Program-made: the position numbers and the translations under genes
In this document: positions 1 to 64,000 of the stretch, piece after piece
Numbering within the stretch: position 1 is the first letter of the stretch
How the letters are laid out: each line of letters opens with the position of its first letter
Assembly (NCBI GenBank): GCA_036510875.1
Contig: DATCDE010000007.1
Span: 3,055 to 67,054 of the forward strand
Length of the DNA: 64,000 bases
DNA from: Actinomycetes bacterium
Lineage (GTDB): Bacteria > Actinomycetota > Actinomycetes > Prado026
Reading direction: 5' to 3'
Notes under the pieces: model-generated
The model's database searches: none
What the model was told of the DNA's origin: nothing
Seen by the model: only the letters and a program-made list of their open reading frames with translations

Positions 1-294
1 GCCAGAGTCGAGCGCGCCGAACAGCTGCTCGTCGCCGGCGTACATGGTCAGCACGACGATGCCGAGGTCCGGGCGCTGCCGCCGTGCGGCCTTGACGATG
101 TCGAGGCCGCTGCCGTCGGGGAGCCGGACGTCGACGACGACGACATCCGGGTGCAGCACCGCCAGCTGCCGTGCCGCCTCGGCGACGGATCCGGCCTCGC
201 CGATGACCTCGAAGTCCTCGTTGCGCTCGAACGCGCGACGTAGCCCCTGCCGGATCAGCTCGTGGTCGTCAACGAGCAGCACGGTCGTGGACAT
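1..294 (-). CDS. Response regulator, NarL/LuxR family, receiver domain. Partial: the C-terminus lies beyond the window start.
   Basis: Reverse-strand translation MSTTVLLVDDHELIRQGLRRAFERNEDFEVIGEAGSVAEAARQLAVLHPDVVVVDVRLPDGSGLDIV... is a classic receiver. Its start overlaps the upstream kinase stop by 26 nt. Confidence 0.8.
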   Translation of the reverse strand, partial: MSTTVLLVDDHELIRQGLRRAFERNEDFEVIGEAGSVAEAARQLAVLHPDVVVVDVRLPDGSGLDIVKAARRQRPDLGIVVLTMYAGDEQLFGALDSG

Positions 295-1951
295 GGTCAC
301 CCCCTGCGTGGCCTAAACCGTTGGGAGAGTCCGGTGCGAGCTCACCCACGACGACCTCAACGACGGTACCTCCGCCGTCGCGTGGTCTTACCGTGAGGTC
401 GGCTCCGAGTCGTCTCGCACGCTCCCTCATGATCTCCATACCGTAACTGTCGGTACGCGAGGGCCCCAACCCGAGTCCGTCGTCCTCGATTCGCAGAAAG
501 GCGTTAGGCGGGTTCGTCTGGCAGGTCACCCACAGGTTGGCCGATCTGGCGTGCTTGCGGACGTTGGTGATGGACTCCTGGGCAATGCGAAGCAGCTCCG
601 CCTCAGTCTCGGCGCGCAGCCGGTGGGGGGACTCGTCCAGGATCAGGTGGACGGTGAGGTCCGAGGTGGCGCCGATGGTCCGCACGTAGTCCGACAGAGC
701 CGCCCCCAGGCCGGTGGAGGTGTGCACCTCGCTGCGCAGGTCGAAGATGGACAGCCGCAGCTCGGAGATGATCCGGGTCAGATCGGAACGCAGACTCTGC
801 AGCGCCTGGCGCTGCTCCTCGGTAGCCGCCCGGTATGCCATGTCGTCCATGACGTACCCCAGCGAAGCCAGCTCCTGCGCTATGCCGTCGTGGATCTCTC
901 GGGCCAACCGGCGGCGCTCCTCGGCGGTCGCGATCTGGCGCACCTCGGAGAACAGCAGAGCCGTCTCGATCCGCAGGGAGGCATCCGCGAGCAGGGTCTC
1001 GGCGGCAGCAAGCTCCTCGGACGTGAACGGTTCGTCGAGCCGCTCCACGCCGAGGATGCCGATCACGCGGACCCCAACGCGCAGTGGCAGGGCGGCGGCA
1101 TAGCCGTCCTCACCGCCGGAGAACAGCCCCTGGCCACGGCTGGGACTTCCGCTGGTCCAGGCCTCAGCCCAGAGGGAGTCGGCATCGATGGATGGATGCC
1201 AGTCGACCGGCATCGCGCTGCCGAAAGCGAGCGGCACGAGCAGTCCCCCCTCCGACCGGGCGAACAACGCAGCTCGGGAGTAGGCCACTGAGCGCTGCAG
1301 GTTCTCCAGGGTCGCCTGGGCGAGGGAATAGGCGTCCAAGCCGCCGGCGAGCTGCCGGGAAACCGTGCGCAGCTGGGACAGCAACCGGTACGCGGCCTGG
1401 TAGGAGGCCTGACTCGGGTCGCTCTGGGACTCCACCCGCAGTCGGCGTGCCCACGCCGCGAGCAGCCCCGCAATGAGCGAGAGCACCAGCCACTGGCCGG
1501 CGTAGGCCGAGAACGAGCGGGGGTCCGCCTCGACCACAACGGCGGTCAGCGCGAGGACGCCGAGCGCCAAGCCCACCGACACGGATGCGACGGAGGCGCC
1601 CCACAGAAGTCCGGCGGCGACGGCTGGCGCGATCAGATACGGCATCAAGGTCGCGCCGCTCGGCTCGTTGAGCCCGATGAGGAGGGCCGCCGCACCGATC
1701 TCGATCGCCGGCCCGATCCGAGCGATCGAACGCGCCGTTGCGAGGGTGGCCCCAGCAACGATGGCCAGCAGCAACCCGAGCGGCGGCCAGGCGACGTCGA
1801 AGCCAACGAGCAGCACCAGGACGACGGCCAGCATCGTGAAGAGGCCGAGGCGCAGCCCGATCACAAAGCCACGCGGACTCCTCAGCAGGGTGCGCAGTCG
1901 CATGGGCCGACGGTTGCACACGGGCTCATAGATTGCTACGGCCGGGGCCAT
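269..1951 (-). CDS. Sensor histidine kinase: multi-TM N-terminus, GAF domain, HisKA_3 (NarX/DesK type) and HATPase_c.
   Basis: Hydrophobic N-terminus, central GAF-like segment, H-box REIHDGIAQELASL, and a C-terminal ATPase with NVRKHA...DDGLGLG motifs. The true start may be an internal Met. Confidence 0.8.
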   Translation of the reverse strand: MAPAVAIYEPVCNRRPMRLRTLLRSPRGFVIGLRLGLFTMLAVVLVLLVGFDVAWPPLGLLLAIVAGATLATARSIARIGPAIEIGAAALLIGLNEPSGATLMPYLIAPAVAAGLLWGASVASVSVGLALGVLALTAVVVEADPRSFSAYAGQWLVLSLIAGLLAAWARRLRVESQSDPSQASYQAAYRLLSQLRTVSRQLAGGLDAYSLAQATLENLQRSVAYSRAALFARSEGGLLVPLAFGSAMPVDWHPSIDADSLWAEAWTSGSPSRGQGLFSGGEDGYAAALPLRVGVRVIGILGVERLDEPFTSEELAAAETLLADASLRIETALLFSEVRQIATAEERRRLAREIHDGIAQELASLGYVMDDMAYRAATEEQRQALQSLRSDLTRIISELRLSIFDLRSEVHTSTGLGAALSDYVRTIGATSDLTVHLILDESPHRLRAETEAELLRIAQESITNVRKHARSANLWVTCQTNPPNAFLRIEDDGLGLGPSRTDSYGMEIMRERARRLGADLTVRPRDGGGTVVEVVVGELAPDSPNGLGHAGGDHVHDRAAR

Positions 1952-1991
1952 TCCGCCGCGCTGGGGGGCGCAGGTCTGGGATCATGAGCAG

Positions 1992-2990
1992 GTGGAGGGT
2001 TTGAGTACTCTGAGCAGCGTCCTGCATGAAGCCAACTGCAAGTTGGAACAGGGGCGCTCCGCAGCTGCCAGCGTGTGGCCGACCGGCTTCACCCCGTTGG
2101 ACGCCTACCTCAACGGTGGTCTGCGCTCGGGCGAGCTGACGCTGCTGGGCGGGCCTCAGGGTCTGGGCAAGACCACCTTGGCACTGCAGCTCCTGCGTAA
2201 CGTCGTAGCGTCCGGTCACACCGCCGTCTACTTCTCCTTCGAGCACGACGCGGTCCTGGTCCTGGAGCGGCTGCTGGCAGTCGAAGCCGGACTCGCCGGA
2301 GGGATCGAGGCTCCGACGATCCGCCAGTTCCGGGAGGCGCTGGAGGCGGCGGACGGCCAGTTGGGCGGGCTTGAGGACCGGCTGGCTGCCACCGAGGGGG
2401 GCGCCGAGGCAGTTCTCGCAGTCCGGGCGTGGGGAGACCGCCTCATGATCCATCGCTCCAACGGCACAACCACGAGCGTGCAGACCATCGCCGCGGTCGT
2501 CCAGGAGGTCCGCGCCACCCACGGCCAGCCGCCGCTCGTCGTCGTCGACTACCTGCAGAAGGTCGCGGTGCCGCTCGGTGGCCCCAGCGAGGAGGAGCGG
2601 ATCACCGATGTGGTCCAGGGGCTGAAGGACCTGGCTCTGGCCGCCGACGTGCCGGTTCTGGCCGTCGTGGCAGCGGACAAGGAGGGTATCCGGGCGGGTC
2701 GTCGACTGCGCACCCACCACCTACGCGGCGCATCGGCCTTGGCCTACGAGGCCGACGTCGTACTCGTGATGAACGACAAGTTCAACGTGGTGGCCCGACA
2801 CCACCTGGTCTACGACATCACGAATGCCGAGAGCTTCCGCAACTTCGTGGTGGTGAGCCTCGAGAAGAACCGAAATGGGCTGGACCACATCGACCTGCAG
2901 TTTCGCAAGAGGTTCGAGCGCGGTCGCTTTGACCCGGAGGGGTCCGCAGTCTCCGAGCAGCTCGTCGACGAGCGGGTCTTTGTCGAGTAG
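1992..2990 (+). CDS. Stand-alone DnaB-helicase C-terminal-like RecA-fold ATPase. It lacks the DnaB N-terminal domain.
   Basis: PTGFTPLDAYLNGGLRSGELTLLGGPQGLGKTTLALQL matches the DnaB Walker A region. EADVVLVMND...LEKNRNG resembles the DnaB C-terminal motifs. It has a GTG start and sits divergent from the kinase gene (40 bp gap). Confidence 0.6.
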   Translation: MEGLSTLSSVLHEANCKLEQGRSAAASVWPTGFTPLDAYLNGGLRSGELTLLGGPQGLGKTTLALQLLRNVVASGHTAVYFSFEHDAVLVLERLLAVEAGLAGGIEAPTIRQFREALEAADGQLGGLEDRLAATEGGAEAVLAVRAWGDRLMIHRSNGTTTSVQTIAAVVQEVRATHGQPPLVVVDYLQKVAVPLGGPSEEERITDVVQGLKDLALAADVPVLAVVAADKEGIRAGRRLRTHHLRGASALAYEADVVLVMNDKFNVVARHHLVYDITNAESFRNFVVVSLEKNRNGLDHIDLQFRKRFERGRFDPEGSAVSEQLVDERVFVE

Positions 2991-2996
2991 CCGGCC

Positions 2997-3884
2997 CTAA
3001 CGGTCCTCGGCCTTGCGCGCTGTGTAGCGGATCAGCGCCCGCGCCAGCCGGCGGACTTCGAGTGCCTCGAGGAGAAAGGCCGCCGCGTCGCGGCCCAGGC
3101 TGGCTGACTGCTCGATGTTGTCCTCCGAGAACGGCGGATTGTTGCGGCGAGCGAGGATCAGTATGCCGCCGATGTGGGGGACAGGAATGGCCAAGAGATG
3201 CCGCCAACTCGCCAACGGTGCGCCGGCCAGCATCTGCCGGGCGATGTCGGTGTCCGTTACGAGCACACCGCGGGCACCGACGCCAACGGTCTGGACCAGC
3301 CAGTGATCGATCGAGAGCTCGGATCGGGCCTCCAAGGGTCGCAAGCCTGATCCCGCGGCAACCCACCAGTGGTTCTCCTCGCGCAGCATCAGGGCACCCG
3401 CGTCAGCCTTGTTCTCCACAAGTGCCTGCTGGAGGACGACCCTGCTGACCTCCGCGACGGTGGGGAGTCGGCCCGCGCTCGGCAGAAGTGCCCGCACCAG
3501 GTCGAGGGGCGTCATGGCCGAAAGCCCGGTGGGTTTGGGCTCCCGCCGGGCGACTTGGCCAGCCCCCTCAGGGGCGGTTGGTGAGACCTGAGTCGCGTCG
3601 AGCAACCGCTCCAGCGACTGGACGAGCGACGGCTGGCTGACCGGCCGGACGACGATCGAGGTCTGCGGCGGCCGCTGGACAGGAGTGACGTCCCAGTCCG
3701 GGCTGACCAGGACCAGCGCTGGGATCGGTGCGAAGCGGTGGCGCAAGGTCGTCAACAACCGGACCGTCTCGTCGGCGGACTGAAGGTCGAGCAGGATCGC
3801 GTCGACCGATGGGGGCTCCGCTGACTCGATGACCTCGTGCTCGGACAGCACGACCGTGGTGAAGCGCGTGCCGGCCAGCCCCAT
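2997..3884 (-). CDS. Receiver-like (REC) plus GAF domain protein encoded immediately downstream of tadC.
   Basis: N-terminus TTVVLSEHEVIE...ILLDLQSADETVRLL...PALVLVS looks receiver-like. The C-terminal about 150 aa look GAF-like. ATG at 3884. The upstream part of the long ORF 2997..4481 is low-complexity R/G/P and is treated as non-coding. Confidence 0.5.
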   Translation of the reverse strand: MGLAGTRFTTVVLSEHEVIESAEPPSVDAILLDLQSADETVRLLTTLRHRFAPIPALVLVSPDWDVTPVQRPPQTSIVVRPVSQPSLVQSLERLLDATQVSPTAPEGAGQVARREPKPTGLSAMTPLDLVRALLPSAGRLPTVAEVSRVVLQQALVENKADAGALMLREENHWWVAAGSGLRPLEARSELSIDHWLVQTVGVGARGVLVTDTDIARQMLAGAPLASWRHLLAIPVPHIGGILILARRNNPPFSEDNIEQSASLGRDAAAFLLEALEVRRLARALIRYTARKAEDR

Positions 3885-3925
3885 GGCGAGCGCCGGGGTC
3901 CGGGACACCACGAGGAGTCGAGGCA

Positions 3926-4864
3926 CTACAGCTTGCCGGTCAGCGAATTGATCACCGAGATGATGGCCGGCCCGACAACGACGATCATCATGACCGGAAG
4001 GATGCAGAAGATCAACGGGAAGAGCATCTTCACGGGGACCTTCTGGGCGGCTTCCTCCGCCCGCTGCGACCTCTTGATCCGCAGCTCGTGCGACTGGATC
4101 CGCAGCACGTTGGCGATGGGGATGCCGAACGAGTCGGCCTGAACCATCGCACTGGCGAAGCTCTTCATCTCCGGCAGGTTCGCCCGGTCGCCGAGGTCGC
4201 GAATCGCCTCCGACCGGCTGCGTCCGAGTTGCATCTCCTGCAACACCCTGAAGAACTCCGAGGCCAGGGGTCCCGCGGTGTTCCTGGACACCTCCGAAAG
4301 CGCACCGTCGAAGGACTGCCCCGCCTCCACCGAGATGGTCAGCATGTCGAGGGCGTCCGGGAGATCCCGGCGAAGCTGCTCGGTGCGCTTCACCGCTCGC
4401 TCGTTCAGGACAAGGTCGGGAGTGAAGTAACCGAGGACAGAAAGCCCGACCACTGCCGCCAGGAACCACACCACCCCCCATCCGAGCACGAGCGGCAGTG
4501 CTAGCCCGATCGCGAATCCGATGATCAGTCCCAGTGCCTTGAAGGCCAGGATCCGGTCGACGTTCCAGTGAGCAGGGTTTCCTGCCAGGTCCAGCCGCCG
4601 TCTGATGCGGGCAGCCTGCTCCGCGGGAGTGATGCGCCGGCCCATCTCGGTGAGCTGGGCGAAACCCGGCTTCGTCACTCGGTCTGCAAACGGTCGGTCC
4701 ATCGCACCACGTAGCTCCGGTGGCGTCGCCCGCATCGTGCTGACCGCCTCGAGCGACCGGCCCACACCTGTCGGTTCTCGGCGCAGGACCCCGAAGAAGC
4801 CGAGAAAGAGCAGCGTCCCCACGAAGAAGGCCCCGAGGCCGGCGAGCAGCAGCATCCCGCTCAC
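3926..4864 (-). CDS. tadC: Tad pilus assembly inner-membrane protein TadC (T2SS-F domain).
   Basis: TM-rich about 312 aa protein with T2SSF-like loops (GQSFDGALSEVSRNTAGPLASEF, LRIQSHELRIKRSQRAEEAAQK). Its start overlaps the tadB stop. Confidence 0.8.
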   Translation of the reverse strand: MSGMLLLAGLGAFFVGTLLFLGFFGVLRREPTGVGRSLEAVSTMRATPPELRGAMDRPFADRVTKPGFAQLTEMGRRITPAEQAARIRRRLDLAGNPAHWNVDRILAFKALGLIIGFAIGLALPLVLGWGVVWFLAAVVGLSVLGYFTPDLVLNERAVKRTEQLRRDLPDALDMLTISVEAGQSFDGALSEVSRNTAGPLASEFFRVLQEMQLGRSRSEAIRDLGDRANLPEMKSFASAMVQADSFGIPIANVLRIQSHELRIKRSQRAEEAAQKVPVKMLFPLIFCILPVMMIVVVGPAIISVINSLTGKL

Positions 4865-4865
4865 G

Positions 4866-6860
4866 TCAGTACTCCACCCTCACCACTCGACGGAGCCACA
4901 CGACGCCGACGATGAACAACACCAAACCGACGGTCAGCATGACCAACCCGAGCGGCGTCGTGAACAGCAGTGACAGGTATCCCGGCCGCACCAGCGCGAG
5001 AAAGACCGCAAAGATGAACGGCAGCAAGCCGATGATCCACGCCGACAGCCGACCCTCCGCGGACAGGACACGAACCTGGCGACGGAGCCGTTCCCGTTCC
5101 CGCAGAGTGCTGGCCACGTTGCGCAGCACCTCCGCCAGGTTACCGCCGACCTCCCGCTGGATCCGGATCGCCATCACCGTCCAACGGAAGTCCGTGCTGT
5201 CCATTCGCTCGCCGATCCCTGCGAGCGCGTCCTCGATCGGGACGCCGAGCCGAGCTTCCACGAGCGCATGGTTGAACTCCCCGGCGATGGGGTCGGCGCC
5301 TTCTCGGACGACAGAGTCGACGGCTTGGGGGAGGGAGTAGCCCGCCTGCAGACCGCCAGCCATGAGCTGCAGGGTGTCCGCCAGCTGGTCGTTGAAGGCG
5401 CTCAGCCGCCGGTTCCACCGCACGCTCAGATACGTCCAGGGGAGCAGCGCCCCCAGCCCCACCGCGATGAGCGCGGCAAGCAGTCGACCGGTGAGCAGTC
5501 CGACGAGCAAGCCGCTGCCGAGCGTAATGCCCGCATGGATGATCACCCACTCCGCGGGTTGGAGCGGGACAGCCGCTCGGTCCAACCGCTGGGCAAGTTC
5601 TACCTCCACGTCTCGGTTCTTGGTGACGCGGCCGGCGAACTCCACCGCGGATCGGGCGACCGCGCTGTCCCCGAGCGCCGGTGTGGACTCCGACTCCTTG
5701 ACTGGCAGCTTTCCGCGCAGAGTGTAGATCGCGATCCGTCGGTCGACGGCGCTGAGCTGGTCGCCGCCGAGGTCACGCATCGCCACTCCGAGCAGGATGG
5801 CAAGAGAGAGGAACAGCACGCCCAGCGCGGACCAGAGTGCGGGGCGCGTCAGATGGGCGTACCAGGGGGCGGTGACAGCGATGGGGCCCGCGGCAGCCGG
5901 GGTGGATGGCGAGCTGCTGGGGGAACCCTGGGTGCCCAGCAGCGGGACGAACACTGTGTCCGACAGCTGGGTGGTTCCGGCGTAGGCCTCGATGGTCAGC
6001 TGCTGGCTGTTCAGCAGGACAGTCGGCACGTCGACCAGAACCTGGAGCTGGTTGCTGATCGCGTTCGCACTCTGCACGAAGATCGTGCTGAGGTTGCTCG
6101 CCTGGGCGGTGGCCACCACCTGGCCCTTGCCAGCCGCCGTCAGAGTCTTGAGGGTCGCCAGCTGGCCCTGGCCCGCGCCCAGGGAGACGGCATCGACGAC
6201 GACCTGTGACCTGCCGATCGCGTTGGTGGCATCGGCCAGCGTCGCTTGGCTGGAACCGTCGTCCGCGCCGTCGCTGAGCACTAGAACCTGCCGGATCCCG
6301 GTACTGCCAGCGCTGGCTACAGCCAGCCGGACTCCGTCATAGAGCGCGGTACCACCGTTGGGTGGCGCCGACAGCCGGTCGATCGCAGCCCGGACGGCGA
6401 TCCGGTCGAGCGTGGGTGACAGGGCAAGCTGGGGGCGGCCGGCGAAGGTGACCAGCCCGACGCGTACCGATGCTGGCACCGAGGCGAGGAACTGCGAAGC
6501 TGCGGCCTTGGCGGCTGCTATCGGAGCTCCGTTCATGCTGCCCGAGGTGTCCATCGCGAGAATGGCGATCCGATGGACCGCGGTGTCCCCCTGGCCGACG
6601 ACCGTCGCGGTCGCGGGAAGGGCCGCGCCACCCACGCTGGCAGTGACGCTGGACGTGCTGATCGTCGTTCCTGTCGGGAGCCCGGCGGCTTCGAAGAATG
6701 CGGTGACCTGGGCTCCGTCGCTCGTCGGCTGAACCTTGGCCGAGACGATGCGACCGACCGGTCCGTTCGTTGCGGCCAAGGCCACCCCGGTGGGCATCAA
6801 CCCAACGGCCACCAGCAGCCCCAGCACAGTGAAGAGGCGACGGAACGGGAAAGCAGTCAC
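4866..6860 (-). CDS. tadB: Fusion protein: signal peptide, von Willebrand factor A (VWA) domain, Ser/Pro-rich linker, then TadB (T2SS-F domain).
   Basis: N-terminal MTAFPFRRLFTVLGLLVAVGLMPTGVALA is followed by a VWA MIDAS motif (ILAMDTSGSM...LVTFAGRP...LSDGADD). The C-terminal about 300 aa are a typical TadB T2SSF domain. Confidence 0.75.
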   Translation of the reverse strand: MTAFPFRRLFTVLGLLVAVGLMPTGVALAATNGPVGRIVSAKVQPTSDGAQVTAFFEAAGLPTGTTISTSSVTASVGGAALPATATVVGQGDTAVHRIAILAMDTSGSMNGAPIAAAKAAASQFLASVPASVRVGLVTFAGRPQLALSPTLDRIAVRAAIDRLSAPPNGGTALYDGVRLAVASAGSTGIRQVLVLSDGADDGSSQATLADATNAIGRSQVVVDAVSLGAGQGQLATLKTLTAAGKGQVVATAQASNLSTIFVQSANAISNQLQVLVDVPTVLLNSQQLTIEAYAGTTQLSDTVFVPLLGTQGSPSSSPSTPAAAGPIAVTAPWYAHLTRPALWSALGVLFLSLAILLGVAMRDLGGDQLSAVDRRIAIYTLRGKLPVKESESTPALGDSAVARSAVEFAGRVTKNRDVEVELAQRLDRAAVPLQPAEWVIIHAGITLGSGLLVGLLTGRLLAALIAVGLGALLPWTYLSVRWNRRLSAFNDQLADTLQLMAGGLQAGYSLPQAVDSVVREGADPIAGEFNHALVEARLGVPIEDALAGIGERMDSTDFRWTVMAIRIQREVGGNLAEVLRNVASTLRERERLRRQVRVLSAEGRLSAWIIGLLPFIFAVFLALVRPGYLSLLFTTPLGLVMLTVGLVLFIVGVVWLRRVVRVEY

Positions 6861-8254
6861 TACGATCGCCCGTACCTCTCGAACGCGAAGATCCGCGGGT
6901 CGACATCAACGCCTGCGTCCGACAGCTTCTCCAGGAACCGCGGGCGCAGCCCGGTGGACTTCAGCTGGCCCAGCGAGCGGCCGTGCTCGTCGAAGCCCAT
7001 GTGGTGGTCGAAGACGAACAGGTCCTGAAGAGTGATGATGTCGCCCTCCATCCCGACAACCTCAGACACGTGCGTGATGTGGCGCGTGCCGTCCTTGAAG
7101 CGGGCCTGGTGGACGATCAGGTCGATGGCGCTGGACACCTGTTCGCGGATCGCGCGCAGCGGCAGGTCGTAGCCGGCAAAGAGCACCATCGTCTCGATGC
7201 GAGCGAGGGTGTCCCGGGGGCTGTTCGCGTGCACGGTGCAGATCGACCCGTCGTGTCCGGTGTTCATCGCCTGCAGCATGTCCAGCGCGGCGGCGTCGCG
7301 CACCTCGCCGATGACGATGCGGTCAGGGCGCATGCGGAGGGCATTGCGCACGAGGTCCCGGACGGCGATCTCGCCCTTGCCCTCGATGTTCGGTGGGCGG
7401 GCCTCCAGCCTGATCACGTGCTCCTGGTGCATCTGGAGCTCCGCGGCGTCCTCGATGGTGATGATCCGCTCGTCGTTCGGGATGAAGGCGGACAGCACGT
7501 TCAGGGTGGTGGTCTTGCCGGCGCCAGTTCCGCCTGACACAAGGATGTTCAGCCGGCCGAGTACGCACGCCTCAAGGAACTCCGACACCGCGCGGCTCAG
7601 GGTGCCGAACCCGACCAGGTCGTCGACTTCGTAGGGGTCTGCGGCGAACTTGCGGATCGTCAGGGCGCTGCCATCCACCGCGAGTGGCGGGATGATCGCG
7701 TTGACCCGGCTGCCATCCTGCAGGCGGGCGTCGACCATGGGGCTCGACTCGTCGACCCGGCGACCAACGCGTCCGACGATCTTGTCGATGGTGCGACGCA
7801 AGTGGGCGTCGTCCGCGAACTGGGCGTCCACGGGGTAGATCCGCCCGCCCCGCTCGACATAGATGCGGTCGTAGCCGTTGACCATGACCTCGGTCACGTC
7901 CGCGTCCCGAAGGTACGGCTCGAGCGGCCCGTATCCGAGGATGTCGTCAGCGATCTCCTGTGAGATGCGAGCGCGGTCCGCCACTGTCAGCGGCGTCTCC
8001 TCCTTGGCCAGCACCTCCTGCAGGGTCGCTCGGACGCGCTGCTCGAGCTCGGGCTGGGTCAGTCGGGAGTCGTAGAGGTGCGGCCCGAGGGTCTCGAGGA
8101 GCGAGCGGTGGACCTCGCGCTTGAGGCCCGCGAACGGGTCGGCTCCGCGGGGGACGCGCGCTCCGGGCCCCTGCCGGCTGAGCGAGTCATTGTCGGGGGT
8201 GATCTCGGTGCCACGGGCCCGCCGAGCTTCGGCGAGGCGGTCGGAGAGGCTCAT
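6860..8254 (-). CDS. tadA: Tad/Flp pilus secretion ATPase TadA/CpaF.
   Basis: Walker A GGTGAGKTT, ...IEDAAEL..., GEVRD, TGHDGSICTVHANS: the canonical CpaF/VirB11-like signature. Confidence 0.9.
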   Translation of the reverse strand: MSLSDRLAEARRARGTEITPDNDSLSRQGPGARVPRGADPFAGLKREVHRSLLETLGPHLYDSRLTQPELEQRVRATLQEVLAKEETPLTVADRARISQEIADDILGYGPLEPYLRDADVTEVMVNGYDRIYVERGGRIYPVDAQFADDAHLRRTIDKIVGRVGRRVDESSPMVDARLQDGSRVNAIIPPLAVDGSALTIRKFAADPYEVDDLVGFGTLSRAVSEFLEACVLGRLNILVSGGTGAGKTTTLNVLSAFIPNDERIITIEDAAELQMHQEHVIRLEARPPNIEGKGEIAVRDLVRNALRMRPDRIVIGEVRDAAALDMLQAMNTGHDGSICTVHANSPRDTLARIETMVLFAGYDLPLRAIREQVSSAIDLIVHQARFKDGTRHITHVSEVVGMEGDIITLQDLFVFDHHMGFDEHGRSLGQLKSTGLRPRFLEKLSDAGVDVDPRIFAFERYGRS

Positions 8255-9453
8255 CTCGAGGACTTCCTTCCGAATCGGTGGCGCCGGTCATGGCGCAATG
8301 GAGAGGGAACGGAGTCGTCAACCGACGGCCCCACGACGACGTACCGCTCGGCGAACTGGCGGATCGCCTGGCTCACCGGGTGATTCGGCTGGTCCAGGGC
8401 GATCGGCACGCCGCGGTTGATGGTGGACGGGACCTCGCGAGAGGAGGGGATCTGCGCGACGATCTTGGCGTTGAGGGTCTTCTCGACGTCGGCCGCGGTC
8501 AGCCCCACCTTGGAGTCCGCCCTGTTGAGTACGACCACCCACCGGTCGCGGGAGTAGTTGAGGAGCTCGAGGGTCTCGAGGGTGAGCTTGAGGTTCTTGA
8601 TCGCAGGGATGTCCAAGGTGGCGATGTTCGCGATGATGTCGCTGCGGTCGAAGGCGGCCAGCACCTGGTCGTCGAACGCGGGCGGGGTGTCGACGACGAC
8701 GTAGTCGAACTGGTCGCGCAGTATCTCGAGCATCCGGCCGATCAGCTCGGCCGGGATGTGGCCTGCCGTGCCTGGCTCGACGGGCGCCACGAGAGCCGAC
8801 AGCCCAGGGGAGTGCCGGGTGATCAGGGATTTCAGGCCATCGGCGTCCAGGCTGTCACCCAGCGCAACCGCATCGGCGAGTGTGTGCGCGGGGAACAACT
8901 GGAGGACGATCGCCACATCCCCGAAGGCCAGGTCGAGGTCGAGAATGCAGACCTCCCGCCGGCCGTGGTCAGCGAGGATCGCGGCGAGGTTGGTGGCCAG
9001 GGTGGTCTTTCCGCACCCGCCCTTCGCCGAGAAGACGGTAACGATATGACCACGGTGCCCCGGGCTGGCATGCTCGCCCCCGCGAGTGTCTGCACTGCGC
9101 AGCCGTCGGGACAGGACCCGCGAGCGCCGGGCTGCCTCGGCTAGACCGGACAGGTCACGCTCCTCGACGACGTCCCGGACGCCGGCTCGGAGAGCCTCGG
9201 CCAGCACTGAGGCGTCTACCCGGCGGCGGACCAGGATGACCCCGATGCTTGGGTGCAGCACGCGCACCTCCGACGCGACACTCAGCGCAGTCGGCAGGTC
9301 GACGGTCGGACCGAACACCACCGTGTCCTCGGTCAGCCCTGGGACCAGGTGGTGTCGCAGGGCGTCGACGGACGGCAGGACCTCGGTGTCCGAGCCCAGC
9401 GCCGTCCGCAGGATGTCAGCGATCGAAGGGTCCAGGTCGACCACGATGGCCAT
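8251..9453 (-). CDS. tadZ: TadZ/CpaE: N-terminal receiver-like domain plus ParA/MinD-type ATPase.
   Basis: VFSAKGGCGKTTLATNLA deviant Walker A and DTPPAFDD motifs. Confidence 0.85.
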   Translation of the reverse strand: MAIVVDLDPSIADILRTALGSDTEVLPSVDALRHHLVPGLTEDTVVFGPTVDLPTALSVASEVRVLHPSIGVILVRRRVDASVLAEALRAGVRDVVEERDLSGLAEAARRSRVLSRRLRSADTRGGEHASPGHRGHIVTVFSAKGGCGKTTLATNLAAILADHGRREVCILDLDLAFGDVAIVLQLFPAHTLADAVALGDSLDADGLKSLITRHSPGLSALVAPVEPGTAGHIPAELIGRMLEILRDQFDYVVVDTPPAFDDQVLAAFDRSDIIANIATLDIPAIKNLKLTLETLELLNYSRDRWVVVLNRADSKVGLTAADVEKTLNAKIVAQIPSSREVPSTINRGVPIALDQPNHPVSQAIRQFAERYVVVGPSVDDSVPSPLRHDRRHRFGRKSSR

Positions 9454-9498
9454 GCGGGCGTCTCCTCGGTACTGGCGTCAGTTCGATGGTTCGCCGGA

Positions 9499-10236
9499 TC
9501 AGCCAAACACGTTTGTTGAGGTGACGGCTCCACCGGGGCTGACCTTGGAGTCCGGGGTGAGCAGGGCGAAGTACAGCTGACCCTGTTGGGTGGCGTAGAT
9601 GATCTTGGTGGCCTCCTGCTGGGTGAGGGCCAGGGTGAGGATCGTCCGCGGGATCTGCTCTGAGTTCTGCTGCCCGCTGGAGTCGGTCGTGGTCTTGGTC
9701 ACCGTGGTCGTGTTGCCGACCCCGACGACGGTCACCCGGGGGAGCAGGATCTGGGTGACGCTGGTTTGGGCCGCGGCGGTTCCGGACGAGATGGTTGCGA
9801 AAACCGAGACCTCGGACCCGTTGCTCACGAACCCGGCTACCCGCTCCGGGTCGCCCAGCTGGACGCTCACCGCGATCTTCCCGGCTGGGATCGGCAGCGT
9901 GCTCTGCGAGCCGGCAGGACCGAACTGCTGCTGGAGGATCTGCTCGCCAGGGAAGATCGGAGACAGGGCCACCAGGGCTGCCACCGCGGTGATGTCACTC
10001 AGGGCTCCTTTTGCGACCGAGTTCTGGGCCACCTCGCGCGGTTCAAGTGCCCCGCTTTCGGCAGCCGAGGAGCCCGTCGTACCGGCGGAGATCTGGGACT
10101 TGGCGAAGAGTACCTTGACCAGCTGTTGCCCGGCTGCTGCGCGCTGGTCGGCTCCTCGGGCGTAGAGGAACACCAGGCCGGTTCCCAGTGCCGCGACAAG
10201 TAGCGCGGCCACGAGCAGGATCGTTCTGCGTCCCAT
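9499..10236 (-). CDS. cpaB: Flp pilus assembly protein CpaB/RcpC (SAF domain).
   Basis: N-terminal TM (MGRRTILLVAALLVAALGTGLVFLYA) and a Thr/Ser/Gly-rich beta-type domain typical of CpaB. RBS GAGAGG lies upstream. Confidence 0.75.
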   Translation of the reverse strand: MGRRTILLVAALLVAALGTGLVFLYARGADQRAAAGQQLVKVLFAKSQISAGTTGSSAAESGALEPREVAQNSVAKGALSDITAVAALVALSPIFPGEQILQQQFGPAGSQSTLPIPAGKIAVSVQLGDPERVAGFVSNGSEVSVFATISSGTAAAQTSVTQILLPRVTVVGVGNTTTVTKTTTDSSGQQNSEQIPRTILTLALTQQEATKIIYATQQGQLYFALLTPDSKVSPGGAVTSTNVFG

Positions 10237-10536
10237 GGGTTTCCTCTCAGCGGTCCTCGGGAACGTGGAAACCCCGGCTCAGGATGGGCGCAGCGTACGC
10301 GTTCACGCAGCGTCCCTGCTCGACTACACCCCGTGCCACGCGCCCCCCTGCCGACAGCGGACCACCGTCACCTATCTTGCGTTTTGTGTGTCCCGCCTGT
10401 CTGCCTCTTTTGGATGAGCAACACTACCGAGCGTGAGCAGTTCAGACCGTGGGACAGCGGGTTCGACCTGAAGGGATGACGCGGATTCGGGCCGAACGGC
10501 CGACGGCGCGCCCGGTGTGCGGCTTTCTGGCTGGGC

Positions 10537-12327
10537 TCAGCGGTAGATGGCGTCGATCTCGGCGGCGAATCGCTCCATCACGACCCCCCGCCTGAGTTTC
10601 ATCGTCGGGGTGAGCTGGCCGCTCGACTCGGTGAAGTCCTCGGTGAGAAGGCTGAACTTCTTGATCGCCTCGGCGTGGGAGACCGCTTTGTTGGCGTCGT
10701 CCACGGCGGCCTGGACGGCGGCCAGCACCTCCGGGTCCTCGACGACGGCGGCCGGCGGCAGGTCGGCCGGTTTGCCGTGGGCGGTCAGCCAGCCGGGCAG
10801 GGACTCGGCGTCGAGGGTCACCAGGGCCGCGATGAACGGTTGGCGGTCACCCACGACCATGCAGTGGCTGATCAGCTGATGCGCGCGCAGCCGGTCCTCG
10901 AGCACCGCCGGGGCCACGTTCTTGCCCCCGGCGGTGACGATGAGCTCCTTCTTTCGCCCGGTGATGAACAGGTAGCCGTCGTCGTCCAGCCGGCCGATGT
11001 CGCCGGTGTGGAACCAGCCGTCCGGTTCCAGGGCCTCCTTGGTCGCCGTCTCGTTGCGCCAGTAGCCGACGAACACGTGGTCGCCCTTGAGCAGGACCTC
11101 GCCGTCCTCGGCGATCCGGACCGACCCGCCGGGGATCGGCTGGCCCACCGACCCGACCCGGATCGCGTCCGGCCGGTTGATGGTGGCGCCCGCGGAGGTC
11201 TCGGTGAGGCCGTAGCCCTCCAAGATGGTGATCCCGGCGCCGCGGAAGAAGTGGCCCAGGCGCGCACCCAGCGGTGCGCCGCCCGACACGGCGTACTCGA
11301 TCCGCCCGCCCATGCGCTCCCGCAGCTTGCTGTAGACGAGCCGGTCGAACAGCGCGTGCTGCAGCCGGACCCCCAGGCCCGGGCCGCCGGCGTCCAGCCC
11401 CTCGCTGTAGGCGACGGCTGTGGCGGCGGCGCGCTCGAAGATCTTGCCCTTGCCCTCGGCGGTGGCCTTGGCCTGGGCGCCGTTGAAGACCTTTTCGAAC
11501 ACGCGGGGCACGGAAAGGATGAAAGTCGGCCGGAAGCCGGCCAGGTCGTCCAGCAGCGCGGCCGGGTCCGCGGTGTGCCCGAGCACGACCCCGGCGTGGA
11601 CGCACCCGATCTGGATGAGCCGGCCGAACACGTGCGCCAGCGGGATGAACAGCAGCGTCGACTTGCCGGGCCCGAAGACCTCGCCGAGCCCGGCCACCAC
11701 GTTGGTCACGTCGGCCAGCATGTTGTGGTGGGTCAGCTCGCAGCCCTTGGGGCGCCCCGTGGTCCCGGAGGTGTAGATCAAAGTGCCCAGGCTGTCTGCT
11801 GTCAGCGTGCGTCGACGCTCCTCGACGTCGGCGTCGGGCACCTCGGCCCCCGCCTCCACGAGCGCGTCGATCGCGCCCGAGTCGATCCGCCACACGTTGC
11901 CGACGTTGGGGACGGCGGCCAGCACCTCGGTGACCGTCCGCTCGTGCTCCTCGTGCTCGACGAAGCAGGCGACCGCGCCCGAGTCGGTCAGGATCCACTC
12001 CACCTGCTCGGCCGAGGAGGTCTCGTAGATCGGCACCGGAACCGCGCCGGCGGCCCACAGCGCGAAGTCGGCGAGGGTCCACTCGTAACGGGTGCGGGAC
12101 ATGATGCCCACCCGGTCGCCGGGGCCGACCCCGGAGGCCATCAGCCCCTTCGCCAAGTCGGTCACCTCGGCCAGGAACTGCCGGGAGGTGACGTCCTGCC
12201 ACCGATCACCGACCTTGCGTCGGAACTGCACCCGGTGGGGGGTCCGGACGGCGTTGTCGTAGACCAGATCGGAGAGGTTGCGCTCGGTGGGCACCTCTGC
12301 GGCGGCGGGGACGCTGAACTCGTGCAC
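10537..12327 (-). CDS. fadD: Long-chain-fatty-acid-CoA ligase (AMP-binding, FadD15-like).
   Basis: IYTSGTTGRPKG, EGYGLTET, TGDIGRLDDDGYLFITGRKKE motifs. Proposed GTG start is at VHEFSVP (12327); the longer ORF runs to 12525. Confidence 0.85.
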   Translation of the reverse strand: MHEFSVPAAAEVPTERNLSDLVYDNAVRTPHRVQFRRKVGDRWQDVTSRQFLAEVTDLAKGLMASGVGPGDRVGIMSRTRYEWTLADFALWAAGAVPVPIYETSSAEQVEWILTDSGAVACFVEHEEHERTVTEVLAAVPNVGNVWRIDSGAIDALVEAGAEVPDADVEERRRTLTADSLGTLIYTSGTTGRPKGCELTHHNMLADVTNVVAGLGEVFGPGKSTLLFIPLAHVFGRLIQIGCVHAGVVLGHTADPAALLDDLAGFRPTFILSVPRVFEKVFNGAQAKATAEGKGKIFERAAATAVAYSEGLDAGGPGLGVRLQHALFDRLVYSKLRERMGGRIEYAVSGGAPLGARLGHFFRGAGITILEGYGLTETSAGATINRPDAIRVGSVGQPIPGGSVRIAEDGEVLLKGDHVFVGYWRNETATKEALEPDGWFHTGDIGRLDDDGYLFITGRKKELIVTAGGKNVAPAVLEDRLRAHQLISHCMVVGDRQPFIAALVTLDAESLPGWLTAHGKPADLPPAAVVEDPEVLAAVQAAVDDANKAVSHAEAIKKFSLLTEDFTESSGQLTPTMKLRRGVVMERFAAEIDAIYR

Positions 12328-12400
12328 GGTCGCGGCCTCCCGGTTGGGGTCGTGGTCGGACCAAACTAGGGCCTCGGGGCCGCGATGGCATGCTCTTGCC

Positions 12401-12862
12401 GTGCCCTGGGTCGACCTCATCGACGAGACCTTCATCGTCGCCGCACCCGGTGAGCTGGCCGCGGTGGTCCACGACCCGCAGCGGTGGCGCAGCTGGTGGC
12501 CGGGCCTGCAGCTCGCCGTGTTCATGGACCGCGGGGAGCAGGGGGTGCGCTGGTCGGTGACCGGCGACCTCGTCGGGTCGGCCGAGATCTGGCTGGAGCC
12601 GTTTGGTGACGGCGTCGTCGTCCACCACTACCTGCGGGCCGACCCGACCCGGCCCGGCAGCCGCACGCAGGTGGTCGAGGGCGCTCCCGCCGCGCTGGCG
12701 CGACTGGCCGACCGGATCCGCCGGCGCCACGCGCTGGCGTGGAAGCGCTCGGTGAACGCACTCAAGGACGAGCTGGAGGCCGGCCGGCCCCCGGGAACCC
12801 CGCGGACCGGGGTCAAGCCAACGCCCGAGGCTGCCGAACCATTAACCCGTGAGGGTGACTGA
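12401..12862 (+). CDS. SRPBCC family protein (polyketide cyclase/dehydrase-like).
   Basis: About 153 aa with WVDLIDETFIVAAP...W...VVHHYLRADP. GTG start; sits divergent from fadD. Confidence 0.55.
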   Translation: MPWVDLIDETFIVAAPGELAAVVHDPQRWRSWWPGLQLAVFMDRGEQGVRWSVTGDLVGSAEIWLEPFGDGVVVHHYLRADPTRPGSRTQVVEGAPAALARLADRIRRRHALAWKRSVNALKDELEAGRPPGTPRTGVKPTPEAAEPLTREGD

Positions 12863-13313
12863 TCCACGCTGCCCGCAGTGCAGCGCCCTGGTGCGGGCCG
12901 GCTCGTCCTGGTGCACGCTGTGCCACGCCGACCTGCGTCCCCCGGAGGAGCGGCCGGTAGCACAGCCGGCCCCGGTGCCGGTCGAGCCGGCCCCCGGACA
13001 GCGCCGGCACGCCCGGCAGGCCCGTGGCGCGTCCCTGCAGACCCTGGAGTCGGCCGAGACCGCTGAGCAGGTCGAGCAGGTCGAGGTGGCTGATCTCGCC
13101 GAGCCGGCGCCGCCGGTGCAGTCCCTCGAGGACGTCGACATCGACGCGATGTTCGCCCTCCTGGCGGCCGAGCACACCGACCCGCTCCTCAACGAGCTCC
13201 CGGGGCGGCTGAGCACCAAGTCGTCCAAGACGGTGGTGATCGCCGGCGGGATGGTGCTGATCACGGCCATCGGACTGATCTCGATGGTGATCCTCGGCAC
13301 CCTCTTCGGCTGA
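12849..13313 (+). CDS. Hypothetical protein: N-terminal zinc ribbon (CPQC...CTLC), acidic linker and a C-terminal TM helix.
   Basis: CxxC...CxxC at the N-terminus and a hydrophobic C-terminus VVIAGGMVLITAIGLISMVILGTLFG. Confidence 0.4.
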   Translation: MRVTDPRCPQCSALVRAGSSWCTLCHADLRPPEERPVAQPAPVPVEPAPGQRRHARQARGASLQTLESAETAEQVEQVEVADLAEPAPPVQSLEDVDIDAMFALLAAEHTDPLLNELPGRLSTKSSKTVVIAGGMVLITAIGLISMVILGTLFG

Positions 13314-13384
13314 TCTGCCCCTCATCCGGGAGGGGCGAGGGAGGCTAGGCTGCGGGCCACCGATCAGCGGGAGGGCGCAGGAGC

Positions 13385-13819
13385 ATGGCGGACCAGACCG
13401 AGTCGAGCATCGTCATCGCCGCCTCGACGGGCGACGTCATGGGCGTGATCACCGACTTCGAGTCCTATCCCGAGTGGAACGACGAGGTGAAGCTCGTCGA
13501 GGTGCTCAGCATCTTCGAGGACACCGACCTGCCAGCGGAGGTCCGCTTCATCCTGGACGCCGGCGCGATCAAGGACGACTACGTCCTGGAGTACGACTGG
13601 GTCAGCGACACCGAGCTGCGCTGGAGCCTGGTGCGCGGCGAGATCCTCAAGACCATGGACGGCGTGTACCTGCTCGGCGCCGTCGACGGCGGGACCGAGG
13701 TGTCCTACCGGCTGTCGGTGGACGTCAAGATCCCGATGATCGGCATGATCAAGCGCAAGGCGGAGAAAGTGATCATCGACCGGGCGCTCAAGGGGCTCAA
13801 GCAGCGCGTCGAGGGCTGA
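13385..13819 (+). CDS. SRPBCC (cyclase/dehydrase) family protein.
   Basis: 144 aa: IVIAASTGDVMGVITDFESYPEWNDEVK... typical START/Bet v1-like fold. Confidence 0.65.
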   Translation: MADQTESSIVIAASTGDVMGVITDFESYPEWNDEVKLVEVLSIFEDTDLPAEVRFILDAGAIKDDYVLEYDWVSDTELRWSLVRGEILKTMDGVYLLGAVDGGTEVSYRLSVDVKIPMIGMIKRKAEKVIIDRALKGLKQRVEG

Positions 13820-13856
13820 CCCTTACCGGCCTCGGCGACCGGTAGCGTGGTGGCCC

Positions 13857-15044
13857 ATGCGTGTCCTGCTGTTCACCGGCAAGGGCGGGGTCGGGAAGAC
13901 CACCGCCGCTGCCGGCACGGCCGCGCTGGCCGCCTCGCGCGGATTGAAGACCCTCGTGCTGTCCACCGACGCGGCCCACTCGCTGGCTGACGCGCTCGGC
14001 GCACCGATCGGCGGCGAGCCCACCGAGCTGGCCGATGGGCTGTTCGGCCAGCAGGTCGACGTGCAGCGCCGCTTCGAGAGCAGCTGGCGGGAGATCCAGG
14101 AGTACCTGCTCGCCGTCCTCGACACTGCCGGGGTCGACCCGATCGAGGCCGAGGAGTTGACCGTGCTCCCAGGCGCCGAGGAGGTCCTCGCGCTGCTCGA
14201 GGTGCGCGACCAGGTGCGCTCGGGCCGCTGGGACCTCGTGGTCGTCGACTGCGCGCCCACGGCTGAGACGCTGCGGCTGCTGGCCTTGCCGGAGGCGCTC
14301 GGCTGGTACATGAACCGGGTGTTCCCGGTCGAGCGGCGGGTGGTCCGGTCGCTTCGGCCGGTGCTCGGGCGGGTCGCTGGCGTCCCGATGCCTCGGGACA
14401 AGGTCTTCGACGCCGTCGAGCGGCTGCACGCCGAGCTGGCCGAGGTGCGCGAGGTGCTCACCGACCCGGCCACCTCGGTCCGGCTGGTCCTCACCCCCGA
14501 GTCGGTGGTCGTGGCCGAGGCCCGGCGCACCCTGACCTCGCTGTCCCTGCACGGCTACACGGTGGACGCTGTGGTCGCCAACCGGGTCTTCCCGGCCGAC
14601 GGCGCGGACCCGTGGCGGCAGCAGTGGGTGCGGGCGCAGGGCGAGCAGCTGGCCGACATCGATGCGTCGTTCGCCCCGCTGCCGGTCTATCGCTCGCCCT
14701 ACCAGGCCAGCGAGCCGGTGGGGTTGCGCGCGCTGGTCGAGTTCGCGGAGGCGGCGTATGGCGAGGACGTCGACGCGTTCGCGGAGTCGCCCGGCCACGA
14801 GCTGCTCACTGTCGAGCGGTCGGGGGAGGAGTTCGTGCTCTCGCTGGCGCTGCCCTTCGCCGACAAGGCGGACACCGCGCTGGTCCGCAAGGGCGACGAG
14901 CTGGTCGTCACGGTGGGCTCCTCGCGCCGGGTGCTCGCGCTGCCGAGCGCGTTGCGCCGCTGCACGGTCGTGGGGGCCGCGCTGCGGGATGGCCGGCTTA
15001 GGATCCGATTCGAGCCGGACCCGGCGCTGTGGATGGGGCTGTGA
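13857..15044 (+). CDS. ArsA/GET3-family ATPase (anion-transporting ATPase-like).
   Basis: MRVLLFTGKGGVGKTTAAAGTAALAA, DTAHSLADALG, VVDCAPTAETLRLLALPEAL motifs. Confidence 0.85.
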   Translation: MRVLLFTGKGGVGKTTAAAGTAALAASRGLKTLVLSTDAAHSLADALGAPIGGEPTELADGLFGQQVDVQRRFESSWREIQEYLLAVLDTAGVDPIEAEELTVLPGAEEVLALLEVRDQVRSGRWDLVVVDCAPTAETLRLLALPEALGWYMNRVFPVERRVVRSLRPVLGRVAGVPMPRDKVFDAVERLHAELAEVREVLTDPATSVRLVLTPESVVVAEARRTLTSLSLHGYTVDAVVANRVFPADGADPWRQQWVRAQGEQLADIDASFAPLPVYRSPYQASEPVGLRALVEFAEAAYGEDVDAFAESPGHELLTVERSGEEFVLSLALPFADKADTALVRKGDELVVTVGSSRRVLALPSALRRCTVVGAALRDGRLRIRFEPDPALWMGL

Positions 15045-15382
15045 CCACTCCGAGCGGCGGTGCCGCGCCCGGCCCGGGTCTTGGCAGTGCCGCCGAGGAG
15101 GCCGCGCGGCTGTTCGAGGCCGTGCAGGACTGGGCCAAGCGCAGCGCTGGGAGCGGCGCGTCCTCGGTCGGGGAGCGCATCGCGACCGGGTCGGCGGAGT
15201 GCCAGCTGTGCCCGGTCTGCCAGCTCATTGGACTGGTGCGGGCCACCCGGCCCGAGGTCGCCGAGCACCTCGCGGAGGCGGCCGCGTCGCTGCTGGCCGC
15301 CGTCCGGGCCGCCGTCGTCGCCCACGAGCGTGAGTGGTCGGCGCGCCGGGCGGCCCCGGTCGAACGGATCGACATCGGATGA
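15029..15382 (+). CDS. Small conserved actinobacterial hypothetical protein that follows the ArsA-like gene.
   Basis: 117 aa with a CQLCPVCQLIG motif. It overlaps the ArsA end and the glucokinase start (operon-like). The true start may be an internal GTG. Confidence 0.4.
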   Translation: MDGAVTTPSGGAAPGPGLGSAAEEAARLFEAVQDWAKRSAGSGASSVGERIATGSAECQLCPVCQLIGLVRATRPEVAEHLAEAAASLLAAVRAAVVAHEREWSARRAAPVERIDIG

Positions 15383-16320
15383 GCCTCACCGTGGGAGTGG
15401 ACGTCGGCGGGACCAAGGTCGCCGCCGGCGTCGTGGACGAGGACGGCGTGGTGCTGGTCCGGCGCCGTCGGTCCAGCGCGGCCCAGCAGACCGGTGCGAC
15501 CGAGCAGGTGATCGCCGAGCTGGTGTCCGAGCTGGCCGAGGCCCACCCGGTGGTCGCGGTGGGCGTGGGGGCCCCCGGGCTGGTCGACGAGACCCGCTCG
15601 GTGGTCCGGTTCGCGCCGAACCTGGCCTGGCACGACCTGCCCCTGGGTGCCCAGCTGGGCGAGCTGACAGGGCTGCCGGTCGTGGTCGAGAACGACGCCA
15701 ACGCGGCGGCTTGGGCCGAGTACCGGTTCGGCGCGGCCCGCGGCCGGGAGGAGGTCGTGGTCGTCACGGTTGGCACCGGGATCGGTGGCGGGCTGGTCCT
15801 GGGAGGGACGCTGCGGCGCGGCCGGTTCGGCCTGGCCGGCGAGATCGGCCACCTGGTCCTCGAGTCTGGGGGCCGGTTGTGCGCGTGCGGCCGGCGCGGC
15901 TGCTGGGAGCAGTACGCCAGCGGCAACGCACTGCTGCGGGAGGCCCGCACCCGGGCAGCCGAGGACCGGGCCGGTGCGCAGCTGCTGCTGTCCCTCGGAG
16001 ACGGGACTCCGGAAGGTGTCTCGGGCAAGCACATCAGCCTGGCCGCCGAAGGCGGTGACCCGGTGGCGCTGGCCGCGTTCTCGGAGATCGGCCAGTGGCT
16101 CGGACGAGGTATGGCCGAGCTGGCCGCCGTGCTCGACCCCGGCTGCTTCGTGATCGGTGGTGGCGTGTCCGAGGCCGGTGAGCTGCTGCTCGGCCCGGCC
16201 CGCGACGCCCACCGCACCTATCTCGTAGGGGCGGGCATCCGCCCGTTCCCCGAGATCGTCGCGGCCGAGCTCGGCAACGAGGCCGGACTCGTCGGAGCCG
16301 CCGACCTGGCCCGGGTCTAG
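15379..16320 (+). CDS. glk: ROK-family glucokinase.
   Basis: MSLTVGVDVGGTKVAAGVVD, ENDANAAAWAE, GTGIGGG, GHLVLESGGRLCACGRRGCWEQYASG (the ROK zinc motif). Confidence 0.85.
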   Translation: MSLTVGVDVGGTKVAAGVVDEDGVVLVRRRRSSAAQQTGATEQVIAELVSELAEAHPVVAVGVGAPGLVDETRSVVRFAPNLAWHDLPLGAQLGELTGLPVVVENDANAAAWAEYRFGAARGREEVVVVTVGTGIGGGLVLGGTLRRGRFGLAGEIGHLVLESGGRLCACGRRGCWEQYASGNALLREARTRAAEDRAGAQLLLSLGDGTPEGVSGKHISLAAEGGDPVALAAFSEIGQWLGRGMAELAAVLDPGCFVIGGGVSEAGELLLGPARDAHRTYLVGAGIRPFPEIVAAELGNEAGLVGAADLARV

Positions 16321-16330
16321 CCGACCGGCG

Positions 16331-17404
16331 TCACTTGTAGAGCGAGACTCCGGTCACACCCATGTCGCAGCTGGAGCCGAAAGCGCATGACCCGCCAGCT
16401 CCTGGGTAGCTGCTCGTCGAGTAGTTGACATACTGGAATTCCAAGAAGTCGACCTTGTTGTCGATGTATTTGGCCGCCTTGCTGGCATCCCAGCAGGATC
16501 CCCTGCCGATCTTGTTGTTCAGGGAGTATCCGCAGATCTTCGCGCCCACGAACGCCACGGTGTCGAACGATGGGTTGTTGACGCCGCGCGTGTGGTTGTA
16601 CCGGGTGACGACGGGCAGTAGCACGACTTGATCGAGCAGCGAGGTCAGCGGTCCGTCTATCTCGCCGGGGCGCGGCATTCGTCCAGCGGGGAGTTGCCGG
16701 TCGATTGTGATCGCTCCGGGGTAGCCATTTCGGGTCCAGTCCGCGAGGTCGTTGGCGCCATACGCGCCCCCGTTGAAGTCGACCGTCCCCCAGTTCCCGG
16801 GCTCGGTCGTTCCGCAGATCCCGATCTTGTTGTTCAGGTCGGCTACGAAAGTCTGGTTCGGGCGCGCCATGGCGTTCTGCGCCGTGGCTAGACAGATGGC
16901 GAAGGGACGCAGGCCGGTCACCGTGGTGGCCGGCCCGATCCGCGCGGTTGCCTGCTGCTTCGGCGTCAACGGCTGGGGGTTTCCACCGAACAGCTTCAGT
17001 GCCGACAGGAAGAACGACTGGACCTCCTTGGAGTTGCTGACCTGAACCTCGATAGCAGTTCCGTTGTCCACGCAGCGGGGTTGGCCGACGACGATGCTCG
17101 AGCCTGGCGCTGTCCCCTGTTCCGAAGCCTGAGCCGCGCTGATGGCCGCAGAGATGGCCGTAGACGTCAGCACCTCCTCGCAGTTCCCGGGGTTGATCGG
17201 CGCGACTTCACCGATCCGTCCAGCAGCCGCCAGCGCGGCACCGTCGGCCGCGACCGAGAGGTTGCGTTTGGTGGCCCAGGCGGCGCTGACGTCGACCGCG
17301 GCTGCTGCCATCAGCATCAGCAACGGCAACAGGATCGCTACCAGGGCCGCCACCGCACCCTCGTCGCGCCGAGATGGCACCCGTCGACTCAGCTGAACTC
17401 GCAT
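16331..17404 (-). CDS. tadG: TadG-like (TadE/G pseudopilin family) Flp pilus assembly protein.
   Basis: ATG at 17404 gives MRVQLSRRVPSRRDEGAVAALVAILLPLLMLMAAAAVDVSAAW (TadE-like N-terminus). The ORF upstream of it is arginine-rich junk. Confidence 0.65.
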   Translation of the reverse strand: MRVQLSRRVPSRRDEGAVAALVAILLPLLMLMAAAAVDVSAAWATKRNLSVAADGAALAAAGRIGEVAPINPGNCEEVLTSTAISAAISAAQASEQGTAPGSSIVVGQPRCVDNGTAIEVQVSNSKEVQSFFLSALKLFGGNPQPLTPKQQATARIGPATTVTGLRPFAICLATAQNAMARPNQTFVADLNNKIGICGTTEPGNWGTVDFNGGAYGANDLADWTRNGYPGAITIDRQLPAGRMPRPGEIDGPLTSLLDQVVLLPVVTRYNHTRGVNNPSFDTVAFVGAKICGYSLNNKIGRGSCWDASKAAKYIDNKVDFLEFQYVNYSTSSYPGAGGSCAFGSSCDMGVTGVSLYK

Positions 17405-17892
17405 CGATACACCGCCTTGGAGGACAGCGTGATCGTGGGTCCGAGACCCAGCGGCAGAATGAACTCTGCCGGGTAGGTGGCCTTGACGATCAGGCTCGCA
17501 TTCTCGCCGTTGGACGAGTCGAGACTGTTGGTGCACGGCACCGAGGTACTCCTCGGGTTGGCGCCGGTGCCGCACGCGTTGCTGCCGTCGGACCGGGTCA
17601 CCGTGACGTTGATCAGGTTCTGCCGGTTGACCACTCCGAGGGTTCCGGCTGCAGCGGCGCGGACGTTGGCCACCACGGTGTTGCACTGCCGGTCGATGCC
17701 CCCGCCGGCGACCACCGCGGCTCGGGCACCCTCGCGTACCGCGTTGTTCACCGTCAGCTGGGCGCTGAATACCCAGCCGAAACTGATGATCCCGAAGAGC
17801 AGGAGCAGGAGGATTGGCAAAATCAGCACGAACTCCACAGCAGCCGCGCCGTCCGCGCCGAGAGCCCGCAGGCTGGCCGACCCTCGTCCCAT
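17389..17892 (-). CDS. tadE: TadE-like pseudopilin.
   Basis: AAAVEFVLILPILLLLLFGIISFGWVFSAQ is the TadE N-terminal motif. RBS AGGTGGGGGG is present. The stop overlaps the tadG start. Confidence 0.75.
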   Translation of the reverse strand: MGRGSASLRALGADGAAAVEFVLILPILLLLLFGIISFGWVFSAQLTVNNAVREGARAAVVAGGGIDRQCNTVVANVRAAAAGTLGVVNRQNLINVTVTRSDGSNACGTGANPRSTSVPCTNSLDSSNGENASLIVKATYPAEFILPLGLGPTITLSSKAVYRCEFS

Positions 17893-18212
17893 AGCCCCCC
17901 ACCTGCCTAGTCCGGACCCGCACCGTGGTGCGCACCCCCGACGACGGTGATCAGGCTACGCCGTCTGATGAGGGCCCGGATCGGACGTTCGTCTGCTCGG
18001 GCACCACCCGGATGACTCAACTGCACGGCGTGACTGGCCGGTCACCCAGGGCGAGGTGAGTGGGCTCAGCTGCGGTGGAACAGGCGCTGTCGCAGGGTGC
18101 CGCGGCTGCGGCGGTGCGGGAGCTCGAGGGACGATTCCAGAAGTCCGGCGGCGAGAAGGCTGGCCGGCCTGTACTGGCGCGACACAGAAACCACATTCCT
18201 TACGTGATCGAC

Positions 18213-18233
18213 GGTGCGGGGCGACTCCCCGCA
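18213..18233 (-). terminator. GC-rich hairpin GTGCGGGG-cgact-CCCCGCAC downstream of the 18318..19550 gene.
   Basis: Perfect 8-bp stem seen in sequence, about 85 nt after the stop codon. No clear U-tract follows, which is common in Actinobacteria. Confidence 0.35.
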
Positions 18234-18317
18234 CTCCGATTGTCCCAGCCGGTCGTAACGCTGCGTGACCGACCGCGTGATCCCGATCGGCCGGTGAGGT
18301 CGCTCACATCCAGGGTG

Positions 18318-19550
18318 TCACGACGCTCGGTAGCCGGTCAGCTCCTGGGCCAGCTGCTCGAGGAACAGCCCGATGTCGGTGACGACGCCGGTGGCCTGTG
18401 CGCTGCCGCGGTCGGACAGTTTGGTGACCGTCGCCGGGTTGATGTCGACGCAGACCAGCGGGACGGACGCCGGCAGGATGTTGCCCGTGGCGATCGCGTG
18501 CAGCATGGTCGCCACCATGATCGCGTAGCCGACGCCGGGCAGCTGGGCGCGCATCGCGCGCTGGCCCTCGATCACGTCGGTGTGGACGTCCGGCAGCGGG
18601 CCGTCGTCCCGTACCGACCCGACCAGCACGAACGGCCTGCCGGCCGTCACCAGGTCGTGCATGACGCCGCAGGTGAGCACGCCCTGCTCGACGGCCGCCG
18701 CGATCGAGCCGGACTTGCGGATCCGGTTGATCGCCCGGATGTGGTGCTCGTGCCCGTGCTTGACACCGGAGCCCTTGGACAGGTCCACCCCGAGCGAGGT
18801 GCCGTACAGCGACGACTCGATGTCGTGGGTGGCCAGCGCGTTGCCGGCGAACAGCACGTCCACGTAGCCGGCCGTGATCAGGGCGGACATGGCTGGCGCC
18901 GCGCCGGTGTGCACCACGGCCGGACCGCCGACCCACAGGATCCGCTGCCCGGCGGCCTTGACGTCACGCATCTGCTGGGCGATCTGGCGGACCTGCAGGA
19001 CCTGCGGCTTCTCGCTGGACACCACCGAGTTCATGAACTCGAAGACGCTCTCGTCGGCCGTCGGCTTGGGGTTCATGACGACCTTCACCCCGTGCGAGCC
19101 GCACACGACGCGGTCGCCGCGCCGCACGTCGCTCACCGGCACCGTGCGCACCGACGCCTCGTCCACCGTCACGACCAGGCCGCAGTCCATCTCCGGCTGC
19201 GGCACGGTCAGCCAGCGACCGCCCAGCCGGATCTGGGTGACCAGGTTGGTCGTGGAGTAGAAGTCGTCGGGGAACACCCCGTCGGTCTCGGCCTCGCGCA
19301 GCAGCGCCTCGCCGACGTCGACCAGGTTGGCGCCGTAGCTCTGCAGCCGCGACAGCAGCTGCTGCAGCAGGTCGTCGGTCGCTGCGACCACCCGGATCCG
19401 CGCGTACGACGAGTCGTCCGGGTGCTTGCCGAGGTCGAACCGCTCGATCGTGTAGTCGGTGCCCAGCTCGAGGACGTCGTCCAGCAGCCGGGTGAGCGTC
19501 CCCGCGTCGATGATGTGGCCCTGGACCTCGATGACCTCGCTGACCGTCAC
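18318..19550 (-). CDS. TIGR00300 / LOR-SDH conserved-domain protein (ornithine cyclodeaminase-like).
   Basis: 410 aa with LWVGGPAVVHTGAAPAMSALITAGYVDVLFAGNALATHDIE... and a C-terminal Rossmann-like portion. The family assignment is from memory of the TIGR00300 pattern. Confidence 0.5.
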   Translation of the reverse strand: MTVSEVIEVQGHIIDAGTLTRLLDDVLELGTDYTIERFDLGKHPDDSSYARIRVVAATDDLLQQLLSRLQSYGANLVDVGEALLREAETDGVFPDDFYSTTNLVTQIRLGGRWLTVPQPEMDCGLVVTVDEASVRTVPVSDVRRGDRVVCGSHGVKVVMNPKPTADESVFEFMNSVVSSEKPQVLQVRQIAQQMRDVKAAGQRILWVGGPAVVHTGAAPAMSALITAGYVDVLFAGNALATHDIESSLYGTSLGVDLSKGSGVKHGHEHHIRAINRIRKSGSIAAAVEQGVLTCGVMHDLVTAGRPFVLVGSVRDDGPLPDVHTDVIEGQRAMRAQLPGVGYAIMVATMLHAIATGNILPASVPLVCVDINPATVTKLSDRGSAQATGVVTDIGLFLEQLAQELTGYRAS

Positions 19551-19580
19551 GACCGTTCAGCCTGCCAGACCGGGCGCGGC

Positions 19581-20252
19581 TCAGACCACCGCACCGTCGT
19601 CCGGGTCGTCGGTGTCGCGGTCCTTGAGCCGGGAGACGAGGTAGCCGAAGCCGGCCAGGAACGCGACGGCGGCGACCAGCAGCACCCAGCCGTCGAGCTG
19701 CCAGCCCAGCAGCGTCGCCAGCACGAACGCGGCCGGACCGCCGAGCGCCCCGGCCCAGGCGAACCGAGTGGCCGGCGTGGTCTCCGGCAGCGGCGGGGGC
19801 GGCGGCGGGACGTACCGCTCCTCCTCGGCGCGGACCCCGGCCGGCTCGGCGGTCGGGACCTCCGGCCAGCCGTCGTCGCCGGACGACGGCGGCTCACGGT
19901 GCGCCGCCCCGGCGTCCCAGAGGTCCTCACTCACCGGCCAGGACGGCACCGGGTCGATGGCCGGGGCGTCGTAGTCGGCCACGATGCTGGCGAACAGCGC
20001 CTCGATGTCGGGCTCCCGGGGGGAGGAGAGCGGCGACGGGCGGTCCGCGCCGACGAGCGCACGGGCCCGCCCCTCGGCGCCGGCGTCCACGTGCAGCCGG
20101 TCCAGCGGCGTCCCGGGAGCGGTACGGGGGAGCGGCGTCACGTAGGCGGCGATGCCGGCGTCCCGCAGCGCCGCCAGTGCGGCGTCGGCGGCGTCCGCGT
20201 CGAGGTCGGTGATCGCGACGTACGACGCCGCGGTCAGCCCGTTGCCACGCAC
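19581..20252 (-). CDS. Hypothetical proline-rich protein with a C-terminal TM segment.
   Basis: 223 aa with PPPPPPLPETTP and a hydrophobic WAGALGGPAAFVLATLLGW...LLVAAVAFLAGFGYLV. Confidence 0.35.
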   Translation of the reverse strand: MRGNGLTAASYVAITDLDADAADAALAALRDAGIAAYVTPLPRTAPGTPLDRLHVDAGAEGRARALVGADRPSPLSSPREPDIEALFASIVADYDAPAIDPVPSWPVSEDLWDAGAAHREPPSSGDDGWPEVPTAEPAGVRAEEERYVPPPPPPLPETTPATRFAWAGALGGPAAFVLATLLGWQLDGWVLLVAAVAFLAGFGYLVSRLKDRDTDDPDDGAVV

Positions 20253-20268
20253 CGCGGCCTCCTCCCGG

Positions 20269-21087
20269 TCAGCCCGCCGGAGCGGGCGCGTGCTTGCGGA
20301 TGAACTCGACGCTACCCGCGAAGATGTCGGGGGCGTCGTAGTCCAAGGTCGCCACGTGGTAGCTGCGCAGCAGCTCGCGGTCCTCGACGTCCGACGACCC
20401 GATGTGGCCGAGGATGTACGCGGTGTTGGACGGCTCCACCACGTGGTCCTGGCGGCTGTGGAACAGCAGCAGCGGCGCGCTGATGCGGCCCAGGTCGGCC
20501 TTGACCGTTCGCCAGGCGTCGGACATCGAGGCGAGTGCCTTCAGCGGGACCTTGTCGTAGCAGCCCTCGTCCTGACCGGGCCTGGCGATGTCGTTGCCGA
20601 TGCCGTTGAGCGTCTTCACGACGTGCTTGAGCACCGGCAGCGCGACGAACGCCTTGTTCTCGCTGTGCACCGCCGGGTTGACCAGGACGAGGCCGGCCAC
20701 GGCGTCGCCCCTGGTCTCGGCCAGCCGCAGCGCCAGGCTGCCGCCCATCGACAGGCCCGCGACGAACACGGTCGAGCACCGACCGGCGAGGTCGTCGAAC
20801 GCGCGGCTGACCTCGGCGTACCAGTCGTCCCACCGGGTCAGGCTCATCTCCTGCCAGGTGGTGCCGTGGCCGGGCAGCCGCGGCAGCCGGACGGTGAACC
20901 CCTCGGCGGCCAGGTGCTCGGCCCACGGCCGCATCGACTTCGGCGAGCCGGTGAAGCCGTGCAGGACGAGGACGCCGACCTCGCCACCGTCGTGGCTGTA
21001 CGGCTCGGCGCCGGGGATGAGTGGCACGGTGCCTCCAGGAACGCTAAAGCGGCTAGGGTCGTCCCGTACGTGTGACCTGCGTCGCAT
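20269..21087 (-). CDS. Alpha/beta hydrolase (esterase/lysophospholipase-like).
   Basis: VLVLHGFTGSP, GLSMGGSLAL (GxSxG nucleophile elbow) and a C-terminal His region. ATG at 21087. Confidence 0.75.
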   Translation of the reverse strand: MRRRSHVRDDPSRFSVPGGTVPLIPGAEPYSHDGGEVGVLVLHGFTGSPKSMRPWAEHLAAEGFTVRLPRLPGHGTTWQEMSLTRWDDWYAEVSRAFDDLAGRCSTVFVAGLSMGGSLALRLAETRGDAVAGLVLVNPAVHSENKAFVALPVLKHVVKTLNGIGNDIARPGQDEGCYDKVPLKALASMSDAWRTVKADLGRISAPLLLFHSRQDHVVEPSNTAYILGHIGSSDVEDRELLRSYHVATLDYDAPDIFAGSVEFIRKHAPAPAG

Positions 21088-21111
21088 CGTCGCACGTCGA
21101 CCGGTGAGGAG

Positions 21112-21858
21112 GTGACCGTGTTCTACTGGCTGCTCAAGCGGGTGATCCTCGGTCCCATCCTGCGGCTGTTCTTCCGGCCTTGGGTCGAGGGCCTGGAGAA
21201 CGTGCCGGCAGAGGGTGGCGCGATCCTCGCCAGCAACCACCTGTCGTTCTCCGACTCGATCTTCCTGCCGCTCGTCGTGCCCCGCCGGATCACCTTCCTG
21301 GCGAAGGCCGACTACTTCACCGGCAAGGGTCCCAAGGGCCGGGCCAAGGCCGTCTTCTTCAAGGGCGTCGGCCAGGTGCCGGTGGACCGCTCCGGCGGCA
21401 AGGCCAGCGAGGCGGCCATGCGCACCGGGCTGGCGCTGCTGGCCAAGGGCGAGCTGCTCGGCATCTACCCCGAGGGCACCCGCTCGGCCGACGGCCGGCT
21501 GTACCGCGGCAAGACCGGCGTCGCGCGGATGGCGCTCGAGGTGCACGTCCCGGTGCTGCCCGTGGCCATGATCGACACCGAGAAGATCCAGCCGCCCGGC
21601 AAGGTGTTCCCCAAGATCATGCGGGTCGGCATCCGGATCGGTGCGCCGCTGGACTTCTCCCGCTACGAGGGCATGGAGTCCGACCGGTTCGTGCTGCGGT
21701 CGATCACCGACGAGATCATGTACGAGCTCATGACGCTGTCCGGCCAGGAGTACGTCGACATGTACGCGACGAAGGCCAAGGCCGAGATTGCCGCGGGCCG
21801 GGTCCCGGGCCATCACCCGGTCGAGCCTGCCCAAGAGCCGGTCCAGCCGGCCGCCTGA
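21112..21858 (+). CDS. plsC: 1-acyl-sn-glycerol-3-phosphate acyltransferase (PlsC family).
   Basis: NHLSFSDSIFL (HxxxxD) and IYPEGTRS motifs. Confidence 0.85.
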   Translation: MTVFYWLLKRVILGPILRLFFRPWVEGLENVPAEGGAILASNHLSFSDSIFLPLVVPRRITFLAKADYFTGKGPKGRAKAVFFKGVGQVPVDRSGGKASEAAMRTGLALLAKGELLGIYPEGTRSADGRLYRGKTGVARMALEVHVPVLPVAMIDTEKIQPPGKVFPKIMRVGIRIGAPLDFSRYEGMESDRFVLRSITDEIMYELMTLSGQEYVDMYATKAKAEIAAGRVPGHHPVEPAQEPVQPAA

Positions 21859-21872
21859 TCACTCCTCGGGCG

Positions 21873-23366
21873 TCACCCCTCGGACGCCGCCCAGCCCTTC
21901 GCCCGCTCCACGGCCGCCCGCCACCGCCGGTGCGCCGCGTCGTCCCCGACCCCCGGCTCGAAGCGGCGGTCCTCCCGCCAGGTGGCGGCCAGCTCGTCCG
22001 TGGACGACCACACCCCGGTACCCAGCCCGGCGAGGAACGCGGCCCCCAGCCCGGTCGTCTCGAGCACCTCAGGACGGACGACGGGCACGCCGAGCTGGTC
22101 GGCCTGCAGCTGGCACAGCAGGTCGTTCGCCGCGGCGCCGCCGTCCACCGCCAGCACCGGCAGGTGCACTCGCGCCTCGTCGGTCATCAGGTCGACCACG
22201 TCACGGACCTCGAACGTGATGGCCTCCAGGGTGGCCCGCACGAGGTGCGCTCGGGTGGTTCCGCGGGTGATCCCGATGATCAGGCCGCGGGCCGTGGGGT
22301 CCCAGTCCGGCGCGCCCAGACCGGTCAGCGCCGGGACGAACACCACGCCACCGGAGTCGGGGACGGTGCGCGCGAGCGGCTCGGTCTCCGCCGCGCTGCC
22401 GACCAGCTGCAGGCCGTCCCGCAGCCACTGCACCGCGGCGCCGGTGACGAAGATCGACCCCTCGAGGGCGTACTCGAGCCGACCGTCCGGGTGGCCCCAC
22501 GCGACCGTCGTGAGCAGCCCCCGCTGCGAGAGCACCCGCTCGCTGCCGGTGCTGACCAGGATGAACGAGCCGGTGCCGTAGGTGCACTTGCTAGCACCGG
22601 GTGCGTAGCAGGTCTGCCCGAACATCGCGGCCTGCTGATCACCGGCGATGCCGGCGATCGGCAGGTCCAGGCCCAGGAAGGCCGCGGGGTCGGTGCGGCC
22701 GACGACTCCGTACGACGGCACGACCTCGGGCAGTGCCGAGACCGGGACGCCGAACAGCTTGCACAGCTCCGCCGACCAGGCGCCGGTGGTCAGGTCGAAC
22801 AGCAGGGTGCGCGAGGCGTTGGACGCGTCGGTGACGTGGTGCAGGCCGCGGGTCATCCGGGCCGCCAGGTAGGAGTCCAGCGTGCCGACCGCCGTCCGGC
22901 CGGACACGACCCCCGCCCAGGTGTGTGGCTCGTGGCGGGCCAGCCAGGTCAGCTTGGTGGCCGAGAAGTACGGGTCCAGCCGCAGGCCGGTGAGCTCGGC
23001 CACCCGCGGCTCGTGGCCGGCGGCGCGCAGCTCCTCGCAGATGCTCGCGGTGCGACGGTCCTGCCACACGATCGCGCGCCGGGCCGCGCCGAGGGTCTCG
23101 CGATCCCACAGCACCACGGTCTCGCGCTGGTTGGTGATGCCCACGGCGGTCGGGGGCGCCACCCCCGACGCGGCGCCGGCCGCGAGGGCCGAGCGCACCG
23201 CCTCGAGGGCCGCCGACCAGATCTCCTCGGGCGCGTGCTCCACCCAGCCGTCGGCCGGGAAGTGCTGGGCGAACTCCTGGTAGCCGCGCGCGGCGACCCG
23301 GCCGTCGTGGGTCACCAGCAGTGCGGTGACCCCGGTCGTCCCGGCGTCGACCGCCAGCACGGTCAC
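21873..23366 (-). CDS. glpK: Glycerol kinase.
   Basis: VTVLAVDAGTTGV..., GITNQRETVVLWDRETLG, FGQTCYAPGASKCTYGTGSF, GGAAAN. GTG at 23366. The upstream part of the ORF belongs to the next gene's region. Confidence 0.9.
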   Translation of the reverse strand: MTVLAVDAGTTGVTALLVTHDGRVAARGYQEFAQHFPADGWVEHAPEEIWSAALEAVRSALAAGAASGVAPPTAVGITNQRETVVLWDRETLGAARRAIVWQDRRTASICEELRAAGHEPRVAELTGLRLDPYFSATKLTWLARHEPHTWAGVVSGRTAVGTLDSYLAARMTRGLHHVTDASNASRTLLFDLTTGAWSAELCKLFGVPVSALPEVVPSYGVVGRTDPAAFLGLDLPIAGIAGDQQAAMFGQTCYAPGASKCTYGTGSFILVSTGSERVLSQRGLLTTVAWGHPDGRLEYALEGSIFVTGAAVQWLRDGLQLVGSAAETEPLARTVPDSGGVVFVPALTGLGAPDWDPTARGLIIGITRGTTRAHLVRATLEAITFEVRDVVDLMTDEARVHLPVLAVDGGAAANDLLCQLQADQLGVPVVRPEVLETTGLGAAFLAGLGTGVWSSTDELAATWREDRRFEPGVGDDAAHRRWRAAVERAKGWAASEG

Positions 23367-24193
23367 GGCTGGGCCCGCAGCTGCTCCAGCACGAGCGGGT
23401 CGATCCGGCCGGGCACCAGCCGCTCCTCGAGGTTCTCCACGCCGGCCCAGGCGGCGAGCGCGGCGTCCAGCTCCGGCCGCCCGTAGCCGACCGCCACCAG
23501 CCGGGTGCGGACCTCGTCGGCCAGCGCGCCGTCCAGGGGCAGGCAGTCGGCCGGGTCCGGGCGATCGAAGTACAGCCGGTGCAGGTCGAGCAGCCGGGCC
23601 AGCTCCGTCACCGGGTCCGGGTGGTCGTCGACCCGCAGGTCGACCAGCACGTCGCTGCCCCCGCCATACCCGCCGCCGGGCGAGACGACCAGCAGGGCGG
23701 CGCTCTGCCGGCCGCGTCGGTCGCCGCCGGCCCGGTCCCCGGCGGTCAGCGCGGCGAGCAGCCGGTTGGCCAGCGGCTCTCCGCCGCCGGTCGCGAGGAA
23801 CGCCTGCTCCATGTTGGCCACGACCTCCGGGCCGGTGAGGATGTTGCCCTGGATCGCGTAGCCGTCCCCCGTGGCCCCGCCAGCCCAGGGGAAGCACAAG
23901 GCCCCGGTGAACGTCGAACCGTCGCCCGACCCGCCGACGACGCCGGCCTGCCGCCGCTCGCGCAGCCGGTCCCCGACGGTCAGCGCGGCCAGGGTGTCCG
24001 CCGCGCTCGCGCCGTCGGCCAGCAGCTGCAGGCCGACCGGTCGGTAGGTCAGGTTCACGATCGACTGGGTGGCGATGGCGCCGACGCCGACGCTCGCCGC
24101 CGGCACGGCCGCCCCGACGGCGAGGAACTTCGAGGCGACGGCGACGCCGAACTGGGCACCGTCGCCGCTGCGCGCCACGATCGAGAACGTCAT
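23363..24193 (-). CDS. DUF1028-family protein (Ntn-hydrolase-like) with a C-terminal peptidoglycan-binding-like tail.
   Basis: MTFSIVARSGDGAQFGVAVASKFLAVGA... is the characteristic DUF1028 N-terminus. 4-nt overlap with glpK. Confidence 0.55.
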   Translation of the reverse strand: MTFSIVARSGDGAQFGVAVASKFLAVGAAVPAASVGVGAIATQSIVNLTYRPVGLQLLADGASAADTLAALTVGDRLRERRQAGVVGGSGDGSTFTGALCFPWAGGATGDGYAIQGNILTGPEVVANMEQAFLATGGGEPLANRLLAALTAGDRAGGDRRGRQSAALLVVSPGGGYGGGSDVLVDLRVDDHPDPVTELARLLDLHRLYFDRPDPADCLPLDGALADEVRTRLVAVGYGRPELDAALAAWAGVENLEERLVPGRIDPLVLEQLRAQP

Positions 24194-24210
24194 GCCCGGA
24201 GCCTAGAACC

Positions 24211-24275
24211 CCCTCCCGCATGAAGGGCACTTTCAGTGCGCACTGCCGCACAAAGCCACCCTTCATGCGGAGGGG
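24211..24275. promoter_or_regulatory. Long imperfect inverted repeat (about 17-bp arms, one mismatch) enclosing a perfect 12-bp palindrome CAGTGCGCACTG. It lies in the divergent promoter region upstream of pfkA.
   Basis: Left arm CCCTCCCGCATGAAGGG (24211-24227), inner palindrome (24234-24245), right arm CCCTTCATGCGGAGGGG (24259-24275). Seen directly in sequence. Confidence 0.5.
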
Positions 24276-24330
24276 GTGCGGTGGTTGGATGGGAGCGCCA
24301 ACAAATCGGTGCGGTGCGAAGGAGCGAGCC

Positions 24331-25356
24331 ATGCGGATCGGGGTACTCACCGGCGGCGGGGACTGTCCAGGGCTCAACGCGGTCATCCGCAGCGTGGTCC
24401 GCAAGGGCACCGAGGAGTACGGCCACGAGTTCGTGGGCTACCGGGACGGCTGGAAGGGCCCGCTCGAGGGGCTGACGATGTCGCTGGACATCGCGGCCGT
24501 GCGCGGGATCCTGCCCAGGGGCGGCACCATCCTCGGCTCGTCGCGGACCAACCCGATCAAGATCGAGGGGGGCGTCGACCGGATCGAGCAGAACCTGGCC
24601 GCCCAGGGCGTGGACGCGCTGATCGCCATCGGCGGCGAGGACACCCTCGGCGTGGCCACCCAGCTGGACGCCCTGGGCGTGCACGTCGTCGGTGTCCCCA
24701 AGACCATCGACAACGACCTCAACGCGACCGACTACACGTTCGGCTTCGACACCGCCGTGGGCATCGCCACCGAGGCCATCGACCGGCTGCACACCACGGC
24801 CGAGTCGCACCACCGGGCGCTCGTCGTCGAGGTGATGGGTCGCCACGCGGGGTGGATCGCGCTGCACTCCGGCGTCGCGGGCGGCGCGAACATCATCCTC
24901 ATCCCGGAGGAGCCGTTCGACATCGACGAGGTCTGCGGCTGGGTCGAGCACCGGTTCCAGACCAACTACGCGCCGATCATCTGCGTGGCCGAGGGCGCGC
25001 TGCCCAGCGACGGCGACCTGATCGCCAAGGACGCCCCGCTCGACGCGTTCGGGCACGTGCGGCTGTCGGGGATCGGTGAGTGGCTGGCCACGGAGATCGA
25101 GAAGCGCACCGGCAAGGAGGCCCGCACCACGGTGCTCGGCCACGTGCAGCGCGGCGGCACGCCCACCGCGCGCGACCGCTGGCTCGCGACCCGCTTCGGG
25201 CTGGCGGCGATCGACGCCGCGCACGAGGGCGACTGGGGGAAGATGGTCGCCCTGCAGGCCACCGACATCGTCCGGGTACCGCTGGCCGCGGCCACGGCCG
25301 AGCTGAAGACCGTGCCGCGGGTGCTGTACGACGAGTTCAAGGTGTTCTTCGGCTGA
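24331..25356 (+). CDS. pfkA: ATP-dependent 6-phosphofructokinase.
   Basis: MRIGVLTGGGDCPGLNAVIR, GGEDTLGVA, PKTIDNDL, MGRHAGW. RBS GAAGGAG lies 7 nt upstream of the ATG. Confidence 0.9.
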   Translation: MRIGVLTGGGDCPGLNAVIRSVVRKGTEEYGHEFVGYRDGWKGPLEGLTMSLDIAAVRGILPRGGTILGSSRTNPIKIEGGVDRIEQNLAAQGVDALIAIGGEDTLGVATQLDALGVHVVGVPKTIDNDLNATDYTFGFDTAVGIATEAIDRLHTTAESHHRALVVEVMGRHAGWIALHSGVAGGANIILIPEEPFDIDEVCGWVEHRFQTNYAPIICVAEGALPSDGDLIAKDAPLDAFGHVRLSGIGEWLATEIEKRTGKEARTTVLGHVQRGGTPTARDRWLATRFGLAAIDAAHEGDWGKMVALQATDIVRVPLAAATAELKTVPRVLYDEFKVFFG

Positions 25357-25359
25357 GCC

Positions 25360-25398
25360 GCGGGACCAGCCGGGACAGGGGACCAGGCCCCGCGGGTC
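25360..25398 (+). terminator. GC-rich stem-loop after pfkA.
   Basis: CCGCGGG...CCCGCGG 7-bp stem with a long loop, immediately after the stop. Weak call. Confidence 0.25.
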
Positions 25399-25411
25399 GT
25401 ACCCTCGTGGG

Positions 25412-26734
25412 GTGCCCGACCTGACCTGGCCCGACCTGCCGGCCGACCAGCAGCCCGAGTGGCCCGACCCGGCCGAGCGGGACGAGGCCGTCGCGACACT
25501 GCGCGGCCTGCCGCCGCTCGTCTTCGCGGGGGAGTGCGACCAGCTGCGCGAGCGGCTGGCGCTCGCGGCGCGGGGGAAGGCGTTCGTGCTGCAGGGCGGC
25601 GACTGCGCCGAGACGTTCGACGGCGTCGGCGCGGACGCGATCCGGGCCAAGCTGCGCACCGTGCTGCAGATGGCGATCGTGCTGACCTACGGCGCCGCGC
25701 TCCCGGTGGTCAAGGTCGGCCGGATCGCTGGCCAGTACGGCAAGCCCCGTTCCAGCCGGCTGGAGGCCAGGGACGGGCTGGCCCTGCCGGTGTACCGCGG
25801 CGACATGGTCAACGGGCTCGGCTTCACCCCGGAGCTGCGCCGGCCCGACCCGGCCCGGATGGTGGCCGCCTACCACCACTCGGCCGCGACGCTGAACCTG
25901 GTGCGCGCGTTCACGCAGGGCGGCTATGCGGCCCTGCAGCAGGTGCACGCGTGGAACCAGGACTTCGTCAGGGACAGCCCGGCCGGGCAGCGCTACGAGC
26001 GGCTGGCCGGCGAGATCGACCGGGCCATGGCGTTCATGCACGCGTGCGGCGCCGACCCCGAGGAGTTCCAGCGGGTCGACCTGTACGCCGGGCACGAGGC
26101 GCTCGTACTCGACTACGAGAAGGCCCTCACCCGCATCGACTCGCGGACCGGCCTGCCCTACGACGTGGCCGGGCATTTCGTCTGGATCGGGGACCGCACC
26201 CGCTCGCTCGACGGCGCGCACGTCGACTTCGCGGCCCGCATCCGCAACCCGATCGGGCTGAAGATCGGGCCGTCCGCCTCCCCGGAGGAGGTGCTCGCGC
26301 TCGTCAGCCGGCTCGACCCGGACCGCGAGCCGGGCCGGCTCACGCTGATCGCCCGCATGGGCGCCGGGCGGGTGCGCGAGCTGCTGCCGCCGATCGTGGA
26401 GAAGGTCAACGCGTCCGGCGCCGAGGTCGTGTGGATCTGCGACCCGATGCACGGCAACACCCGCGAGACGGCGTCCGGGGTGAAGACGCGGCTGTTCGAG
26501 GACGTCGTGGAGGAGGTCCGCGGCTTCTTCGAGGTGCACCGATCGCTGGGCACCGTCCCCGGCGGCATCCACGTGGAGCTCACGGGCGACGACGTCACGG
26601 AGTGCCTCGGCGGTGCGCTGGGGACCGAGGAGCACCACCTCGAGCCGCGCTACGAGACCGCGTGCGACCCGCGACTGAACCGGGAGCAGTCGATCGAGCT
26701 GGCGTTCCTCGTCGCGGAGATGCTCGCGCACTGA
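25412..26734 (+). CDS. aroG: 3-deoxy-7-phosphoheptulonate (DAHP) synthase, class II.
   Basis: About 440 aa with QGGDCAE, KPRSS, RIAGQYGKPRS, HxWIGDRTR and IWICDPMHGNT, the plant/actinobacterial-type DAHPS. Confidence 0.9.
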   Translation: MPDLTWPDLPADQQPEWPDPAERDEAVATLRGLPPLVFAGECDQLRERLALAARGKAFVLQGGDCAETFDGVGADAIRAKLRTVLQMAIVLTYGAALPVVKVGRIAGQYGKPRSSRLEARDGLALPVYRGDMVNGLGFTPELRRPDPARMVAAYHHSAATLNLVRAFTQGGYAALQQVHAWNQDFVRDSPAGQRYERLAGEIDRAMAFMHACGADPEEFQRVDLYAGHEALVLDYEKALTRIDSRTGLPYDVAGHFVWIGDRTRSLDGAHVDFAARIRNPIGLKIGPSASPEEVLALVSRLDPDREPGRLTLIARMGAGRVRELLPPIVEKVNASGAEVVWICDPMHGNTRETASGVKTRLFEDVVEEVRGFFEVHRSLGTVPGGIHVELTGDDVTECLGGALGTEEHHLEPRYETACDPRLNREQSIELAFLVAEMLAH

Positions 26735-26793
26735 GCGTCCGGTGGTCCGATTCCCGCTAGTCCAGCCCGCTCGCGGGCCGCACACTGGGACGC

Positions 26794-28269
26794 GTGACGA
26801 CGAGCGAGTGGGAGGTCGAGGCCTGGCATCGGGCGGTGGACAGCCGTGACCCGCGCTTCGACGGTCGGGTGTTCCTGGGCGTCACGTCCACGGGCATCTA
26901 CTGCCGGCCGTCTTGCCCGGCCCGGCGGCCGAAGCGGGAGAACCGCCGCTTCTACCGGACGCCGGGCGCCGCGGTGGCGGCCGGGTTCCGGGCCTGCCGG
27001 CTGTGCCGCCCGGACGCGCTGCCCGGGTCGCGGGAGTGGGACCACCGTGGCGACCTCGCCGGGCGGGCGCTGCGGTTGATCGCGGCCGGGGCCGTGGACG
27101 AGCAGGGGGTGGCCGGCCTGGCTCGCCGGCTCGCGGTGAGCGAGCGGCACCTGCACCGCACGCTGGTCACTGAGGTGGGCGCCGGACCGCTGTCGCTGGC
27201 CAGGACCCGGCGGGCGCAGACCGCCCGGCTGCTCATCGACCAGACCCTGCTGCCGATGGTCGACGTCGCGTTCGCGGCCGGCTTCGCCAGCCTGCGGCAG
27301 TTCAACGACGTGATGCGGGCCGAGTTCGGCTGCCCGCCGTCCCAGCTGCGCCGGCGCCCCGACCCGGAGGCCGCGGCCCGCGCGCCCGGCGGCGGACTGG
27401 TACTGCGCCTGGTGCACCGGGAGCCGCTCGCGGCCGGACCGCTGCTCGGCTTCCTGGCGGCGCGCGCTATCCCCGGTGTGGAGATGGGTGACGCCGGGGG
27501 ACTGCGCCGGGTCGTGGCCACGCCAGGCGGCGGTGCCGTCGTGTCGGTGCAGCCGGTGCCGGGTGCGGGACACGTGCTGGCCGGGGTCCGGCTGCCCCGG
27601 CTGAGCGACCTGGCCGGGGTCGTGGCCGGCCTGCGCCAGCTGCTCGACCTGGACGCCGAGCCGGACGCCGTGGACGCCGTGCTGGGCGCCGAGCCGGCGC
27701 TCGGCAGCCTCGTGGCGGCCCGGCCCGGGCTGCGGGTGCCGGGCGCCGTGGACGGCTTCGAGCTCGCGGTGCGGGCCGTGCTGGGCCAGCAGGTCTCGGT
27801 GGCCGGCGCCCGGACGCTCGCGGGCCGGCTGGTCGCGGCGTTCGGTGAGCCGCTGCCTGAGCCCGAGGACGGGCTGACGGCCGCGTTCCCCGTGGCCGAG
27901 GCGCTGGCCGACGCCGACCTGGGCCGGGTGGGCCTCACCGGTGCGCGACAGCGGGCGCTGCGGGAGCTGAGCGCGGCCGTGGCCGCGGGGGAGCTGCAGC
28001 TGGACCCCGGTGCCGACCGGGCCGAGACCCGGGCCCGGCTGCTCGACATCCCCGGCATCGGGCCGTGGACCGTCGAGTACGTCGCGATGCGCGCGCTGGC
28101 TGACTCCGACGCGTGGCCGGCCACCGACCTCGTGCTGCGCCGCGAGGTGCAGCGGCACGGTCTCCAGCCCGACCGGCTGCGCCCCTGGCGCTCCTACGTC
28201 GCGCTCCACCTGTGGGCCGCCGTCGCCGACCCCGTCCCCGTCCCCCCGAGCCGCCAGGAGATCCGATGA
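26794..28269 (+). CDS. Bifunctional Ada-type regulator/repair protein: Ada N-terminal Zn methylphosphotriester domain, AraC HTH and AlkA 3-methyladenine DNA glycosylase II.
   Basis: FYRTPGAAVAAGFRACRLCRP / YCRPSCPAR Cys cluster (Ada-N). HTH region. The C-terminal HhH-GPD region includes LDIPGIGPWTVEYVAMRAL. Confidence 0.8.
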   Translation: MTTSEWEVEAWHRAVDSRDPRFDGRVFLGVTSTGIYCRPSCPARRPKRENRRFYRTPGAAVAAGFRACRLCRPDALPGSREWDHRGDLAGRALRLIAAGAVDEQGVAGLARRLAVSERHLHRTLVTEVGAGPLSLARTRRAQTARLLIDQTLLPMVDVAFAAGFASLRQFNDVMRAEFGCPPSQLRRRPDPEAAARAPGGGLVLRLVHREPLAAGPLLGFLAARAIPGVEMGDAGGLRRVVATPGGGAVVSVQPVPGAGHVLAGVRLPRLSDLAGVVAGLRQLLDLDAEPDAVDAVLGAEPALGSLVAARPGLRVPGAVDGFELAVRAVLGQQVSVAGARTLAGRLVAAFGEPLPEPEDGLTAAFPVAEALADADLGRVGLTGARQRALRELSAAVAAGELQLDPGADRAETRARLLDIPGIGPWTVEYVAMRALADSDAWPATDLVLRREVQRHGLQPDRLRPWRSYVALHLWAAVADPVPVPPSRQEIR

Positions 28270-29801
28270 ACGCGCCGAGTCAGCCGCTGGACAGCACCAC
28301 GCTCAGCACGCCGGTCGGCTCGTGGGGGATCGTGGTCCTGGACGGCGTGGTGGTGGCCTCGGGGTTCGCCTCCGCGGCGGACCTGTCGCAGCGGCTCGCG
28401 CCCGAGCTGCGGGCAGCCGGGCTGCGGGGGCGTCGCGACCTCGGGCCGGTCACCGCGGCCGCCCGGGCCTACCTGGACGGCGACCTGTCCGCCCTGGACG
28501 CCGTCCAGGTCAGCCAGCCCGGTGGGCCGTTCCTGCAGGAGATCTGGCGGGTCATGCGGCAGATCCCGGCCGGGCAGACCTGGACGTACGCCGAGCTGGC
28601 CGCCAAGGCCGGCCGCCCCACCGCGGTCCGGGCCGCCGGGAGCGGCTGCGCCCGCAACCTGGTGGCCCCGTTCGTCCCGTGCCACCGGGTCGTCCGCAGC
28701 GACGGCACGCTCGGCGGCTACTACTACGGACTGCCGGTCAAGCAGTGGCTGCTCGCCCACGAGCGCGCCGCCTGACCGGCCGGGGTCAGCGGCGGTCGGT
28801 GTCGCCGGCCGGACGGCGGCCGCGAGGGCCCGCAGGTCCCCATTCACCAGGGCCTGCGGGCCGTCGACGAGTGCATGCTCCGGGTCGGGGTGGACGTCGA
28901 CGATGATCCCGTCCGCGCCGACCGCGATCGCGGCTCTGGACAGCGGGACGACGAGGTCGCGGCGCCCACCGGAGTGCGACGGGTCGACGACGACGGGCAG
29001 GTGCGACAGCCCGTGTGCGACCGGCACCGCCGAGATGTCCAGCGTGTTCCGGGTGGCGGTCTCGAAGGTGCGGATGCCGCGCTCGCACAGCACGATGTCC
29101 AGGTTGCCGCGCTGGGCGATGTACTCGGCCGCCATCAGCCACTCCTCGATGGTCGCCTGCATGCCGCGCTTGAGCATGACCGGCTTGCCCACCGAGCCGA
29201 CGGCCTGCAGCAGGGTGAAGTTGGCCATGTTGCGGGTGCCCACCTGGAGCATGTCCGCGTACTCGGCCACCCGCTCGACGTCACCGGGGTCGACCACCTC
29301 GGTGACGATCGGCAGGCCGGTCGCCTCCCGAACGTCGGCCAGGATCCGCAGGCCTTCCTCGCCGAGGCCCTGGAACGCGTACGGCGAGCTGCGCGGCTTG
29401 AACGCGCCGCCGCGCAGCAGGGTGGCCCCGGCGGCCTTGGCCATCTCGGCGGCCTCGAGGGTCTGCTGCGGCGTCTCCACGGCGCAGGGTCCCGCGATCA
29501 GCGTGAACGTGTCCGGCCCGATCGGTACCCGCTGCCCGGCGGGGCCCACCCACACGGTCGTCATGTCCGGGTGGTGCTGGCGGGAGACCAGCTTGTAGGG
29601 CACCGAGATCCGCACGACGTCGCTCACCCCCGCCAGGCCACGCAGCTCGAGCGCCTGGAACTGCTCGATGTCGCCGACCAGCCCGATGATGGTGCGGGTG
29701 ACCCCGCGGCTGACGAAGGCGGTGCCACCCGCACCCTCCACCCGTGCCACCACGGCGTCGACGTCCGCGTCGGTCGCCTCGGGCGACATCACCACGACCA
29801 T
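28194..29801 (-). CDS. aroF: DAHP synthase type I-beta (AroF/KDO8PS-like) with an N-terminal ACT/ferredoxin-like regulatory domain. Only about 29801..28790 looks like genuine protein. The in-frame stop is not reached until 28194, which would run antisense across ogt.
   Basis: N-terminal regulatory domain (VVARVEGAGGTAFVSRGVTRTIIGLVGD), then catalytic LLRGGAFKPRSSPY, GLPIVTEV, GKPVMLKRG, VVDPSHSGGRRD. RBS AGGAGAAGG before the ATG at 29801. The C-terminal 180 aa of the ORF are low-complexity. This suggests a frameshift/sequence error or an undetected true stop. Coordinates are the raw ORF. Confidence 0.6.
   Translation of the reverse strand: MVVVMSPEATDADVDAVVARVEGAGGTAFVSRGVTRTIIGLVGDIEQFQALELRGLAGVSDVVRISVPYKLVSRQHHPDMTTVWVGPAGQRVPIGPDTFTLIAGPCAVETPQQTLEAAEMAKAAGATLLRGGAFKPRSSPYAFQGLGEEGLRILADVREATGLPIVTEVVDPGDVERVAEYADMLQVGTRNMANFTLLQAVGSVGKPVMLKRGMQATIEEWLMAAEYIAQRGNLDIVLCERGIRTFETATRNTLDISAVPVAHGLSHLPVVVDPSHSGGRRDLVVPLSRAAIAVGADGIIVDVHPDPEHALVDGPQALVNGDLRALAAAVRPATPTAADPGRSGGALVGEQPLLDRQSVVVAAERAVAADDPVARDERGHQVAGAAAPGGPDRGGAAGLGGQLGVRPGLPGRDLPHDPPDLLQERPTGLADLDGVQGGQVAVQVGPGGRGDRPEVATPPQPGCPQLGREPLRQVRRGGEPRGHHHAVQDHDPPRADRRAERGAVQRLTRRVHRISWRLGGTGTGSATAAHRWSAT
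28266..28775 (+). CDS. ogt: Methylated-DNA--protein-cysteine methyltransferase.
   Basis: TYAELAAKAGRPTAVRAAGSGCARNLVAPFVPCHRVV contains the PCHRV active site. ATG at 28266 overlaps the upstream stop (ATGA). Confidence 0.85.
   Translation: MNAPSQPLDSTTLSTPVGSWGIVVLDGVVVASGFASAADLSQRLAPELRAAGLRGRRDLGPVTAAARAYLDGDLSALDAVQVSQPGGPFLQEIWRVMRQIPAGQTWTYAELAAKAGRPTAVRAAGSGCARNLVAPFVPCHRVVRSDGTLGGYYYGLPVKQWLLAHERAA
28773..28788. terminator. Short imperfect palindrome TGACCGGCCGGGGTCA between the convergent ogt and DAHPS genes.
   Basis: Seen in sequence. A possible bidirectional terminator; it also contains a TGA in an alternative frame of the DAHPS gene. Confidence 0.3.
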
Positions 29802-29824
29802 GACCTTCTCCTGACATGCAAAGA

Positions 29825-29844
29825 GCCCCGGACGGGTCCGGGGC
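29825..29844. promoter_or_regulatory. Perfect palindrome GCCCCGGAC-GG-GTCCGGGGC in the divergent intergenic region (DAHPS I-beta / Mo-oxidoreductase).
   Basis: 9-bp arms seen directly. Candidate operator or RNA hairpin. Confidence 0.35.
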
Positions 29845-30007
29845 TCGAGTGGGGGGTTCGTGTGCGGCTACCGCAAGCCGCCCGCCGCCCACCGGGGAGC
29901 CCCGGTGGGAAAGCCATAGGCGAACCAGCGCGTCTGCACGTGGCCAGCATAGGCGGTGGGCCGACCGCTGTCGTCGCTGTCCACAATGTGGACGGCCGTC
30001 TCATCCG

Positions 30008-30661
30008 ATGGGTGTGCCCGTCCGACCGCCGACGCGGCTCTGCGAGACTGCGAAGGTGCGCGCGGCCAGCTCGGAGACCAGGTTGCCACCGGGGCAGACT
30101 GTGGCGCGCGGCTGGCCGGCGCGGCACTACGGCCCAGTGCCGAAGTTTCGTCCTGACCGGTGGGACCTGCGCATCTTCGGGGCCACCGCGAGCGGGGAGA
30201 ACCTGAGCTGCGGCTACCAGGACCTCGACCAGCTCCCCGTCGACGAGGTGGTCGCCGACCTGCACTGCGTCACGAAGTTCTCGGTGCTGCGCAACGTGTG
30301 GAGCGGCGTCCTCACGCGGTCCGTTCTGGCCACGGCGCCGCCGCACCCCGACGTGACCCACGTGCTGGTCTGGGCCGAGTACGGCTACAGCACGAACCTG
30401 CCGATCGAGGACCTCACCTTGCCGACGACGATCCTGGCCACGCACCACAACGGGCAGCCGCTGACCCCCGAGCACGGCTTCCCGCTGCGGCTGGTCGTGC
30501 CGCACCGCTACGCCTGGAAGGGCCCGAAGTGGGTGCGTGGCATCGAGTACCTGCTGGCCGACCGTCGCGGCTTCTGGGAGGAGCGCGGCTACCACAACCT
30601 GGCCGACCCGTGGACCGAGCAGCGGTACTCCTACCAGGAGGCTGAGACGACAACGCGGTAG
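30008..30661 (+). CDS. Sulfite-oxidase-like molybdopterin-binding oxidoreductase domain protein.
   Basis: C-terminal ...VVPHRYAWKGPKWVRGIEYLLADRRGFWEERGY resembles the Moco oxidoreductase fold (MsrP/YedY family). The start is placed at ATG 30008; the long ORF from 29816 is R/P-rich. Confidence 0.55.
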   Translation: MGVPVRPPTRLCETAKVRAASSETRLPPGQTVARGWPARHYGPVPKFRPDRWDLRIFGATASGENLSCGYQDLDQLPVDEVVADLHCVTKFSVLRNVWSGVLTRSVLATAPPHPDVTHVLVWAEYGYSTNLPIEDLTLPTTILATHHNGQPLTPEHGFPLRLVVPHRYAWKGPKWVRGIEYLLADRRGFWEERGYHNLADPWTEQRYSYQEAETTTR

Positions 30662-30704
30662 CGCCCGGGATACCGGGCGCCACCGCGTCGTGGGTGGCTA
30701 GGCG

Positions 30705-31502
30705 TCAGTGGCCGTGGCCGGCCTGACCGGAGTCGTGGCCGCCGAAGCCGCCCAGGTTGCCGAGGCCCTGGCCAAGACCGAGGCCGAGGCCGCCGCCGTG
30801 GCGACCCTGGTCCTTCTTGCCGTGCTTGGTGTCCATGGGCCAGCTGTGCTCACCGTCGTGCTGCTTCTTGTGCCGGCCGTCGCCGATGCCAGCGGCCTTG
30901 AGGAGAGTCTGGACCTGCGCGACGGACTGCGCGTTCTTCACGTCAGTCTGCAGCTGCGTCAGCTTGTCCTTCTGGGCAGTCAGGGCCGCGGTCGCTGCGG
31001 CCTGCTGGGTGGCGTCCAGCTTCGAGGTCGGCAGCTTCGCGATCTTCTCGTCGAGCTCGGCCAGCTGGTGGGTGATCATGACGTTGATCCGCGCCTGGAG
31101 CTCGGTCAGGCTCGGCGCCCAGTAGTTCGCGAGGGCCGTCTGGACGTCGGCCACGGTGCTCGCGGCGTTGACCGCGGCCTGCAAGTCGGTGAGCTTCGTC
31201 TGCAGGATCGAGATCAGGTCCTGCTTGGCCTTGATCTCGTCCGCCGTCATCTGCGCCGTCGGCACGGTGGGGAGTGCGGCGAGCTTGGCCGTCAGTGCCG
31301 CCTGCCGGGCGGTGATCTTCGCGGTCACCTTGGCCTTGAGCTGGTCCACGGTCAGGGTGCTGTCGGACTGGACGGTCGTCACGGCCCCCGCCGTTGACGT
31401 GGGGGTGGTGGTGCCACCGGTGGCGAAGGCCGGGGAGGCCACGCCGAGGGACAGCAGCGCCACACCGCCGACGACGGTCTTGCGGAGCAGTGTCTTGTTC
31501 AT
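30705..31502 (-). CDS. Secreted Ala/Thr/Gln-rich coiled-coil protein with a His/Gly-rich C-terminal tail.
   Basis: Signal peptide MNKTLLRKTVVGGVALLSLGVASPAFA with RBS GAGGA. Internal ...LTxLQ... repeats. C-terminal HKKQHDGEHSWPMDTKHGKK...GHDSGQAGHGH. Confidence 0.55.
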   Translation of the reverse strand: MNKTLLRKTVVGGVALLSLGVASPAFATGGTTTPTSTAGAVTTVQSDSTLTVDQLKAKVTAKITARQAALTAKLAALPTVPTAQMTADEIKAKQDLISILQTKLTDLQAAVNAASTVADVQTALANYWAPSLTELQARINVMITHQLAELDEKIAKLPTSKLDATQQAAATAALTAQKDKLTQLQTDVKNAQSVAQVQTLLKAAGIGDGRHKKQHDGEHSWPMDTKHGKKDQGRHGGGLGLGLGQGLGNLGGFGGHDSGQAGHGH

Positions 31503-31658
31503 GGGTCGAGGGATCCTCACGTTGGGAAACTACGGGCAGCAGGAGGTCTGCCCGGTCGGTCGCCGTCGAAACCCGGAACCACCCGAATGAGTGTTAACGC
31601 AGTCCAAAGGGCGACCTAAGATTCGCCGTGGCCCGATTGCCGCAACGGCAGCGAAGGC

Positions 31659-32570
31659 CTACAACGCCTCGAGGCGAGGCACCGTGGCGTCCCGGCCGCG
31701 CCGCGGGCCGAGCTCGACGCCGAGCATCGCCGTGACGACGAGCAGGCCACCCACGAGGATCGCCCAAGTGAGCGGCTCGCCGGCGAACACGACCGCGAAG
31801 ACCCCCGCGAACACCGGCTCCATGGTCAAGATGACCGCCGCCCGGGTCGCCGGCAGGTGCGCCTGGGCCCAGGTCTGCACCATGAACCCGATGGCGGTCG
31901 CAGCCACCGCCATGAAGCCGACCGCCCACCAGGCGGACCGGTCCGGCGGCAGCGCGACATGGCCGTCCGCGGCGGTGAGCAGCAGGCACAGGCCGGCCAC
32001 CGTGGCGGCCTGGACCAGCGTGAGCCCGTAGGCGTCGTCCGGACGGGACCACTCGCCCAGCCCGACGATGTGGAACGCGTAGAACGCCGCGCCCAGCAGG
32101 GTGAGCGCCTCGCCGAAGCCGACCGACACGCCACGCACGGTGAGCAGCCCGAGGCCGACCGTGGCCATGGCCACGCCCAGCCAGGCGCTGCGCTCGACCC
32201 GCTGCCGCAGCACCAGCCAGGCGACCAGCGGGGTGAAGACCACCATCATGCCGGTGACGAAGCCGGACACGGTCGCCGACGTCGTGCGCAGCCCCGCCGT
32301 CTGGGCCAGGAAGCCGGCGCCGAGGAAGCCGCCGAGCAGCACGCCGCGCCGGCGGGCGCCCGGTGACATCCGCAGCACCGCCCTCGGGCGGATGACGACC
32401 AGCAGCGCGGTGGCCACCGCGAACCGCCAGAACAGGAAGTCGGTCACCGCCATCCGGCCGATCACGTCCTTGACGACGATGAACGTGGAGCCCCACACCG
32501 CAGTGGCCGCCACCAGGGCGATGGAGGCGCCGTGCGCGGGGGAGACCCGGCGCTGCGACAGCACGCTCAT
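31659..32570 (-). CDS. DMT-superfamily (EamA-like) transporter.
   Basis: About 10 TM segments in two EamA-like repeats. 4-nt overlap with the upstream nfo stop. Confidence 0.7.
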   Translation of the reverse strand: MSVLSQRRVSPAHGASIALVAATAVWGSTFIVVKDVIGRMAVTDFLFWRFAVATALLVVIRPRAVLRMSPGARRRGVLLGGFLGAGFLAQTAGLRTTSATVSGFVTGMMVVFTPLVAWLVLRQRVERSAWLGVAMATVGLGLLTVRGVSVGFGEALTLLGAAFYAFHIVGLGEWSRPDDAYGLTLVQAATVAGLCLLLTAADGHVALPPDRSAWWAVGFMAVAATAIGFMVQTWAQAHLPATRAAVILTMEPVFAGVFAVVFAGEPLTWAILVGGLLVVTAMLGVELGPRRGRDATVPRLEAL

Positions 32571-33442
32571 CGGTCCCGCAGCCGCTGCAGCAGGGCCACG
32601 TCGTGGGCGTGGTCGTCGACGTCACCGGGGGTCTCAATGACCACTGGGACGCCGGACAACGCCGGGTCGGCCAGCAGCTCGGCGAAGGAAGCCTCCCCGA
32701 TGCGCCCCTTGCCGATCCGCTCGTGCCGGTCACGGTGGGACCCGCAGGGGTCCCCGGAGTCGTTGGCGTGCACCAGTTGCAGCCGACCCGGGCCGACCAC
32801 CCGGACGAGGGCGTCCAAGGTCCGCCGCATGCCGCCGGGCGCGGCCAGGTCGTGCCCGGCGGCGTAGGCGTGGCAGGTGTCCAGGCAGACGCCGACCTTG
32901 GGGTGCCGGTCGAGTGCGGCCAGGTACCGCTCGAGGTCCTCGACCGTCGCGCACAGCGAGCGTCCCTGCCCCGCGGTCGGCTCCAGCAGCAGGGCCGGGC
33001 CGTCGTCCGGCAGCCGTTCGAGCAGCGGCAGCAGCAGGGCGCGCACCTGGGCCAGCGCGGCCACCACGCCGTCCTGGCCGGTCGAGGTGACGGTCGACCC
33101 GGTGTGCACGACGACCCCCTCGGCGCCCACCTGGGCGGCCCGCAGCAGGCTGTGCGCCACCAGGTGGGTGGAGCGCTCGGCGGTCCCCGGGGTCGGGCTG
33201 GCCAGGTTCACCAGGTACGGCGAGTGCACGAAGATGCGCAGCCCGCGCTGCTCGCAGCCGGCCCGGAAGGCCGCGTCCTCGGCGGGGTCACCGGTGCTCG
33301 TCGACCAGCCGCGAGGGTTGCCCACGAAGACTTGGGCCGCCTGTGCGCCGACCCGGTCGGCATCGGCGAGGGCGCCCTTGACCAGCCCACCCGCGGTCCG
33401 TAGGTGGCTGCCCACCGGCGGCGGGACACGGCGGCGGGGCAT
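32567..33442 (-). CDS. nfo: Deoxyribonuclease IV / endonuclease IV (AP endonuclease family 2).
   Basis: VGSHLRTAGGL, HSPYLVNLASP, VVHTGS, LLEPTAGQG, CLDTCHAYAAGHD, RHERIGKGRIG motifs. Confidence 0.85.
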   Translation of the reverse strand: MPRRRVPPPVGSHLRTAGGLVKGALADADRVGAQAAQVFVGNPRGWSTSTGDPAEDAAFRAGCEQRGLRIFVHSPYLVNLASPTPGTAERSTHLVAHSLLRAAQVGAEGVVVHTGSTVTSTGQDGVVAALAQVRALLLPLLERLPDDGPALLLEPTAGQGRSLCATVEDLERYLAALDRHPKVGVCLDTCHAYAAGHDLAAPGGMRRTLDALVRVVGPGRLQLVHANDSGDPCGSHRDRHERIGKGRIGEASFAELLADPALSGVPVVIETPGDVDDHAHDVALLQRLRDR

Positions 33443-33455
33443 GCCCGCCAGGATC

Positions 33456-35423
33456 TCAGACGATGGTGAGGGTGATGGCACTGCCCATCGGGGCCTGCGA
33501 ACCCCCGGAGGGGTTCTGCAGCCGCACCGTGTCGAAGAACCCGCCGAGCACCTTGTTGATGTTCACGGTGAACCCGGCCTTGGTCAGCGCCTTGGTGGCG
33601 TCCTTGGTGCTCATGCCGACGACGCTCGGCACGGTCACCAGCGGCGGGCCCTTGGAGACGACGACGGTCACCGTGCTGCCCTGGGCGACCGAGGCCCCGG
33701 CGGCCGGCGTCTGGCTGACCACGGAGCCGGCAGGGACGGTCTGGCTGTACGCGTCGGTGCCTCGCTTGATGGTCAGCTTGGCGCTCTTCAGCGTGGTCGT
33801 CGCCTGGTCGAGGGCGAGGCCGGTGATCTTGGGCACGCTCACCGGCGGCAGCCCCTGGCTGACCGTGATCCGCACGGCGGTGTCCCGCTTGACCTGCGCG
33901 CCCACGCCCGGGTCCTGCGCCATGACCTGCCCGGCCGGGATGGTCTGGGAGTAGCCGTTCGACGAGGTGCCCACGACCAGGTTGACCGCGGCCAGCGCCG
34001 CGGCGGCCTGGTCGGGGGTCATGCCGGCCAGGCTCGGCACGGCGTACCGCTCGGGTCCGCTGGACAGGACCAGCGTGACGGTGCTGCCTTTGCGGACCTG
34101 CTCGGTCGGCGCCGGTCGGGTGTCGACGACCAGCCCGGCCTTGACCGTCTCGCTGAACACCGGGTCGCCGAGCTTGGTGGACAGCCCGTCCGCCTGCAGC
34201 TTGCTGGTGGCCGCGGCGCCGGTCAGCCCGAGCACCGACGGCATGGCCGTGTACCGGCCGCTGCCCAGCCACCAGGCGCCGTAGCCGACGACGGTGGTGA
34301 CCAGCAGCAGGAGCAGCAGGCCCACGACGACCGGCCGGCGCCGCTTGGCCCCGAGCGCGGCCTTGGGGACCTGACCGGGCGGGCCGACCGGGGCCGGGAC
34401 GGCGGCGACCACCGCGGGCGTGCCCGGGATCGGCACGATGAGGGTCTGGGTGAGGTCGATCGGGTGCCCGCTGCCCCCGAGCTGCGCGGGCGACAGCTGA
34501 TGCCGGGTCAGCTCAACCCGCTCGAGCAGGGCCGCGGCGTCGGCCGGCCGGCTGGACGGGTCCCGGTGGGTGGCCACGAGGACCAGCTCATCGAGCGGGC
34601 CGGCCAGCGCCGGGACGACGGACGACGGGGGTGGGACGTCCTCGTGCACGTGCCGGTAGACCACGCCCATGACGTCCTCGGCCGTGAACGGCGGCACGCC
34701 GGTGAGCATCTCGAACAGCATGATCCCGGCCGAGTAGACGTCGCTGCGCTCGTCGGCCAGGCCGCTGGCCTGCTCCGGCGCCAGGTAGGCCACCGTGCCC
34801 ATGAGCAGCCCGTGGGTGGTCTGCCCGGTCTGGGCCGTGGCAGCACGGGCCAGACCGAAGTCGGCCACCTTCACCCGGCCGTCGTCGGCGAGCAGCACGT
34901 TCTCCGGCTTGATGTCGCGGTGCACCAGGCCGGCCCGGTGGGCGACCGCCAGCGCGGACAGCACCGGCTCGAGCAGGTCGAGGGCCTCCCGGGGGCTGAG
35001 CCGGGTGCGCTCGCGCAGGAGGTCCCGCAGGGTGCGGCCCTGGACGTACTCCATGGCCAGGAACACGGTGCCGTCGTCCGCGCCCTGGTCGTAGACGGCC
35101 ACGATGTTGGGGTGGGACAACCGGGCGGCGGAGCGTGCCTCGTGGATGAACTTGGACACGAAGGTGGCGTCCTCGGCCAGCCACGGGTGCATGACCTTCA
35201 GCGCGACCGGGCGGTCCAGCCGGGTGTCCAGCGCTTCGTACACCACCGCCATGCCGCCGCGGGCGATCCGGCGCACAACCCGGTAGCGGCCGTCCAGCAG
35301 CCGCCCCACCAGCGCGTCGGTGACCGTGGTGTCCACCCCAGGAGTGTACGGTCCGGCGTCCGATTCGCCCGGAAGACCGGGCTGGACCGTCTCGGCCGGA
35401 CCGTAGGGTTCGGGTATGGCCAA
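33456..35423 (-). CDS. pknL: Ser/Thr protein kinase with TM and four PASTA repeats (PknL/PknB-like).
   Basis: Kinase subdomains (AVVYEALD...VALKVM, HRDIKPENVLL, DFGLARA, APEQ), a TM helix, then four PASTA repeats. It lies next to an Rv2175c-like gene, as pknL does in M. tuberculosis. Confidence 0.85.
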   Translation of the reverse strand: MAIPEPYGPAETVQPGLPGESDAGPYTPGVDTTVTDALVGRLLDGRYRVVRRIARGGMAVVYEALDTRLDRPVALKVMHPWLAEDATFVSKFIHEARSAARLSHPNIVAVYDQGADDGTVFLAMEYVQGRTLRDLLRERTRLSPREALDLLEPVLSALAVAHRAGLVHRDIKPENVLLADDGRVKVADFGLARAATAQTGQTTHGLLMGTVAYLAPEQASGLADERSDVYSAGIMLFEMLTGVPPFTAEDVMGVVYRHVHEDVPPPSSVVPALAGPLDELVLVATHRDPSSRPADAAALLERVELTRHQLSPAQLGGSGHPIDLTQTLIVPIPGTPAVVAAVPAPVGPPGQVPKAALGAKRRRPVVVGLLLLLLVTTVVGYGAWWLGSGRYTAMPSVLGLTGAAATSKLQADGLSTKLGDPVFSETVKAGLVVDTRPAPTEQVRKGSTVTLVLSSGPERYAVPSLAGMTPDQAAAALAAVNLVVGTSSNGYSQTIPAGQVMAQDPGVGAQVKRDTAVRITVSQGLPPVSVPKITGLALDQATTTLKSAKLTIKRGTDAYSQTVPAGSVVSQTPAAGASVAQGSTVTVVVSKGPPLVTVPSVVGMSTKDATKALTKAGFTVNINKVLGGFFDTVRLQNPSGGSQAPMGSAITLTIV

Positions 35424-36384
35424 CGATGGGGTGCGGTTCGGTTTCCTCGGGGCGGGCGAGATCGCCTCGACCCAGCTCGGCCCGGCGGTGCACGCGGCCG
35501 ACGGGGCGGTGCTGCAGGCCGTCGCTGCGCGCGACCCCCAGCGGGCCGCGGCGCTGGAGCCCCGGGGCCGCAGCTACGACGACTACCGCGGGGTGCTCGA
35601 GGACCCGGACGTCGACGTCGTCTACATCGCGCTGCCGAACGACCAGCACTACCCGTGGGTCCGGGCCGCGCTGGCCGCCGGCAAGCACGTGCTGTGCGAG
35701 AAGCCGCTGGGACTCACCGCGGTGGAGACGGCCACCCTGGGCGACGCGGCGCGGGGGGCCGGGCTGCTGCTCGTCGAGGCGTTTTGGTACCGCTGGCACC
35801 CGCGGCAGCGCGCGCTGGAGGTCATGGTGGCCGAGGGCGCGGTGGGTGGGGTGGAGTCCGTCGAGGCCGAGTTCGTCTTCGACAAGGACCTGACCGGCAA
35901 CTACCGGTTGGACCCGGCCCGCGGCGGCGGCGCGCTGTACGACGTGGGCTGCTACACGGCCTCCGCGGCGATCGCCCTGCTCGGCGAGGACGCGCCGCCG
36001 GACGCCGTCTCGGACGTGGTGGTGGACCGCGCGGGGACGCTGGTGGACCTCACCACCGAGGCGGTGCTGCAGTGGCCGCGGGGCTCGGCCCGGATGCGCT
36101 GCGGCATGGCCGGGCCGACGGCGCAGCGGCTGACCGTGACCGGCGAGCTGGGCCGCATCGAGGTGCCGGGCCAGGCGTTCACGTCCAGCACCGGGACGGC
36201 GACCGAGCTGGTCGTCACCAAAGGCGGCTCGGAGGATCGGCTGGCGTTCGCCCCCGCCGAGCCCTACCGGATCATGGTCGAGTCGGTCGCGTCGGCGGTG
36301 CGCGGCGAGGCGGTCTTCCTGGTGCCGCTCGAGCACTCGGTGTCGGTCGCGCAGGCGCTGGACGACATCCGCGCGGCCGGCTGA
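35416..36384 (+). CDS. Gfo/Idh/MocA-family NAD(P)-dependent oxidoreductase.
   Basis: VRFGFLGAGEIAS Rossmann motif, EKPLGLT, and a C-terminal alpha/beta domain. Confidence 0.8.
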   Translation: MANDGVRFGFLGAGEIASTQLGPAVHAADGAVLQAVAARDPQRAAALEPRGRSYDDYRGVLEDPDVDVVYIALPNDQHYPWVRAALAAGKHVLCEKPLGLTAVETATLGDAARGAGLLLVEAFWYRWHPRQRALEVMVAEGAVGGVESVEAEFVFDKDLTGNYRLDPARGGGALYDVGCYTASAAIALLGEDAPPDAVSDVVVDRAGTLVDLTTEAVLQWPRGSARMRCGMAGPTAQRLTVTGELGRIEVPGQAFTSSTGTATELVVTKGGSEDRLAFAPAEPYRIMVESVASAVRGEAVFLVPLEHSVSVAQALDDIRAAG

Positions 36385-36408
36385 GCGCCGGCATGGCAGG
36401 CTGCTCCC

Positions 36409-36756
36409 GTGACTGACACGATCGAGCTGGTCGGGGAGTGGCTGCCGCTGCCCGACATCGCCGAGCTGCTCGGCATCGACATCCTGCGGGCCCGCCAGCT
36501 GGTCAGGCACCGCCAGGTACTGGCCGTGCGCAGCGAGGGCGTGCTACGGGTGCCGGCGGCCTTCGTCCAGGACGGGCGGGTCGTCAAGGGGCTGCCAGGG
36601 GTGCTCACCCTGCTCGCGGACGCCGGCTACTCCGACGAGGAGGCGCTGCGCTGGCTGTTCACGGCTGAGGACACGCTGCCGGGCACCCCGGTGCAGGCGC
36701 TGGTGGAGAACCGCGGGACCGAGGTCAAGCGCCGCGCCCAGGCGCTGGGCTTCTAG
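36409..36756 (+). CDS. Rv2175c-like DNA-binding protein (a PknL substrate in M. tuberculosis).
   Basis: LPLPDIAELLGIDILRARQLVRHRQVLAVR...VVKGLPGVLTLLADAGYSDEEALRWLFT... parallels Rv2175c (LPRVAELLGVPVSKVAQQLREGHLVAVR...VVKSLPGLLTIL...RWLFT), quoted from memory. Confidence 0.6.
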   Translation: MTDTIELVGEWLPLPDIAELLGIDILRARQLVRHRQVLAVRSEGVLRVPAAFVQDGRVVKGLPGVLTLLADAGYSDEEALRWLFTAEDTLPGTPVQALVENRGTEVKRRAQALGF

Positions 36757-36770
36757 CCGGCCGTCGTCCG

Positions 36771-37253
36771 GTGGCCAGCCAGCGGGCCGCGATCGCCATG
36801 ACGGCGGCCGAGGCCGACGACTTCCTGCGGTCCGGTCGGATCTGCGTGCTCGTCACGCTCGGCCCGGACGGGCTGCCCGACCCGGTGCCCATGTGGTATG
36901 TCGTGGACGACGAGGGCCGGGTCGTCATGCGAACCTTCGCCAAGTCGCAGAAGGTGGTGAACCTGCGCCGCGACCCGCGCTACTCGGCGCTGGTCGAGGC
37001 CGGTGAGCGGTACGTGGAGCTGCGCGGCGTGCAGCTGACCGGCACGGTCGAGCTGGTGGAGGACCGTGAGGTGGTCGCGGACACGCTGACCGGCCTGGCC
37101 CTGAAGTACGAGGGCCTGGAGCCGCAGCACGCCGCCGGGTTCCGGGCCGCCGCCCTGGAGCAGGTCGGCAAGCAGGTGGGGCTGCGGCTGGGGGTGGACC
37201 GGCTGGTGTCCTGGGACCACCGCAAGCTGCCAACCAGTGGGGCCGGGGCGTGA
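36771..37253 (+). CDS. Pyridoxamine 5'-phosphate oxidase-family (PPOX class, probably F420-dependent) protein.
   Basis: 160 aa split-barrel-like sequence: ICVLVTLGPDGLPDPVPMWYVVDDEGRVVMRTFAKSQKVVNLRRDPR. Confidence 0.55.
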   Translation: MASQRAAIAMTAAEADDFLRSGRICVLVTLGPDGLPDPVPMWYVVDDEGRVVMRTFAKSQKVVNLRRDPRYSALVEAGERYVELRGVQLTGTVELVEDREVVADTLTGLALKYEGLEPQHAAGFRAAALEQVGKQVGLRLGVDRLVSWDHRKLPTSGAGA

Positions 37254-37588
37254 CCCGGTGCACCTACCTGGGCGTCCTGCTGGCCGCCCTCCTGGGCGCC
37301 AGCTGGCTCGAGGTGGTGCTGCACACCGGGGTGTTCCGCCGCTGGCGGCGGCTGCTGTTGACGCTGGCACCCGTGGTGGCGGTGTTCGTGGTGTGGGACC
37401 TGTACGCGATCGGGCACGGGCAGTGGACCTTCGACCCGCGGCGGACGACAGGGGTGCTGCTGGGGCGGCTGCCGGTGGAGGAGCTGCTGTTCTTCGTGGT
37501 GATCCCGGTGTGCTCGGTGCTCACCCTCGAGGCGGTGCGGGTGGTGCGCGGCTGGCCGGTCGGCGACGAGCCGGACGACCAGCGGTGA
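37250..37588 (+). CDS. crtYc: Lycopene cyclase domain protein (heterodimeric lycopene beta-cyclase subunit CrtYc-like).
   Basis: About 112 aa, 3 TM, YLGVLLAALLGASWLE..., as in actinobacterial crtYc/crtYd pairs. Overlaps the next gene (GTGA). Confidence 0.6.
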   Translation: MTRCTYLGVLLAALLGASWLEVVLHTGVFRRWRRLLLTLAPVVAVFVVWDLYAIGHGQWTFDPRRTTGVLLGRLPVEELLFFVVIPVCSVLTLEAVRVVRGWPVGDEPDDQR

Positions 37589-37926
37589 CCTACACCCAGC
37601 AGGCCGTGGCCGGGGTGCTCGTCTCCGTCGTCCTGGACCTGTGGGTGCTGGGGACCCGACTGGTCACCCGCAAGGCGTTCTGGACGTCGTACGCGATCAT
37701 CGTGTTCTTCCAGCTGGTGACCAACGGGGTGCTCACCGGGCTGAAGGTGGTCCGCTACGACCCGGCCACGATCGTCGGGTCCTCGGCGGTGCCGTTTCTC
37801 GGAGCCGGCAGGATCGCCTTCGCCCCGGTGGAGGACCTGCTGTTCGGCTTCGCCCTCGTCCTCCAGACCCTGTCCTGGTGGGTCTTCTGGGGCCGCCGCC
37901 TCCGACCCCCCGCCTCACCCGGGTGA
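37585..37926 (+). CDS. crtYd: Lycopene cyclase domain protein (CrtYd-like second subunit).
   Basis: GTG start overlapping the crtYc stop. About 113 aa, TM-rich (AGVLVSVVLDLWVLGTRLVTRKAFWTSYAIIVFFQLVTNGVLTGL). Confidence 0.6.
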   Translation: MTYTQQAVAGVLVSVVLDLWVLGTRLVTRKAFWTSYAIIVFFQLVTNGVLTGLKVVRYDPATIVGSSAVPFLGAGRIAFAPVEDLLFGFALVLQTLSWWVFWGRRLRPPASPG

Positions 37927-37930
37927 CCGT

Positions 37931-38851
37931 CTATGCGCAACGGGGGAGACGGCTGGCGACCAGGGCGGGGACGGCGACGGCGACGCGGCGGGTGAGCGGC
38001 ACCCGCGCCCGCCGGCTGAACACCTGGAAGTCGATGTCCTCCACCGCGTCCACGATGCCGCAGTACAGCACGCGGGCCGCCTCGATACACGGCTGTGCAC
38101 TGGGGTCCAGCAGGGCGATGCCGGGCCGGGCGGCTGCCTCCAGCCGGCGCACCCGGGCGATCTCGAACCGCAGCAGGTCGCGCACCCGGTCGTCGACCAC
38201 CCGGCGCTCGAGGTCGGCCCGGGTCAGCCCGAACCGCTCGAGGTCCTCCAGCGGCAGGTAGACCCGGCCGCGGTCGAGGTCCTCGCCGACATCGCGGATG
38301 AAGTTGGCCAGCTGGAACGCGGTCCCCAGGTCCTCGGCCGGCCGCCGCGCCGCTGGGGAGGTGCTGCCCAGGACCGGCAGCATCAGCAGCCCGATGACCG
38401 AGGCCGACCCGTAGACGTACTCGACGAGGTCCTTGTAGGTGGCGTACTCGGTGACGGTGAGGTCCATGGCCATCGAGCCCAGGAACGCCTCGAAGTGCTC
38501 CACCGGGAGGTCGAAGCGGCGCGCCGTGTCGACCACGGCCCGGCCGATCGGGTCGGTGCTGGAACCCCGGCGGACGTCGGCCAGGAACCGGTCCCCCCAG
38601 GTCTGCAGCCGGTCGGCCCGTTCCGGCGGGGACAGCGTGCAGCCGAGGTCGTCGACGATCTCGTCGGCGTAGCGGGCGAAGCCGTACAGCGCGTGCACGT
38701 GCGGCCGCCTGGCGGCCGGCAGCAGCCGGGTGGCCAGGTAGTACGTCTTCCCGTGCCCGGCGTTCAGCCGGCGGCAGCGCTCGTACGACGCCCGGAGTTC
38801 GGGGCCGTGGATCCCCGCCGCATCAAGCTCTTTTCGACCCACGCGTCTCAC
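37931..38851 (-). CDS. crtB: Phytoene synthase.
   Basis: ELDAAGI...LRASYERCRRLNAGHGKTYYLATRLLP, YGFARYADEIVDD, and LPLEDLERFG... DxxxD motifs. Start chosen at an in-frame GTG; 38842 is an alternative. Confidence 0.85.
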   Translation of the reverse strand: MRRVGRKELDAAGIHGPELRASYERCRRLNAGHGKTYYLATRLLPAARRPHVHALYGFARYADEIVDDLGCTLSPPERADRLQTWGDRFLADVRRGSSTDPIGRAVVDTARRFDLPVEHFEAFLGSMAMDLTVTEYATYKDLVEYVYGSASVIGLLMLPVLGSTSPAARRPAEDLGTAFQLANFIRDVGEDLDRGRVYLPLEDLERFGLTRADLERRVVDDRVRDLLRFEIARVRRLEAAARPGIALLDPSAQPCIEAARVLYCGIVDAVEDIDFQVFSRRARVPLTRRVAVAVPALVASRLPRCA

Positions 38852-38916
38852 GCTACCGGCGACCGTGCCAGGATGCCTGTCGTGAGGAGTAGGCCGCTCG
38901 CCCCGGAGGTCCACTC

Positions 38917-39336
38917 ATGAGCCTCGCGCAGGTGATCGGCGGACAGCGCCACGGCGTGTTCCGCTACAACGGCCGAGCCGACGCTGAGCGCCGCGCCGAG
39001 GAGCACGGCTGGCGCTACGTGCTGCTGGACACCGGCCAGGTGACCGACCGTGACGGGTTCATGGACGCCTGCTCGGAGGCCTTCGACCTGCCGTCGTGGT
39101 TCGCCCGCAACTGGGACTCCCTCGACGAGTGCCTGCGCGGCCTGGACCTGGAGGAGCCGGACGGCGTGCTCGTCGTGTGGGACGGCTGGGGCACCCTCGC
39201 CGACAGCGACCCGGACTGCTTCGAGGTCGCTATCGAGGTGTTCCAGGACGCCTGCGTGGCGTGGACCGACGACGACGTGCCCGGCGCGGTGCTGCTGCGC
39301 GGAACCGGGCCGGAGACGGACCTGCCCACGTTGTGA
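38917..39336 (+). CDS. Barstar-like ribonuclease-inhibitor family protein.
   Basis: FDLPSWFARNWDSLDECLRGL resembles the barstar core (YFGRNWDALWDCL). RBS GGAGG. No barnase-like gene was seen nearby. Confidence 0.55.
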   Translation: MSLAQVIGGQRHGVFRYNGRADAERRAEEHGWRYVLLDTGQVTDRDGFMDACSEAFDLPSWFARNWDSLDECLRGLDLEEPDGVLVVWDGWGTLADSDPDCFEVAIEVFQDACVAWTDDDVPGAVLLRGTGPETDLPTL

Positions 39337-39408
39337 GGTCGGGCGGCTCTCATCAACCTTGAAGGCTGCTCTCAGTGAAGCGTCATCACCGCGCGCCATC
39401 CTGGCGGC

Positions 39409-39720
39409 ATGGCACAGGTCCCCGAGCTCACCATCGTCCGCGGCGGTTTCGCGGCCGAGCCGGTTCTGCTCGACGCTGCGGCGCGGATCCTGGGCCGGGC
39501 CGGGGACAGTGACGTGCTGCTCGACGACGTGACCGTCTCACCGCACCATGCGCAGATCCGGCGCACCGAGGACGGCGGGCTGGAGGTCCGCGACCTGGGC
39601 AGCGTCAACGGCACCTACGTGAACGGCCGGCGCACGGACTGCTGCGCCCTCGCAGACGGGGACGAGCTGCGGATCGGGGCGTTCCGGCTGTGCGTGCACG
39701 CCCACCGGCGCGCGTCCTGA
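39409..39720 (+). CDS. FHA-domain protein.
   Basis: LGRAGDSDVLLDDVTVSPHHAQIRRTEDGGLEVRDLGSVNGTYVNGRR has the FHA GR...S..H...NGT signature. Confidence 0.75.
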   Translation: MAQVPELTIVRGGFAAEPVLLDAAARILGRAGDSDVLLDDVTVSPHHAQIRRTEDGGLEVRDLGSVNGTYVNGRRTDCCALADGDELRIGAFRLCVHAHRRAS

Positions 39721-39724
39721 CGTC

Positions 39725-41272
39725 CTAGAGCTGGATGAGCTCCGGCTCGGCGCCGCGCCGGTCGGCCAGCAGCAGCGTCCGCACGCGCTTGGACGACGCG
39801 AGCGTCGCGAGCACGACCGCCAGCGACAGCAGGGCGGCCAGGCCGTCCGACAGGTCGCCGTAGCTGTCCACGGTGGCCCCGGTGTTGACCAGGCTGTAGA
39901 TGACGAACCCGATCGTCAGCAGCACCGCCGCACGGGTCTTGCCGCCGGACAGCCCCGCCGCGGCCAGGATGGTGAAGCCCCACAGCAGGTACCACGGCTG
40001 CAGCACCGGGCCCAGCACGACGACGGCGAGCAGCGCCAGGCCGAGCCCACGGGCGATCGGACGCCGGTCGGAGGTGAGCACCAGCCAGCCGATCACGGCC
40101 ACGGTGAGCACCTCGCCGACCAACCGGAAGACGGCTACGGTCCCGTCGACGTGGTAGCCCAGGCCGAGGTACTGGCCCAGCTTGCCGGTGAGCATGCCCA
40201 GTGCGGTCATGGGGGAGAGCGGGGTCCGCACGGCCGCGGGAGTCTGCAGCGCCGACACCCAGCCGAAGTTGAGGCCGAGCAGCACATTGAGCACGCCGAA
40301 CGTGCTGAGCGCCACCGCCCCGGCGACGACCCAGCCCCCGATCCGGCGGGCCCAGGAGGCGCCCACGCCGGCCCAGGCCAGCGCCACGAACGGCAGGGCC
40401 AGCAGCGCCGGAGCCTTCACCGCGCCGGCCAGCGTCACCATCAGCAGCCCGAGCAGGAACCGTCGCTCCAGCGCCAGCGCGACCCCGGCCACGAGCAGGC
40501 CGACCATGAGGGCGTCGTTGTGGGCCGCCGAGACGAAGTGCATGAGGACCAGCGGGTTGAGGACACCGAGCCACACGGCCTTCGCGGCGTCCACCCCGCA
40601 GGCCTCCGCCAGCCGGGGCACGAAGACGACAAGCAGGGCGATCCCCGCGAGCGCCAGCAGCCGGAAGGCCAGCAGCGCCAGGTTGGCCTCGGCGTGCGTC
40701 GTCCCGTAGACGACGTTGGACAGCCCCATCCACACCGGGCCGTAGGGCGCGGGGGAGGTGCGCCACAGCGAGTCCGCGCCGTCGGTGTAGTAGGTGGCGA
40801 AGGTGCCGGTGCCGTACAGGTACGGGTCGATGCCGTTGGGCAGCAGCCGGCTCAGCGCGACGTAGCTGAACACGTCACGGCTGAACAGCACGGGCGCCAC
40901 CACGAGCGGCGCGGACCACCACCAGACCAGCTTGCCGAGCCCGGCCGGGTGGTCGACCCGGTGCTGGCGCACGTGCAGGCCCAGCTGCAGCCACGCCTGC
41001 AGCAGCAGGCCGATGCCCAGGACGACGAGCATCTTGCCGAACAGCGAGAAGGCCGGGATGGTGCGCAGCTGCTCGACGACCGGGGCGGAGGCCAGGCCGG
41101 AGGAGCGGGCGATCCAGCCGACCGAGACGGCGCCGGCGGCGGCCAGCGAGGAGCCCAGGAACCCGGGGACGGCGAAAGCCGCGACGAGGCCGGCCGAGGA
41201 CTCGGCCGGCTCTTCCGCGAAGACTGGGCTAGCCGAGGCGGCGTCCCGCTCGGCCTGGTCGACAAGGGCCAT
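39725..41272 (-). CDS. mptA: Polyprenol-phosphate-mannose-dependent alpha-(1->6)-mannosyltransferase-like GT-C membrane protein (MptA/DUF2029 family).
   Basis: Start proposed at MALVDQAERD. About 515 aa polytopic membrane protein. The position next to an idsA2-like gene parallels M. tuberculosis Rv2173-Rv2174. Confidence 0.55.
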   Translation of the reverse strand: MALVDQAERDAASASPVFAEEPAESSAGLVAAFAVPGFLGSSLAAAGAVSVGWIARSSGLASAPVVEQLRTIPAFSLFGKMLVVLGIGLLLQAWLQLGLHVRQHRVDHPAGLGKLVWWWSAPLVVAPVLFSRDVFSYVALSRLLPNGIDPYLYGTGTFATYYTDGADSLWRTSPAPYGPVWMGLSNVVYGTTHAEANLALLAFRLLALAGIALLVVFVPRLAEACGVDAAKAVWLGVLNPLVLMHFVSAAHNDALMVGLLVAGVALALERRFLLGLLMVTLAGAVKAPALLALPFVALAWAGVGASWARRIGGWVVAGAVALSTFGVLNVLLGLNFGWVSALQTPAAVRTPLSPMTALGMLTGKLGQYLGLGYHVDGTVAVFRLVGEVLTVAVIGWLVLTSDRRPIARGLGLALLAVVVLGPVLQPWYLLWGFTILAAAGLSGGKTRAAVLLTIGFVIYSLVNTGATVDSYGDLSDGLAALLSLAVVLATLASSKRVRTLLLADRRGAEPELIQL

Positions 41273-41339
41273 GGCCACTCCAGGATAGGGCCGGAAGCCT
41301 CCGCGGATCGAGTGGCTTACGGCACGTCGTCCCGGACGG

Positions 41340-42830
41340 TCACCGCCAGGAGCGGGACGTGTACGCCTGGTCACGGCCGATCACCCGCTCGGCCGCGAGC
41401 CGGCCGCTGATCAGGACCATGGGCACGCCCACGCCCGGCTGGGTGCCGGACCCGGCGAACACGACGTTCTCGCCCCACAGGTTGCCGGGGCGGAACGGCC
41501 CGGTCTGCCGGAACGAGTGCGCCGCGGAGAACGGCGCCCCGCGCTCCATGCCTCGTTGCAGCCACTGCAGCGGGGTGGTCAGGTCCTCGACCTCGATGGC
41601 GTCGCCGAAGCCGAGGTAGCCGCGCTGCTCGAGGGTCCGCACCATGACGTCGCGGTAGCGCGGGCCGAGCCGCTCCCAGTCCAGCCCCGCCTCGGTGTTG
41701 GGCGTGGGGAACAGCGCGTAGTAGATCTGCCGACCCGCCGGCGCCAGCCCCGGGTCGGACCGGGTCGGGTTGGTCACCAGCAGCGACGGGTCGGACATCA
41801 GCCGGCCCTCGTCGATCAGCTCGGAGAAGACGCCCCGCCAGGACCGGCCGAAGTGGATGTTGTGGTGGGCGATCTTCGAGTAGGACGCCGAGGAGCCGAC
41901 CAGCAGCAGCGCGCAGGACGGCGAGTAGGTCAGCCGCCGCACCGTCCAGGGCTCCCGGCCGAGCAGGTCGCGGTAGGCCACCGGCAGGTCCGGGTTGAGC
42001 ACGACCGCGTCGCAGCGGATCCGCTCGCCGTCGGCGGTGCGAACCGCCACGGCCCGCGAGCCCACGACCTCCACCCGCTGCACCTCGGTGGAGTACCGGA
42101 GGCGCACCCCGTGCTTCTGCGCGGCGCCGGCCAGCGCCCTGGGCACCGCGTGCATGCCGCCGACCGGGAAGTACACCCCGGACACCGAGTCCATGTAGGC
42201 GATCACCGCGTAGAGCGCGAGCGCGTCGTACGGCGACAGCCCCGCGTACATCGCCTGGAACGAGAACACCCGCTGGGTGCGCGGGTCCTTGAGGTACTGG
42301 CCCACCTTCGGGGCCAGCCGGCGCAGCCCGCCGGCGGCGACCAGGCGGGCCAGGTTCGGGGTGAGCAGGTCCAGCGGCGAGTCGATGTTGCGGTCGATGA
42401 AGTCGCGCATCTCGTAGCGGTACAGCCGGGACACGAACTCCACATAGCGCCGGTAGCCGTCCGCCTCGGCCGGGCCGCAGCACCGGGCGACCTCCTCGGC
42501 CATCGCCTCGGGGTCGCTGTGCACGTCGAGGGTGGAGCCGTCCGGGTAGTAGGCCCGGTACAGCGGGTCCACCGGCCGCAGGTCCAGCCAGTCCGCCATC
42601 CGCTCGCCGACGCTGTCCAGCGCGTCCGCGATCAGGTCGGGCATGGTGAGCACGGTCGGCCCGGTGTCGAACCGGTAGCCGTCCACCTCGAGCAGCCCGG
42701 CCCGCCCCCCGGGGACCGCGGCCCGCTCGAGCACCGTCACCTGGCGGCCCGCGCCGGCCAGCCGCAGCGCCGCCGAGAGCCCGGCCAAGCCGGCACCCAC
42801 CACGACGACGTGGTCGGTGGGGCCGCTCAC
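41340..42830 (-). CDS. crtI: Phytoene desaturase.
   Basis: MSGPTDHVVVVGAGLAGLSAALRLAGAGRQVTVLE FAD motif and the C-terminal CrtI-family pattern. GTG start at 42830 (alternative 42839). Confidence 0.85.
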   Translation of the reverse strand: MSGPTDHVVVVGAGLAGLSAALRLAGAGRQVTVLERAAVPGGRAGLLEVDGYRFDTGPTVLTMPDLIADALDSVGERMADWLDLRPVDPLYRAYYPDGSTLDVHSDPEAMAEEVARCCGPAEADGYRRYVEFVSRLYRYEMRDFIDRNIDSPLDLLTPNLARLVAAGGLRRLAPKVGQYLKDPRTQRVFSFQAMYAGLSPYDALALYAVIAYMDSVSGVYFPVGGMHAVPRALAGAAQKHGVRLRYSTEVQRVEVVGSRAVAVRTADGERIRCDAVVLNPDLPVAYRDLLGREPWTVRRLTYSPSCALLLVGSSASYSKIAHHNIHFGRSWRGVFSELIDEGRLMSDPSLLVTNPTRSDPGLAPAGRQIYYALFPTPNTEAGLDWERLGPRYRDVMVRTLEQRGYLGFGDAIEVEDLTTPLQWLQRGMERGAPFSAAHSFRQTGPFRPGNLWGENVVFAGSGTQPGVGVPMVLISGRLAAERVIGRDQAYTSRSWR

Positions 42831-42900
42831 CGTGCGCACCTCAGCGAGCCTAGGCGAGCAACGGCTGACCCGCTCGTCGGTGGGGTCGTAGCCTGCGGGC

Positions 42901-45276
42901 GTGACGGACCCGCGGGTGGGCCTGACCTCGGCCGAGGTCTCCGAGCGTGTCGCCCGCGGCCAGCTGAACGCCGTCCCCAGCGCGCCGAGCCGCACGGTGG
43001 GCCAGATCGTCCGGGGCAACACGTTCACCGTGTTCAACGCGATCCTCGGGACGCTCACCGTCGTCGTCCTGGTCTACGGCAACTGGCGGGACGCGCTGTT
43101 CGGCCTGGTCGTCGTCGCCAACACCGGCATCGGCATCGTCCAGGAGCTGCGGGCCAAGGCCACCCTCGACCGGCTGGCCGTGCTCGGGGCGGTTAGGCCC
43201 ACCGTGCTACGCGACGGCGAGCAGCGGGAGGTCGAGCCGGGCGAGATCGTCCTGGACGACGTGCTCCCGGTGTCGTCCGGCGACCGGATCGTCGTGGACG
43301 GCGTGGTGTGCGCCTCGGCGGCCCTCGAGGTCGACGAGTCGCTGCTCACGGGGGAGTCCGACCCGGTGCACAAGCAGGTCGGCGACCCGGTGCTGTCCGG
43401 CTCGTTCGCGATGGCCGGGACCGGCTGCTACCAGGCCACCGCCGTGGGCTCGCACGCCTTCGCGGCCGGGCTGGCCGAGGAGGCCCGCCGGTTCACCCTG
43501 GTGCACTCGCAGCTGATGGCGAGCATCAACACGATCCTCCGGGTGATGGTCACGATCATGGTCCCGGTGGCGGTGCTGCTCACCTGGAGCCAGCTGCGCA
43601 GCCACGAGCACTTCGGCACCGCGGTCAGCGGTGCGGTTGCCGGGGTGATCACCATGATTCCCGAGGGGCTGGTGCTGCTCACCAGTGTGGCCTTCGCCGT
43701 CGGTGTGGTCCGGCTCGGCCGGCACCAGGTGCTCGTGCAGGAGCTGCCGGCGGTCGAGCTGCTGGCCCGGGTGGACGTCGTGTGCCTGGACAAGACCGGG
43801 ACACTCACCGAGCCGGGCATGCACCTGGCCGACGTCCGGGTCGTGGACGCCGCCGCACCGATTCCGCAGGTGCTGGCCGGGCTGGTCGGCACCGAGCCGG
43901 CGCCGAACGCCAGCCTGGCCGCGGTCGCGCGGCGCTACCCCGCGGCGGGCGCGCCGACGGCCACGGCGGTGGTGCCGTTCTCGTCCGCGCGGCGCTGGAG
44001 CGGCGCCACCCTGGACGGCCTGGGCTCGTGGGTGCTCGGTGCGCCGGACGTGCTGCTGCCGGTCGGGGACCCCGCCCGGGCCACCGCCGACCAGGTCGCC
44101 GCCACCGGGCGCCGGGTGCTCGTGCTGGCGGCGTCCGACCTGGCCGGGCCGGACCAGCTCGGCCCCACCCGGCCCGCGGCGCTGCTCGTACTCGAGCAGC
44201 GGATCAAGCCGGACGCCGCGCAGACGCTCGCCTACTTCGCCGAGCAGGGCGTCGCCGTCAAGGTCATCTCGGGGGACAACCCGCGGACGGTGGCCACCGT
44301 GGTGAGCACCCTCGGGGTGCCCGGCGCCGGCGACGGGGTGGACGGTGGCACCCTGCCCACCGACCCCGAGGCGCTGGCCGACGTGGTCGAGGGGGCGGTC
44401 GCCTTCGGCCGGGTGACCCCCCGGCAGAAGCAGGCGATGGTCGCGGCGCTGCAGTCCAGGGGCCACGTGGTCGCGATGACGGGGGACGGCGTCAACGACG
44501 TGCTGGCCGTCAAGGACGCCGACCTCGGGATCGCCATGGCGTCCGGCAGTGACGCCACCCGAGCGGTGGCCCAGCTGGTGCTCGTGGACAACCGGTTCGA
44601 GCAGCTGCCGACCGTGGTGGCCGAGGGCCGTCGGGTGATCAACAACGTGGAGCGGGTGGCCAACCTGTTCCTCACCAAGACCGTCTACGCCACCTTGCTG
44701 TCGGTCCTGTGCGGCGTGCTGGGGCTGCCGTTCCCGTTCCTGCCGAGGCACCTGACCGTGGTGACGGCGCTGACCATCGGCATCCCGGGCTTCTTCCTGG
44801 CGCTGGCCCCCAACACGCGGCGGGCCCAGGCCGGGTTCATCCCCCGGGTGCTGCGCTTCGCGGTGCCCGCGGGGGTGGTGGCCGCGGTGGCGACCTTCGG
44901 CGCCTACGCCTCGGCCCGGCTGGATGAGGACGTCACCACGGCCGAGGCCAGCACGCTGGCCGCCATGGTGCTGTTCCTCGTCGTGTGGTGGGCGGTGGTC
45001 GTGCTGGCCCGGCCGCTGTCGCCGCTGCGGCTGCTGCTGGTGGGCACCCTGCTCGCCGGGTTCGCGCTGGTGCTCATGGTGCCGTTCGTCAGGGACTTCT
45101 TCGCCTTCGCGCTGCCCACCCTCGAGGCCACCGGCGTGGCGCTCGCCGTCGGGGCGGCCGCGATCGTCGTCCTCGAGCTGGTGCTGGGCGTGAGCGGGTG
45201 GGACCGGCCGGTCAGCCCCGACGCGTCGTCGCCGCCACCGCGAGCTGACCGAGGACGTCGCGCGCCGGTGCGCTGA
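42901..45276 (+). CDS. Cation-transporting P-type ATPase (P2-type, Ca/Mg-like, CtpE/CtpF-like).
   Basis: TGES, PEGL, DKTGTLT, MTGDGVNDVLAVKDADLGIAMASGSD, VAEGRRV motifs. About 10 TM segments. Confidence 0.9.
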   Translation: MTDPRVGLTSAEVSERVARGQLNAVPSAPSRTVGQIVRGNTFTVFNAILGTLTVVVLVYGNWRDALFGLVVVANTGIGIVQELRAKATLDRLAVLGAVRPTVLRDGEQREVEPGEIVLDDVLPVSSGDRIVVDGVVCASAALEVDESLLTGESDPVHKQVGDPVLSGSFAMAGTGCYQATAVGSHAFAAGLAEEARRFTLVHSQLMASINTILRVMVTIMVPVAVLLTWSQLRSHEHFGTAVSGAVAGVITMIPEGLVLLTSVAFAVGVVRLGRHQVLVQELPAVELLARVDVVCLDKTGTLTEPGMHLADVRVVDAAAPIPQVLAGLVGTEPAPNASLAAVARRYPAAGAPTATAVVPFSSARRWSGATLDGLGSWVLGAPDVLLPVGDPARATADQVAATGRRVLVLAASDLAGPDQLGPTRPAALLVLEQRIKPDAAQTLAYFAEQGVAVKVISGDNPRTVATVVSTLGVPGAGDGVDGGTLPTDPEALADVVEGAVAFGRVTPRQKQAMVAALQSRGHVVAMTGDGVNDVLAVKDADLGIAMASGSDATRAVAQLVLVDNRFEQLPTVVAEGRRVINNVERVANLFLTKTVYATLLSVLCGVLGLPFPFLPRHLTVVTALTIGIPGFFLALAPNTRRAQAGFIPRVLRFAVPAGVVAAVATFGAYASARLDEDVTTAEASTLAAMVLFLVVWWAVVVLARPLSPLRLLLVGTLLAGFALVLMVPFVRDFFAFALPTLEATGVALAVGAAAIVVLELVLGVSGWDRPVSPDASSPPPRADRGRRAPVR

Positions 45277-46279
45277 CCGGGCTGGCTTGCAGGGCGGCCA
45301 TCGAGCGGGCGGTCAGCTCGGCGACCAGGCGCTCCACGTGCTCGAGGGCGCCGGTGTCCTGGATGATCCGGCGCAGCTCGACGACCCGGTCCTGGTCCAG
45401 GTCCGGGTCGCCCAGGTCGGAGCGCAGCCGGGCCGCATCGGCCGGGGCGGCCCGGGCCAGCGCGGTCGTCACGAGCACGGTGCGCTTGCCCTCGCGCAGG
45501 TCGTCCCCGGCTGGCTTGCCGGTCTCCTCCGGGTCGCCGAACACCCCCAAGACGTCGTCCCTCAGTTGGAACGCCTCACCGAGCGGCAGCCCGTAGGCGG
45601 AGTAGGCCTCGAGCAGCTCCTGGCTCGCACCGGCGAGGGCCGCTCCGAGGTGCAGCGGCCGCTCGACGGTGTACTTGGCGCTCTTGTACCGGACCACCCG
45701 CATGGCCCGCTCGACCGACCCGCCGCCGAGGGCCTGCTCCAGCAGGTCCAGGTACTGCCCGGCCATCAGCTCGCTGCGCATGACGTCGAACACCGGCTTG
45801 GCGTGCAGCAGGGCGCCCGCGGGCAGCCCGGAGTCGAACAGCAGCTCGTCCGCCCAGGCCAGGCACAGGTCGCCCAGCAGGATCGCCGAGCCGACGCCGA
45901 AGTCCTCCGGCGATCCCAGCCAGCCGTGCCCCCGGTGCAGGGCGGCGAACCCGCGGTGCGCCGCGGGCTGGCCGCGCCGGGTGTCCGAGCGGTCCATCAC
46001 ATCGTCGTGGATCAGCGCGCAGGCCTGCAGCAGCTCCAGCGAGGCGGCCGCCCGGACGATCTGCTCGCTGTCCGCACCGCCGGCGCCGCGCCACGCCCAG
46101 TAGGCGAACGCCGGGCGCAGCCGCTTGCCGCCGGACAGCAGGGTCACGGCTGAGTCCAGCAGCGGGGCCAGGTCCTCGCTGATGCCCTGCAGCCGGGGGC
46201 CCTGGACGGCGAGGAACTCGTCCAGGGCCTTCTGCACCCGGGCTCTGAGGTCCTCGGCCTCCGTCGCAGTCCCGCCCAT
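45212..46279 (-). CDS. crtE: Polyprenyl diphosphate synthase (GGPP synthase, IdsA2/CrtE-like).
   Basis: LIHDDVMDRSDTRRG and FQLRDDVLGV aspartate-rich motifs. Confidence 0.85.
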   Translation of the reverse strand: MGGTATEAEDLRARVQKALDEFLAVQGPRLQGISEDLAPLLDSAVTLLSGGKRLRPAFAYWAWRGAGGADSEQIVRAAASLELLQACALIHDDVMDRSDTRRGQPAAHRGFAALHRGHGWLGSPEDFGVGSAILLGDLCLAWADELLFDSGLPAGALLHAKPVFDVMRSELMAGQYLDLLEQALGGGSVERAMRVVRYKSAKYTVERPLHLGAALAGASQELLEAYSAYGLPLGEAFQLRDDVLGVFGDPEETGKPAGDDLREGKRTVLVTTALARAAPADAARLRSDLGDPDLDQDRVVELRRIIQDTGALEHVERLVAELTARSMAALQASPVSAPARDVLGQLAVAATTRRG

Positions 46280-46335
46280 GCCAGCAGCCTAGGTGCGCGG
46301 CCTCGTTCCGACAGGTCCGCCGCCGTTCCGTACCC

Positions 46336-47271
46336 TTGGGCGGCATGACCCGCGGGACCGCCTCCACGATGCCCGGCGGCTCCGCCACGGTCGCCGAGCT
46401 GCTCGCCGACGGCCACCGGTCGTTCTCGTTCGAGTTCTTCCCGCCGCAGACCGACGACGGGGAGCGCCAGCTGTGGCGGGCGCTGCGTGAGCTGGAGCCG
46501 TTGGCGCCGACGTTCGTCTCGGTCACCTACGGCGCCGGGGGCTCGACGCGCGATCGCACCACCCGGCTGACCGGGCGGATCGGCAGCGAGACGACGCTCA
46601 CCCCCATGGGCCACCTCACCTGCGTCGGCTCCTCCGTCGCCGAGCTGCGCCGGGTGGTCGGCGGCTACGCCGAGGCCGGCGTGCGCACGGTGCTCGCGCT
46701 GCGTGGCGACCCGCAGGGCGGCCCGGGGACGCCGTGGGTGCCGCACCCCGACGGGCTGCAGCACGCCGACGACTTGGTCCGGCTGGTGCGCGGGCTGGGC
46801 GACTTCAGCGTCGGGGTGGCGGCTTTCCCCGAGGGGCACCCGGAGTCCCCGGACCTGGACACCGACGCCCGGCACCTGGCGGCCAAGGTGGCCGCCGGGG
46901 CGGACTTTGCCGTCACCCAGTTCTTCTTCCGGGTCGAGGACTACTTCCGGCTGGTGGAGCGCGCCGAGCGCCACGGCGCCCGGGTGCCGATCATCCCGGG
47001 GATCATGCCGGTGACCAACGTGCGGCAGATCCAGCGCTTCGCGCAGTTGTCCGGGGCGGCGTTGCCGGGCGAGCTGGCCGAGCGGCTGACCGCCGTCCAG
47101 GACGACCCGGAGGCGGTGCGCGCGATCGGCGTGGAGGCCGCGGTCGAGCTGTGCGAGCAGCTGCTCGACGGCGGTGCGCCGGGGCTGCACTTCTACACGC
47201 TCAACCGGTCCACGGCGACCCGGGAGATCTACCAGGCGCTTGGACTGCACCACCGCGCGGCCCGCCGCTGA
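46336..47271 (+). CDS. metF: 5,10-methylenetetrahydrofolate reductase.
   Basis: FSFEFFPP, VSVTYGAGGSTRD, AFPEGHPE, FAVTQFFF motifs. Confidence 0.85.
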   Translation: MGGMTRGTASTMPGGSATVAELLADGHRSFSFEFFPPQTDDGERQLWRALRELEPLAPTFVSVTYGAGGSTRDRTTRLTGRIGSETTLTPMGHLTCVGSSVAELRRVVGGYAEAGVRTVLALRGDPQGGPGTPWVPHPDGLQHADDLVRLVRGLGDFSVGVAAFPEGHPESPDLDTDARHLAAKVAAGADFAVTQFFFRVEDYFRLVERAERHGARVPIIPGIMPVTNVRQIQRFAQLSGAALPGELAERLTAVQDDPEAVRAIGVEAAVELCEQLLDGGAPGLHFYTLNRSTATREIYQALGLHHRAARR

Positions 47272-47284
47272 CACAATTGGGCGC

Positions 47285-47926
47285 ATGAGCGAGCCCGCCA
47301 GCGTGTTCCCAGGGCCCAGCGTGACCGTCGTGGGCACCGGGACGGCCGCCGCGCCGCCCGACGTCGTGGTGCTCGACCTGGCCGCCGAGGCCGGCGCCCA
47401 GCATGCGGCCACCGCGCTGGGCGAGGCCGGCGCGGCGCTGACCCGGATGCGCGACGCGGCGCTCGTGGCCGGGGTCGAGCGGGCCGACCTGAGGTCGGCC
47501 GGCACCCAGCTGTGGCCGCAGACCGATCCGAAGGGCCGGCCGCTGGGCTACCGCGCCGTGCTGTCGCTGACCGTGCGGGTGCGGGAGCTGGCGGCCGCAT
47601 CCGAGCTGCTGCCGTCGCTGGTGGCGGCCGGTGGGGACGCCGCCCGGGTCCAGGGCACCCGGCTCGAGCACGACGACCTGGCCGCGCTGCACCGGGCGGC
47701 GCGGGACGCGGCGTTCGCCGACGCGAGGGGGCGGGCCGAGCAGTACGCCGGGCTGGCCGGTCGCGGGCTGGGCCCGGTGCTGGAGATCAGCGAGGCGCCG
47801 GTCCGTGGCGGCCCGGGGCCGATCAGCCCCCGGCTGGCGCTGATGGCCTCGGCGGAGGCGCTGCCCGTGGAGGCCGGGCTGTCCTCGGTCGAGGCGTCGG
47901 TCGTGGTCCGCTGGGGGCTGGCCTGA
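47285..47926 (+). CDS. SIMPL/DUF541 domain protein.
   Basis: 213 aa with the pattern ...AATALGEAGAALTRMRDAALVAGVERADLRS...VRVRELAAASELLPSLVAAGGD. Confidence 0.5.
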   Translation: MSEPASVFPGPSVTVVGTGTAAAPPDVVVLDLAAEAGAQHAATALGEAGAALTRMRDAALVAGVERADLRSAGTQLWPQTDPKGRPLGYRAVLSLTVRVRELAAASELLPSLVAAGGDAARVQGTRLEHDDLAALHRAARDAAFADARGRAEQYAGLAGRGLGPVLEISEAPVRGGPGPISPRLALMASAEALPVEAGLSSVEASVVVRWGLA

Positions 47927-48597
47927 GCCGTCCCGCGCCGCTGGGCCGCGACGAGTACCTGGCCCGGTGGTCGGGGCTGCACGGCGGGTACGACCCGGGC
48001 GCATCGGTCTGGGTGGGCGGCTGGCTGCGCCTGATGTACGCCGTGGCCCGTCCGTTCGCGGTGGCCGGGGTTCCTCCGGACGCCGTCACGCTGCTCGGGC
48101 TGGTCGCCGCCGGGGCGGTGGCCGCGCTCGCCTGGGCCGGCGCCGGCTGGCTGCTGCTGGCCGCGCTGGTGGTCGTGCTGTCCGGTGTCCTAGACGGCGT
48201 GGACGGCGCGGTGGCCGTGCTGACCGACCGGACCACCGCCTTCGGCTTCGTGCTCGACTCGCTGGTGGACCGTTGCTCTGACCTTCTGTACCTGTTGGCT
48301 TTGTACCTCGCCGGCGCTCCCGCATGGGTCTGCGTGGCCGCTGGGGTGGTCACCCTGCTGCACGAGTACGCCCGGGCCCGGGCCGCCGCCGGTGGGCTGC
48401 CCGACGTGGGCATGATCACGGTGGCCGAGCGGCCGACCCGGGTGATCGTCACCGCGCTGGCCCTGGCGCTCGCGGCGGCGGCGGCAGCTGACGGGGGTGC
48501 CGGACCCTGGGCGCAAGGGGGCGCGGTGGTGTGGCTGGTCCTCGGGGTCGTCGGCCTGGTCCAGCTGCTGGTCGTGCTGGGACGTCGGCTGCGCTGA
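47923..48597 (+). CDS. CDP-alcohol phosphatidyltransferase family protein. The start is uncertain.
   Basis: DGVDGAVAVLTDRTTAFGFVLDSLVDRCSD (D-G-x2-A-R...G...D-x3-D) and a TM-rich sequence. No ATG/GTG lies upstream of the conserved-looking RDEYLARWSGLHGG. Candidate starts are CTG 47923, GTG 48013 and ATG 48034. Confidence 0.6.
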   Translation: MSRPAPLGRDEYLARWSGLHGGYDPGASVWVGGWLRLMYAVARPFAVAGVPPDAVTLLGLVAAGAVAALAWAGAGWLLLAALVVVLSGVLDGVDGAVAVLTDRTTAFGFVLDSLVDRCSDLLYLLALYLAGAPAWVCVAAGVVTLLHEYARARAAAGGLPDVGMITVAERPTRVIVTALALALAAAAAADGGAGPWAQGGAVVWLVLGVVGLVQLLVVLGRRLR

Positions 48598-48615
48598 CTT
48601 CGGCAGGATGGGGGC

Positions 48616-50112
48616 GTGGACACCCAGCTGGCCCTGGCGCTGCTGGCCGGCGCGGTCATCGTGCTGGTCGGCGTGCTGGCCGTGCGGCTGGCCTACCGGC
48701 TGGGCCTGCCCGGCCTGCTGCTGTACCTGGGGCTGGGCATGGCGCTGGGGCAGTCCGGCCTCGGCATCCGGTTCGACGACGCCGTCCTGACCCGCGACCT
48801 CGGGCTGATCGCGCTCGCGGTCATCCTGGCGGAGGGCGGTCTCACCACCCGGCTGGCCCAGGTGCGGCCGGTGCTCGGCCGCGCGGCGGTCCTCGCCACG
48901 GTGGGGGTGGCCGTCTCGGTCCTCGTCGTCGCGGTCGCCGGCCGCTACCTGCTCTCCATGGACTGGCGGACGGCGGTGCTGCTCGGCGCCGTGGTGTCCT
49001 CGACCGACGCGGCCGCGGTGTTCTCGGTGCTGCGCCAGGTCCGGCTGCCGGCCCGGCTGCGCGGCCTGCTGGAGGCGGAGTCGGGGTTCAACGACGCGCC
49101 CGTCGTCGTGCTCGTCGCGGCGGTCTCGGCACCGAGCTGGGGCACCGGGCCGGCCTGGCAGCTGGCCCCGCTCATGGTCTACGAGCTCGCGGCCGGTGCC
49201 GCGGCCGGCCTGCTGGTCGGCTCGGCCGGGCGCCTGCTGCTGGCCCGGATCGCGCTGCCGGCGTCCGGCCTGTACCCGCTCGCGGCGATGGCCATCACCG
49301 CGGCTGCCTACTCCGGCACGGTGGTGCTGCACGCCAGCGGCTTCCTGGCCGTGTACGTGTGCGCGCTGCTGCTCGGGATGCCGGGGCTGCCGCACCGGCG
49401 CGCGGTGCTGGGCTTCGCCGAGGGTCTCGCCTGGCTGGCCCAGATCGGGCTGTTCGTGCTGCTCGGCCTGCTGTCCGTGCCCAGCCGGCTTCCGCACGCC
49501 GTGGGTCCCGCCCTGGTGACCGGCCTGACCCTGCTGGTCCTGGCCCGGCCACTGTCGGTGCTGGTGAGCGCGGCGCCGTTCCGGGTGCCATGGCGGGCGC
49601 AGGCGTTCGTCGCCTGGGCCGGGCTGCGGGGCGCGGTGCCCATCGTGCTGGCCACGATCCCGCTGTCCGAGGGCACGCCGTACGCAGTCGAGATGTTCGA
49701 CACGGTGTTCGTGCTGGTGCTCGTCTTCACCGTCGTCCAGGCGCCGACGCTGCCCTGGGTGGCCCGGCGGCTGAAGGTGGTGGCCCCCGAGGAGACCGGC
49801 GAGCTCGAGGTGGAGACCGCCCCGCTGGACGAGCTGGACGCCTCGCTGCTCGACGTCCGGGTGGTCGAGGGCTCCCGGCTGGCCGGGGCGTACGTGGACG
49901 ACCTGCGGCTGCCCCGCGGCGCCGCCGTGACGCTGGTGGTCAGGGACGGGGACAGCCGGGTGCCCGACCCGACGACGCGGCTGCGGGTCGGTGACCGGTT
50001 GGTGGTGGTGGCCACCTCGACCAGCCGGTCGGCGGCGGAGCGGCGGCTGCGGGCGGTCAGCCGCCGTGGTTCGCTGGCCCGCTGGCTGGGCGAGGAGGGC
50101 GACTCCGGCTGA
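48616..50112 (+). CDS. Monovalent cation:proton antiporter (CPA1/NhaP-type) with a C-terminal TrkA-C (RCK_C) domain.
   Basis: About 12 TM segments plus C-terminal ...VVEGSRLAGAYVDDLRLPRGAAVTLVVRDGDSRVPDPTTRLRVGDRLVVVA. Confidence 0.8.
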   Translation: MDTQLALALLAGAVIVLVGVLAVRLAYRLGLPGLLLYLGLGMALGQSGLGIRFDDAVLTRDLGLIALAVILAEGGLTTRLAQVRPVLGRAAVLATVGVAVSVLVVAVAGRYLLSMDWRTAVLLGAVVSSTDAAAVFSVLRQVRLPARLRGLLEAESGFNDAPVVVLVAAVSAPSWGTGPAWQLAPLMVYELAAGAAAGLLVGSAGRLLLARIALPASGLYPLAAMAITAAAYSGTVVLHASGFLAVYVCALLLGMPGLPHRRAVLGFAEGLAWLAQIGLFVLLGLLSVPSRLPHAVGPALVTGLTLLVLARPLSVLVSAAPFRVPWRAQAFVAWAGLRGAVPIVLATIPLSEGTPYAVEMFDTVFVLVLVFTVVQAPTLPWVARRLKVVAPEETGELEVETAPLDELDASLLDVRVVEGSRLAGAYVDDLRLPRGAAVTLVVRDGDSRVPDPTTRLRVGDRLVVVATSTSRSAAERRLRAVSRRGSLARWLGEEGDSG

Positions 50113-50113
50113 G

Positions 50114-50139
50114 CCGCCCGCTCACGGTGATCAGGGCGG
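50114..50139. terminator. Hairpin CCGCCC(n14)GGGCGG between convergent genes.
   Basis: 6-bp GC stem seen in the 44-bp gap between the antiporter and desaturase stops. Confidence 0.25.
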
Positions 50140-50155
50140 TGGCGCGGAGGGGTGG

Positions 50156-51658
50156 TCAGGCCGGGCCGATGAGCTCGGCGACGATCTCGGCGGACAGGCC
50201 CACGAGCGGCAGCCCGCCGCCGGGGTGGGCCGAGCCGCCCACGAGGAACAGCCTCGGCACCGGGCTGGCGTTGGCCGGGCGCAAGAACGCCGCCCTCGGC
50301 CCGTTGGACGACGTGCCGTAGATCGAGCCGCCCGGCGCCCTGGTGGCCCGCTCGAGGTCCGCGGGGGTACGGACCTCGTGCCACAGCAGCCGGTCCCGGA
50401 CGTCCAGCCCGCGCGCCGCCAGCACGGCGAGCACCCGGTCGGCGTACGCCTGGGCCAGACCGGGGGCGTCCCAGTCGACACCGTGCTCAGGGTCGTGTCG
50501 GGGCGCGTTGACGAGCACGAACCAGGACTCGTGCTCGGCGTCCGGGCGCATCGCCGGGTCGTCCGGCGCGCACACGTACACGGTGGGGTGCTCGACCGGG
50601 TGCGGCTGCGGCCCGAAGATCGCGTCGAACTCCGCGTCGTAGTCGGCGCTGAACACCACCGTGTGGTGCCGCAGTCCCGGCGTGCGGCCCCGGACGGCCA
50701 GCAGCAGCACGAAACCGGACAGCGAAGGGGTGGTCCTGGCCAGCCGGTCCAGCACGGGGGCCGCGACCGGGCGGGGGAGCAGGTCCCGGTACAGGTGGCT
50801 CGCATCGGCGTTGGCCACCACCACGTCCGCGGGCAACGTCTCGTCGTCGGCCAGCCGGACGCCGGACGCGCGGCCACCGTCCAGGGTCACCTCGACGGCA
50901 TCCGCGCCGAACCGGAAGCCGACCCCCCGGTCCAGGCAGCGGTCGTAGGTGGCCGTCGCCAGCCGGGCCAGGCCGCCGCCCACGTGCCAGGCGCCGAAGG
51001 TCTGCTCCACGTAGGGGATGGTGGCCAGCGCTGCGGGGGCCCGGCGCGGGTCGGAGCCGGCGTAGGTCGCGTACCGCTCGAGCAGCTGCCGCAGCCGCGG
51101 GTCGTGCAGGTACTGCCGACCGAGCCCGCGCAGCGAGGTGAATGGGGCCACCGTGCGCAGGTCGCGCAGCCGGATCGACTGCCGGACCAGCTGCCAGGGC
51201 CCGGTCAGCGGGCTGGTGAGGAACGGACGACGGGTCACCTGCCAGATGGCCGCTCCGCGGTCGACGAGCCCCGTCCACTGCTGTCCGGTTCCGGCGCCGA
51301 GTGCGGCGTCCAGGGCGTCGGCCGCGCCGTCCCGGGAGGCGTTGGGCAGCTCAACCGAGGTGCCGTCGGCGAACCGGTAGCCGAACGCCGGGTCGACCGG
51401 CACCAGCTCGACGTTGTCCTCCAGCGCCGCTCCGGCCCGGCGGACGGCGGTCTTGAGGAACAGGTCCCGGTAGACGGCGGGCAGCGTGAGCAGCGACGGG
51501 CCGGTGTCGAAGACGAAGCCGTCGCGCTGGTAGCTGGCCAGCTTGCCCCCGGGCGCGGTGGACCGCTCCACCACGGTCACCTGGTGCTTCGCCGCGGCGA
51601 GCCGGGCCGCCGCGGCGAGGCCGCCCATGCCGGCGCCGATCACCACCACCCTGGCCAC
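50156..51658 (-). CDS. crtD: Phytoene desaturase-family FAD oxidoreductase (CrtD/CrtI-like carotenoid desaturase).
   Basis: MARVVVIGAGMGGLAAAARLAAAKHQVTVVERSTAPGGK and a C-terminal CrtI-family segment. First gene of a carotenoid-modification block. Confidence 0.75.
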   Translation of the reverse strand: MARVVVIGAGMGGLAAAARLAAAKHQVTVVERSTAPGGKLASYQRDGFVFDTGPSLLTLPAVYRDLFLKTAVRRAGAALEDNVELVPVDPAFGYRFADGTSVELPNASRDGAADALDAALGAGTGQQWTGLVDRGAAIWQVTRRPFLTSPLTGPWQLVRQSIRLRDLRTVAPFTSLRGLGRQYLHDPRLRQLLERYATYAGSDPRRAPAALATIPYVEQTFGAWHVGGGLARLATATYDRCLDRGVGFRFGADAVEVTLDGGRASGVRLADDETLPADVVVANADASHLYRDLLPRPVAAPVLDRLARTTPSLSGFVLLLAVRGRTPGLRHHTVVFSADYDAEFDAIFGPQPHPVEHPTVYVCAPDDPAMRPDAEHESWFVLVNAPRHDPEHGVDWDAPGLAQAYADRVLAVLAARGLDVRDRLLWHEVRTPADLERATRAPGGSIYGTSSNGPRAAFLRPANASPVPRLFLVGGSAHPGGGLPLVGLSAEIVAELIGPA

Positions 51659-51686
51659 GCCAGGGATCCTCCCATCCGCGGGAGGC

Positions 51687-52805
51687 TCAGACCGGGCGGC
51701 CCTTCCACTGCAGCTCGCCGCGGCGCTTGCGCCGCCAGGACTGCGCGGCGAGGTACCCGAACAGGGTGACCGAGACCGGGTGGGCCAGCGCGTCCGGCCA
51801 GACCCGCCCGCCCACGCGCCGGGCCACCAGGGCCCGCCCGGCGACGCCCGCGGCGTACCCGGCCAGCCCGACCGGTGACCCGCGCAGCGCGGCCGCGGCC
51901 GGCAGCACGTAGGCCACCCCGAGACCGGCCATCACGGCGGCGGCGCCGGCCGGGGAGCCGAACGCCGACCACAGCGACTTGGCGTAGCCGGCCTCGAGGT
52001 CGGCCCACCCCTCGTACATCCGGCAGGTGGCGATCGCGGTGCCGTCGGCCACCGTCCCGCGCCCGCCCGAGCGCTTCACCGCGCGCATCAGCGCCACGTC
52101 GTCGAGCACCTCGCCGCGGACGGCGGCGTGCCCGCCGGCGGCCCGGTAGGCGCCCGCGTCGACCGCGATCAGCTGCCCGTTCGCGGCGGCGAGCGACTCC
52201 CGCGGCGACCGCTCGGCGGCACCCATCGGCAGCGTGGTCAGCCAGGACCACTGCAGCAGCGGCTGCACGAGCCGCTCGGCCACCGACCCGGTCAGCTGCC
52301 GCGGGTACGGCGAGACCAGGTCCAGCCCGGCCGAGCGCAGCAACGTCACGGTGGCGGCCACCGCGGTGGGGGCCAGCACCACGTCGGCGTCCACGAGGAC
52401 GAGCACGTCCCCGGTGGCCCGCTGCGCCAGCCGGTGGCAGGCCCACGGCTTGCCCAGCCAGCCGTCGGGCGGCGTGTCCTGGCCGCCGTCCAGCAGGGTC
52501 ACCCGGGGGTCGCCGGCCACGACCGACCGGACGACGTCGGCGGTGCCGTCAGCGGAGCCGTCGTCCAGCACCAGGATCTGCAGGTCCGGGACCCGCACCT
52601 GGGCGAGCAGCGACCGCAGGCACGGAGCCACCCGGCGGGCCTCGTCGCGCAGCGGCAGCAGCACGGACACCCGCTCGGTCACCGGGGCGGGGTCGACGGG
52701 TGGCACCCGCAGCCGCCGCAGGTTCACCGCCGTGTGCAGGGTTCCGGCCAGGGCGGCCGCCGATCCGGTGGTGACCGCCGCGCAGGTCAGTCCCGGCCGG
52801 ACCAC
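51687..52805 (-). CDS. Family-2 glycosyltransferase (carotenoid glycosyltransferase CruC/CrtX-like).
   Basis: VSVLLPLRDEARRVAPCLRSL, DDGSADGT, LVDADVVL (DxD). GTG start at 52805 overlaps the upstream gene end by 19 nt. Confidence 0.7.
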   Translation of the reverse strand: MVRPGLTCAAVTTGSAAALAGTLHTAVNLRRLRVPPVDPAPVTERVSVLLPLRDEARRVAPCLRSLLAQVRVPDLQILVLDDGSADGTADVVRSVVAGDPRVTLLDGGQDTPPDGWLGKPWACHRLAQRATGDVLVLVDADVVLAPTAVAATVTLLRSAGLDLVSPYPRQLTGSVAERLVQPLLQWSWLTTLPMGAAERSPRESLAAANGQLIAVDAGAYRAAGGHAAVRGEVLDDVALMRAVKRSGGRGTVADGTAIATCRMYEGWADLEAGYAKSLWSAFGSPAGAAAVMAGLGVAYVLPAAAALRGSPVGLAGYAAGVAGRALVARRVGGRVWPDALAHPVSVTLFGYLAAQSWRRKRRGELQWKGRPV

Positions 52806-53587
52806 AGCACCCAGGCGTAGGGGACGGCGACGACGCCCATGGCGATGCCGCCGTAGAGGGCCACCGCCGGGCGGTCGAAGAAGAACGCGTTGGCCACCAC
52901 CGAGGACACGTAGGTCCACAGGAACAGGAAGGCCGGCTGGCCGTCCGGCGCGCTGCGCCGAGGCAGCCGGTCGAGCAGCAGCATCATGACCAGCGCGGTG
53001 ACGAACCAGCCCAGGAAGTTGCTGGCCGGCACCCCCGGCACGTTCCGCAGCACCAGCCCGGGGTTGGTGAAGGTCCAGTAGCGCTCGCCGGTCATCATCG
53101 GGTCGAGGAAGAGGTCCCAGGAGGACAGCGCCAGGGCGCCGAGCAGCGGGGTGACCACGGCGGAGCGGGACAGCCTCCGGGCCGCGATCAGCGCGGGGTA
53201 GGCCATCATCGCCCAGGCCAGCGGGATCAGCCAGGGCACCCCGAGCACGGTCGCCCCCAGCGCGGTGCCGTACTCGTAGTGGCCGAACGGCAGCCCGGTG
53301 CGCACCCCCACGGCCTCGACCGCCAGCCCGCCCCCCACGGTGACCAGCAGGTACCAGGCGGACCACCAGGGGCCCCGCCAGATCAGCGCGTGGAACGCGG
53401 AGGCCAGGAAGAACGTGACGACGGTCGCCACGGTGACGTCGCGGCGGGCGTCACCGTGCACCAGCGGGAACGCGATCTCTAGCCCCACCACGCTGAGGGC
53501 GAGCAGCCACGGCAGCCACCGCACCAGCCCCGAGCGGCCGTGGTGGCGGTGGTCTGCGTGCGGGCCCGAGTATGACCGGACGCTCAC
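52787..53587 (-). CDS. cruF: Carotenoid biosynthesis membrane protein (DUF422/CruF-like; the family includes carotenoid 1,2-hydratase).
   Basis: About 266 aa polytopic membrane protein in an operon with the desaturase and GT2. Family assignment is by context and pattern only. Confidence 0.5.
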   Translation of the reverse strand: MSVRSYSGPHADHRHHGRSGLVRWLPWLLALSVVGLEIAFPLVHGDARRDVTVATVVTFFLASAFHALIWRGPWWSAWYLLVTVGGGLAVEAVGVRTGLPFGHYEYGTALGATVLGVPWLIPLAWAMMAYPALIAARRLSRSAVVTPLLGALALSSWDLFLDPMMTGERYWTFTNPGLVLRNVPGVPASNFLGWFVTALVMMLLLDRLPRRSAPDGQPAFLFLWTYVSSVVANAFFFDRPAVALYGGIAMGVVAVPYAWVLWSGRD

Positions 53588-53644
53588 CGGTCACCTGCCC
53601 GGCCTGGTTGCCATCCGGTCACGAGGGGGCAGCCTAGGCGACGA

Positions 53645-54355
53645 TCAGCGGGGCACGCGTATCGAGACCCCACCGAACGTCCCGCCGGCCTCCACGACGG
53701 CGAGCCGGGCGAACAGCTCCTCGGCGTACCAGCCGACCTCTGGCGTGCGGGCGACCACGGCCTGGTGCTCGGGCGTGCGGTGCGCGAAGGCGGTGAGAGC
53801 GTCGGGCGAGTCCCACAGGCTGAAGGTGCCTTGCAGGCCGACCGGGGCCTCGCCGATGCCGGTGGCCAGCAGCAGACCGGGGGTCCGCTTCAGCCGCTCG
53901 CTCACCGGCGGGACGGCCCGCCAGAACGTCGCCATCGACTGCGGCCGCAGCCGGGCCCGGGTGATCGCTGCCGTGGGCCCGTCGTGCCGCCCGGGCGCCG
54001 GGACGCCGAACGGCCGCCGTCCGGCCCAGGTGCCCCTGCTGGCCAGCGGGCGCATGGCCACGTGCAGCCGCTCGAAGGAGCGCCGCTGCCAGGACCGCAC
54101 GACGGCGGAGTCGTCGAACGCGTCGGCGTCCGCGGTGCTCGCCCAGGTGGCCAGCAGCCCCCAGTGGTGGACGTCGGCGTCGCGCGGGGTGAAGGTTCGG
54201 CCGTCGCCGGTGCCCAGCAGCTTGGCGAACCGCAGCCCGGGCGTGCGCCGGACCGGACGCCGGTCCAGCCCCATGTGCAGCAGGGCCGCGGGGACGGCTC
54301 GGGCGGCCACCCCCCACAGGTCGAGGGTGACCAGCGCCGGTACCTCGTCGGGCAC
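53645..54355 (-). CDS. CrtA-like protein (spheroidene monooxygenase family) / hypothetical.
   Basis: RTPGLRFAKLLGTGDGRTFTP, RGTWAGRRPF, FWRAVPPVS, GLQGTFSLWDSPDALTAF and GWYAEELFARLAVVE parallel Rhodobacter CrtA motifs as I remember them. Confidence 0.45.
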   Translation of the reverse strand: MPDEVPALVTLDLWGVAARAVPAALLHMGLDRRPVRRTPGLRFAKLLGTGDGRTFTPRDADVHHWGLLATWASTADADAFDDSAVVRSWQRRSFERLHVAMRPLASRGTWAGRRPFGVPAPGRHDGPTAAITRARLRPQSMATFWRAVPPVSERLKRTPGLLLATGIGEAPVGLQGTFSLWDSPDALTAFAHRTPEHQAVVARTPEVGWYAEELFARLAVVEAGGTFGGVSIRVPR

Positions 54356-54519
54356 GGCGATCAGCGTACGGCGCCCGCGGCCCGGCCCTCCCCTGAGACC
54401 GTGGCCGGACCCGCGGCGCCGCCTCCCTCACGATCGCCGTCCGCGCGGGACCTGGCGGCCGCGACACCCGAGGGCGCGGACCGGTTCGTCGACCTGCTGG
54501 CGGTGCTCGCCCTGCTCGC

Positions 54520-55810
54520 GTGATGCTGGGCCACTTCCTGATGGCCGCCGTCGTGGTCGCCCCGGACGGCCGGGCCACCGTGACGAACACGCTCGTCCTG
54601 GTCCCCTCGGCCCAGCTGCTGACCTGGCTGTTCCAGGTGATGCCGTGGTTCTTCGCGGTCGGCGGCTTCGCCCACGCGGTCGCGCTCGGCTCACTGGCCG
54701 GCCGCGACGGCAGCTACGCCGACTTCGTGCACGCGCGCGGACCGCCTGCTGGTGCCGACGATCGCGTTCGCGGGGACCGGGCTGGTCGCGGGCGTGGTGG
54801 TCGAGGCGCTCGGGCGGCTGGACGACCGCGCCGTGATGGTGCTGCGGATCGTGGCCCAGCCGCTGTGGTTCATCGGGATCTACCTCGGCGTGGTCGCGTT
54901 CGCCCCGTGGATGCTGCCGGCCCACCGGCGGTTCGGCGTCCGGGTCCTCGTCGTGCTCACGGCCCTGGTCGCCGTCGTGGACGTGCTGCGGATCGGGCTG
55001 GACCTGCCCTACGTGGGCTCCCTGAACTTCGCGTTCGTCTGGCTGGTGGTGCACCAGTGCGGGTTCCTCTACGCGGACGGCGGCCCGCAGCGGGGCGGCC
55101 GGCGGTTCGCGCTGACGCTCGCGGGGGTGGGTCTGGTGCTCACCGTCGCGCTGGTGGCACTCGGCCCGTACCCGCGGTCGATGGTGGCGCTGCCCGGTGA
55201 GACGACGTCCAACATGACGCCGTCGTTCGCGCTGCTGACGTTCTCGGCCTGGCTGCTCGGCCTGGCCCTGCTGCTGCGCCCCGCGCTTACCCGGCTGATG
55301 GCCGGCCGCGGACCGTGGACGGTCGTCGTCGCGGCCAGCGGCGTGGCCATGACCGCATTCCTGTGGCACCTCACCGCGATCACCATGGTGAGCGGCGGTC
55401 TGCTGCTGTCGGGCGGGCCGTTCTTCCCCGACGTCGGCAGCGTGTCCTGGTGGCTGCTGCGGCTGGTGTTCCTGCTGCTCGTCGTCGCGGTGCTGACCGT
55501 GCTGGTGGCGCTGTTCCGGCGGTTCGAGCGGCCGCGCCGGCTGGTCGTTCCGCCGCCGGGGCAGCGACGCGCGCACCGCGACGGGCTGGCCGCGCTCGGC
55601 CTGGCCCTCTCGCTGCTCGGCGTCCTGGGCTTCTCGGTGGCCGGGTTCGCCGGCGTGCTGTCGCGGCGGACGGCGACGCTGGTCGTGCTGCCGATGACCC
55701 CGGCGGTGGCCGCGCTGCTGCTCGGCCTGGGCGCCCTGCTGGTGCGCTGGGCGGCGGCGCCGGTCAGCCGGCGTCGCTCGTCCGGTCCGTCGTCCGGTCC
55801 AGCAGCCTGA
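54520..55810 (+). pseudogene. Acyltransferase family 3 membrane protein. It is interrupted by a frameshift near 54730 (ORFs 54520..55200 and 54752..55810 in different frames).
   Basis: Frame 1 encodes the N-terminal TM segment (MLGHFLMAAVVVAPDGR...FVHA). A +1 frame continues with PTIAFAGTGLVAGVVVEAL... and about 9 further TM helices. The break is in a GCGCGCGG run. Confidence 0.6.
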
Positions 55811-56561
55811 GCACGGCACCGGGGGCGTCCCACTGCGGGACGTGCCCGCAGTGCGGCAGCACCACCCACTGGGCGTGGGCCGGCAGCAGCGACCGCTCCT
55901 GGGTGGACCGGGCGGGCAGCACGTGGTCGCGGTCGCCCCACACGGCGGTGACCGGGACGTCGGAGGGGATCGAGCCGGCCCGGTCGAAGCGGAGCCCCAG
56001 GGTGCCGTCGAGGGCGGCCGGGTAGCCGGAGGCGTCGGTCTGGGCGCGGGCCGCCTCCAGCGCGACGTCGTAGGGGATCTGCGCAGGCCAGGCGGACACC
56101 GAGGCGAAGGCCAGCCGGCGTAAGGCCCGCGACCGCAGCACCACCGGCTGGACCCCGCGGGTGGCCCTGGCCGCGACCCGGTTCACCCGGACCACCGGGT
56201 TGCGCCGCTGGCTGGGGCGCAGCCACAGCCCGGCCGGGGCCAGCGTGGTCACCGACCGGGCCCGGCCGTCGGCCGCCAACTCCAGGCTGACCCAGCCGCC
56301 CAGGGAGTTGCCGAGCAGGTGCGGGCGGTCCCAGCCGAGGTGGTCGAGCAGGGCCCCGACGGTCCTGGCCAGCCGGGCCGGCGTGGCCGGCTCGGTGCGC
56401 GGCAGCGCCGGGGAGCGCCCATGACCGGGGAGGTCGACCGCAACGACGTCGTAGCGGGCGGCCAGCCGCGGGAGCAGCGGGTCCCAGGTGGTGGCTGCCG
56501 AGCCCAGTCCGTGGACGAGGAGCAGCGGGGGTCCGGACCCCTGGCGGGTGTGGGCCAGCAC
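55764..56561 (-). CDS. Alpha/beta-fold hydrolase.
   Basis: LLLVHGLGSAATTW, GNSLGGWVSL (GxSxG), and a C-terminal HCGHVPQ. Confidence 0.75.
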   Translation of the reverse strand: MLAHTRQGSGPPLLLVHGLGSAATTWDPLLPRLAARYDVVAVDLPGHGRSPALPRTEPATPARLARTVGALLDHLGWDRPHLLGNSLGGWVSLELAADGRARSVTTLAPAGLWLRPSQRRNPVVRVNRVAARATRGVQPVVLRSRALRRLAFASVSAWPAQIPYDVALEAARAQTDASGYPAALDGTLGLRFDRAGSIPSDVPVTAVWGDRDHVLPARSTQERSLLPAHAQWVVLPHCGHVPQWDAPGAVLRLLDRTTDRTSDAG

Positions 56562-56567
56562 CGTCGG

Positions 56568-57041
56568 TCAGCCGACCTCGGCGGGCTGGCCACCGGTGAT
56601 GCGCAACAGCTCGTCGTAGGACGTCGGGAACACCGTGTGCGGGTGCCCGGCCGCGGCCCAGACCACCGGGTGGCGGGCCAGGTCGACGTCGACGAGGGTG
56701 CGCAGGGGGTGCGGGTGCCCCACCGGCGCGACGCCGCCGATCGCCATGCCGGTGTGCTTGCGGACGAAGTCGGCGTCGGCCCGCCTCACCTGGGCCACCC
56801 CGAGGACCGAGGCGACCTTGAGGGTGTCCACCCGGTGCGCGCCCGAGGTCATGACGAGCAGGGGCTGCCCGTCGGCCTCGAAGACCAGCGAGTTCGCGAT
56901 GGCGCCGACCTCGCAGCCGAGCTGGGCCGCGGCCGCCGCAGCGGTCGGCGCGGCGTCGTCCAGCGCGATGGGGTCGCCGGTGGCCCCGACCGCGCGCAGC
57001 GCCTCGGTGACCCGGACGACCGTGGGGTGGTTCAGCGCCAT
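56568..57041 (-). CDS. ybaK: YbaK/ProX-type aminoacyl-tRNA deacylase.
   Basis: 157 aa with TVKSLVFEA-like ...GAIANSLVFEADGQPLLVMTSGAHRVD... Confidence 0.65.
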   Translation of the reverse strand: MALNHPTVVRVTEALRAVGATGDPIALDDAAPTAAAAAAQLGCEVGAIANSLVFEADGQPLLVMTSGAHRVDTLKVASVLGVAQVRRADADFVRKHTGMAIGGVAPVGHPHPLRTLVDVDLARHPVVWAAAGHPHTVFPTSYDELLRITGGQPAEVG

Positions 57042-57118
57042 GGCCGCAGCCTAGGGGGCCTTGACGGGTTGTCGCCGCCCCGGAGTATGGTCGAACACAT
57101 GTTCGAAGCAGGTGCTCG

Positions 57119-57430
57119 GTGACCCGACGCTACGCGGACCCGGTGCGCGACGCCGTCGACGTCCGCCGCGACCAGTCCGGCCAACGTCCGGTCCAGTTCC
57201 TGTGGCGGGGCCGGCTGTACCTCGTGCGCGACGTGCTGGCGCACTGGGTCGAGGTCGGGGCCTGGTGGCGGCAGCGCGGCGCCGACGGGCTGCCCGTGCG
57301 GGTCGACGAGGCGGGCCGGCAGGTGTGGCGGGTGGAGGCCGGGGCCGGCCGGGCCGCGGCGTCCGGGGTCTACGACCTCGCCTACGACGAGAGCGCGCGG
57401 ACGTGGACCCTCGCCCGCACGCTGGACTGA
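57119..57430 (+). CDS. Small conserved actinobacterial protein (DUF6504-like) paired with the downstream HEPN gene.
   Basis: 103 aa, Trp/Arg-rich (FLWRGRLYLVRDVLAHWVEVGAWWRQ). GTG start. 12-bp gap to the next gene. Confidence 0.45.
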   Translation: MTRRYADPVRDAVDVRRDQSGQRPVQFLWRGRLYLVRDVLAHWVEVGAWWRQRGADGLPVRVDEAGRQVWRVEAGAGRAAASGVYDLAYDESARTWTLARTLD

Positions 57431-57442
57431 CCGGGAGGGACT

Positions 57443-57883
57443 GTGGAGATGCCCGTGGTGATGCCCGTCGTCATTCCCAGGGCGCCCGTGGGGCCGGCGT
57501 CCCACGAGCTGCTCGAGGCGGCCCGGCGCGGACTGGTCGAGGCGGCCACCGCGCCCACCCCGGCCGAGCGGTACGTCGCGGCGCACCTGGCGGCGCTGCG
57601 GGCGGCCGCTGCGGTGCTGGCCGCACGGGCCCGGCCCGGCAGTGCCCGGCGCGGCCCGCGCAGCGCCTGGGAGCTGCTGCCCCAGGTGGCACCCGAGCTC
57701 AGCGAGTGGGCCGCGTTCTTCGCCGCGGGGGCGGGCAAGCGGGCCGCCGCAGAGGCCGGACTGACCAGGGCGGTCAGCGCCCGCGAGGCCGACGACCTGC
57801 TGCGCGACGCCGCGACCTTCCTCGCACTGGTGGCCACCACCCTCGGGGTGCCGCACCAGGACACCTTCCCGCTGGTGGGCTGA
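57443..57883 (+). CDS. SAV_6107-family HEPN-domain protein.
   Basis: SHELLEAARRGLVEAATAPTPAERYVAAHLAALRAAAAVLAARAR matches my recollection of the SAV_6107 HEPN family N-terminus. Confidence 0.5.
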   Translation: MEMPVVMPVVIPRAPVGPASHELLEAARRGLVEAATAPTPAERYVAAHLAALRAAAAVLAARARPGSARRGPRSAWELLPQVAPELSEWAAFFAAGAGKRAAAEAGLTRAVSAREADDLLRDAATFLALVATTLGVPHQDTFPLVG

Positions 57884-57911
57884 CCGGGCTCGATGGCGGG
57901 GCCAGCGCAAC

Positions 57912-57921
57912 GGTTGCAACC
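57912..57921. promoter_or_regulatory. Perfect 10-bp palindrome GGTTGCAACC upstream of coxM.
   Basis: Seen in sequence in the 163-bp region between the HEPN gene and coxM. Confidence 0.3.
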
Positions 57922-57995
57922 GATTGCATGGGAGATCGCCGTGAACTGGCCCCGATCCGTTGCCGTGGCCGGATCGACAGGGCACAGTGGGCGGA

Positions 57996-58011
57996 TGTGG
58001 CGTACGCCACA
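57996..58011. promoter_or_regulatory. Perfect 16-bp palindrome TGTGGCGTACGCCACA about 36 bp upstream of the coxM start. Candidate operator.
   Basis: Seen directly. The position is typical of a repressor or activator site for the cox operon. Confidence 0.45.
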
Positions 58012-58046
58012 TTCTCCTGACCCTGAGACCGGCCAGAGGGGACAGC

Positions 58047-58919
58047 ATGCAGACACCCGCGGAGATCGACTACGCGCGAGCGAGCAGTGTCGACCAAGCG
58101 ATCGCCTTGCTCGAGGAACACGGTGAGGATGCGCGGATCATCGCGGGTGGGCACAGCCTGCTGCCGATGATGAAGCTGCGCCTGGCCCGGCCTGAGTGGA
58201 TCATCGACATCAACGACCTGCACGAGCTGCGGGCCATCCGGGTCGAGAGCGGGGAGCTCGTGCTCGGCGCCCTGACCCGGCACGCCGACGTGCTCGAGTC
58301 ACCCGTCGTGGGCGAGCACTATCCGATCCTGATCGACGCCGAGCGGGTCATCGCCGACCCGGTCGTGCGCAACCGGGGCACGGTGGGCGGCTCGTTCTGC
58401 CAGGCCGACCCTGCGGAGGACCTCGCCGCCGTCGGCTCGGCGCTGCGGGCGAACGTCGTCATCCGCTCCTCCAGCGGCACCCGCACGGTGCCGGCCCGGG
58501 AGTTCCACACCGGCCCCTACGAGACCGAGGTCGGCCCGGCCGAGCTGCTCGTCGAGGTGCGCATCCCGATCCGGCCGTCCGCGGGCAGCGCCTACGAGAA
58601 GGTCGAGCGTCGGGCCGGTGACTGGGCGATCGCCGCGGCCGGTGCCTTCGTCGAGCTGTCCGGCGGCGTGGTCTCGGACGTCGGCATCGGACTGTCCGCG
58701 GTCGGGGCCCGGCACTACTGCGCGGCCGAGGCCGAGGAGTTCCTGCGCGGCCAGGCGCCCACCCCGGAGAACCTGGCCGAGGCCGGGCGGATCGCGGCCG
58801 AGCACTGCTCGCCGACGTCCGACCAGCGGGGGCCGGTCGACTACAAGCGCCATCTCGTCGGCGAGCTGACGAAACGAGCACTGAGCCGATCGCTCGAGCG
58901 AGCTGGAGGGGGAGCCTGA
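58047..58919 (+). CDS. coxM: CO dehydrogenase medium (FAD-binding) subunit CoxM.
   Basis: IIAGGHSLLPMMKLRLARP, VRNRGTVGGS FAD-binding motifs, and a CO_deh_flav_C-like C-terminus. RBS AGAGGGGA. Confidence 0.85.
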   Translation: MQTPAEIDYARASSVDQAIALLEEHGEDARIIAGGHSLLPMMKLRLARPEWIIDINDLHELRAIRVESGELVLGALTRHADVLESPVVGEHYPILIDAERVIADPVVRNRGTVGGSFCQADPAEDLAAVGSALRANVVIRSSSGTRTVPAREFHTGPYETEVGPAELLVEVRIPIRPSAGSAYEKVERRAGDWAIAAAGAFVELSGGVVSDVGIGLSAVGARHYCAAEAEEFLRGQAPTPENLAEAGRIAAEHCSPTSDQRGPVDYKRHLVGELTKRALSRSLERAGGGA

Positions 58920-59404
58920 TGCAGGTCACCATGACGGTCAACGGCACGCAGGTCACGCGTGACGTCGAGCCGCGGATGCTGCTCGTGCACTTCGTGCGCG
59001 ACGAGCTGCGACTGACCGGCACCCACTGGGGCTGCGACACCTCCAACTGCGGCACCTGCGTGCTGTGGGTGGACGGCGAGCCGGTGAAGAGCTGCACGGT
59101 GCTCACGGTGATGGCCGACGGCCACGAGGTCACCACCGTGGAGGCCCTGGCGAAGGGCGGCCAGCTGGACCCGGTGCAGCAGGGGTTCATGGAGGAGCAC
59201 GGACTGCAGTGCGGCTTCTGCACCCCCGGGATGATGATGACCGCCCGCTGGCTGCTGGACCGCAACCCGGACCCGGACGAGGGCACCATCCGCGAGGCCA
59301 TCTCCGGGCAGATCTGCCGCTGCACCGGCTACGAGAACATCGTCCGCGCCATCCGCTGGGCGGCCGAGCACCCCGCACCGGCCAATGAGGAGGTCCAGGC
59401 ATGA
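58919..59404 (+). CDS. coxS: CO dehydrogenase small (2Fe-2S) subunit CoxS.
   Basis: CDTSNCGTCVLWVDG and QCGFCTPGM...CRCTGY Cys clusters. Confidence 0.9.
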   Translation: MQVTMTVNGTQVTRDVEPRMLLVHFVRDELRLTGTHWGCDTSNCGTCVLWVDGEPVKSCTVLTVMADGHEVTTVEALAKGGQLDPVQQGFMEEHGLQCGFCTPGMMMTARWLLDRNPDPDEGTIREAISGQICRCTGYENIVRAIRWAAEHPAPANEEVQA

Positions 59405-61803
59405 CCGCCGTCGACGAGACCCCCGCCGTACCGATCAGCGCGGCCGGCAACCCCATCGGCTTCGGCCGGATGCTCCGCAAGGAGGACGTCCGGTTCGTCC
59501 GCGGCCACGGCAACTACGTCGACGACATCGCGCTGCCCGGGATGCTGCACGCGGCGATCCTGCGCAGCCCGTTCGCGCACGCGAAGATCGTGTCGATCGA
59601 CACCTCGGCCGCTGAGGCGCACCCGAAGGTCAAGGCGGTCATCACGGGCAAGATCCTGGAAACCCTCAAGCTGGCCTGGATGCCCACCCTGTCGATGGAC
59701 GTCCAGGCGGTGCTGGCGACCGACAAGGTCCGCTTCCACGGCCAGGAGGTCGCCTTCGTGGTGGCCGAGGACAAGTACTCCGCCCGGGACGCCCTCGAGC
59801 TGATCGACGTCGAGTACGAGCCGCTGCCCGCCGTCGTCGACGCCAAGAAGTCGCTCGACCCCGGTGCGCCGGTGATCCGCGACGACATCGAGGGCAAGAC
59901 CGACAACCACATCTTCGACTGGGAGGCCGGCGACAAGGCGTTGGCCGACGAGGTGTTCGCCAACGCCGAGGTTGTCGTCAGCCAGCAGATGCTCTACCCG
60001 CGGGTGCACCCCAGCCCGATGGAGACCTGCGGCACGGTCGCCAGCATGGACCCGATCACCGGCAAGCTCACCGTCTGGTCCACCAACCAGGCGCCGCACG
60101 CGCACCGGACGCTGTACGCGATCGTGGCCGGCATCCCCGAGCAGAAGATCCAGATCATCTCGCCGGACATCGGCGGCGGCTTCGGCGGCAAGGTCGGCAT
60201 CTACCCCGGCTACGTGCTCGCGGTGGTCGGCTCGATCGTCACCGGCCAGCCGGTCAAGTGGGTCGAGGACCGCAGCGAGAACCTCATGTCCACCGCGTTC
60301 GCCCGTGACTACCACATGAACGGCTCGATCGCGGCGACACGCGACGGCAAGATCCTCGGTCTGCGGGTCGACGTGCTCGCCGACCACGGCGCGTTCAACG
60401 GGACGGCGCAGCCGACCAAGTTCCCGGCCGGCTTCTTCCACATCTTCACCGGCAGCTACGACCTGCAGGCCGCGCACTGCAAGGTCACCGGCGTCTACAC
60501 CAACAAGGCGCCCGGCGGCGTCGCCTACGCCTGCTCGTTCCGGGTCACCGAGGCGGTGTACCTGGTCGAGCGCATGGTCGACGTCCTGGCCGACGAGCTC
60601 GGCATGGACCCGGCCGAGCTGCGGCTGAAGAACCTGCTGCGCCCCGAGCAGTTCCCGTACACCACCAAGACCGGTTGGGAGTACGACTCCGGCGACTACC
60701 CCCGTGCCCTGCGCAAGGCCATGGACATGGTCGGCTACGACCAGCTGCGGGCGGAGCAGGCCGAGAAGCGGGCCCGCGGCGAGCTCATGGGCATCGGGAT
60801 CAGCTTCTTCACCGAGGGCGTGGGCGCCGGCCCGCGCAAGCACATGGACATCCTCGGGCTGGGCATGGCCGACGGCTGCGAGCTTCGGGTGCACCCCACC
60901 GGCAAGGCGCAGATCCGGCTCAGCGTGCAGACCCAGGGCCAGGGCCACGAGACGACGTTCGCGCAGATCGTCTCGCACGAGCTCGGGATCCCGCCCGAGG
61001 ACGTCGAGGTGATCCACGGGGACACCGACAACACCCCCTTCGGCCTGGGCACCTATGGGTCGCGCTCGACGCCGGTGTCCGGCGCCGCCGCGGCGGTGGT
61101 GTCCCGGCGGATCAGGGACAAGGCCCGGATCATCGCGGCGGCCGCCCTCGAGGTCTCGGTCGACGACCTGGAGTGGGAGCTCGGCCGCTGGTACGTCAAG
61201 GGCGACCCGGACAAGGGCAAGACGATCAGCGAGATCGCTATGCTCAGCCACGGCGTCCTCGAACTGCCGGAGGGGGTCGAGGGCCACCTCGACGCCTCGG
61301 TGGTCTACGACCCGCCGAACCTCACCTATCCGTTCGGGGCCTACATCTGCGTCGTCGACGTCGACCCGGGCACGGGTGTGGTCAAGGTGCGCCGGTTCGT
61401 CGCGGTCGACGACTGCGGGCCGCGGATCAACCCGATGATCGTCGAGGGCCAGGTGCACGGCGGCCTGGCCGACGGTGTGGGCATGGCGCTCATGCAGCTC
61501 ATGGCGTTCGACGAGAACGGCACCCACCTCGGCGGGTCGTTCATGGACTACCTGCTGCCCAGCTCGATGGAGTGCCCGAGCTGGGAGACTGGCGAGACCG
61601 TGACCCCGTCCCCGCACCACCCGCTGGGGGTCAAGGGGGTGGGCGAGTCGGCCACGGTGGGCTCGCCGCCCGCGGTCGTCAACGCGATAATCGACGCGCT
61701 GGAGCCGTACGGTGTCCGGCACGCCGACATGCCGCTGACCCCGGCCAACGTGTGGCTGGCCATGCAGGGCCGGCAGCTGCGCAACGACCTCGCCGTGCCG
61801 TGA
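59401..61803 (+). CDS. coxL: CO dehydrogenase large (molybdopterin) subunit CoxL, form-I-like, with a variant active-site loop.
   Basis: 800 aa xanthine-dehydrogenase-family MoCo subunit. The active-site loop GGVAYACSFR matches the form I VAYRCSFR motif except R->A. Gene order M-S-L is the form I order. Confidence 0.85.
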   Translation: MTAVDETPAVPISAAGNPIGFGRMLRKEDVRFVRGHGNYVDDIALPGMLHAAILRSPFAHAKIVSIDTSAAEAHPKVKAVITGKILETLKLAWMPTLSMDVQAVLATDKVRFHGQEVAFVVAEDKYSARDALELIDVEYEPLPAVVDAKKSLDPGAPVIRDDIEGKTDNHIFDWEAGDKALADEVFANAEVVVSQQMLYPRVHPSPMETCGTVASMDPITGKLTVWSTNQAPHAHRTLYAIVAGIPEQKIQIISPDIGGGFGGKVGIYPGYVLAVVGSIVTGQPVKWVEDRSENLMSTAFARDYHMNGSIAATRDGKILGLRVDVLADHGAFNGTAQPTKFPAGFFHIFTGSYDLQAAHCKVTGVYTNKAPGGVAYACSFRVTEAVYLVERMVDVLADELGMDPAELRLKNLLRPEQFPYTTKTGWEYDSGDYPRALRKAMDMVGYDQLRAEQAEKRARGELMGIGISFFTEGVGAGPRKHMDILGLGMADGCELRVHPTGKAQIRLSVQTQGQGHETTFAQIVSHELGIPPEDVEVIHGDTDNTPFGLGTYGSRSTPVSGAAAAVVSRRIRDKARIIAAAALEVSVDDLEWELGRWYVKGDPDKGKTISEIAMLSHGVLELPEGVEGHLDASVVYDPPNLTYPFGAYICVVDVDPGTGVVKVRRFVAVDDCGPRINPMIVEGQVHGGLADGVGMALMQLMAFDENGTHLGGSFMDYLLPSSMECPSWETGETVTPSPHHPLGVKGVGESATVGSPPAVVNAIIDALEPYGVRHADMPLTPANVWLAMQGRQLRNDLAVP

Positions 61804-62708
61804 GGACCGACGTGGTCGCCGAGCGGGCCGCTGCGCTGCGGGCGCAGCGGGTCCCGTTCGTGCACGCCCGGGTGGTGCTGGCCGAGCGTCCGACGTCGGC
61901 CAAGCCGGGGGCCGAGGCCGTGATCTTCGCCGACGGCACCATCGAGGGATTCGTGGGGGGGACCTGCGCCGAGTCGACCGTGCGGGCGCAGAGCCTGGCC
62001 CTGCTCGACTCGGGGGAGCCGCTGCTGCTGCGGATCTGCCCCGAGCCGGAAGCTCCCCAGCCGGGGCGGCTGACCGTGCACAACCCGTGCCTGTCGGGAG
62101 GCACTCTGGAGATCTTCCTGCAGCCGGTGATACCGGCGCCGCTGCTCGTGGTGGTGGGCGAGACCCCCATCGCGGCTGCGCTGGCTGAGCTCGCGGCGGC
62201 CTTGGGCTACCAGGTCGAGCGCCGTGACCCCCGGAACGGCGTGGACGTGGTGCCCGAGGTCGCCGCGGCCGTGGTGGTGGCCTCGCACGGCCGCGACGAG
62301 GAGCCGGTGCTCGCCGCGGCACTGCAGGCGGGCACGCCGTACGTGGGGCTGGTCGCCAGCCGCAAGCGGGGGGAGGCGGTGCTCCTCTCCCTCGACGTCG
62401 ACGCGGCGGCCCGCACCCAGGTGCACACCCCGGCCGGCCTGGACATCGGGGCCCGCACCCCGGAGGAGGTCGCCCTGTCGATCCTGGCCGAGGTGGTGTC
62501 CGAGCGGCGCCGCCCGTCCGGCCGGCCGATCACGCTGGACCTCGAGCCGGTCGGCCCGGCCACGGCCATCGACCTGATCTGCGGCATGTCGGTGGCGATG
62601 GTCGACTCCTCGCTGCACCTGGACCACGAGGGCACCCGCTACTGGTTCTGCGGCAGCGGCTGCCTGCGTGCGTTCGCCGCCGACCCGGCCAGCTACGTCC
62701 CGGCGTGA
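61800..62708 (+). CDS. XdhC/CoxI/CoxF-family MoCo-insertion accessory protein fused to a C-terminal YHS/TRASH metal-binding domain.
   Basis: N-terminal XdhC_CoxI and Rossmann-like segments. The C-terminus CGMSVAMVDSSLHLDHEGTRYWFCGSGCLRAF is a YHS-type motif. GTG start overlaps the coxL stop. Confidence 0.7.
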   Translation: MRTDVVAERAAALRAQRVPFVHARVVLAERPTSAKPGAEAVIFADGTIEGFVGGTCAESTVRAQSLALLDSGEPLLLRICPEPEAPQPGRLTVHNPCLSGGTLEIFLQPVIPAPLLVVVGETPIAAALAELAAALGYQVERRDPRNGVDVVPEVAAAVVVASHGRDEEPVLAAALQAGTPYVGLVASRKRGEAVLLSLDVDAAARTQVHTPAGLDIGARTPEEVALSILAEVVSERRRPSGRPITLDLEPVGPATAIDLICGMSVAMVDSSLHLDHEGTRYWFCGSGCLRAFAADPASYVPA

Positions 62709-63607
62709 CCGACGCCCTGGGCGACCTGGCCGCGCTGGTCCCGGACGTCGCCTCGCTGCGCCAGCGGCTGGGGGACGCCGGCTACCTGGCCGACTCGGGG
62801 CTGGCCACGGCGTTGTTCTGCGCCGTCCGGCTGCCCCAGCCGCTGCTGCTCGAGGGGGAGGCGGGGGTCGGCAAGACCCAAGCCGCGAAGGCGCTGGCCG
62901 AGGTGCTGGACACCCGGCTCATCCGGCTGCAGTGCTACGAGGGCATCGACGCGGCCGAGGCGCTGTACGAGTGGAACTACCCGCGGCAGCTGCTGGGGAT
63001 CCGGCTGGCCGAGGCGCGCGGCGGCCCGGTGGCCGAGGAGGACCTGTTCGGCCGGGACTACCTGGTGCGCCGGCCGCTACTCGAGGCGATCGAGCATGCC
63101 GGCCCGCGGCCGGCCGTGCTGCTCATCGACGAGGTGGACCGCGCCGACGAGGAGTTCGAGGCGTTCCTGTTCGAGCTGCTCGCCGAGGCGGCCATCACGA
63201 TTCCCGAGCTGGGCACGGTGCGGGCCGAGCGGCCGCCGCTCGTGGTGCTCACGTCCAACCGCACCCGCGACCTGCACGACGCGCTCAAGCGGCGCTGCCT
63301 GTACCACTGGATCGACTACCCCGACCTCGACCGGGCCATCGAGATCATCCGGCGGCGGGTGCCGGGGGCGACCCTCGACATCACGGCCGGGGCGGCCGCG
63401 GCCGTGGGCCGGCTGCGGGCGCTCGACGTCCAAAAGCCGCCGGGGGTGGCCGAGGCGATCGACTGGGTGCAGGCGCTGACCCTGCTCGGCGTGCAGACCC
63501 TCGACGGCGAGGCCGCCGAGCAGACGCTGGGGTCGGTGCTGAAGTACCGCGAGGACCACGACGTCGCCCGTGAGCGCGGGCTGGCCTGGGTGACCGGGAG
63601 TGGCTGA
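62705..63607 (+). CDS. coxD: MoxR-like AAA+ ATPase CoxD.
   Basis: LLLEGEAGVGKTQAAKALA Walker A, LLIDEVDRADEE Walker B, and the AAA_3 pattern. Confidence 0.85.
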   Translation: MTDALGDLAALVPDVASLRQRLGDAGYLADSGLATALFCAVRLPQPLLLEGEAGVGKTQAAKALAEVLDTRLIRLQCYEGIDAAEALYEWNYPRQLLGIRLAEARGGPVAEEDLFGRDYLVRRPLLEAIEHAGPRPAVLLIDEVDRADEEFEAFLFELLAEAAITIPELGTVRAERPPLVVLTSNRTRDLHDALKRRCLYHWIDYPDLDRAIEIIRRRVPGATLDITAGAAAAVGRLRALDVQKPPGVAEAIDWVQALTLLGVQTLDGEAAEQTLGSVLKYREDHDVARERGLAWVTGSG

Positions 63608-64000
63608 CCTGGCCACCGCGGCGGCGTCGTTCGGGGCGCTGCTGCACGCGGGTGGGGTGCCGGTCACCCCCGAGCGCAGCGCCCGCTTCGCCGACTCGGT
63701 GCTGCTGGCCGACCCGCTCACGGTCGACGAGCTGTACTGGCTGGCCCGAGTGACGCTGCTGTCGACGCACGGCCAGGTCGACCTGTTCGACCGGGCCTTC
63801 GACCAGGTGTTCCGCGGCTTCGTCGACGTGGCCGACGACCGCGGGGACACCAGCCAGCCGCCGCCCCCGAACACCCGGCCCGGTTCGGACCGGGCGCCGT
63901 CCAAGGACAGCCGGGCGGGTACGGCGCCGTCCCCCCAGCCGAGCGCGACGTCGTCGGGGGACGGCCGCGACGAGGACGGTCCGGAGACCGTGCTCGCGGC
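63600..64000 (+). CDS. coxE: CoxE-like VWA-domain protein. Only the N-terminal part is in the window.
   Basis: GTG start overlaps the coxD stop. The N-terminus (VADLATAAASFGALLHAGGVPVTPERSARFADSVLL...) is typical of CoxE/VWA proteins that follow CoxD. Confidence 0.6.
   Translation, partial: MADLATAAASFGALLHAGGVPVTPERSARFADSVLLADPLTVDELYWLARVTLLSTHGQVDLFDRAFDQVFRGFVDVADDRGDTSQPPPPNTRPGSDRAPSKDSRAGTAPSPQPSATSSGDGRDEDGPETVLA

Follow-up and report, generated by a model that had tools for sequence, protein, structure and literature searches.

A widespread actinobacterial crtA-cruF-GT2-crtD operon, predicted to tailor a glycosylated carotenoid, beside an acyltransferase-3 pseudogene

The genes described here lie within a 64,000-nucleotide stretch of actinomycete DNA (the window). 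Because the window has a G+C content of 67-77% and contains many spurious open reading frames, coding regions were called across it from the GC content of third codon positions (GC3 frame analysis). Five coding regions of a putative carotenoid-tailoring block, outlined in an initial annotation, were found at or near the positions originally given, and together with an adjoining hydrolase gene they are as follows:

50156..51658, minus strand, crtD-like FAD desaturase, 500 amino acids (NF045637, TIGR02734)
51687..52805, minus strand, GT2 glycosyltransferase, CruG/CruC-like, 372 amino acids (PF00535, NF045692, TIGR03469)
52787..53587, minus strand, cruF-like membrane protein, 266 amino acids (PF04240, TIGR03460, NF045693)
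53645..54355, minus strand, crtA-like monooxygenase, 236 amino acids, first gene of the tailoring operon (NF045923)
54401..55810, plus strand, acyltransferase-3 (AT3) pseudogene, with a remnant open reading frame at 54752..55810 (PF01757)
55764..56561, minus strand, alpha/beta-fold hydrolase, 265 amino acids (PF00561, E 3e-27)

Family searches back all four minus-strand assignments from crtD to crtA, as first proposed. The overlapping stops and starts attributed to this operon exist only between cruF and GT2, which share 19 nt at the GTG start of GT2 (52805), whereas crtA and cruF are separated by 57 nt and GT2 and crtD by 28 nt.

The CrtD-like protein scores 333 bits against TIGR02734 (crtI_fam; cut-off 238) and its best sub-model is CrtD (NF045637; 358 bits, E 7e-107, below the equivalog cut-off of 580). 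As the CrtO ketolase model reaches only 55 bits, a desaturase is favoured over a ketolase, and the product is predicted to be a 1-hydroxycarotenoid 3',4'-desaturase. The CruF-like protein, initially described as a DUF422 protein, is indeed related to CruF, matching PF04240 (Caroten_synth) at 130 bits over profile positions 5-186 of 209 (gathering cut-off 25) and TIGR03460 (CruF) at 133.3 bits (E 1e-38; cut-off 154.7), and is a predicted carotenoid 1',2'-hydratase; it also falls below two other equivalog cut-offs (NF045693, 59 against 400 bits; NF041333, 55 against 300 bits). The glycosyltransferase has a clear GT2 catalytic domain (PF00535; 62.8 bits, cut-off 23.3, E 5e-17), and gene callers run independently on metagenome contigs of identical sequence (L085, L086) give the same 372-residue protein. 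It scores slightly better on the hopanoid-associated HpnB model (TIGR03469; 129 bits, under cut-off) than on CruG (NF045692; 118 bits, cut-off 600), and a carotenoid acceptor is suggested by operon context only, as the gene overlaps cruF and its order in the operon is conserved. Since the CrtD, CruG, CruF and CrtA matches all lie under the NCBIfam equivalog cut-offs, the exact functions of these proteins may differ from those of the model families.

The CrtA-like protein shows full-length homology to spheroidene monooxygenase (NF045923; positions 18-225 of the 226-position model, E 1.5e-49), which upholds the proposed relationship to CrtA. Its score of 168 bits is under the equivalog cut-off of 300, so that it is a CrtA homologue for which spheroidene ketolase function is not implied, and a Pfam search matched it to no Pfam family. 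The AlphaFold model (mean pLDDT 89.6) consists of two tandem ferredoxin-like alpha+beta-barrel repeats, which most closely resemble haem aldoxime dehydratase in fold (TM 0.58-0.62) and also match ABM monooxygenases and HmoB, and His197 is the sole invariant histidine in an alignment of relatives (A1). CrtA relatives are carotenoid 2-hydroxylases or 2-ketolases, as cited in PMC5822342. The enzyme is predicted to be an O2-using carotenoid 2'-hydroxylase, probably haem-dependent, and could instead be a 2'-ketolase.

A CrtA-like gene had been thought unusual in an actinobacterium, a view that does not survive the family search: over 5,800 relatives were returned with E-values under 1e-5, and at least 522 GTDB species genomes carry one. 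These include Nanopelagicales, Frankiales, Geodermatophilus, Blastococcus, Kineosporia, Motilibacteraceae and Jiangellales, among others, and CrtA is annotated across Micromonospora (PMC5765111). Synteny was compared over 80 crtA loci from diverse Actinomycetes. In most of them crtA, cruF, GT2 and crtD occur in the same order on one strand, within a recurrent arrangement of ybaK-(alpha/beta hydrolase)-crtA-cruF-GT2-crtD-...-crtE-crtI; the usual flanks are ybaK on one side and a CDP-OH transferase, MTHFR, GGPP synthase (GGPPS) and crtI on the other. The block is thus, by homology and gene order, a widespread and ordinary actinobacterial carotenoid-tailoring operon, crtA-cruF-GT2(cruG/cruC-like)-crtD. 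It is also of a type already known, as the same operon and pathway were proposed earlier and independently for acI Actinobacteria, where the "actinoxanthin" operon was described by bioinformatics and metatranscriptome reads span its intergenic regions (Dwulit-Smith et al., 2018, bioRxiv 10.1101/367102).

The carotene on which these enzymes could act would be supplied from elsewhere in the window, where family searches recovered the crtE, crtB, crtI and crtYcYd genes listed at the outset:

37250..37588, plus strand, crtYc, half of a heterodimeric lycopene beta-cyclase (PF18916, TIGR03462)
37585..37926, plus strand, crtYd, the other half of the cyclase (PF18916, TIGR03462)
37931..38914, minus strand, crtB, phytoene synthase (PF00494, E 9e-73; NF045686, 207 bits)
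41340..43058, minus strand, crtI, phytoene desaturase (TIGR02734, 494 bits, cut-off 238)
45212..46279, minus strand, polyprenyl (GGPP) synthase, crtE/idsA-like (PF00348, E 1e-52)

The crtYc/crtYd pair is recognised by PF18916 and TIGR03462 (76.6 and 41.7 bits against a cut-off of 39.4), the true crtI of the window scores lower on the CrtD model (263 bits) than on TIGR02734, and the synthase matches several GGPP/FPP synthase models, all under equivalog cut-offs. Among the called window genes scanned against Pfam there was no crtU, crtZ, crtW or crtO, and neither opsin nor blh; a crtU, crtO or crtZ elsewhere in the genome would alter the other end group of the product.

From these assignments we infer the following route, including its substrates and the position of the sugar. 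GGPP synthase, CrtB and CrtI would provide lycopene, of which CrtYc/Yd would close one ring to give gamma-carotene. CruF would then hydrate the open psi end at its 1',2' double bond, leaving a 1'-hydroxyl, CrtD would introduce a 3',4' double bond, and the CrtA-like enzyme, of alpha+beta-barrel fold and probably haem-dependent, would use O2 to add a 2'-hydroxyl. Finally, the GT2 enzyme, with an NDP-sugar as donor, would attach a hexose to the 1'- or 2'-hydroxyl. We consider it highly likely that the operon tailors the C40 carotene made by the other window genes into one with a hydroxylated, glycosylated psi end, and the assignment of the block to oxygenated, glycosylated, monocyclic xanthophylls resembling sioxanthin or salinixanthin is supported by the homology of the four enzymes, by a synteny with crtE/crtI/crtB/crtYcd that is strongly conserved across many actinobacteria, and by the prior acI prediction. 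The product is most likely a gamma-carotene-derived 1',2'-dihydroxy-3',4'-didehydro glycoside of the phleixanthophyll type. As such it is predicted to be a plectaniaxanthin glycoside, the beta-ring analogue of sioxanthin, identical to the core predicted for acI "actinoxanthin". Depending on the degree of cyclisation, an acyclic, oscillol-type diglycoside is possible.

Acylation of this glycoside had also been suggested, on account of the acyltransferase-3 gene that diverges from crtA, the starts of the pair lying 45 nt apart. An acyltransferase-3 open reading frame does exist at 54752..55810(+), yet the gene is not intact. The frame matches PF01757 at 42 bits over positions 121-322 of 326 only, and lacks an intact domain of about ten transmembrane helices with its N-terminal His-containing helix. 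The N-terminal third is encoded upstream at 54401..54738 but is cut off by two frameshifting deletions, one of 1 nt after 54519 and one of 2 nt at about 54738. The 73 codons thereby put out of frame carry the MLGH and PWFFAVGGF motifs, which include the conserved histidine and FFxxxG. Consistent with this, tblastn of an intact orthologue (L008) splits into frames 3/2/3, and conceptual repair extends the PF01757 match to positions 3-322 of 326 (69 bits). Both deletions are visible in a DNA alignment (A2) with L081, L082 and L084, and relative to L081 no other net indel is present in 3.1 kb; the same frameshift allele is seen again in L085-L087, three assemblies made independently from short reads. 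Because the deletions are missing from intact relatives and repeated across independent assemblies, they are real alleles, and 54752..55810 is the 3' remnant of a pseudogene of roughly 470 codons, which in the source organism cannot supply acylation.

What the intact gene once did is a separate question. It may have served the acylation of a cell-envelope glycolipid or glycan and be a mere neighbour of the crt genes, its decay having no bearing on pigment chemistry, and we regard this as a serious proposition that falls a little short of even. Envelope-lipid genes are present nearby, encoding an MptA/MptB-like mannosyltransferase (39725..41374) and a CDP-alcohol phosphatidyltransferase (about 47900..48597), and some homologues are annotated as "surface polysaccharide O-acyltransferase-like" or "fucose 4-O-acetylase-like". 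Moreover, the Actinomadura alba homologue keeps its place by GGPPS and MTHFR near ybaK, without the crt tailoring genes, so that the adjacency of AT3 and crtA looks like a shared chromosomal neighbourhood. The envelope substrate is, however, deduced from neighbourhood and annotations, and a role in pigment formation would also fit the close divergent arrangement that AT3 and crtA share in several lineages.

If the sugar is esterified at all, a better local candidate than AT3 is the remaining one, the alpha/beta hydrolase at 55764..56561, beyond the block as first delimited, which might make a glycoside ester the end product even without AT3. Its Ser/Asp/His triad (GNSLG, Asp, His) is intact, and in 10 of the 80 related loci crtA is immediately preceded by a homologue on its own strand, among them both acI loci that carry it (L031 and L055, Candidatus Nanopelagicales). 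Its counterpart in the acI operon model is the "acyltransferase", for which co-transcription with crtA has been described (10.1101/367102), and phleixanthophyll palmitate is known from Nocardia (PMC5884252). Nevertheless, the families it matches best are those of hydrolases and lactonases (AcoC-like, PcaD, BioH), all under cut-offs, and most crtA loci have no homologue of it. In the window the oppositely oriented AT3 pseudogene stands between it and crtA, and it is coupled instead to ybaK by a 6-nt gap, so co-expression with the crt operon is not evident. We therefore think that esterification by this protein is doubtful.

A keto-carotenoid, possibly serving as a rhodopsin antenna, would result if the CrtD-like enzyme were a CrtO-type ketolase, if CrtA made a 2'-keto group, or both; the acI study left CrtD versus CrtO open and considered an antenna role (10.1101/367102), and purple-bacterial CrtA is a ketolase (PMC5822342). 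The large difference between the CrtD and CrtO scores, and the lack of opsin and blh among the genes scanned in the window, make this improbable. Least probable of all, and barely worth entertaining, is that the AT3 protein itself esterifies the sugar to give an acylated glycoside of the salinixanthin or phleixanthophyll-ester type: AT3 enzymes typically O-acylate sugars, the gene starts close to crtA in an arrangement that relatives retain at AT3 identities as low as about 55% (L008, L084, L088, L089, L092), and AT3 and CrtA matches have longest contigs of equal size (15,110, 20,550 and 5,509 nt), suggesting shared contigs, but beyond the two recurrent frameshifts an AT3 homologue lies near crtA in only 4 of the 80 loci, homologues with 69% and 59% identity occur in unrelated contexts, and that of Actinomadura alba, between GGPPS and MTHFR, has no crtA or cruF nearby. 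To our knowledge, those acyltransferases of carotenoid glycosides that have been characterised (CruD, staphylococcal CrtO) are members of other families.

The closest known system to the operon, with its predicted glycosylated product, is that of acI Actinobacteria. When the window map was compared with the published description (10.1101/367102) and with L031 and L055 from Nanopelagicales, it showed crtA-cruF-GT2-crtD on one strand, near crtE/crtI and with crtYc/Yd present. The four tailoring genes, their order and their single strand are as in the acI arrangement (acyltransferase-crtA-cruF-cruG-crtD), and the likeness extends to the position upstream of crtE-crtI-crtB, the heterodimeric crtYc/Yd and, upstream, a homologue of the alpha/beta-hydrolase-type partner; the search for relatives itself retrieved Nanopelagicales loci, with CrtA identities of 55-61%. 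The window differs in the lack of opsin and blh among the genes scanned, in the AT3 pseudogene set in opposite orientation between hydrolase and crtA, and in the high GC content of its source genome (about 72-76%). The acI product is predicted from genes, the searchable literature holding no chemical characterisation.

The psi-end enzyme families are also shared with the myxol glycoside pathway (cyanobacterial CruF/CruG; the 2'-hydroxylase CrtA-OH of Flavobacterium P99-3) and with that of salinixanthin in Salinibacter/Rhodothermus (CruF, CrtD, CrtA-type hydroxylase and GT2). Myxol glycosides, however, bear the sugar on 2'-O and a 3-hydroxyl on the ring, and salinixanthin carries a 4-keto group, with an acyltransferase of the CruD type in its pathway, steps for which no homologue was found in the window; the tailoring proteins of the window also miss all the NCBIfam equivalog cut-offs. 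Sioxanthin, from Salinispora (Micromonosporaceae), is like the predicted product an actinobacterial glycosylated C40 carotenoid, but has an aromatic phi ring, which requires CrtU, and there is no crtU among the called window genes. Its genes in Salinispora are reportedly scattered in sub-clusters, a finding attributed to Richter, Hughes and Moore in 2015. The psi end of sioxanthin, as documented in Salinispora, is 1'-glucosyloxy, 2'-hydroxy and 3',4'-didehydro, which is the chemistry predicted for the window (PMC6025630, PMC5884252). Phleixanthophyll, 4-ketophleixanthophyll and phleixanthophyll 6-O-palmitate, from Mycobacterium phlei and Nocardia, were identified chemically only, with no gene assignment in the searchable literature, and combine a beta ring with a 1'-glucoside-2'-ol-3',4'-didehydro psi end and optional 6-O-acylation, exactly the structure predicted here (PMC5884252). 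Since the phleixanthophylls and sioxanthin share exactly the predicted end group, they lend support to the proposed pathway.

The block of minus-strand genes that the initial annotation read as a carotenoid tailoring operon is largely as described, and the core of that interpretation holds. Raw open reading frame lists were dominated by spurious frames, because the G+C content of the window is 67-77%, and genes were called from the G+C content of third codon positions. The same calls, including the glycosyltransferase of 372 amino acids, were made by gene callers on identical public contigs. The block and the divergent gene beside it comprise:

50156..51658, minus strand: crtD-like desaturase of the CrtI family (TIGR02734, 333 bits against a cut-off of 238; best sub-model CrtD NF045637, 358 bits; CrtO ketolase model, 55 bits)
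51687..52805, minus strand: GT2 glycosyltransferase, 372 amino acids (PF00535; weak matches to CruG, 118 bits, and HpnB, 129 bits)
52787..53587, minus strand: cruF-like gene (PF04240 Caroten_synth, formerly DUF422, 130 bits; CruF model TIGR03460, E 1e-38)
53645..54355, minus strand: crtA-like gene (without a Pfam family; NCBIfam spheroidene monooxygenase model over the entire length, E 1.5e-49)
54752..55810, plus strand: open reading frame of an acyltransferase-3 gene, AT3 (PF01757, positions 121-322 of a 326-position profile)

The GTG start of the GT2 gene overlaps the stop of the upstream gene by 19 nt. The earlier reading had been staked on the product of 53645..54355 being related to CrtA and the DUF422 protein to CruF, and the spheroidene monooxygenase, PF04240 and TIGR03460 matches bear out both relationships. 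None of the four tailoring proteins reaches the NCBIfam equivalog cut-off, and, judged from their sequences, they are members of these families whose iso-functionality with the characterised enzymes is unproven.

The genes predicted to supply the carotenoid backbone were confirmed elsewhere in the window:

37250..37926: crtYc/crtYd
37931..38914: crtB
41340..43058: crtI
45212..46279: GGPP-type prenyl synthase

We propose that GGPP would be converted to phytoene by CrtB, to lycopene by CrtI and to gamma-carotene by CrtYc/Yd, after which CruF would hydrate the 1',2' bond, CrtD would desaturate the 3',4' position, the CrtA-like enzyme would hydroxylate C-2' and the GT2 enzyme would glycosylate the 1'- or 2'-OH. 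On this gene content, the product could also be a deoxymyxol-type 2'-O-glycoside, a carotenoid with a 2'-keto group, or an acyclic carotenoid that is bis-modified. No crtU, crtZ, crtW or crtO was found among the genes scanned across the window, and a search for a rhodopsin-antenna context found neither an opsin nor blh among the genes called across the whole window. There were no Rfam matches at the gathering threshold to a riboswitch or other known RNA regulator anywhere in the window.

The AlphaFold model of the CrtA-like protein, which is of high confidence (mean pLDDT 89.6, pTM 0.88), contains a tandem pair of ferredoxin-like alpha+beta-barrel repeats. Its top structural overlap is with the haem-containing aldoxime dehydratase (TM 0.58-0.62), other significant fold matches being ABM-type monooxygenases and the haem-binding HmoB and chlorite-dismutase group. 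These matches in the predicted fold are consistent with the CrtA-like protein being a haem-dependent oxygenase, for which the invariant His197 may be a candidate haem ligand.

The initial annotation considered a CrtA-like enzyme unusual in an actinobacterium; it is instead common: over 5,800 relatives have E<1e-5, and at least 522 were confirmed in a scan of one genome per species. The best 80 of these 522 or more include Nanopelagicales (acI), Frankiales, Kineosporiaceae, Motilibacteraceae, Jiangellales, Nocardioidaceae, Geodermatophilus, Blastococcus, Quadrisphaera, Kineosporia and many Actinomycetes MAGs. When the window proteins were searched by tblastn against these 80 crtA loci, the order ybaK-(alpha/beta hydrolase)-crtA-cruF-GT2-crtD-...-CDP-OH transferase-(SIMPL)-MTHFR-GGPPS-crtI-(crtB-crtYd-crtYc) was found in most of them. 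The block is an ordinary, widely conserved and previously described actinobacterial module, embedded in a conserved ybaK...MTHFR-idsA chromosomal region that in Mycobacterium tuberculosis is the site of Rv2172c-Rv2176.

The AT3 gene has a different status. The N-terminal part missing from its open reading frame is encoded upstream, as two frame segments:

54401..54519, plus strand: segment 1, in the same frame as 54752..55810
54520..54738, plus strand: segment 2, in the -1 frame, with conserved VMLGH and MPWFFAVGGF motifs

An intact orthologue of 451 amino acids (locus L008) aligns continuously over all three segments, and tblastn of this orthologue on the window is split into frames 3, 2 and 3. 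In a DNA alignment with three close relatives, the window lacks 1 nt at CTCGC-GTGATG and 2 nt at GCGCGC--GGACC. Once conceptually repaired, the protein matches PF01757 positions 3-322 with 69 bits, as do intact relatives of 451-460 amino acids. Sequencing or assembly error was considered as the source of the frameshifts and rejected. Contigs that match the window without gaps, at 99.94-100% identity over 4-7 kb, come from three short-read assemblies that are independent and stem from different samples, two of them MEGAHIT-style assemblies at ENA and the third a Logan assembly of another run. Such an error is also opposed by the comparison with a 96%-identical contig, against which the two AT3 deletions are the sole net indels in 3.1 kb, with none in crtA, cruF or GT2. 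As the allele matches independent assemblies, and AT3 is intact (471 amino acids) in relatives at ~96% nucleotide identity, we conclude that it is a real pseudogene in the population of the window organism, which corrects the annotation of the neighbouring acyltransferase. Window positions 51752..58810 are 100% identical to ENA ERZ27294245 k141_168112 and Logan SRR3985421_10012, and 99.94% identical to ERZ27294341 k141_57768. Given these identical metagenome contigs, and a CrtA identity of only ~66-68% to the nearest species-representative genome, the window comes from a lineage of uncultured actinomycetes that is met repeatedly in different samples.

AT3, on which the suggestion that the pigment is possibly acylated was based, is both a pseudogene and of doubtful relevance. 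A role in the acylation of envelope glycans or glycolipids is at least as likely for AT3, whose neighbourhood also holds envelope-lipid genes, namely those for an MptA/MptB-like mannosyltransferase and a CDP-alcohol phosphatidyltransferase. That AT3 is tied to the carotenoid operon is favoured by the divergent AT3/crtA pair, with starts 45-85 nt apart, being kept in relatives down to ~55% AT3 identity. However, an AT3 homologue lies nearby in only 4 of the 80 crtA loci, homologues at 69% and 59% identity sit in unrelated contexts, and that of Actinomadura alba lies between GGPPS and MTHFR, near ybaK, without crtA or cruF, so that the evidence for the tie is mixed and mostly negative. It is improbable that the intact AT3 of relatives, head to head with crtA, is an acyltransferase for carotenoid glycosides of a third type, so far undescribed and different from both CruD and staphylococcal CrtO, and that the window organism has recently lost this step by two frameshifts to give a de-acylated pigment variant in a natural population. 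The idea that other lineages keep a different acyltransferase in the gap from ybaK to crtA was dismissed, as what this gap contains varies and has no link with acylation (a GDPD/PAP2/LPG-synthase-TM trio, PAPS reductase, formate-nitrite and MFS transporters, and enolase-like and AlkZ-like proteins); one locus has a GNAT.

One further gene bears on acylation and falls outside the interval of the initial annotation:

55764..56561, minus strand: alpha/beta hydrolase, catalytic triad intact

It lies directly upstream of crtA in 10 of the 80 loci, including both acI loci that carry it; in the window, the AT3 pseudogene stands between the two. The hydrolase is a conserved, optional partner of crtA and the counterpart of the acI 'acyltransferase'. 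In a 96%-identical long-read relative (L088, 11416..12175), no gene is called at its expected place, and alignment shows an extra base near window position 55854. Either the long-read sequence is in error at this point or the losses are reciprocal, the relative having an intact AT3 and a broken hydrolase and the window the reverse.

A protein of 549 amino acids (39725..41374, minus strand) was considered as a new carotenoid enzyme and rejected, being an MptA/MptB-like mannosyltransferase by its matches to alpha-1,6-mannosyltransferase models (TIGR03459, 198 bits; NF038066, 167 bits, cut-off 40). It is a polytopic membrane protein with no Pfam match, its gene overlaps the crtI stop by 35 nt, and homologues lie near crtI in two relative loci (L071 and L078). 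It is an envelope gene within the carotenoid neighbourhood, in a position corresponding to that of Rv2174 (mptA) beside idsA2 in M. tuberculosis. Between crtB and this gene lie a barstar-like gene (38917..39336, plus strand), for which no barnase partner was found, and a small FHA-domain gene (39409..39720, plus strand). Ahead of crtYc are an Rv2175c-like wHTH gene (36409..36756, plus strand) and a PNPOx-like gene (36771..37253, plus strand). The end of the latter overlaps the start of crtYc at 37250, suggesting that translation of a flavin/F420-type protein is coupled to that of the lycopene cyclase.

Several other features of the window were observed. A class I-beta DAHP synthase frame with an FXD domain (28194..29801, minus strand) stays open for ~190 codons beyond the end of the catalytic domain, antisense through the Ogt methylguanine methyltransferase gene (28257..28775, plus strand), indicating that either the stop has been lost or the frame is shifted close to the 3' end; another DAHP synthase, of class II, lies at 25412..26734. 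A DUF6504 and HEPN_SAV_6107 gene pair (57119..57883, plus strand) adjoins ybaK, as it does in L088 and L092, and the HEPN_SAV_6107 gene is retained beside ybaK in A. alba (L093). Tad/Flp-type pilus assembly genes (2997..10278 and 16331..17950, both minus strand), encoding TadB/C-like T2SSF proteins (one with a VWA domain), TadA ATPase, a ParA-like ATPase, RcpC/CpaB and a TadE/G-like protein, lie in a region of slightly lower G+C (0.67-0.69). A CoxMSL-type molybdenum hydroxylase cluster (57960..63607, plus strand) has FAD, 2Fe-2S and MoCo subunits with XdhC/CoxI-like and AAA (CoxD-like) accessory genes.

What is new here is another high-GC example, from an uncultured lineage, of a carotenoid-glycoside operon already recognised across Actinobacteria, and the block makes no long-standing question newly testable. 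Phleixanthophyll has been known since the 1960s. Both it and its 6-O-palmitate, known from Mycobacterium phlei and Nocardia, carry the end group of the predicted window product (PMC5884252), which is also shared with sioxanthin (PMC5884252; PMC6025630). No genes assigned to phleixanthophyll were found in the searchable literature, and the predicted chemistry of the window operon matches this compound. In Micromonospora, both crtA and the sioxanthin cluster are recorded throughout the genus by a genome survey (PMC5765111). In acI Actinobacteria, an operon described as 'acyltransferase-crtA-cruF-cruG-crtD', with intergenic regions spanned by metatranscriptome reads, lies upstream of crtE-crtI-crtB; its 'acyltransferase' is annotated as a CoA methyl esterase, and the name 'actinoxanthin' was given to its predicted product, a hydroxylated glycoside ester derived from gamma-carotene (10.1101/367102). 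This is the same crtA-cruF-glycosyltransferase-crtD operon as the window block, which shows the 'actinoxanthin' operon to belong to a syntenic module spread much more widely among actinobacteria.

Follow-up and report, generated by a model that had tools for sequence, protein, structure and literature searches.

The window analysed here (the whole stretch of 64,000 nucleotides) contains a compact form I (Mo-Cu) CO dehydrogenase operon in the order coxM-S-L-F-D-E, in which coxF encodes an XdhC-family maturation factor with a YHS domain tethered to its C-terminus. The XdhC body would serve as the chaperone, while the tethered YHS domain probably captures Cu(I) and hands copper to the CoxL site (probability about 0.6); we infer both copper as the metal of the YHS domain and the hand-over as its function. 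The fusion is a moderately interesting and testable clue to copper delivery. Positions of the genes, domains and motifs are given in Table 1.

Table 1. Features of the cox operon in the window, with the evidence for each
Feature	Positions	Strand	Evidence
coxM, FAD-binding medium subunit of CO dehydrogenase	58047..58919	+	ORF; FAD_binding_5 and CO_deh_flav_C matches in contig L005
coxS, 2x[2Fe-2S] small subunit	58919..59404	+	ORF; Fer2 and Fer2_2 matches in contig L005
coxL, form I (Mo-Cu) large subunit	59401..61803	+	TIGR02416; Pfam Ald_Xan_dh_C, MoCoBD_1, MoCoBD_2
CoxL active-site loop AYACSFR, residues 375-381	60523..60543	+	Located in sequence
coxF, XdhC-family maturation factor with C-terminal YHS	61800..62708	+	ORF, Pfam, homologs
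XdhC_CoxI N-terminal domain, residues 14-78	61839..62033	+	Pfam PF02625, 59.1 bits (cut-off 24.3)
XdhC_C Rossmann-like domain, residues 116-232	62145..62495	+	Pfam PF13478, 88.3 bits (cut-off 29.7)
Disordered linker tethering YHS, residues 237-253	62508..62558	+	pLDDT <50 in AlphaFold model
YHS/TRASH-type domain, residues 257-301	62568..62702	+	Pfam PF04945; isolated-domain model; conservation
coxD, MoxR-type AAA+ ATPase	62705..63607	+	Pfam AAA_5 and AAA
coxE (VWA_CoxE), 5' part only	63600..64000	+	Gene runs past window end

The large subunit is a true form I protein, scoring 1366.3 bits on the equivalog model TIGR02416 (cut-off 991). Its active-site loop matches AYxCSFR, the signature of form I enzymes, in which the loop cysteine binds the copper. 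coxM and coxS share 1 nt where the coxM stop meets the coxS start, coxF adjoins coxMSL, and coxD and coxE lie directly downstream. CoxD shows 53% identity to its counterpart in Oligotropha carboxidovorans. The truncated coxE ORF matches (E 2e-84) the complete gene (387 aa, with PF05762) in the near-identical contig L005.

The coxF product has 302 aa when translated from the GTG at 61800, which overlaps the coxL stop codon (GTGA); the coxF stop overlaps the coxD start in the same way (GTGA). Other assemblies place the start at another in-frame GTG, at 61812, for a product of 298 aa; a Shine-Dalgarno-like GAGGA (61802-61806) lies ahead of this codon. Independent assemblies from NCBI, JGI, ENA and Logan contain proteins identical or near-identical to this CoxF, and the ORF is uninterrupted and in frame throughout. 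The sequence-only reading had asked whether the C-terminal region might be encoded in another frame, and the agreement between assemblies shows that it is not. A frameshift or assembly artefact was likewise ruled out, both by these assemblies and by conservation of the YHS domain.

Pfam domains and the ORF map confirm that an XdhC/CoxI-family gene lies directly 3' of coxL, as had been recognized from the letters. Cys56, within the XdhC_CoxI domain, and Cys97 (in CLSGG, codon 62088-62090) are invariant columns in the family-wide alignment. A Foldseek search with the model of the XdhC body retrieved 2WE8 and 2WE7 (both E 1.7e-14) and 3ON5 (E 5.7e-13), and phmmer matched the protein to 2WE7 at E 7.8e-17. 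Members of the XdhC family bind the molybdenum cofactor or dock on XOR-family enzymes. On pHCG3, CoxF was the sole match to the window protein, phmmer gave 116 for CoxF vs 34 for CoxI, and the protein fell far under the NCBIfam equivalog cut-offs (90 vs 350 and 20 vs 162; TIGR02964 and NF045664). These scores and the gene context rule out that it is CoxI or a generic XdhC protein; judged by sequence comparison, the gene is the ortholog of CoxF. The role in maturation that had been ascribed to CoxF-type proteins has experimental backing and concerns copper insertion, the copper step of [CuSMoO2] assembly, as coxE and coxF mutants of O. carboxidovorans make a CO dehydrogenase with sulfurated Mo that contains no copper (PMC4240915).

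The domain search for YHS proposed by the sequence-only reading was run. PF04945 scored 31.1 bits in the whole protein, narrowly above the cut-off of 30.3, and 34.8 bits (E 1.7e-8) on the isolated C-terminal 68 aa; the YHS domains of its homologs scored 39 to 58 bits, with Thermomicrobium at 58. The TRASH sub-models were under their thresholds for the window protein. The C-terminal string CGMSV...HEGTRYWFCGSGC, quoted in that reading as a metal-binding motif, was found and yields the putative ligand set D258-x2-C261-x22-C284-x3-C288, which fits the tested pattern [D/C]-x2-C-x19-22-C-x3-C; M263, H273 and H276 are conserved too. In all 80 of 80 related genomes D258, C261, M263, H273, C284 and C288 are invariant. 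Across the same genomes pairwise identity averages 0.70 in YHS vs 0.35 in the linker, and the YHS part is conserved to the same degree as the XdhC core. A chance pattern of cysteines was ruled out by the profile E-value and the invariance of the ligands.

The spacer, counted from residue 233 to just before C261, varies from 24 to 56 aa across 80 homologs. Modelled alone, the YHS domain has a pLDDT of 90.4 and consists of four short strands and one helix. Among the top 50 Foldseek matches for this model were the YHS regions of phenol hydroxylase, ToMO, T4MO and sMMO, together with L24e and the TRASH domain of ZMYM5 (TM-score 0.5-0.69, normalised to the query), their E-values being only 0.1 to 1 because the domain is short. 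The window protein is thus predicted to end in a small, beta-rich, treble-clef-like YHS domain that folds independently, and profile, ligand pattern and predicted fold together uphold the YHS/TRASH-type assignment.

Other cox operons were surveyed for the fusion, as had also been suggested. The genome scan comprised the best 80 matches, all close actinobacterial relatives, and the surveys are ranking-limited samples; the sample was widened by an XdhC-only representative search and by a metagenome scan seeded with Thermomicrobium-type sequences. The fusion was present in 120/120 best homologs. All three cysteines were found in 80/80 actinobacterial genome loci, of which one has 4 residues inserted, and in a diverse set of metagenome loci 79 of 80 had the full ligand motif. 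The fusion is also found in Thermomicrobium, Paraburkholderia and a haloarchaeon. From these sequences, most CoxF proteins outside the Alphaproteobacteria have the XdhC-YHS architecture, and the window gene is not unusual.

Among the loci sampled, YHS is restricted to CoxF genes adjoining form I CoxL. All readable CoxL loops next to the fusion (> 100 loci) are of the copper-binding AYxCSFR type, specifically AY[AR]CSFR in 74/74 genome loci and in 26/26 of a further sample, plus other cases. At one locus (L100) the fusion adjoins the form I cluster and not the nearby form II cluster. No YHS was found on the CoxI/Rv0376c-type XdhC paralogs, either in the same loci (0/24) or in a profile search (0/120). 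In Ilumatobacteraceae there is a second MoxR-VWA-XdhC set, whose partner enzyme was not seen within the locus.

The thiol-rich module is variable. Some CoxF proteins have up to three tandem YHS copies, that of Natronorubrum combines a CC motif with YHS, and in a Myxococcota-type group 111 of 120 proteins end in [SH]CCH[DG] without YHS. This CCH tail is 4 to 6 residues long and sits on a low-complexity linker; three such genes were checked and all adjoin form I coxL. In one CCH-type cluster (L092), coxD is immediately preceded by the genes for a cysteine desulfurase and NifU. The Deinococcus YHS is degenerate, having lost the first cysteine. Alphaproteobacterial CoxF, including that of O. carboxidovorans, has neither YHS nor CCH tail, and that of Nonomuraea lacks both YHS and a Cys tail; a stand-alone YHS gene was looked for near the YHS-less coxF of pHCG3 and Nonomuraea and none was found. 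Since such YHS-less proteins exist, the domain is dispensable in some lineages. Many other apparently YHS-less representatives are fragments or have frameshifted YHS tails ('RPGVRHD', 'STRSAA') and were not scored as losses. The NJ tree was used qualitatively, as tail classes assigned by regular expression misfiled Paraburkholderia, Deinococcus and P0121.

For copper delivery the following sequence of events can be envisaged. The YHS domain would capture Cu(I) by the three thiolates of C261, C284 and C288, possibly assisted by M263, H273, H276 or D258. With the XdhC body docked, it would swing Cu(I) to the CoxL loop cysteine and the sulfurated Mo site, and remodelling may come from two co-transcribed proteins, the MoxR ATPase CoxD and the VWA protein CoxE. 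This proposal is strengthened because the fusion was seen only beside CoxL with a copper-ligand loop, because CoxI-type paralogs lack YHS, because one lineage swaps YHS for a CCH tail, and because each ligand of the domain has its counterpart in the N-terminal YHS of a heavy-metal P-type ATPase. CCH tails, the CC motif with YHS in Natronorubrum and tandem YHS suggest that the function lies in thiol-based metal ligation and not in a given fold. Counting against copper delivery are the solved YHS relatives, none of which is copper-loaded, the YHS-less CoxF proteins of Alphaproteobacteria and Nonomuraea, and the loss of the first cysteine in Deinococcus together with the narrow Pfam pass of the window protein. 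Asp is also an unusual Cu(I) ligand. In a broader form, for which we put the chances at about even, a tethered thiol-rich module (YHS, CCH, both, or up to three YHS) would be the hallmark of CoxF outside the Alphaproteobacteria, making it a Cu(I) metallochaperone dedicated to Mo-Cu CO dehydrogenase, with a swinging arm that loads copper on Mo-SH, with O. carboxidovorans as an atypical case.

The main rival to copper delivery is a structural zinc site: YHS could be a zinc-bearing or metal-free treble-clef module that serves for docking, or as an adaptor, on CoxL, CoxD or CoxE, and carries no copper. The nearest solved folds (phenol hydroxylase, toluene monooxygenases, sMMO, L24e and the MYM zinc finger) are not copper sites, and phenol hydroxylase contains zinc in a Zn(Cys)4 site. 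No metal was seen in the YHS of toluene-4-hydroxylase, and L24e binds Cd through cysteines (PMC4626032). However, one would not expect a docking fold to give way to a CCH tail of 4 to 6 residues or to occur in triplicate. Furthermore, the first ligand is Asp rather than Cys, as in the copper-responsive cyclase and the copper-ATPase type, M263 and H273 are invariant and H276 conserved, and in the loci sampled YHS accompanies only a copper-containing enzyme class. We consider a zinc or docking module rather unlikely.

The module might instead sense copper or redox state and switch CoxF activity, or the interaction of CoxF with CoxD and CoxE. The one biochemically studied bacterial YHS, that of the M. 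phlei adenylyl cyclase, is indeed a C-terminal copper-dependent activator (PMC4626032), but no catalytic activity that could be regulated is known for CoxF, its long disordered tether is unlike the cyclase linker, and the CCH swap and tandem repeats resemble features of metallochaperones and metal ATPases; a sensor is improbable. Least probable, and by our estimate hardly to be expected, is that the YHS or CCH cysteines carry persulfide and relay sulfur for Mo=S or the Mo-S-Cu bridge. XdhC-family proteins do protect or handle sulfurated cofactor (PMC4240915), and the cysteine desulfurase and NifU genes of the CCH-type cluster fit such a role. Nevertheless, the enzyme of the O. carboxidovorans coxF mutant is already sulfurated and lacks copper only, XdhC paralogs of other sulfurated Mo enzymes are without YHS, and YHS matches metal-binding families rather than rhodanese or persulfide carriers, the sole rhodanese match being at E 0.8.

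No paper linking YHS to CoxF was found in the open-access literature. A 2025 paper on the M. smegmatis enzyme and a 2019 paper on Chloroflexi do not mention CoxF or XdhC, and YHS does not occur in the former. The only model for copper insertion at the buried Mo-S-Cu site of aerobic CO dehydrogenase is built on short sequence motifs in O. carboxidovorans proteins (PMC4240915). Maturation of the M. smegmatis CO dehydrogenase is described as complex, involving at least four assembly factors, which is why the enzyme was produced at its native level, with a low yield (PMC12202499). The enzyme is of ecological importance, as oxidation of atmospheric CO by these bacteria removes about 250 Tg CO per year (PMC6794299). 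The YHS or CCH module of most CoxF proteins is a concrete target to mutate, to load with metal and to test for copper transfer, and the fusion suggests accessory genes for co-expression in recombinant CO dehydrogenase production. YHS, a widespread and poorly characterised domain, would gain a defined biochemical role. On the broader reading, no YHS domain before that of CoxF would have had a defined enzyme client, and the feature would have stayed hidden through the choice of an atypical textbook organism, O. carboxidovorans.

Compared with CoxF of Oligotropha (Afipia) carboxidovorans OM5 (pHCG3, WP_013913733.1; 280 aa), the window protein has XdhC_CoxI and XdhC_C in common, and the XdhC parts of the two are about 35% identical, whereas the former has no YHS and no C-terminal cysteine. 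Both genes lie within a form I cox cluster with coxD (MoxR) and coxE (VWA), the order being L-D-E-F in O. carboxidovorans and L-F-D-E in the window. The copper motif proposed for O. carboxidovorans CoxF, M107CPSHGTM, aligns with the family-wide NPCLSGGT of the window protein. Moco chaperones of the XdhC/CoxI/Rv0376c type (2WE7, 2WE8, 3ON5) share the two-domain fold and the Cys pair but, unlike the window CoxF, have no YHS.

For the YHS domain itself, the copper-activated M. phlei adenylyl cyclase, with ligands D178/C181/C204/C208 (PMC4626032), is identical in ligand set and spacing to D-x2-C-x22-C-x3-C in the window, and its YHS is likewise a C-terminal appendage on another domain. Its linker has only 8 to 11 residues, whereas the spacer in CoxF of the window type is much longer and disordered. 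The N-terminal YHS of a Komagataeibacter copper/heavy-metal P-type ATPase is 43 to 44% identical to that of the window, with every ligand position and both histidines aligned. In the ATPase and the cyclase YHS serves transport or signalling, while in CoxF it would presumably serve delivery to an enzyme active site. Phenol hydroxylase (2INP), ToMO, T4MO, L24e and ZMYM5 have the fold predicted for the window YHS (sequence similarity E 2e-3). Their YHS/TRASH domains are structural elements built into larger proteins or the ribosome, unlike the tethered YHS of CoxF, and their sites are four-Cys or ligand-free, none being tied to copper.

Pairs of MoxR and VWA proteins act as metal-insertion chaperones in other systems, for example NorQ/NorD and the chelatases BchI/BchD and CobS/CobT. 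CoxD and CoxE form such a pair, like NorQ/NorD, and the proposed logic is alike, in that ATP-driven remodelling would allow metal into a folded target. What sets the cox system apart from pairs of the NorQ/NorD type is a third partner, of the XdhC type, which brings along a tethered metal-binding module.

The gene directly after coxL in the window is coxF. Its position, as claimed in the sequence-only reading, is borne out by stop/start overlaps which join all six cox genes (TGATG, ATGA, two GTGA and one of 8 nt). The two GTGA overlaps are those of coxF, whose first GTG shares bases with the coxL stop codon and whose stop shares bases with the start of the next gene. Such overlaps suggest translational coupling across the operon. 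An alternative in-frame GTG at 61812, with GAGGA just upstream, is the start called in other assemblies (298 aa); the choice between 61800 and 61812 has no effect on any other result for coxF. Upstream lie coxM, coxS and coxL, the last encoding a form I CO dehydrogenase subunit (TIGR02416, 1366 bits against a cut-off of 991; loop AYACSFR). Downstream lie a MoxR ATPase gene (coxD) and the 5' part of a VWA_CoxE gene, and a near-identical 62-kb contig carries the whole cluster (coxM-S-L-F-D-E, then unrelated genes). No further XdhC gene, further YHS domain or coxG was found in the 64-kb window. Directly 5' of coxM is a DUF6504/HEPN_SAV_6107 gene pair; 3' of the cluster, the near-identical contig has a DnaE-like and an IMS (Y-family) polymerase gene. 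The cox operon appears to be flanked by these two sets of genes.

Coordinates of coxF, its domains and related loci
Feature	Location	Strand	Detail
coxF	window 61800-62708	+	uninterrupted ORF, 302 residues
XdhC_CoxI	residues 14-78 of window protein		Pfam, 59 bits
XdhC_C	residues 116-232 of window protein		Pfam, 88 bits
YHS	residues 257-301 of window protein		Pfam, 31.1 bits (whole protein), 34.8 bits (tail alone)
cox gene overlaps	window 58917-58919, 59401-59404, 61800-61803, 62705-62708, 63600-63607		
DUF6504/HEPN_SAV_6107 gene pair	window 57119-57430, 57443-57883	+	
Polymerase genes	L005 13901-19121		contig near-identical to window
CCH-tailed coxF	L090 9001-9903; L091 9001-9906; L092 9001-9984		
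Cysteine desulfurase and NifU_N genes	L092 449-2140		Polyangiaceae
Natronorubrum bangense coxF	L095 3971-5110		plasmid, 379 aa
Deinococcus sp. AJ005 fusion	L004 7983-9044		
Nonomuraea gerenzanensis coxF	L089 6001-6696		
Second MoxR, VWA_CoxE, XdhC set	L024 17300-20550		Ilumatobacteraceae

By sequence comparison the window gene is a coxF ortholog, since the only match to its product on the Oligotropha plasmid pHCG3 is CoxF (CoxI, encoded by the other XdhC gene of the cluster, gave no match), phmmer gives 116 with CoxF and 34 with CoxI, and coxD and coxE are its neighbours. CoxF has been proposed as a copper escort from a short internal motif (Pelzmann et al. 2014, PMC4240915). This motif (MCPSHGTM in O. 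carboxidovorans) aligns with NPCLSGGT in the window protein and is not copper-specific, because its cysteine is conserved in the XdhC family as a whole, CoxI-type and 2WE7-type proteins among them.

The C-terminal YHS domain noticed earlier on this XdhC-like protein was recovered by Pfam above the gathering score of 30.3, both in the whole protein and in the tail alone, and has the ligand motif D258-x2-C261-x22-C284-x3-C288. The call is narrow for the window sequence and firm for the family, in which the Thermomicrobium and Paraburkholderia counterparts reach 58 and 39 bits. The concern that the tail might result from a frame error can be set aside, since the ORF is open and independent NCBI, JGI, ENA and Logan assemblies yield identical or 99-100% identical proteins. 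In a set of 80 related genomes, pairs of sequences had a mean identity of 0.80 for XdhC_CoxI, 0.63 for the Rossmann domain, 0.35 for the linker and 0.70 for YHS, with D258, C261, M263, V265, H273, F283, C284, G287 and C288 invariant in all 80. The sole sequence missed by the motif regex (locus L047) has a four-residue insertion and keeps all the cysteines.

AlphaFold predicts a confident XdhC body, matching the solved XdhC proteins 2WE8 and 3ON5, a linker (237-253) of pLDDT < 50 and a separately folding C-terminal domain, which reaches pLDDT 90 when modelled in isolation. The best structural matches of the isolated domain are known YHS/TRASH folds (TM-scores up to 0.69; E-values of 0.1-1, weak as expected at 56 residues). 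These are the C-terminal regions of phenol hydroxylase, toluene monooxygenases and sMMO hydroxylase, ribosomal L24e and the ZMYM5 TRASH domain.

Judged from database sequences, the XdhC-YHS fusion is very common. All three Pfam domains were present in the 120 best homologs from a collection of 5.8 billion proteins. A genome scan gave > 574 relatives, the best 80 of which were exclusively Actinomycetota MAGs, all with YHS (among them Nocardioidaceae, Ilumatobacteraceae, other Acidimicrobiia, Nitriliruptoraceae, Nanopelagicales, Jiangellales, Motilibacteraceae, Geodermatophilaceae and Pedococcus) and nearly all with the gene order M-S-L-F-D-E. When residues 1-245 alone were used against 1.84 billion cluster representatives, so that ranking did not depend on the YHS part, the best 150 included 85 with YHS by HMM, about 15 with frameshifted YHS tails and 32 fragments. 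Many seemingly YHS-less representatives have out-of-frame tails ('RPGVRHD' or 'STRSAA' for 'DPVCGM'; P0141, P0167, P0179, P0190, P0197, P0226, P0233, P0249, P0261 and others), and a domain census drawn from assemblies of this kind will miss some of the fusions.

Further examples of the fusion come from Thermomicrobium roseum (WP_143714800.1), Paraburkholderia aromaticivorans (WP_035477365.1), Caballeronia and the haloarchaeon Natronorubrum bangense, and for every one of these copies that was checked, the surrounding cluster carries an aerobic CO dehydrogenase annotation. Deinococcus sp. AJ005 has a degenerate YHS, possibly a decaying copy by its sequence: PVDGEE stands in place of PVCGM, with the first cysteine gone, TCANC replaces FCxxxC and the Pfam score is 29.1, just under the cut-off. 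CoxF has no YHS in Oligotropha, Bradyrhizobium, Rhizobium jaguaris, Roseivivax and the actinomycete Nonomuraea. The gene after coxMSL in Nonomuraea gerenzanensis encodes a CoxF that shares 55% identity in its XdhC part and ends 14 residues past the Rossmann domain, with no coxD or coxE adjoining; thus, YHS is not universal even within Actinomycetes.

Every readable CoxL loop from the 80 genome loci and four plasmid references was of the copper type (74/74; AYACSFR in the genome loci and AYRCSFR in the plasmids), the remainder being cut off at contig ends. A second, independent sample of 80 metagenome contigs, retrieved with Thermomicrobium-type seeds (38-48% identical to the Thermomicrobium protein), had D-x2-C-x22-C-x3-C in 79 and AYRCSFR in all 26 readable loops. 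One contig (L100) holds both form I and form II (AYRGAGR) clusters, and there the fusion gene abuts form I. YHS was found in none of 24 CoxI/Rv0376c-type XdhC ORFs of the same loci, PF04945 in none of 120 proteins from a CoxI/Rv0376c-type profile search, and YHS is absent from curated XdhC models and solved XdhC structures. The association with form I is without exception in these sequence samples, which are ranking-limited and no census. In Ilumatobacteraceae (L024, L014, L018, L029, L031 and L033) a second MoxR, VWA_CoxE and XdhC set, preceded by two universal-stress-protein genes, follows the form I cluster at a distance of about 7 kb. The CoxI-type XdhC of this set lacks YHS and is divided between two ORFs, and no partner molybdoenzyme for the set is visible in the locus.

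About ten YHS-less CoxF-type representatives have a C-terminal Cys-Cys motif. A search seeded with one of these proteins gave a large group without YHS (P0246, P0272-P0380), named Myxococcota, Polyangiales or Deltaproteobacteria, in which a low-complexity linker leads to a terminal [SH]CCH[DG], typically ...KGSCCHD, in 111 of 120 proteins. All three such genes placed on contigs are directly 3' of a form I coxL (AYRCSFR) in the order coxD-E-G-M-S-L-F. In one of the three, the Polyangiaceae cluster of L092, coxD is directly preceded by a cysteine desulfurase gene (Aminotran_5) and a NifU_N scaffold gene, whose products may supply sulfur for the Mo-S-Cu bridge. CoxF of N. bangense has both SCCGGG and a full YHS (DPVCGM...FCCHGC), separated by an acidic linker which tblastn stopped short of crossing. 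Two Sporichthyaceae-type proteins, P0080 (450 aa, from a Sporichthyaceae MAG) and P0204, have three tandem YHS domains, each with a complete C-x22-C-x3-C motif, an arrangement reminiscent of copper ATPases, in which metal-binding domains are repeated. A rough NJ tree built on the XdhC part places the CCH group among the YHS-bearing sequences that make up most of the CoxF clade, and has a tail-less alphaproteobacterial group at its base. Other fusions were seen: P0232 (496 aa) and P0389 (478 aa) combine the XdhC body with a MobA/IspD-like nucleotidyltransferase which, being MocA-like, would be a Moco cytidylylation enzyme (in P0232 a CC motif separates the two parts), and P0383 (324 aa) combines it with a 4HBT thioesterase-type domain.

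An invariant methionine adjoining the first cysteine (CGM) is typical of Cu(I) sites, as are adjacent Cys-Cys motifs, for example CCxC of Cox17. The architecture, the orthology, the conservation and the tie to form I are established by the sequence comparisons above; we infer that the metal handled by CoxF-YHS is copper and that it is transferred. In the most likely mechanism, to which we give a probability of roughly 60%, the XdhC body would dock on the folded, Moco-containing, sulfurated apo-enzyme and the tethered YHS, having acquired Cu(I), would pass the ion on to Mo-SH and to the cysteine of the loop, with CoxD and CoxE providing ATP-dependent remodelling. Insertion mutants of O. carboxidovorans in coxE or coxF make CO dehydrogenase with sulfurated Mo and without copper (Pelzmann et al. 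2014, PMC4240915). Cu(I)-thiourea restores activity to the F::km enzyme of this species. It is very improbable that YHS is a persulfide relay.

Against copper delivery, several lineages, the model organism among them, do without a YHS or CCH module altogether, and solved relatives of the YHS fold are not copper sites; sequence and structure searches found no solved copper-loaded YHS. The domain could instead be a structural zinc or docking module, which we consider unlikely. Replacement by a few thiol/imidazole residues, as in the CCH tail, or multiplication in tandem would not be expected of a folded domain that serves for docking, and is how a metal-ligating appendage would behave.

The XdhC family, CoxF and the YHS family are each known, and their combination and its distribution appear to be undescribed. 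No open-access full text was found on XdhC with YHS or on 'YHS domain' with CO dehydrogenase, a broader search found no open-access paper linking CoxF/CoxI to YHS/TRASH, and recent papers on the M. smegmatis and Chloroflexi enzymes mention neither CoxF nor XdhC. Public databases hold thousands of XdhC-YHS sequences with automatic domain calls, one labelled by NCBI 'YHS domain-containing protein'. The gene is thus an ordinary one and a useful mechanistic clue, making the copper-insertion step directly testable.

Two known systems resemble the window domain. The YHS of Mycobacterium phlei adenylyl cyclase (D178, C181, C204, C208) has the same ligands and spacing, and confers a specific response to micromolar copper (PMC4626032); that YHS is likewise a copper sensor in CoxF is improbable, though less so than a persulfide relay. 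The N-terminal YHS of Komagataeibacter copper/heavy-metal P-type ATPases is 43-44% identical to the window domain, with every ligand position and both conserved histidines aligned.
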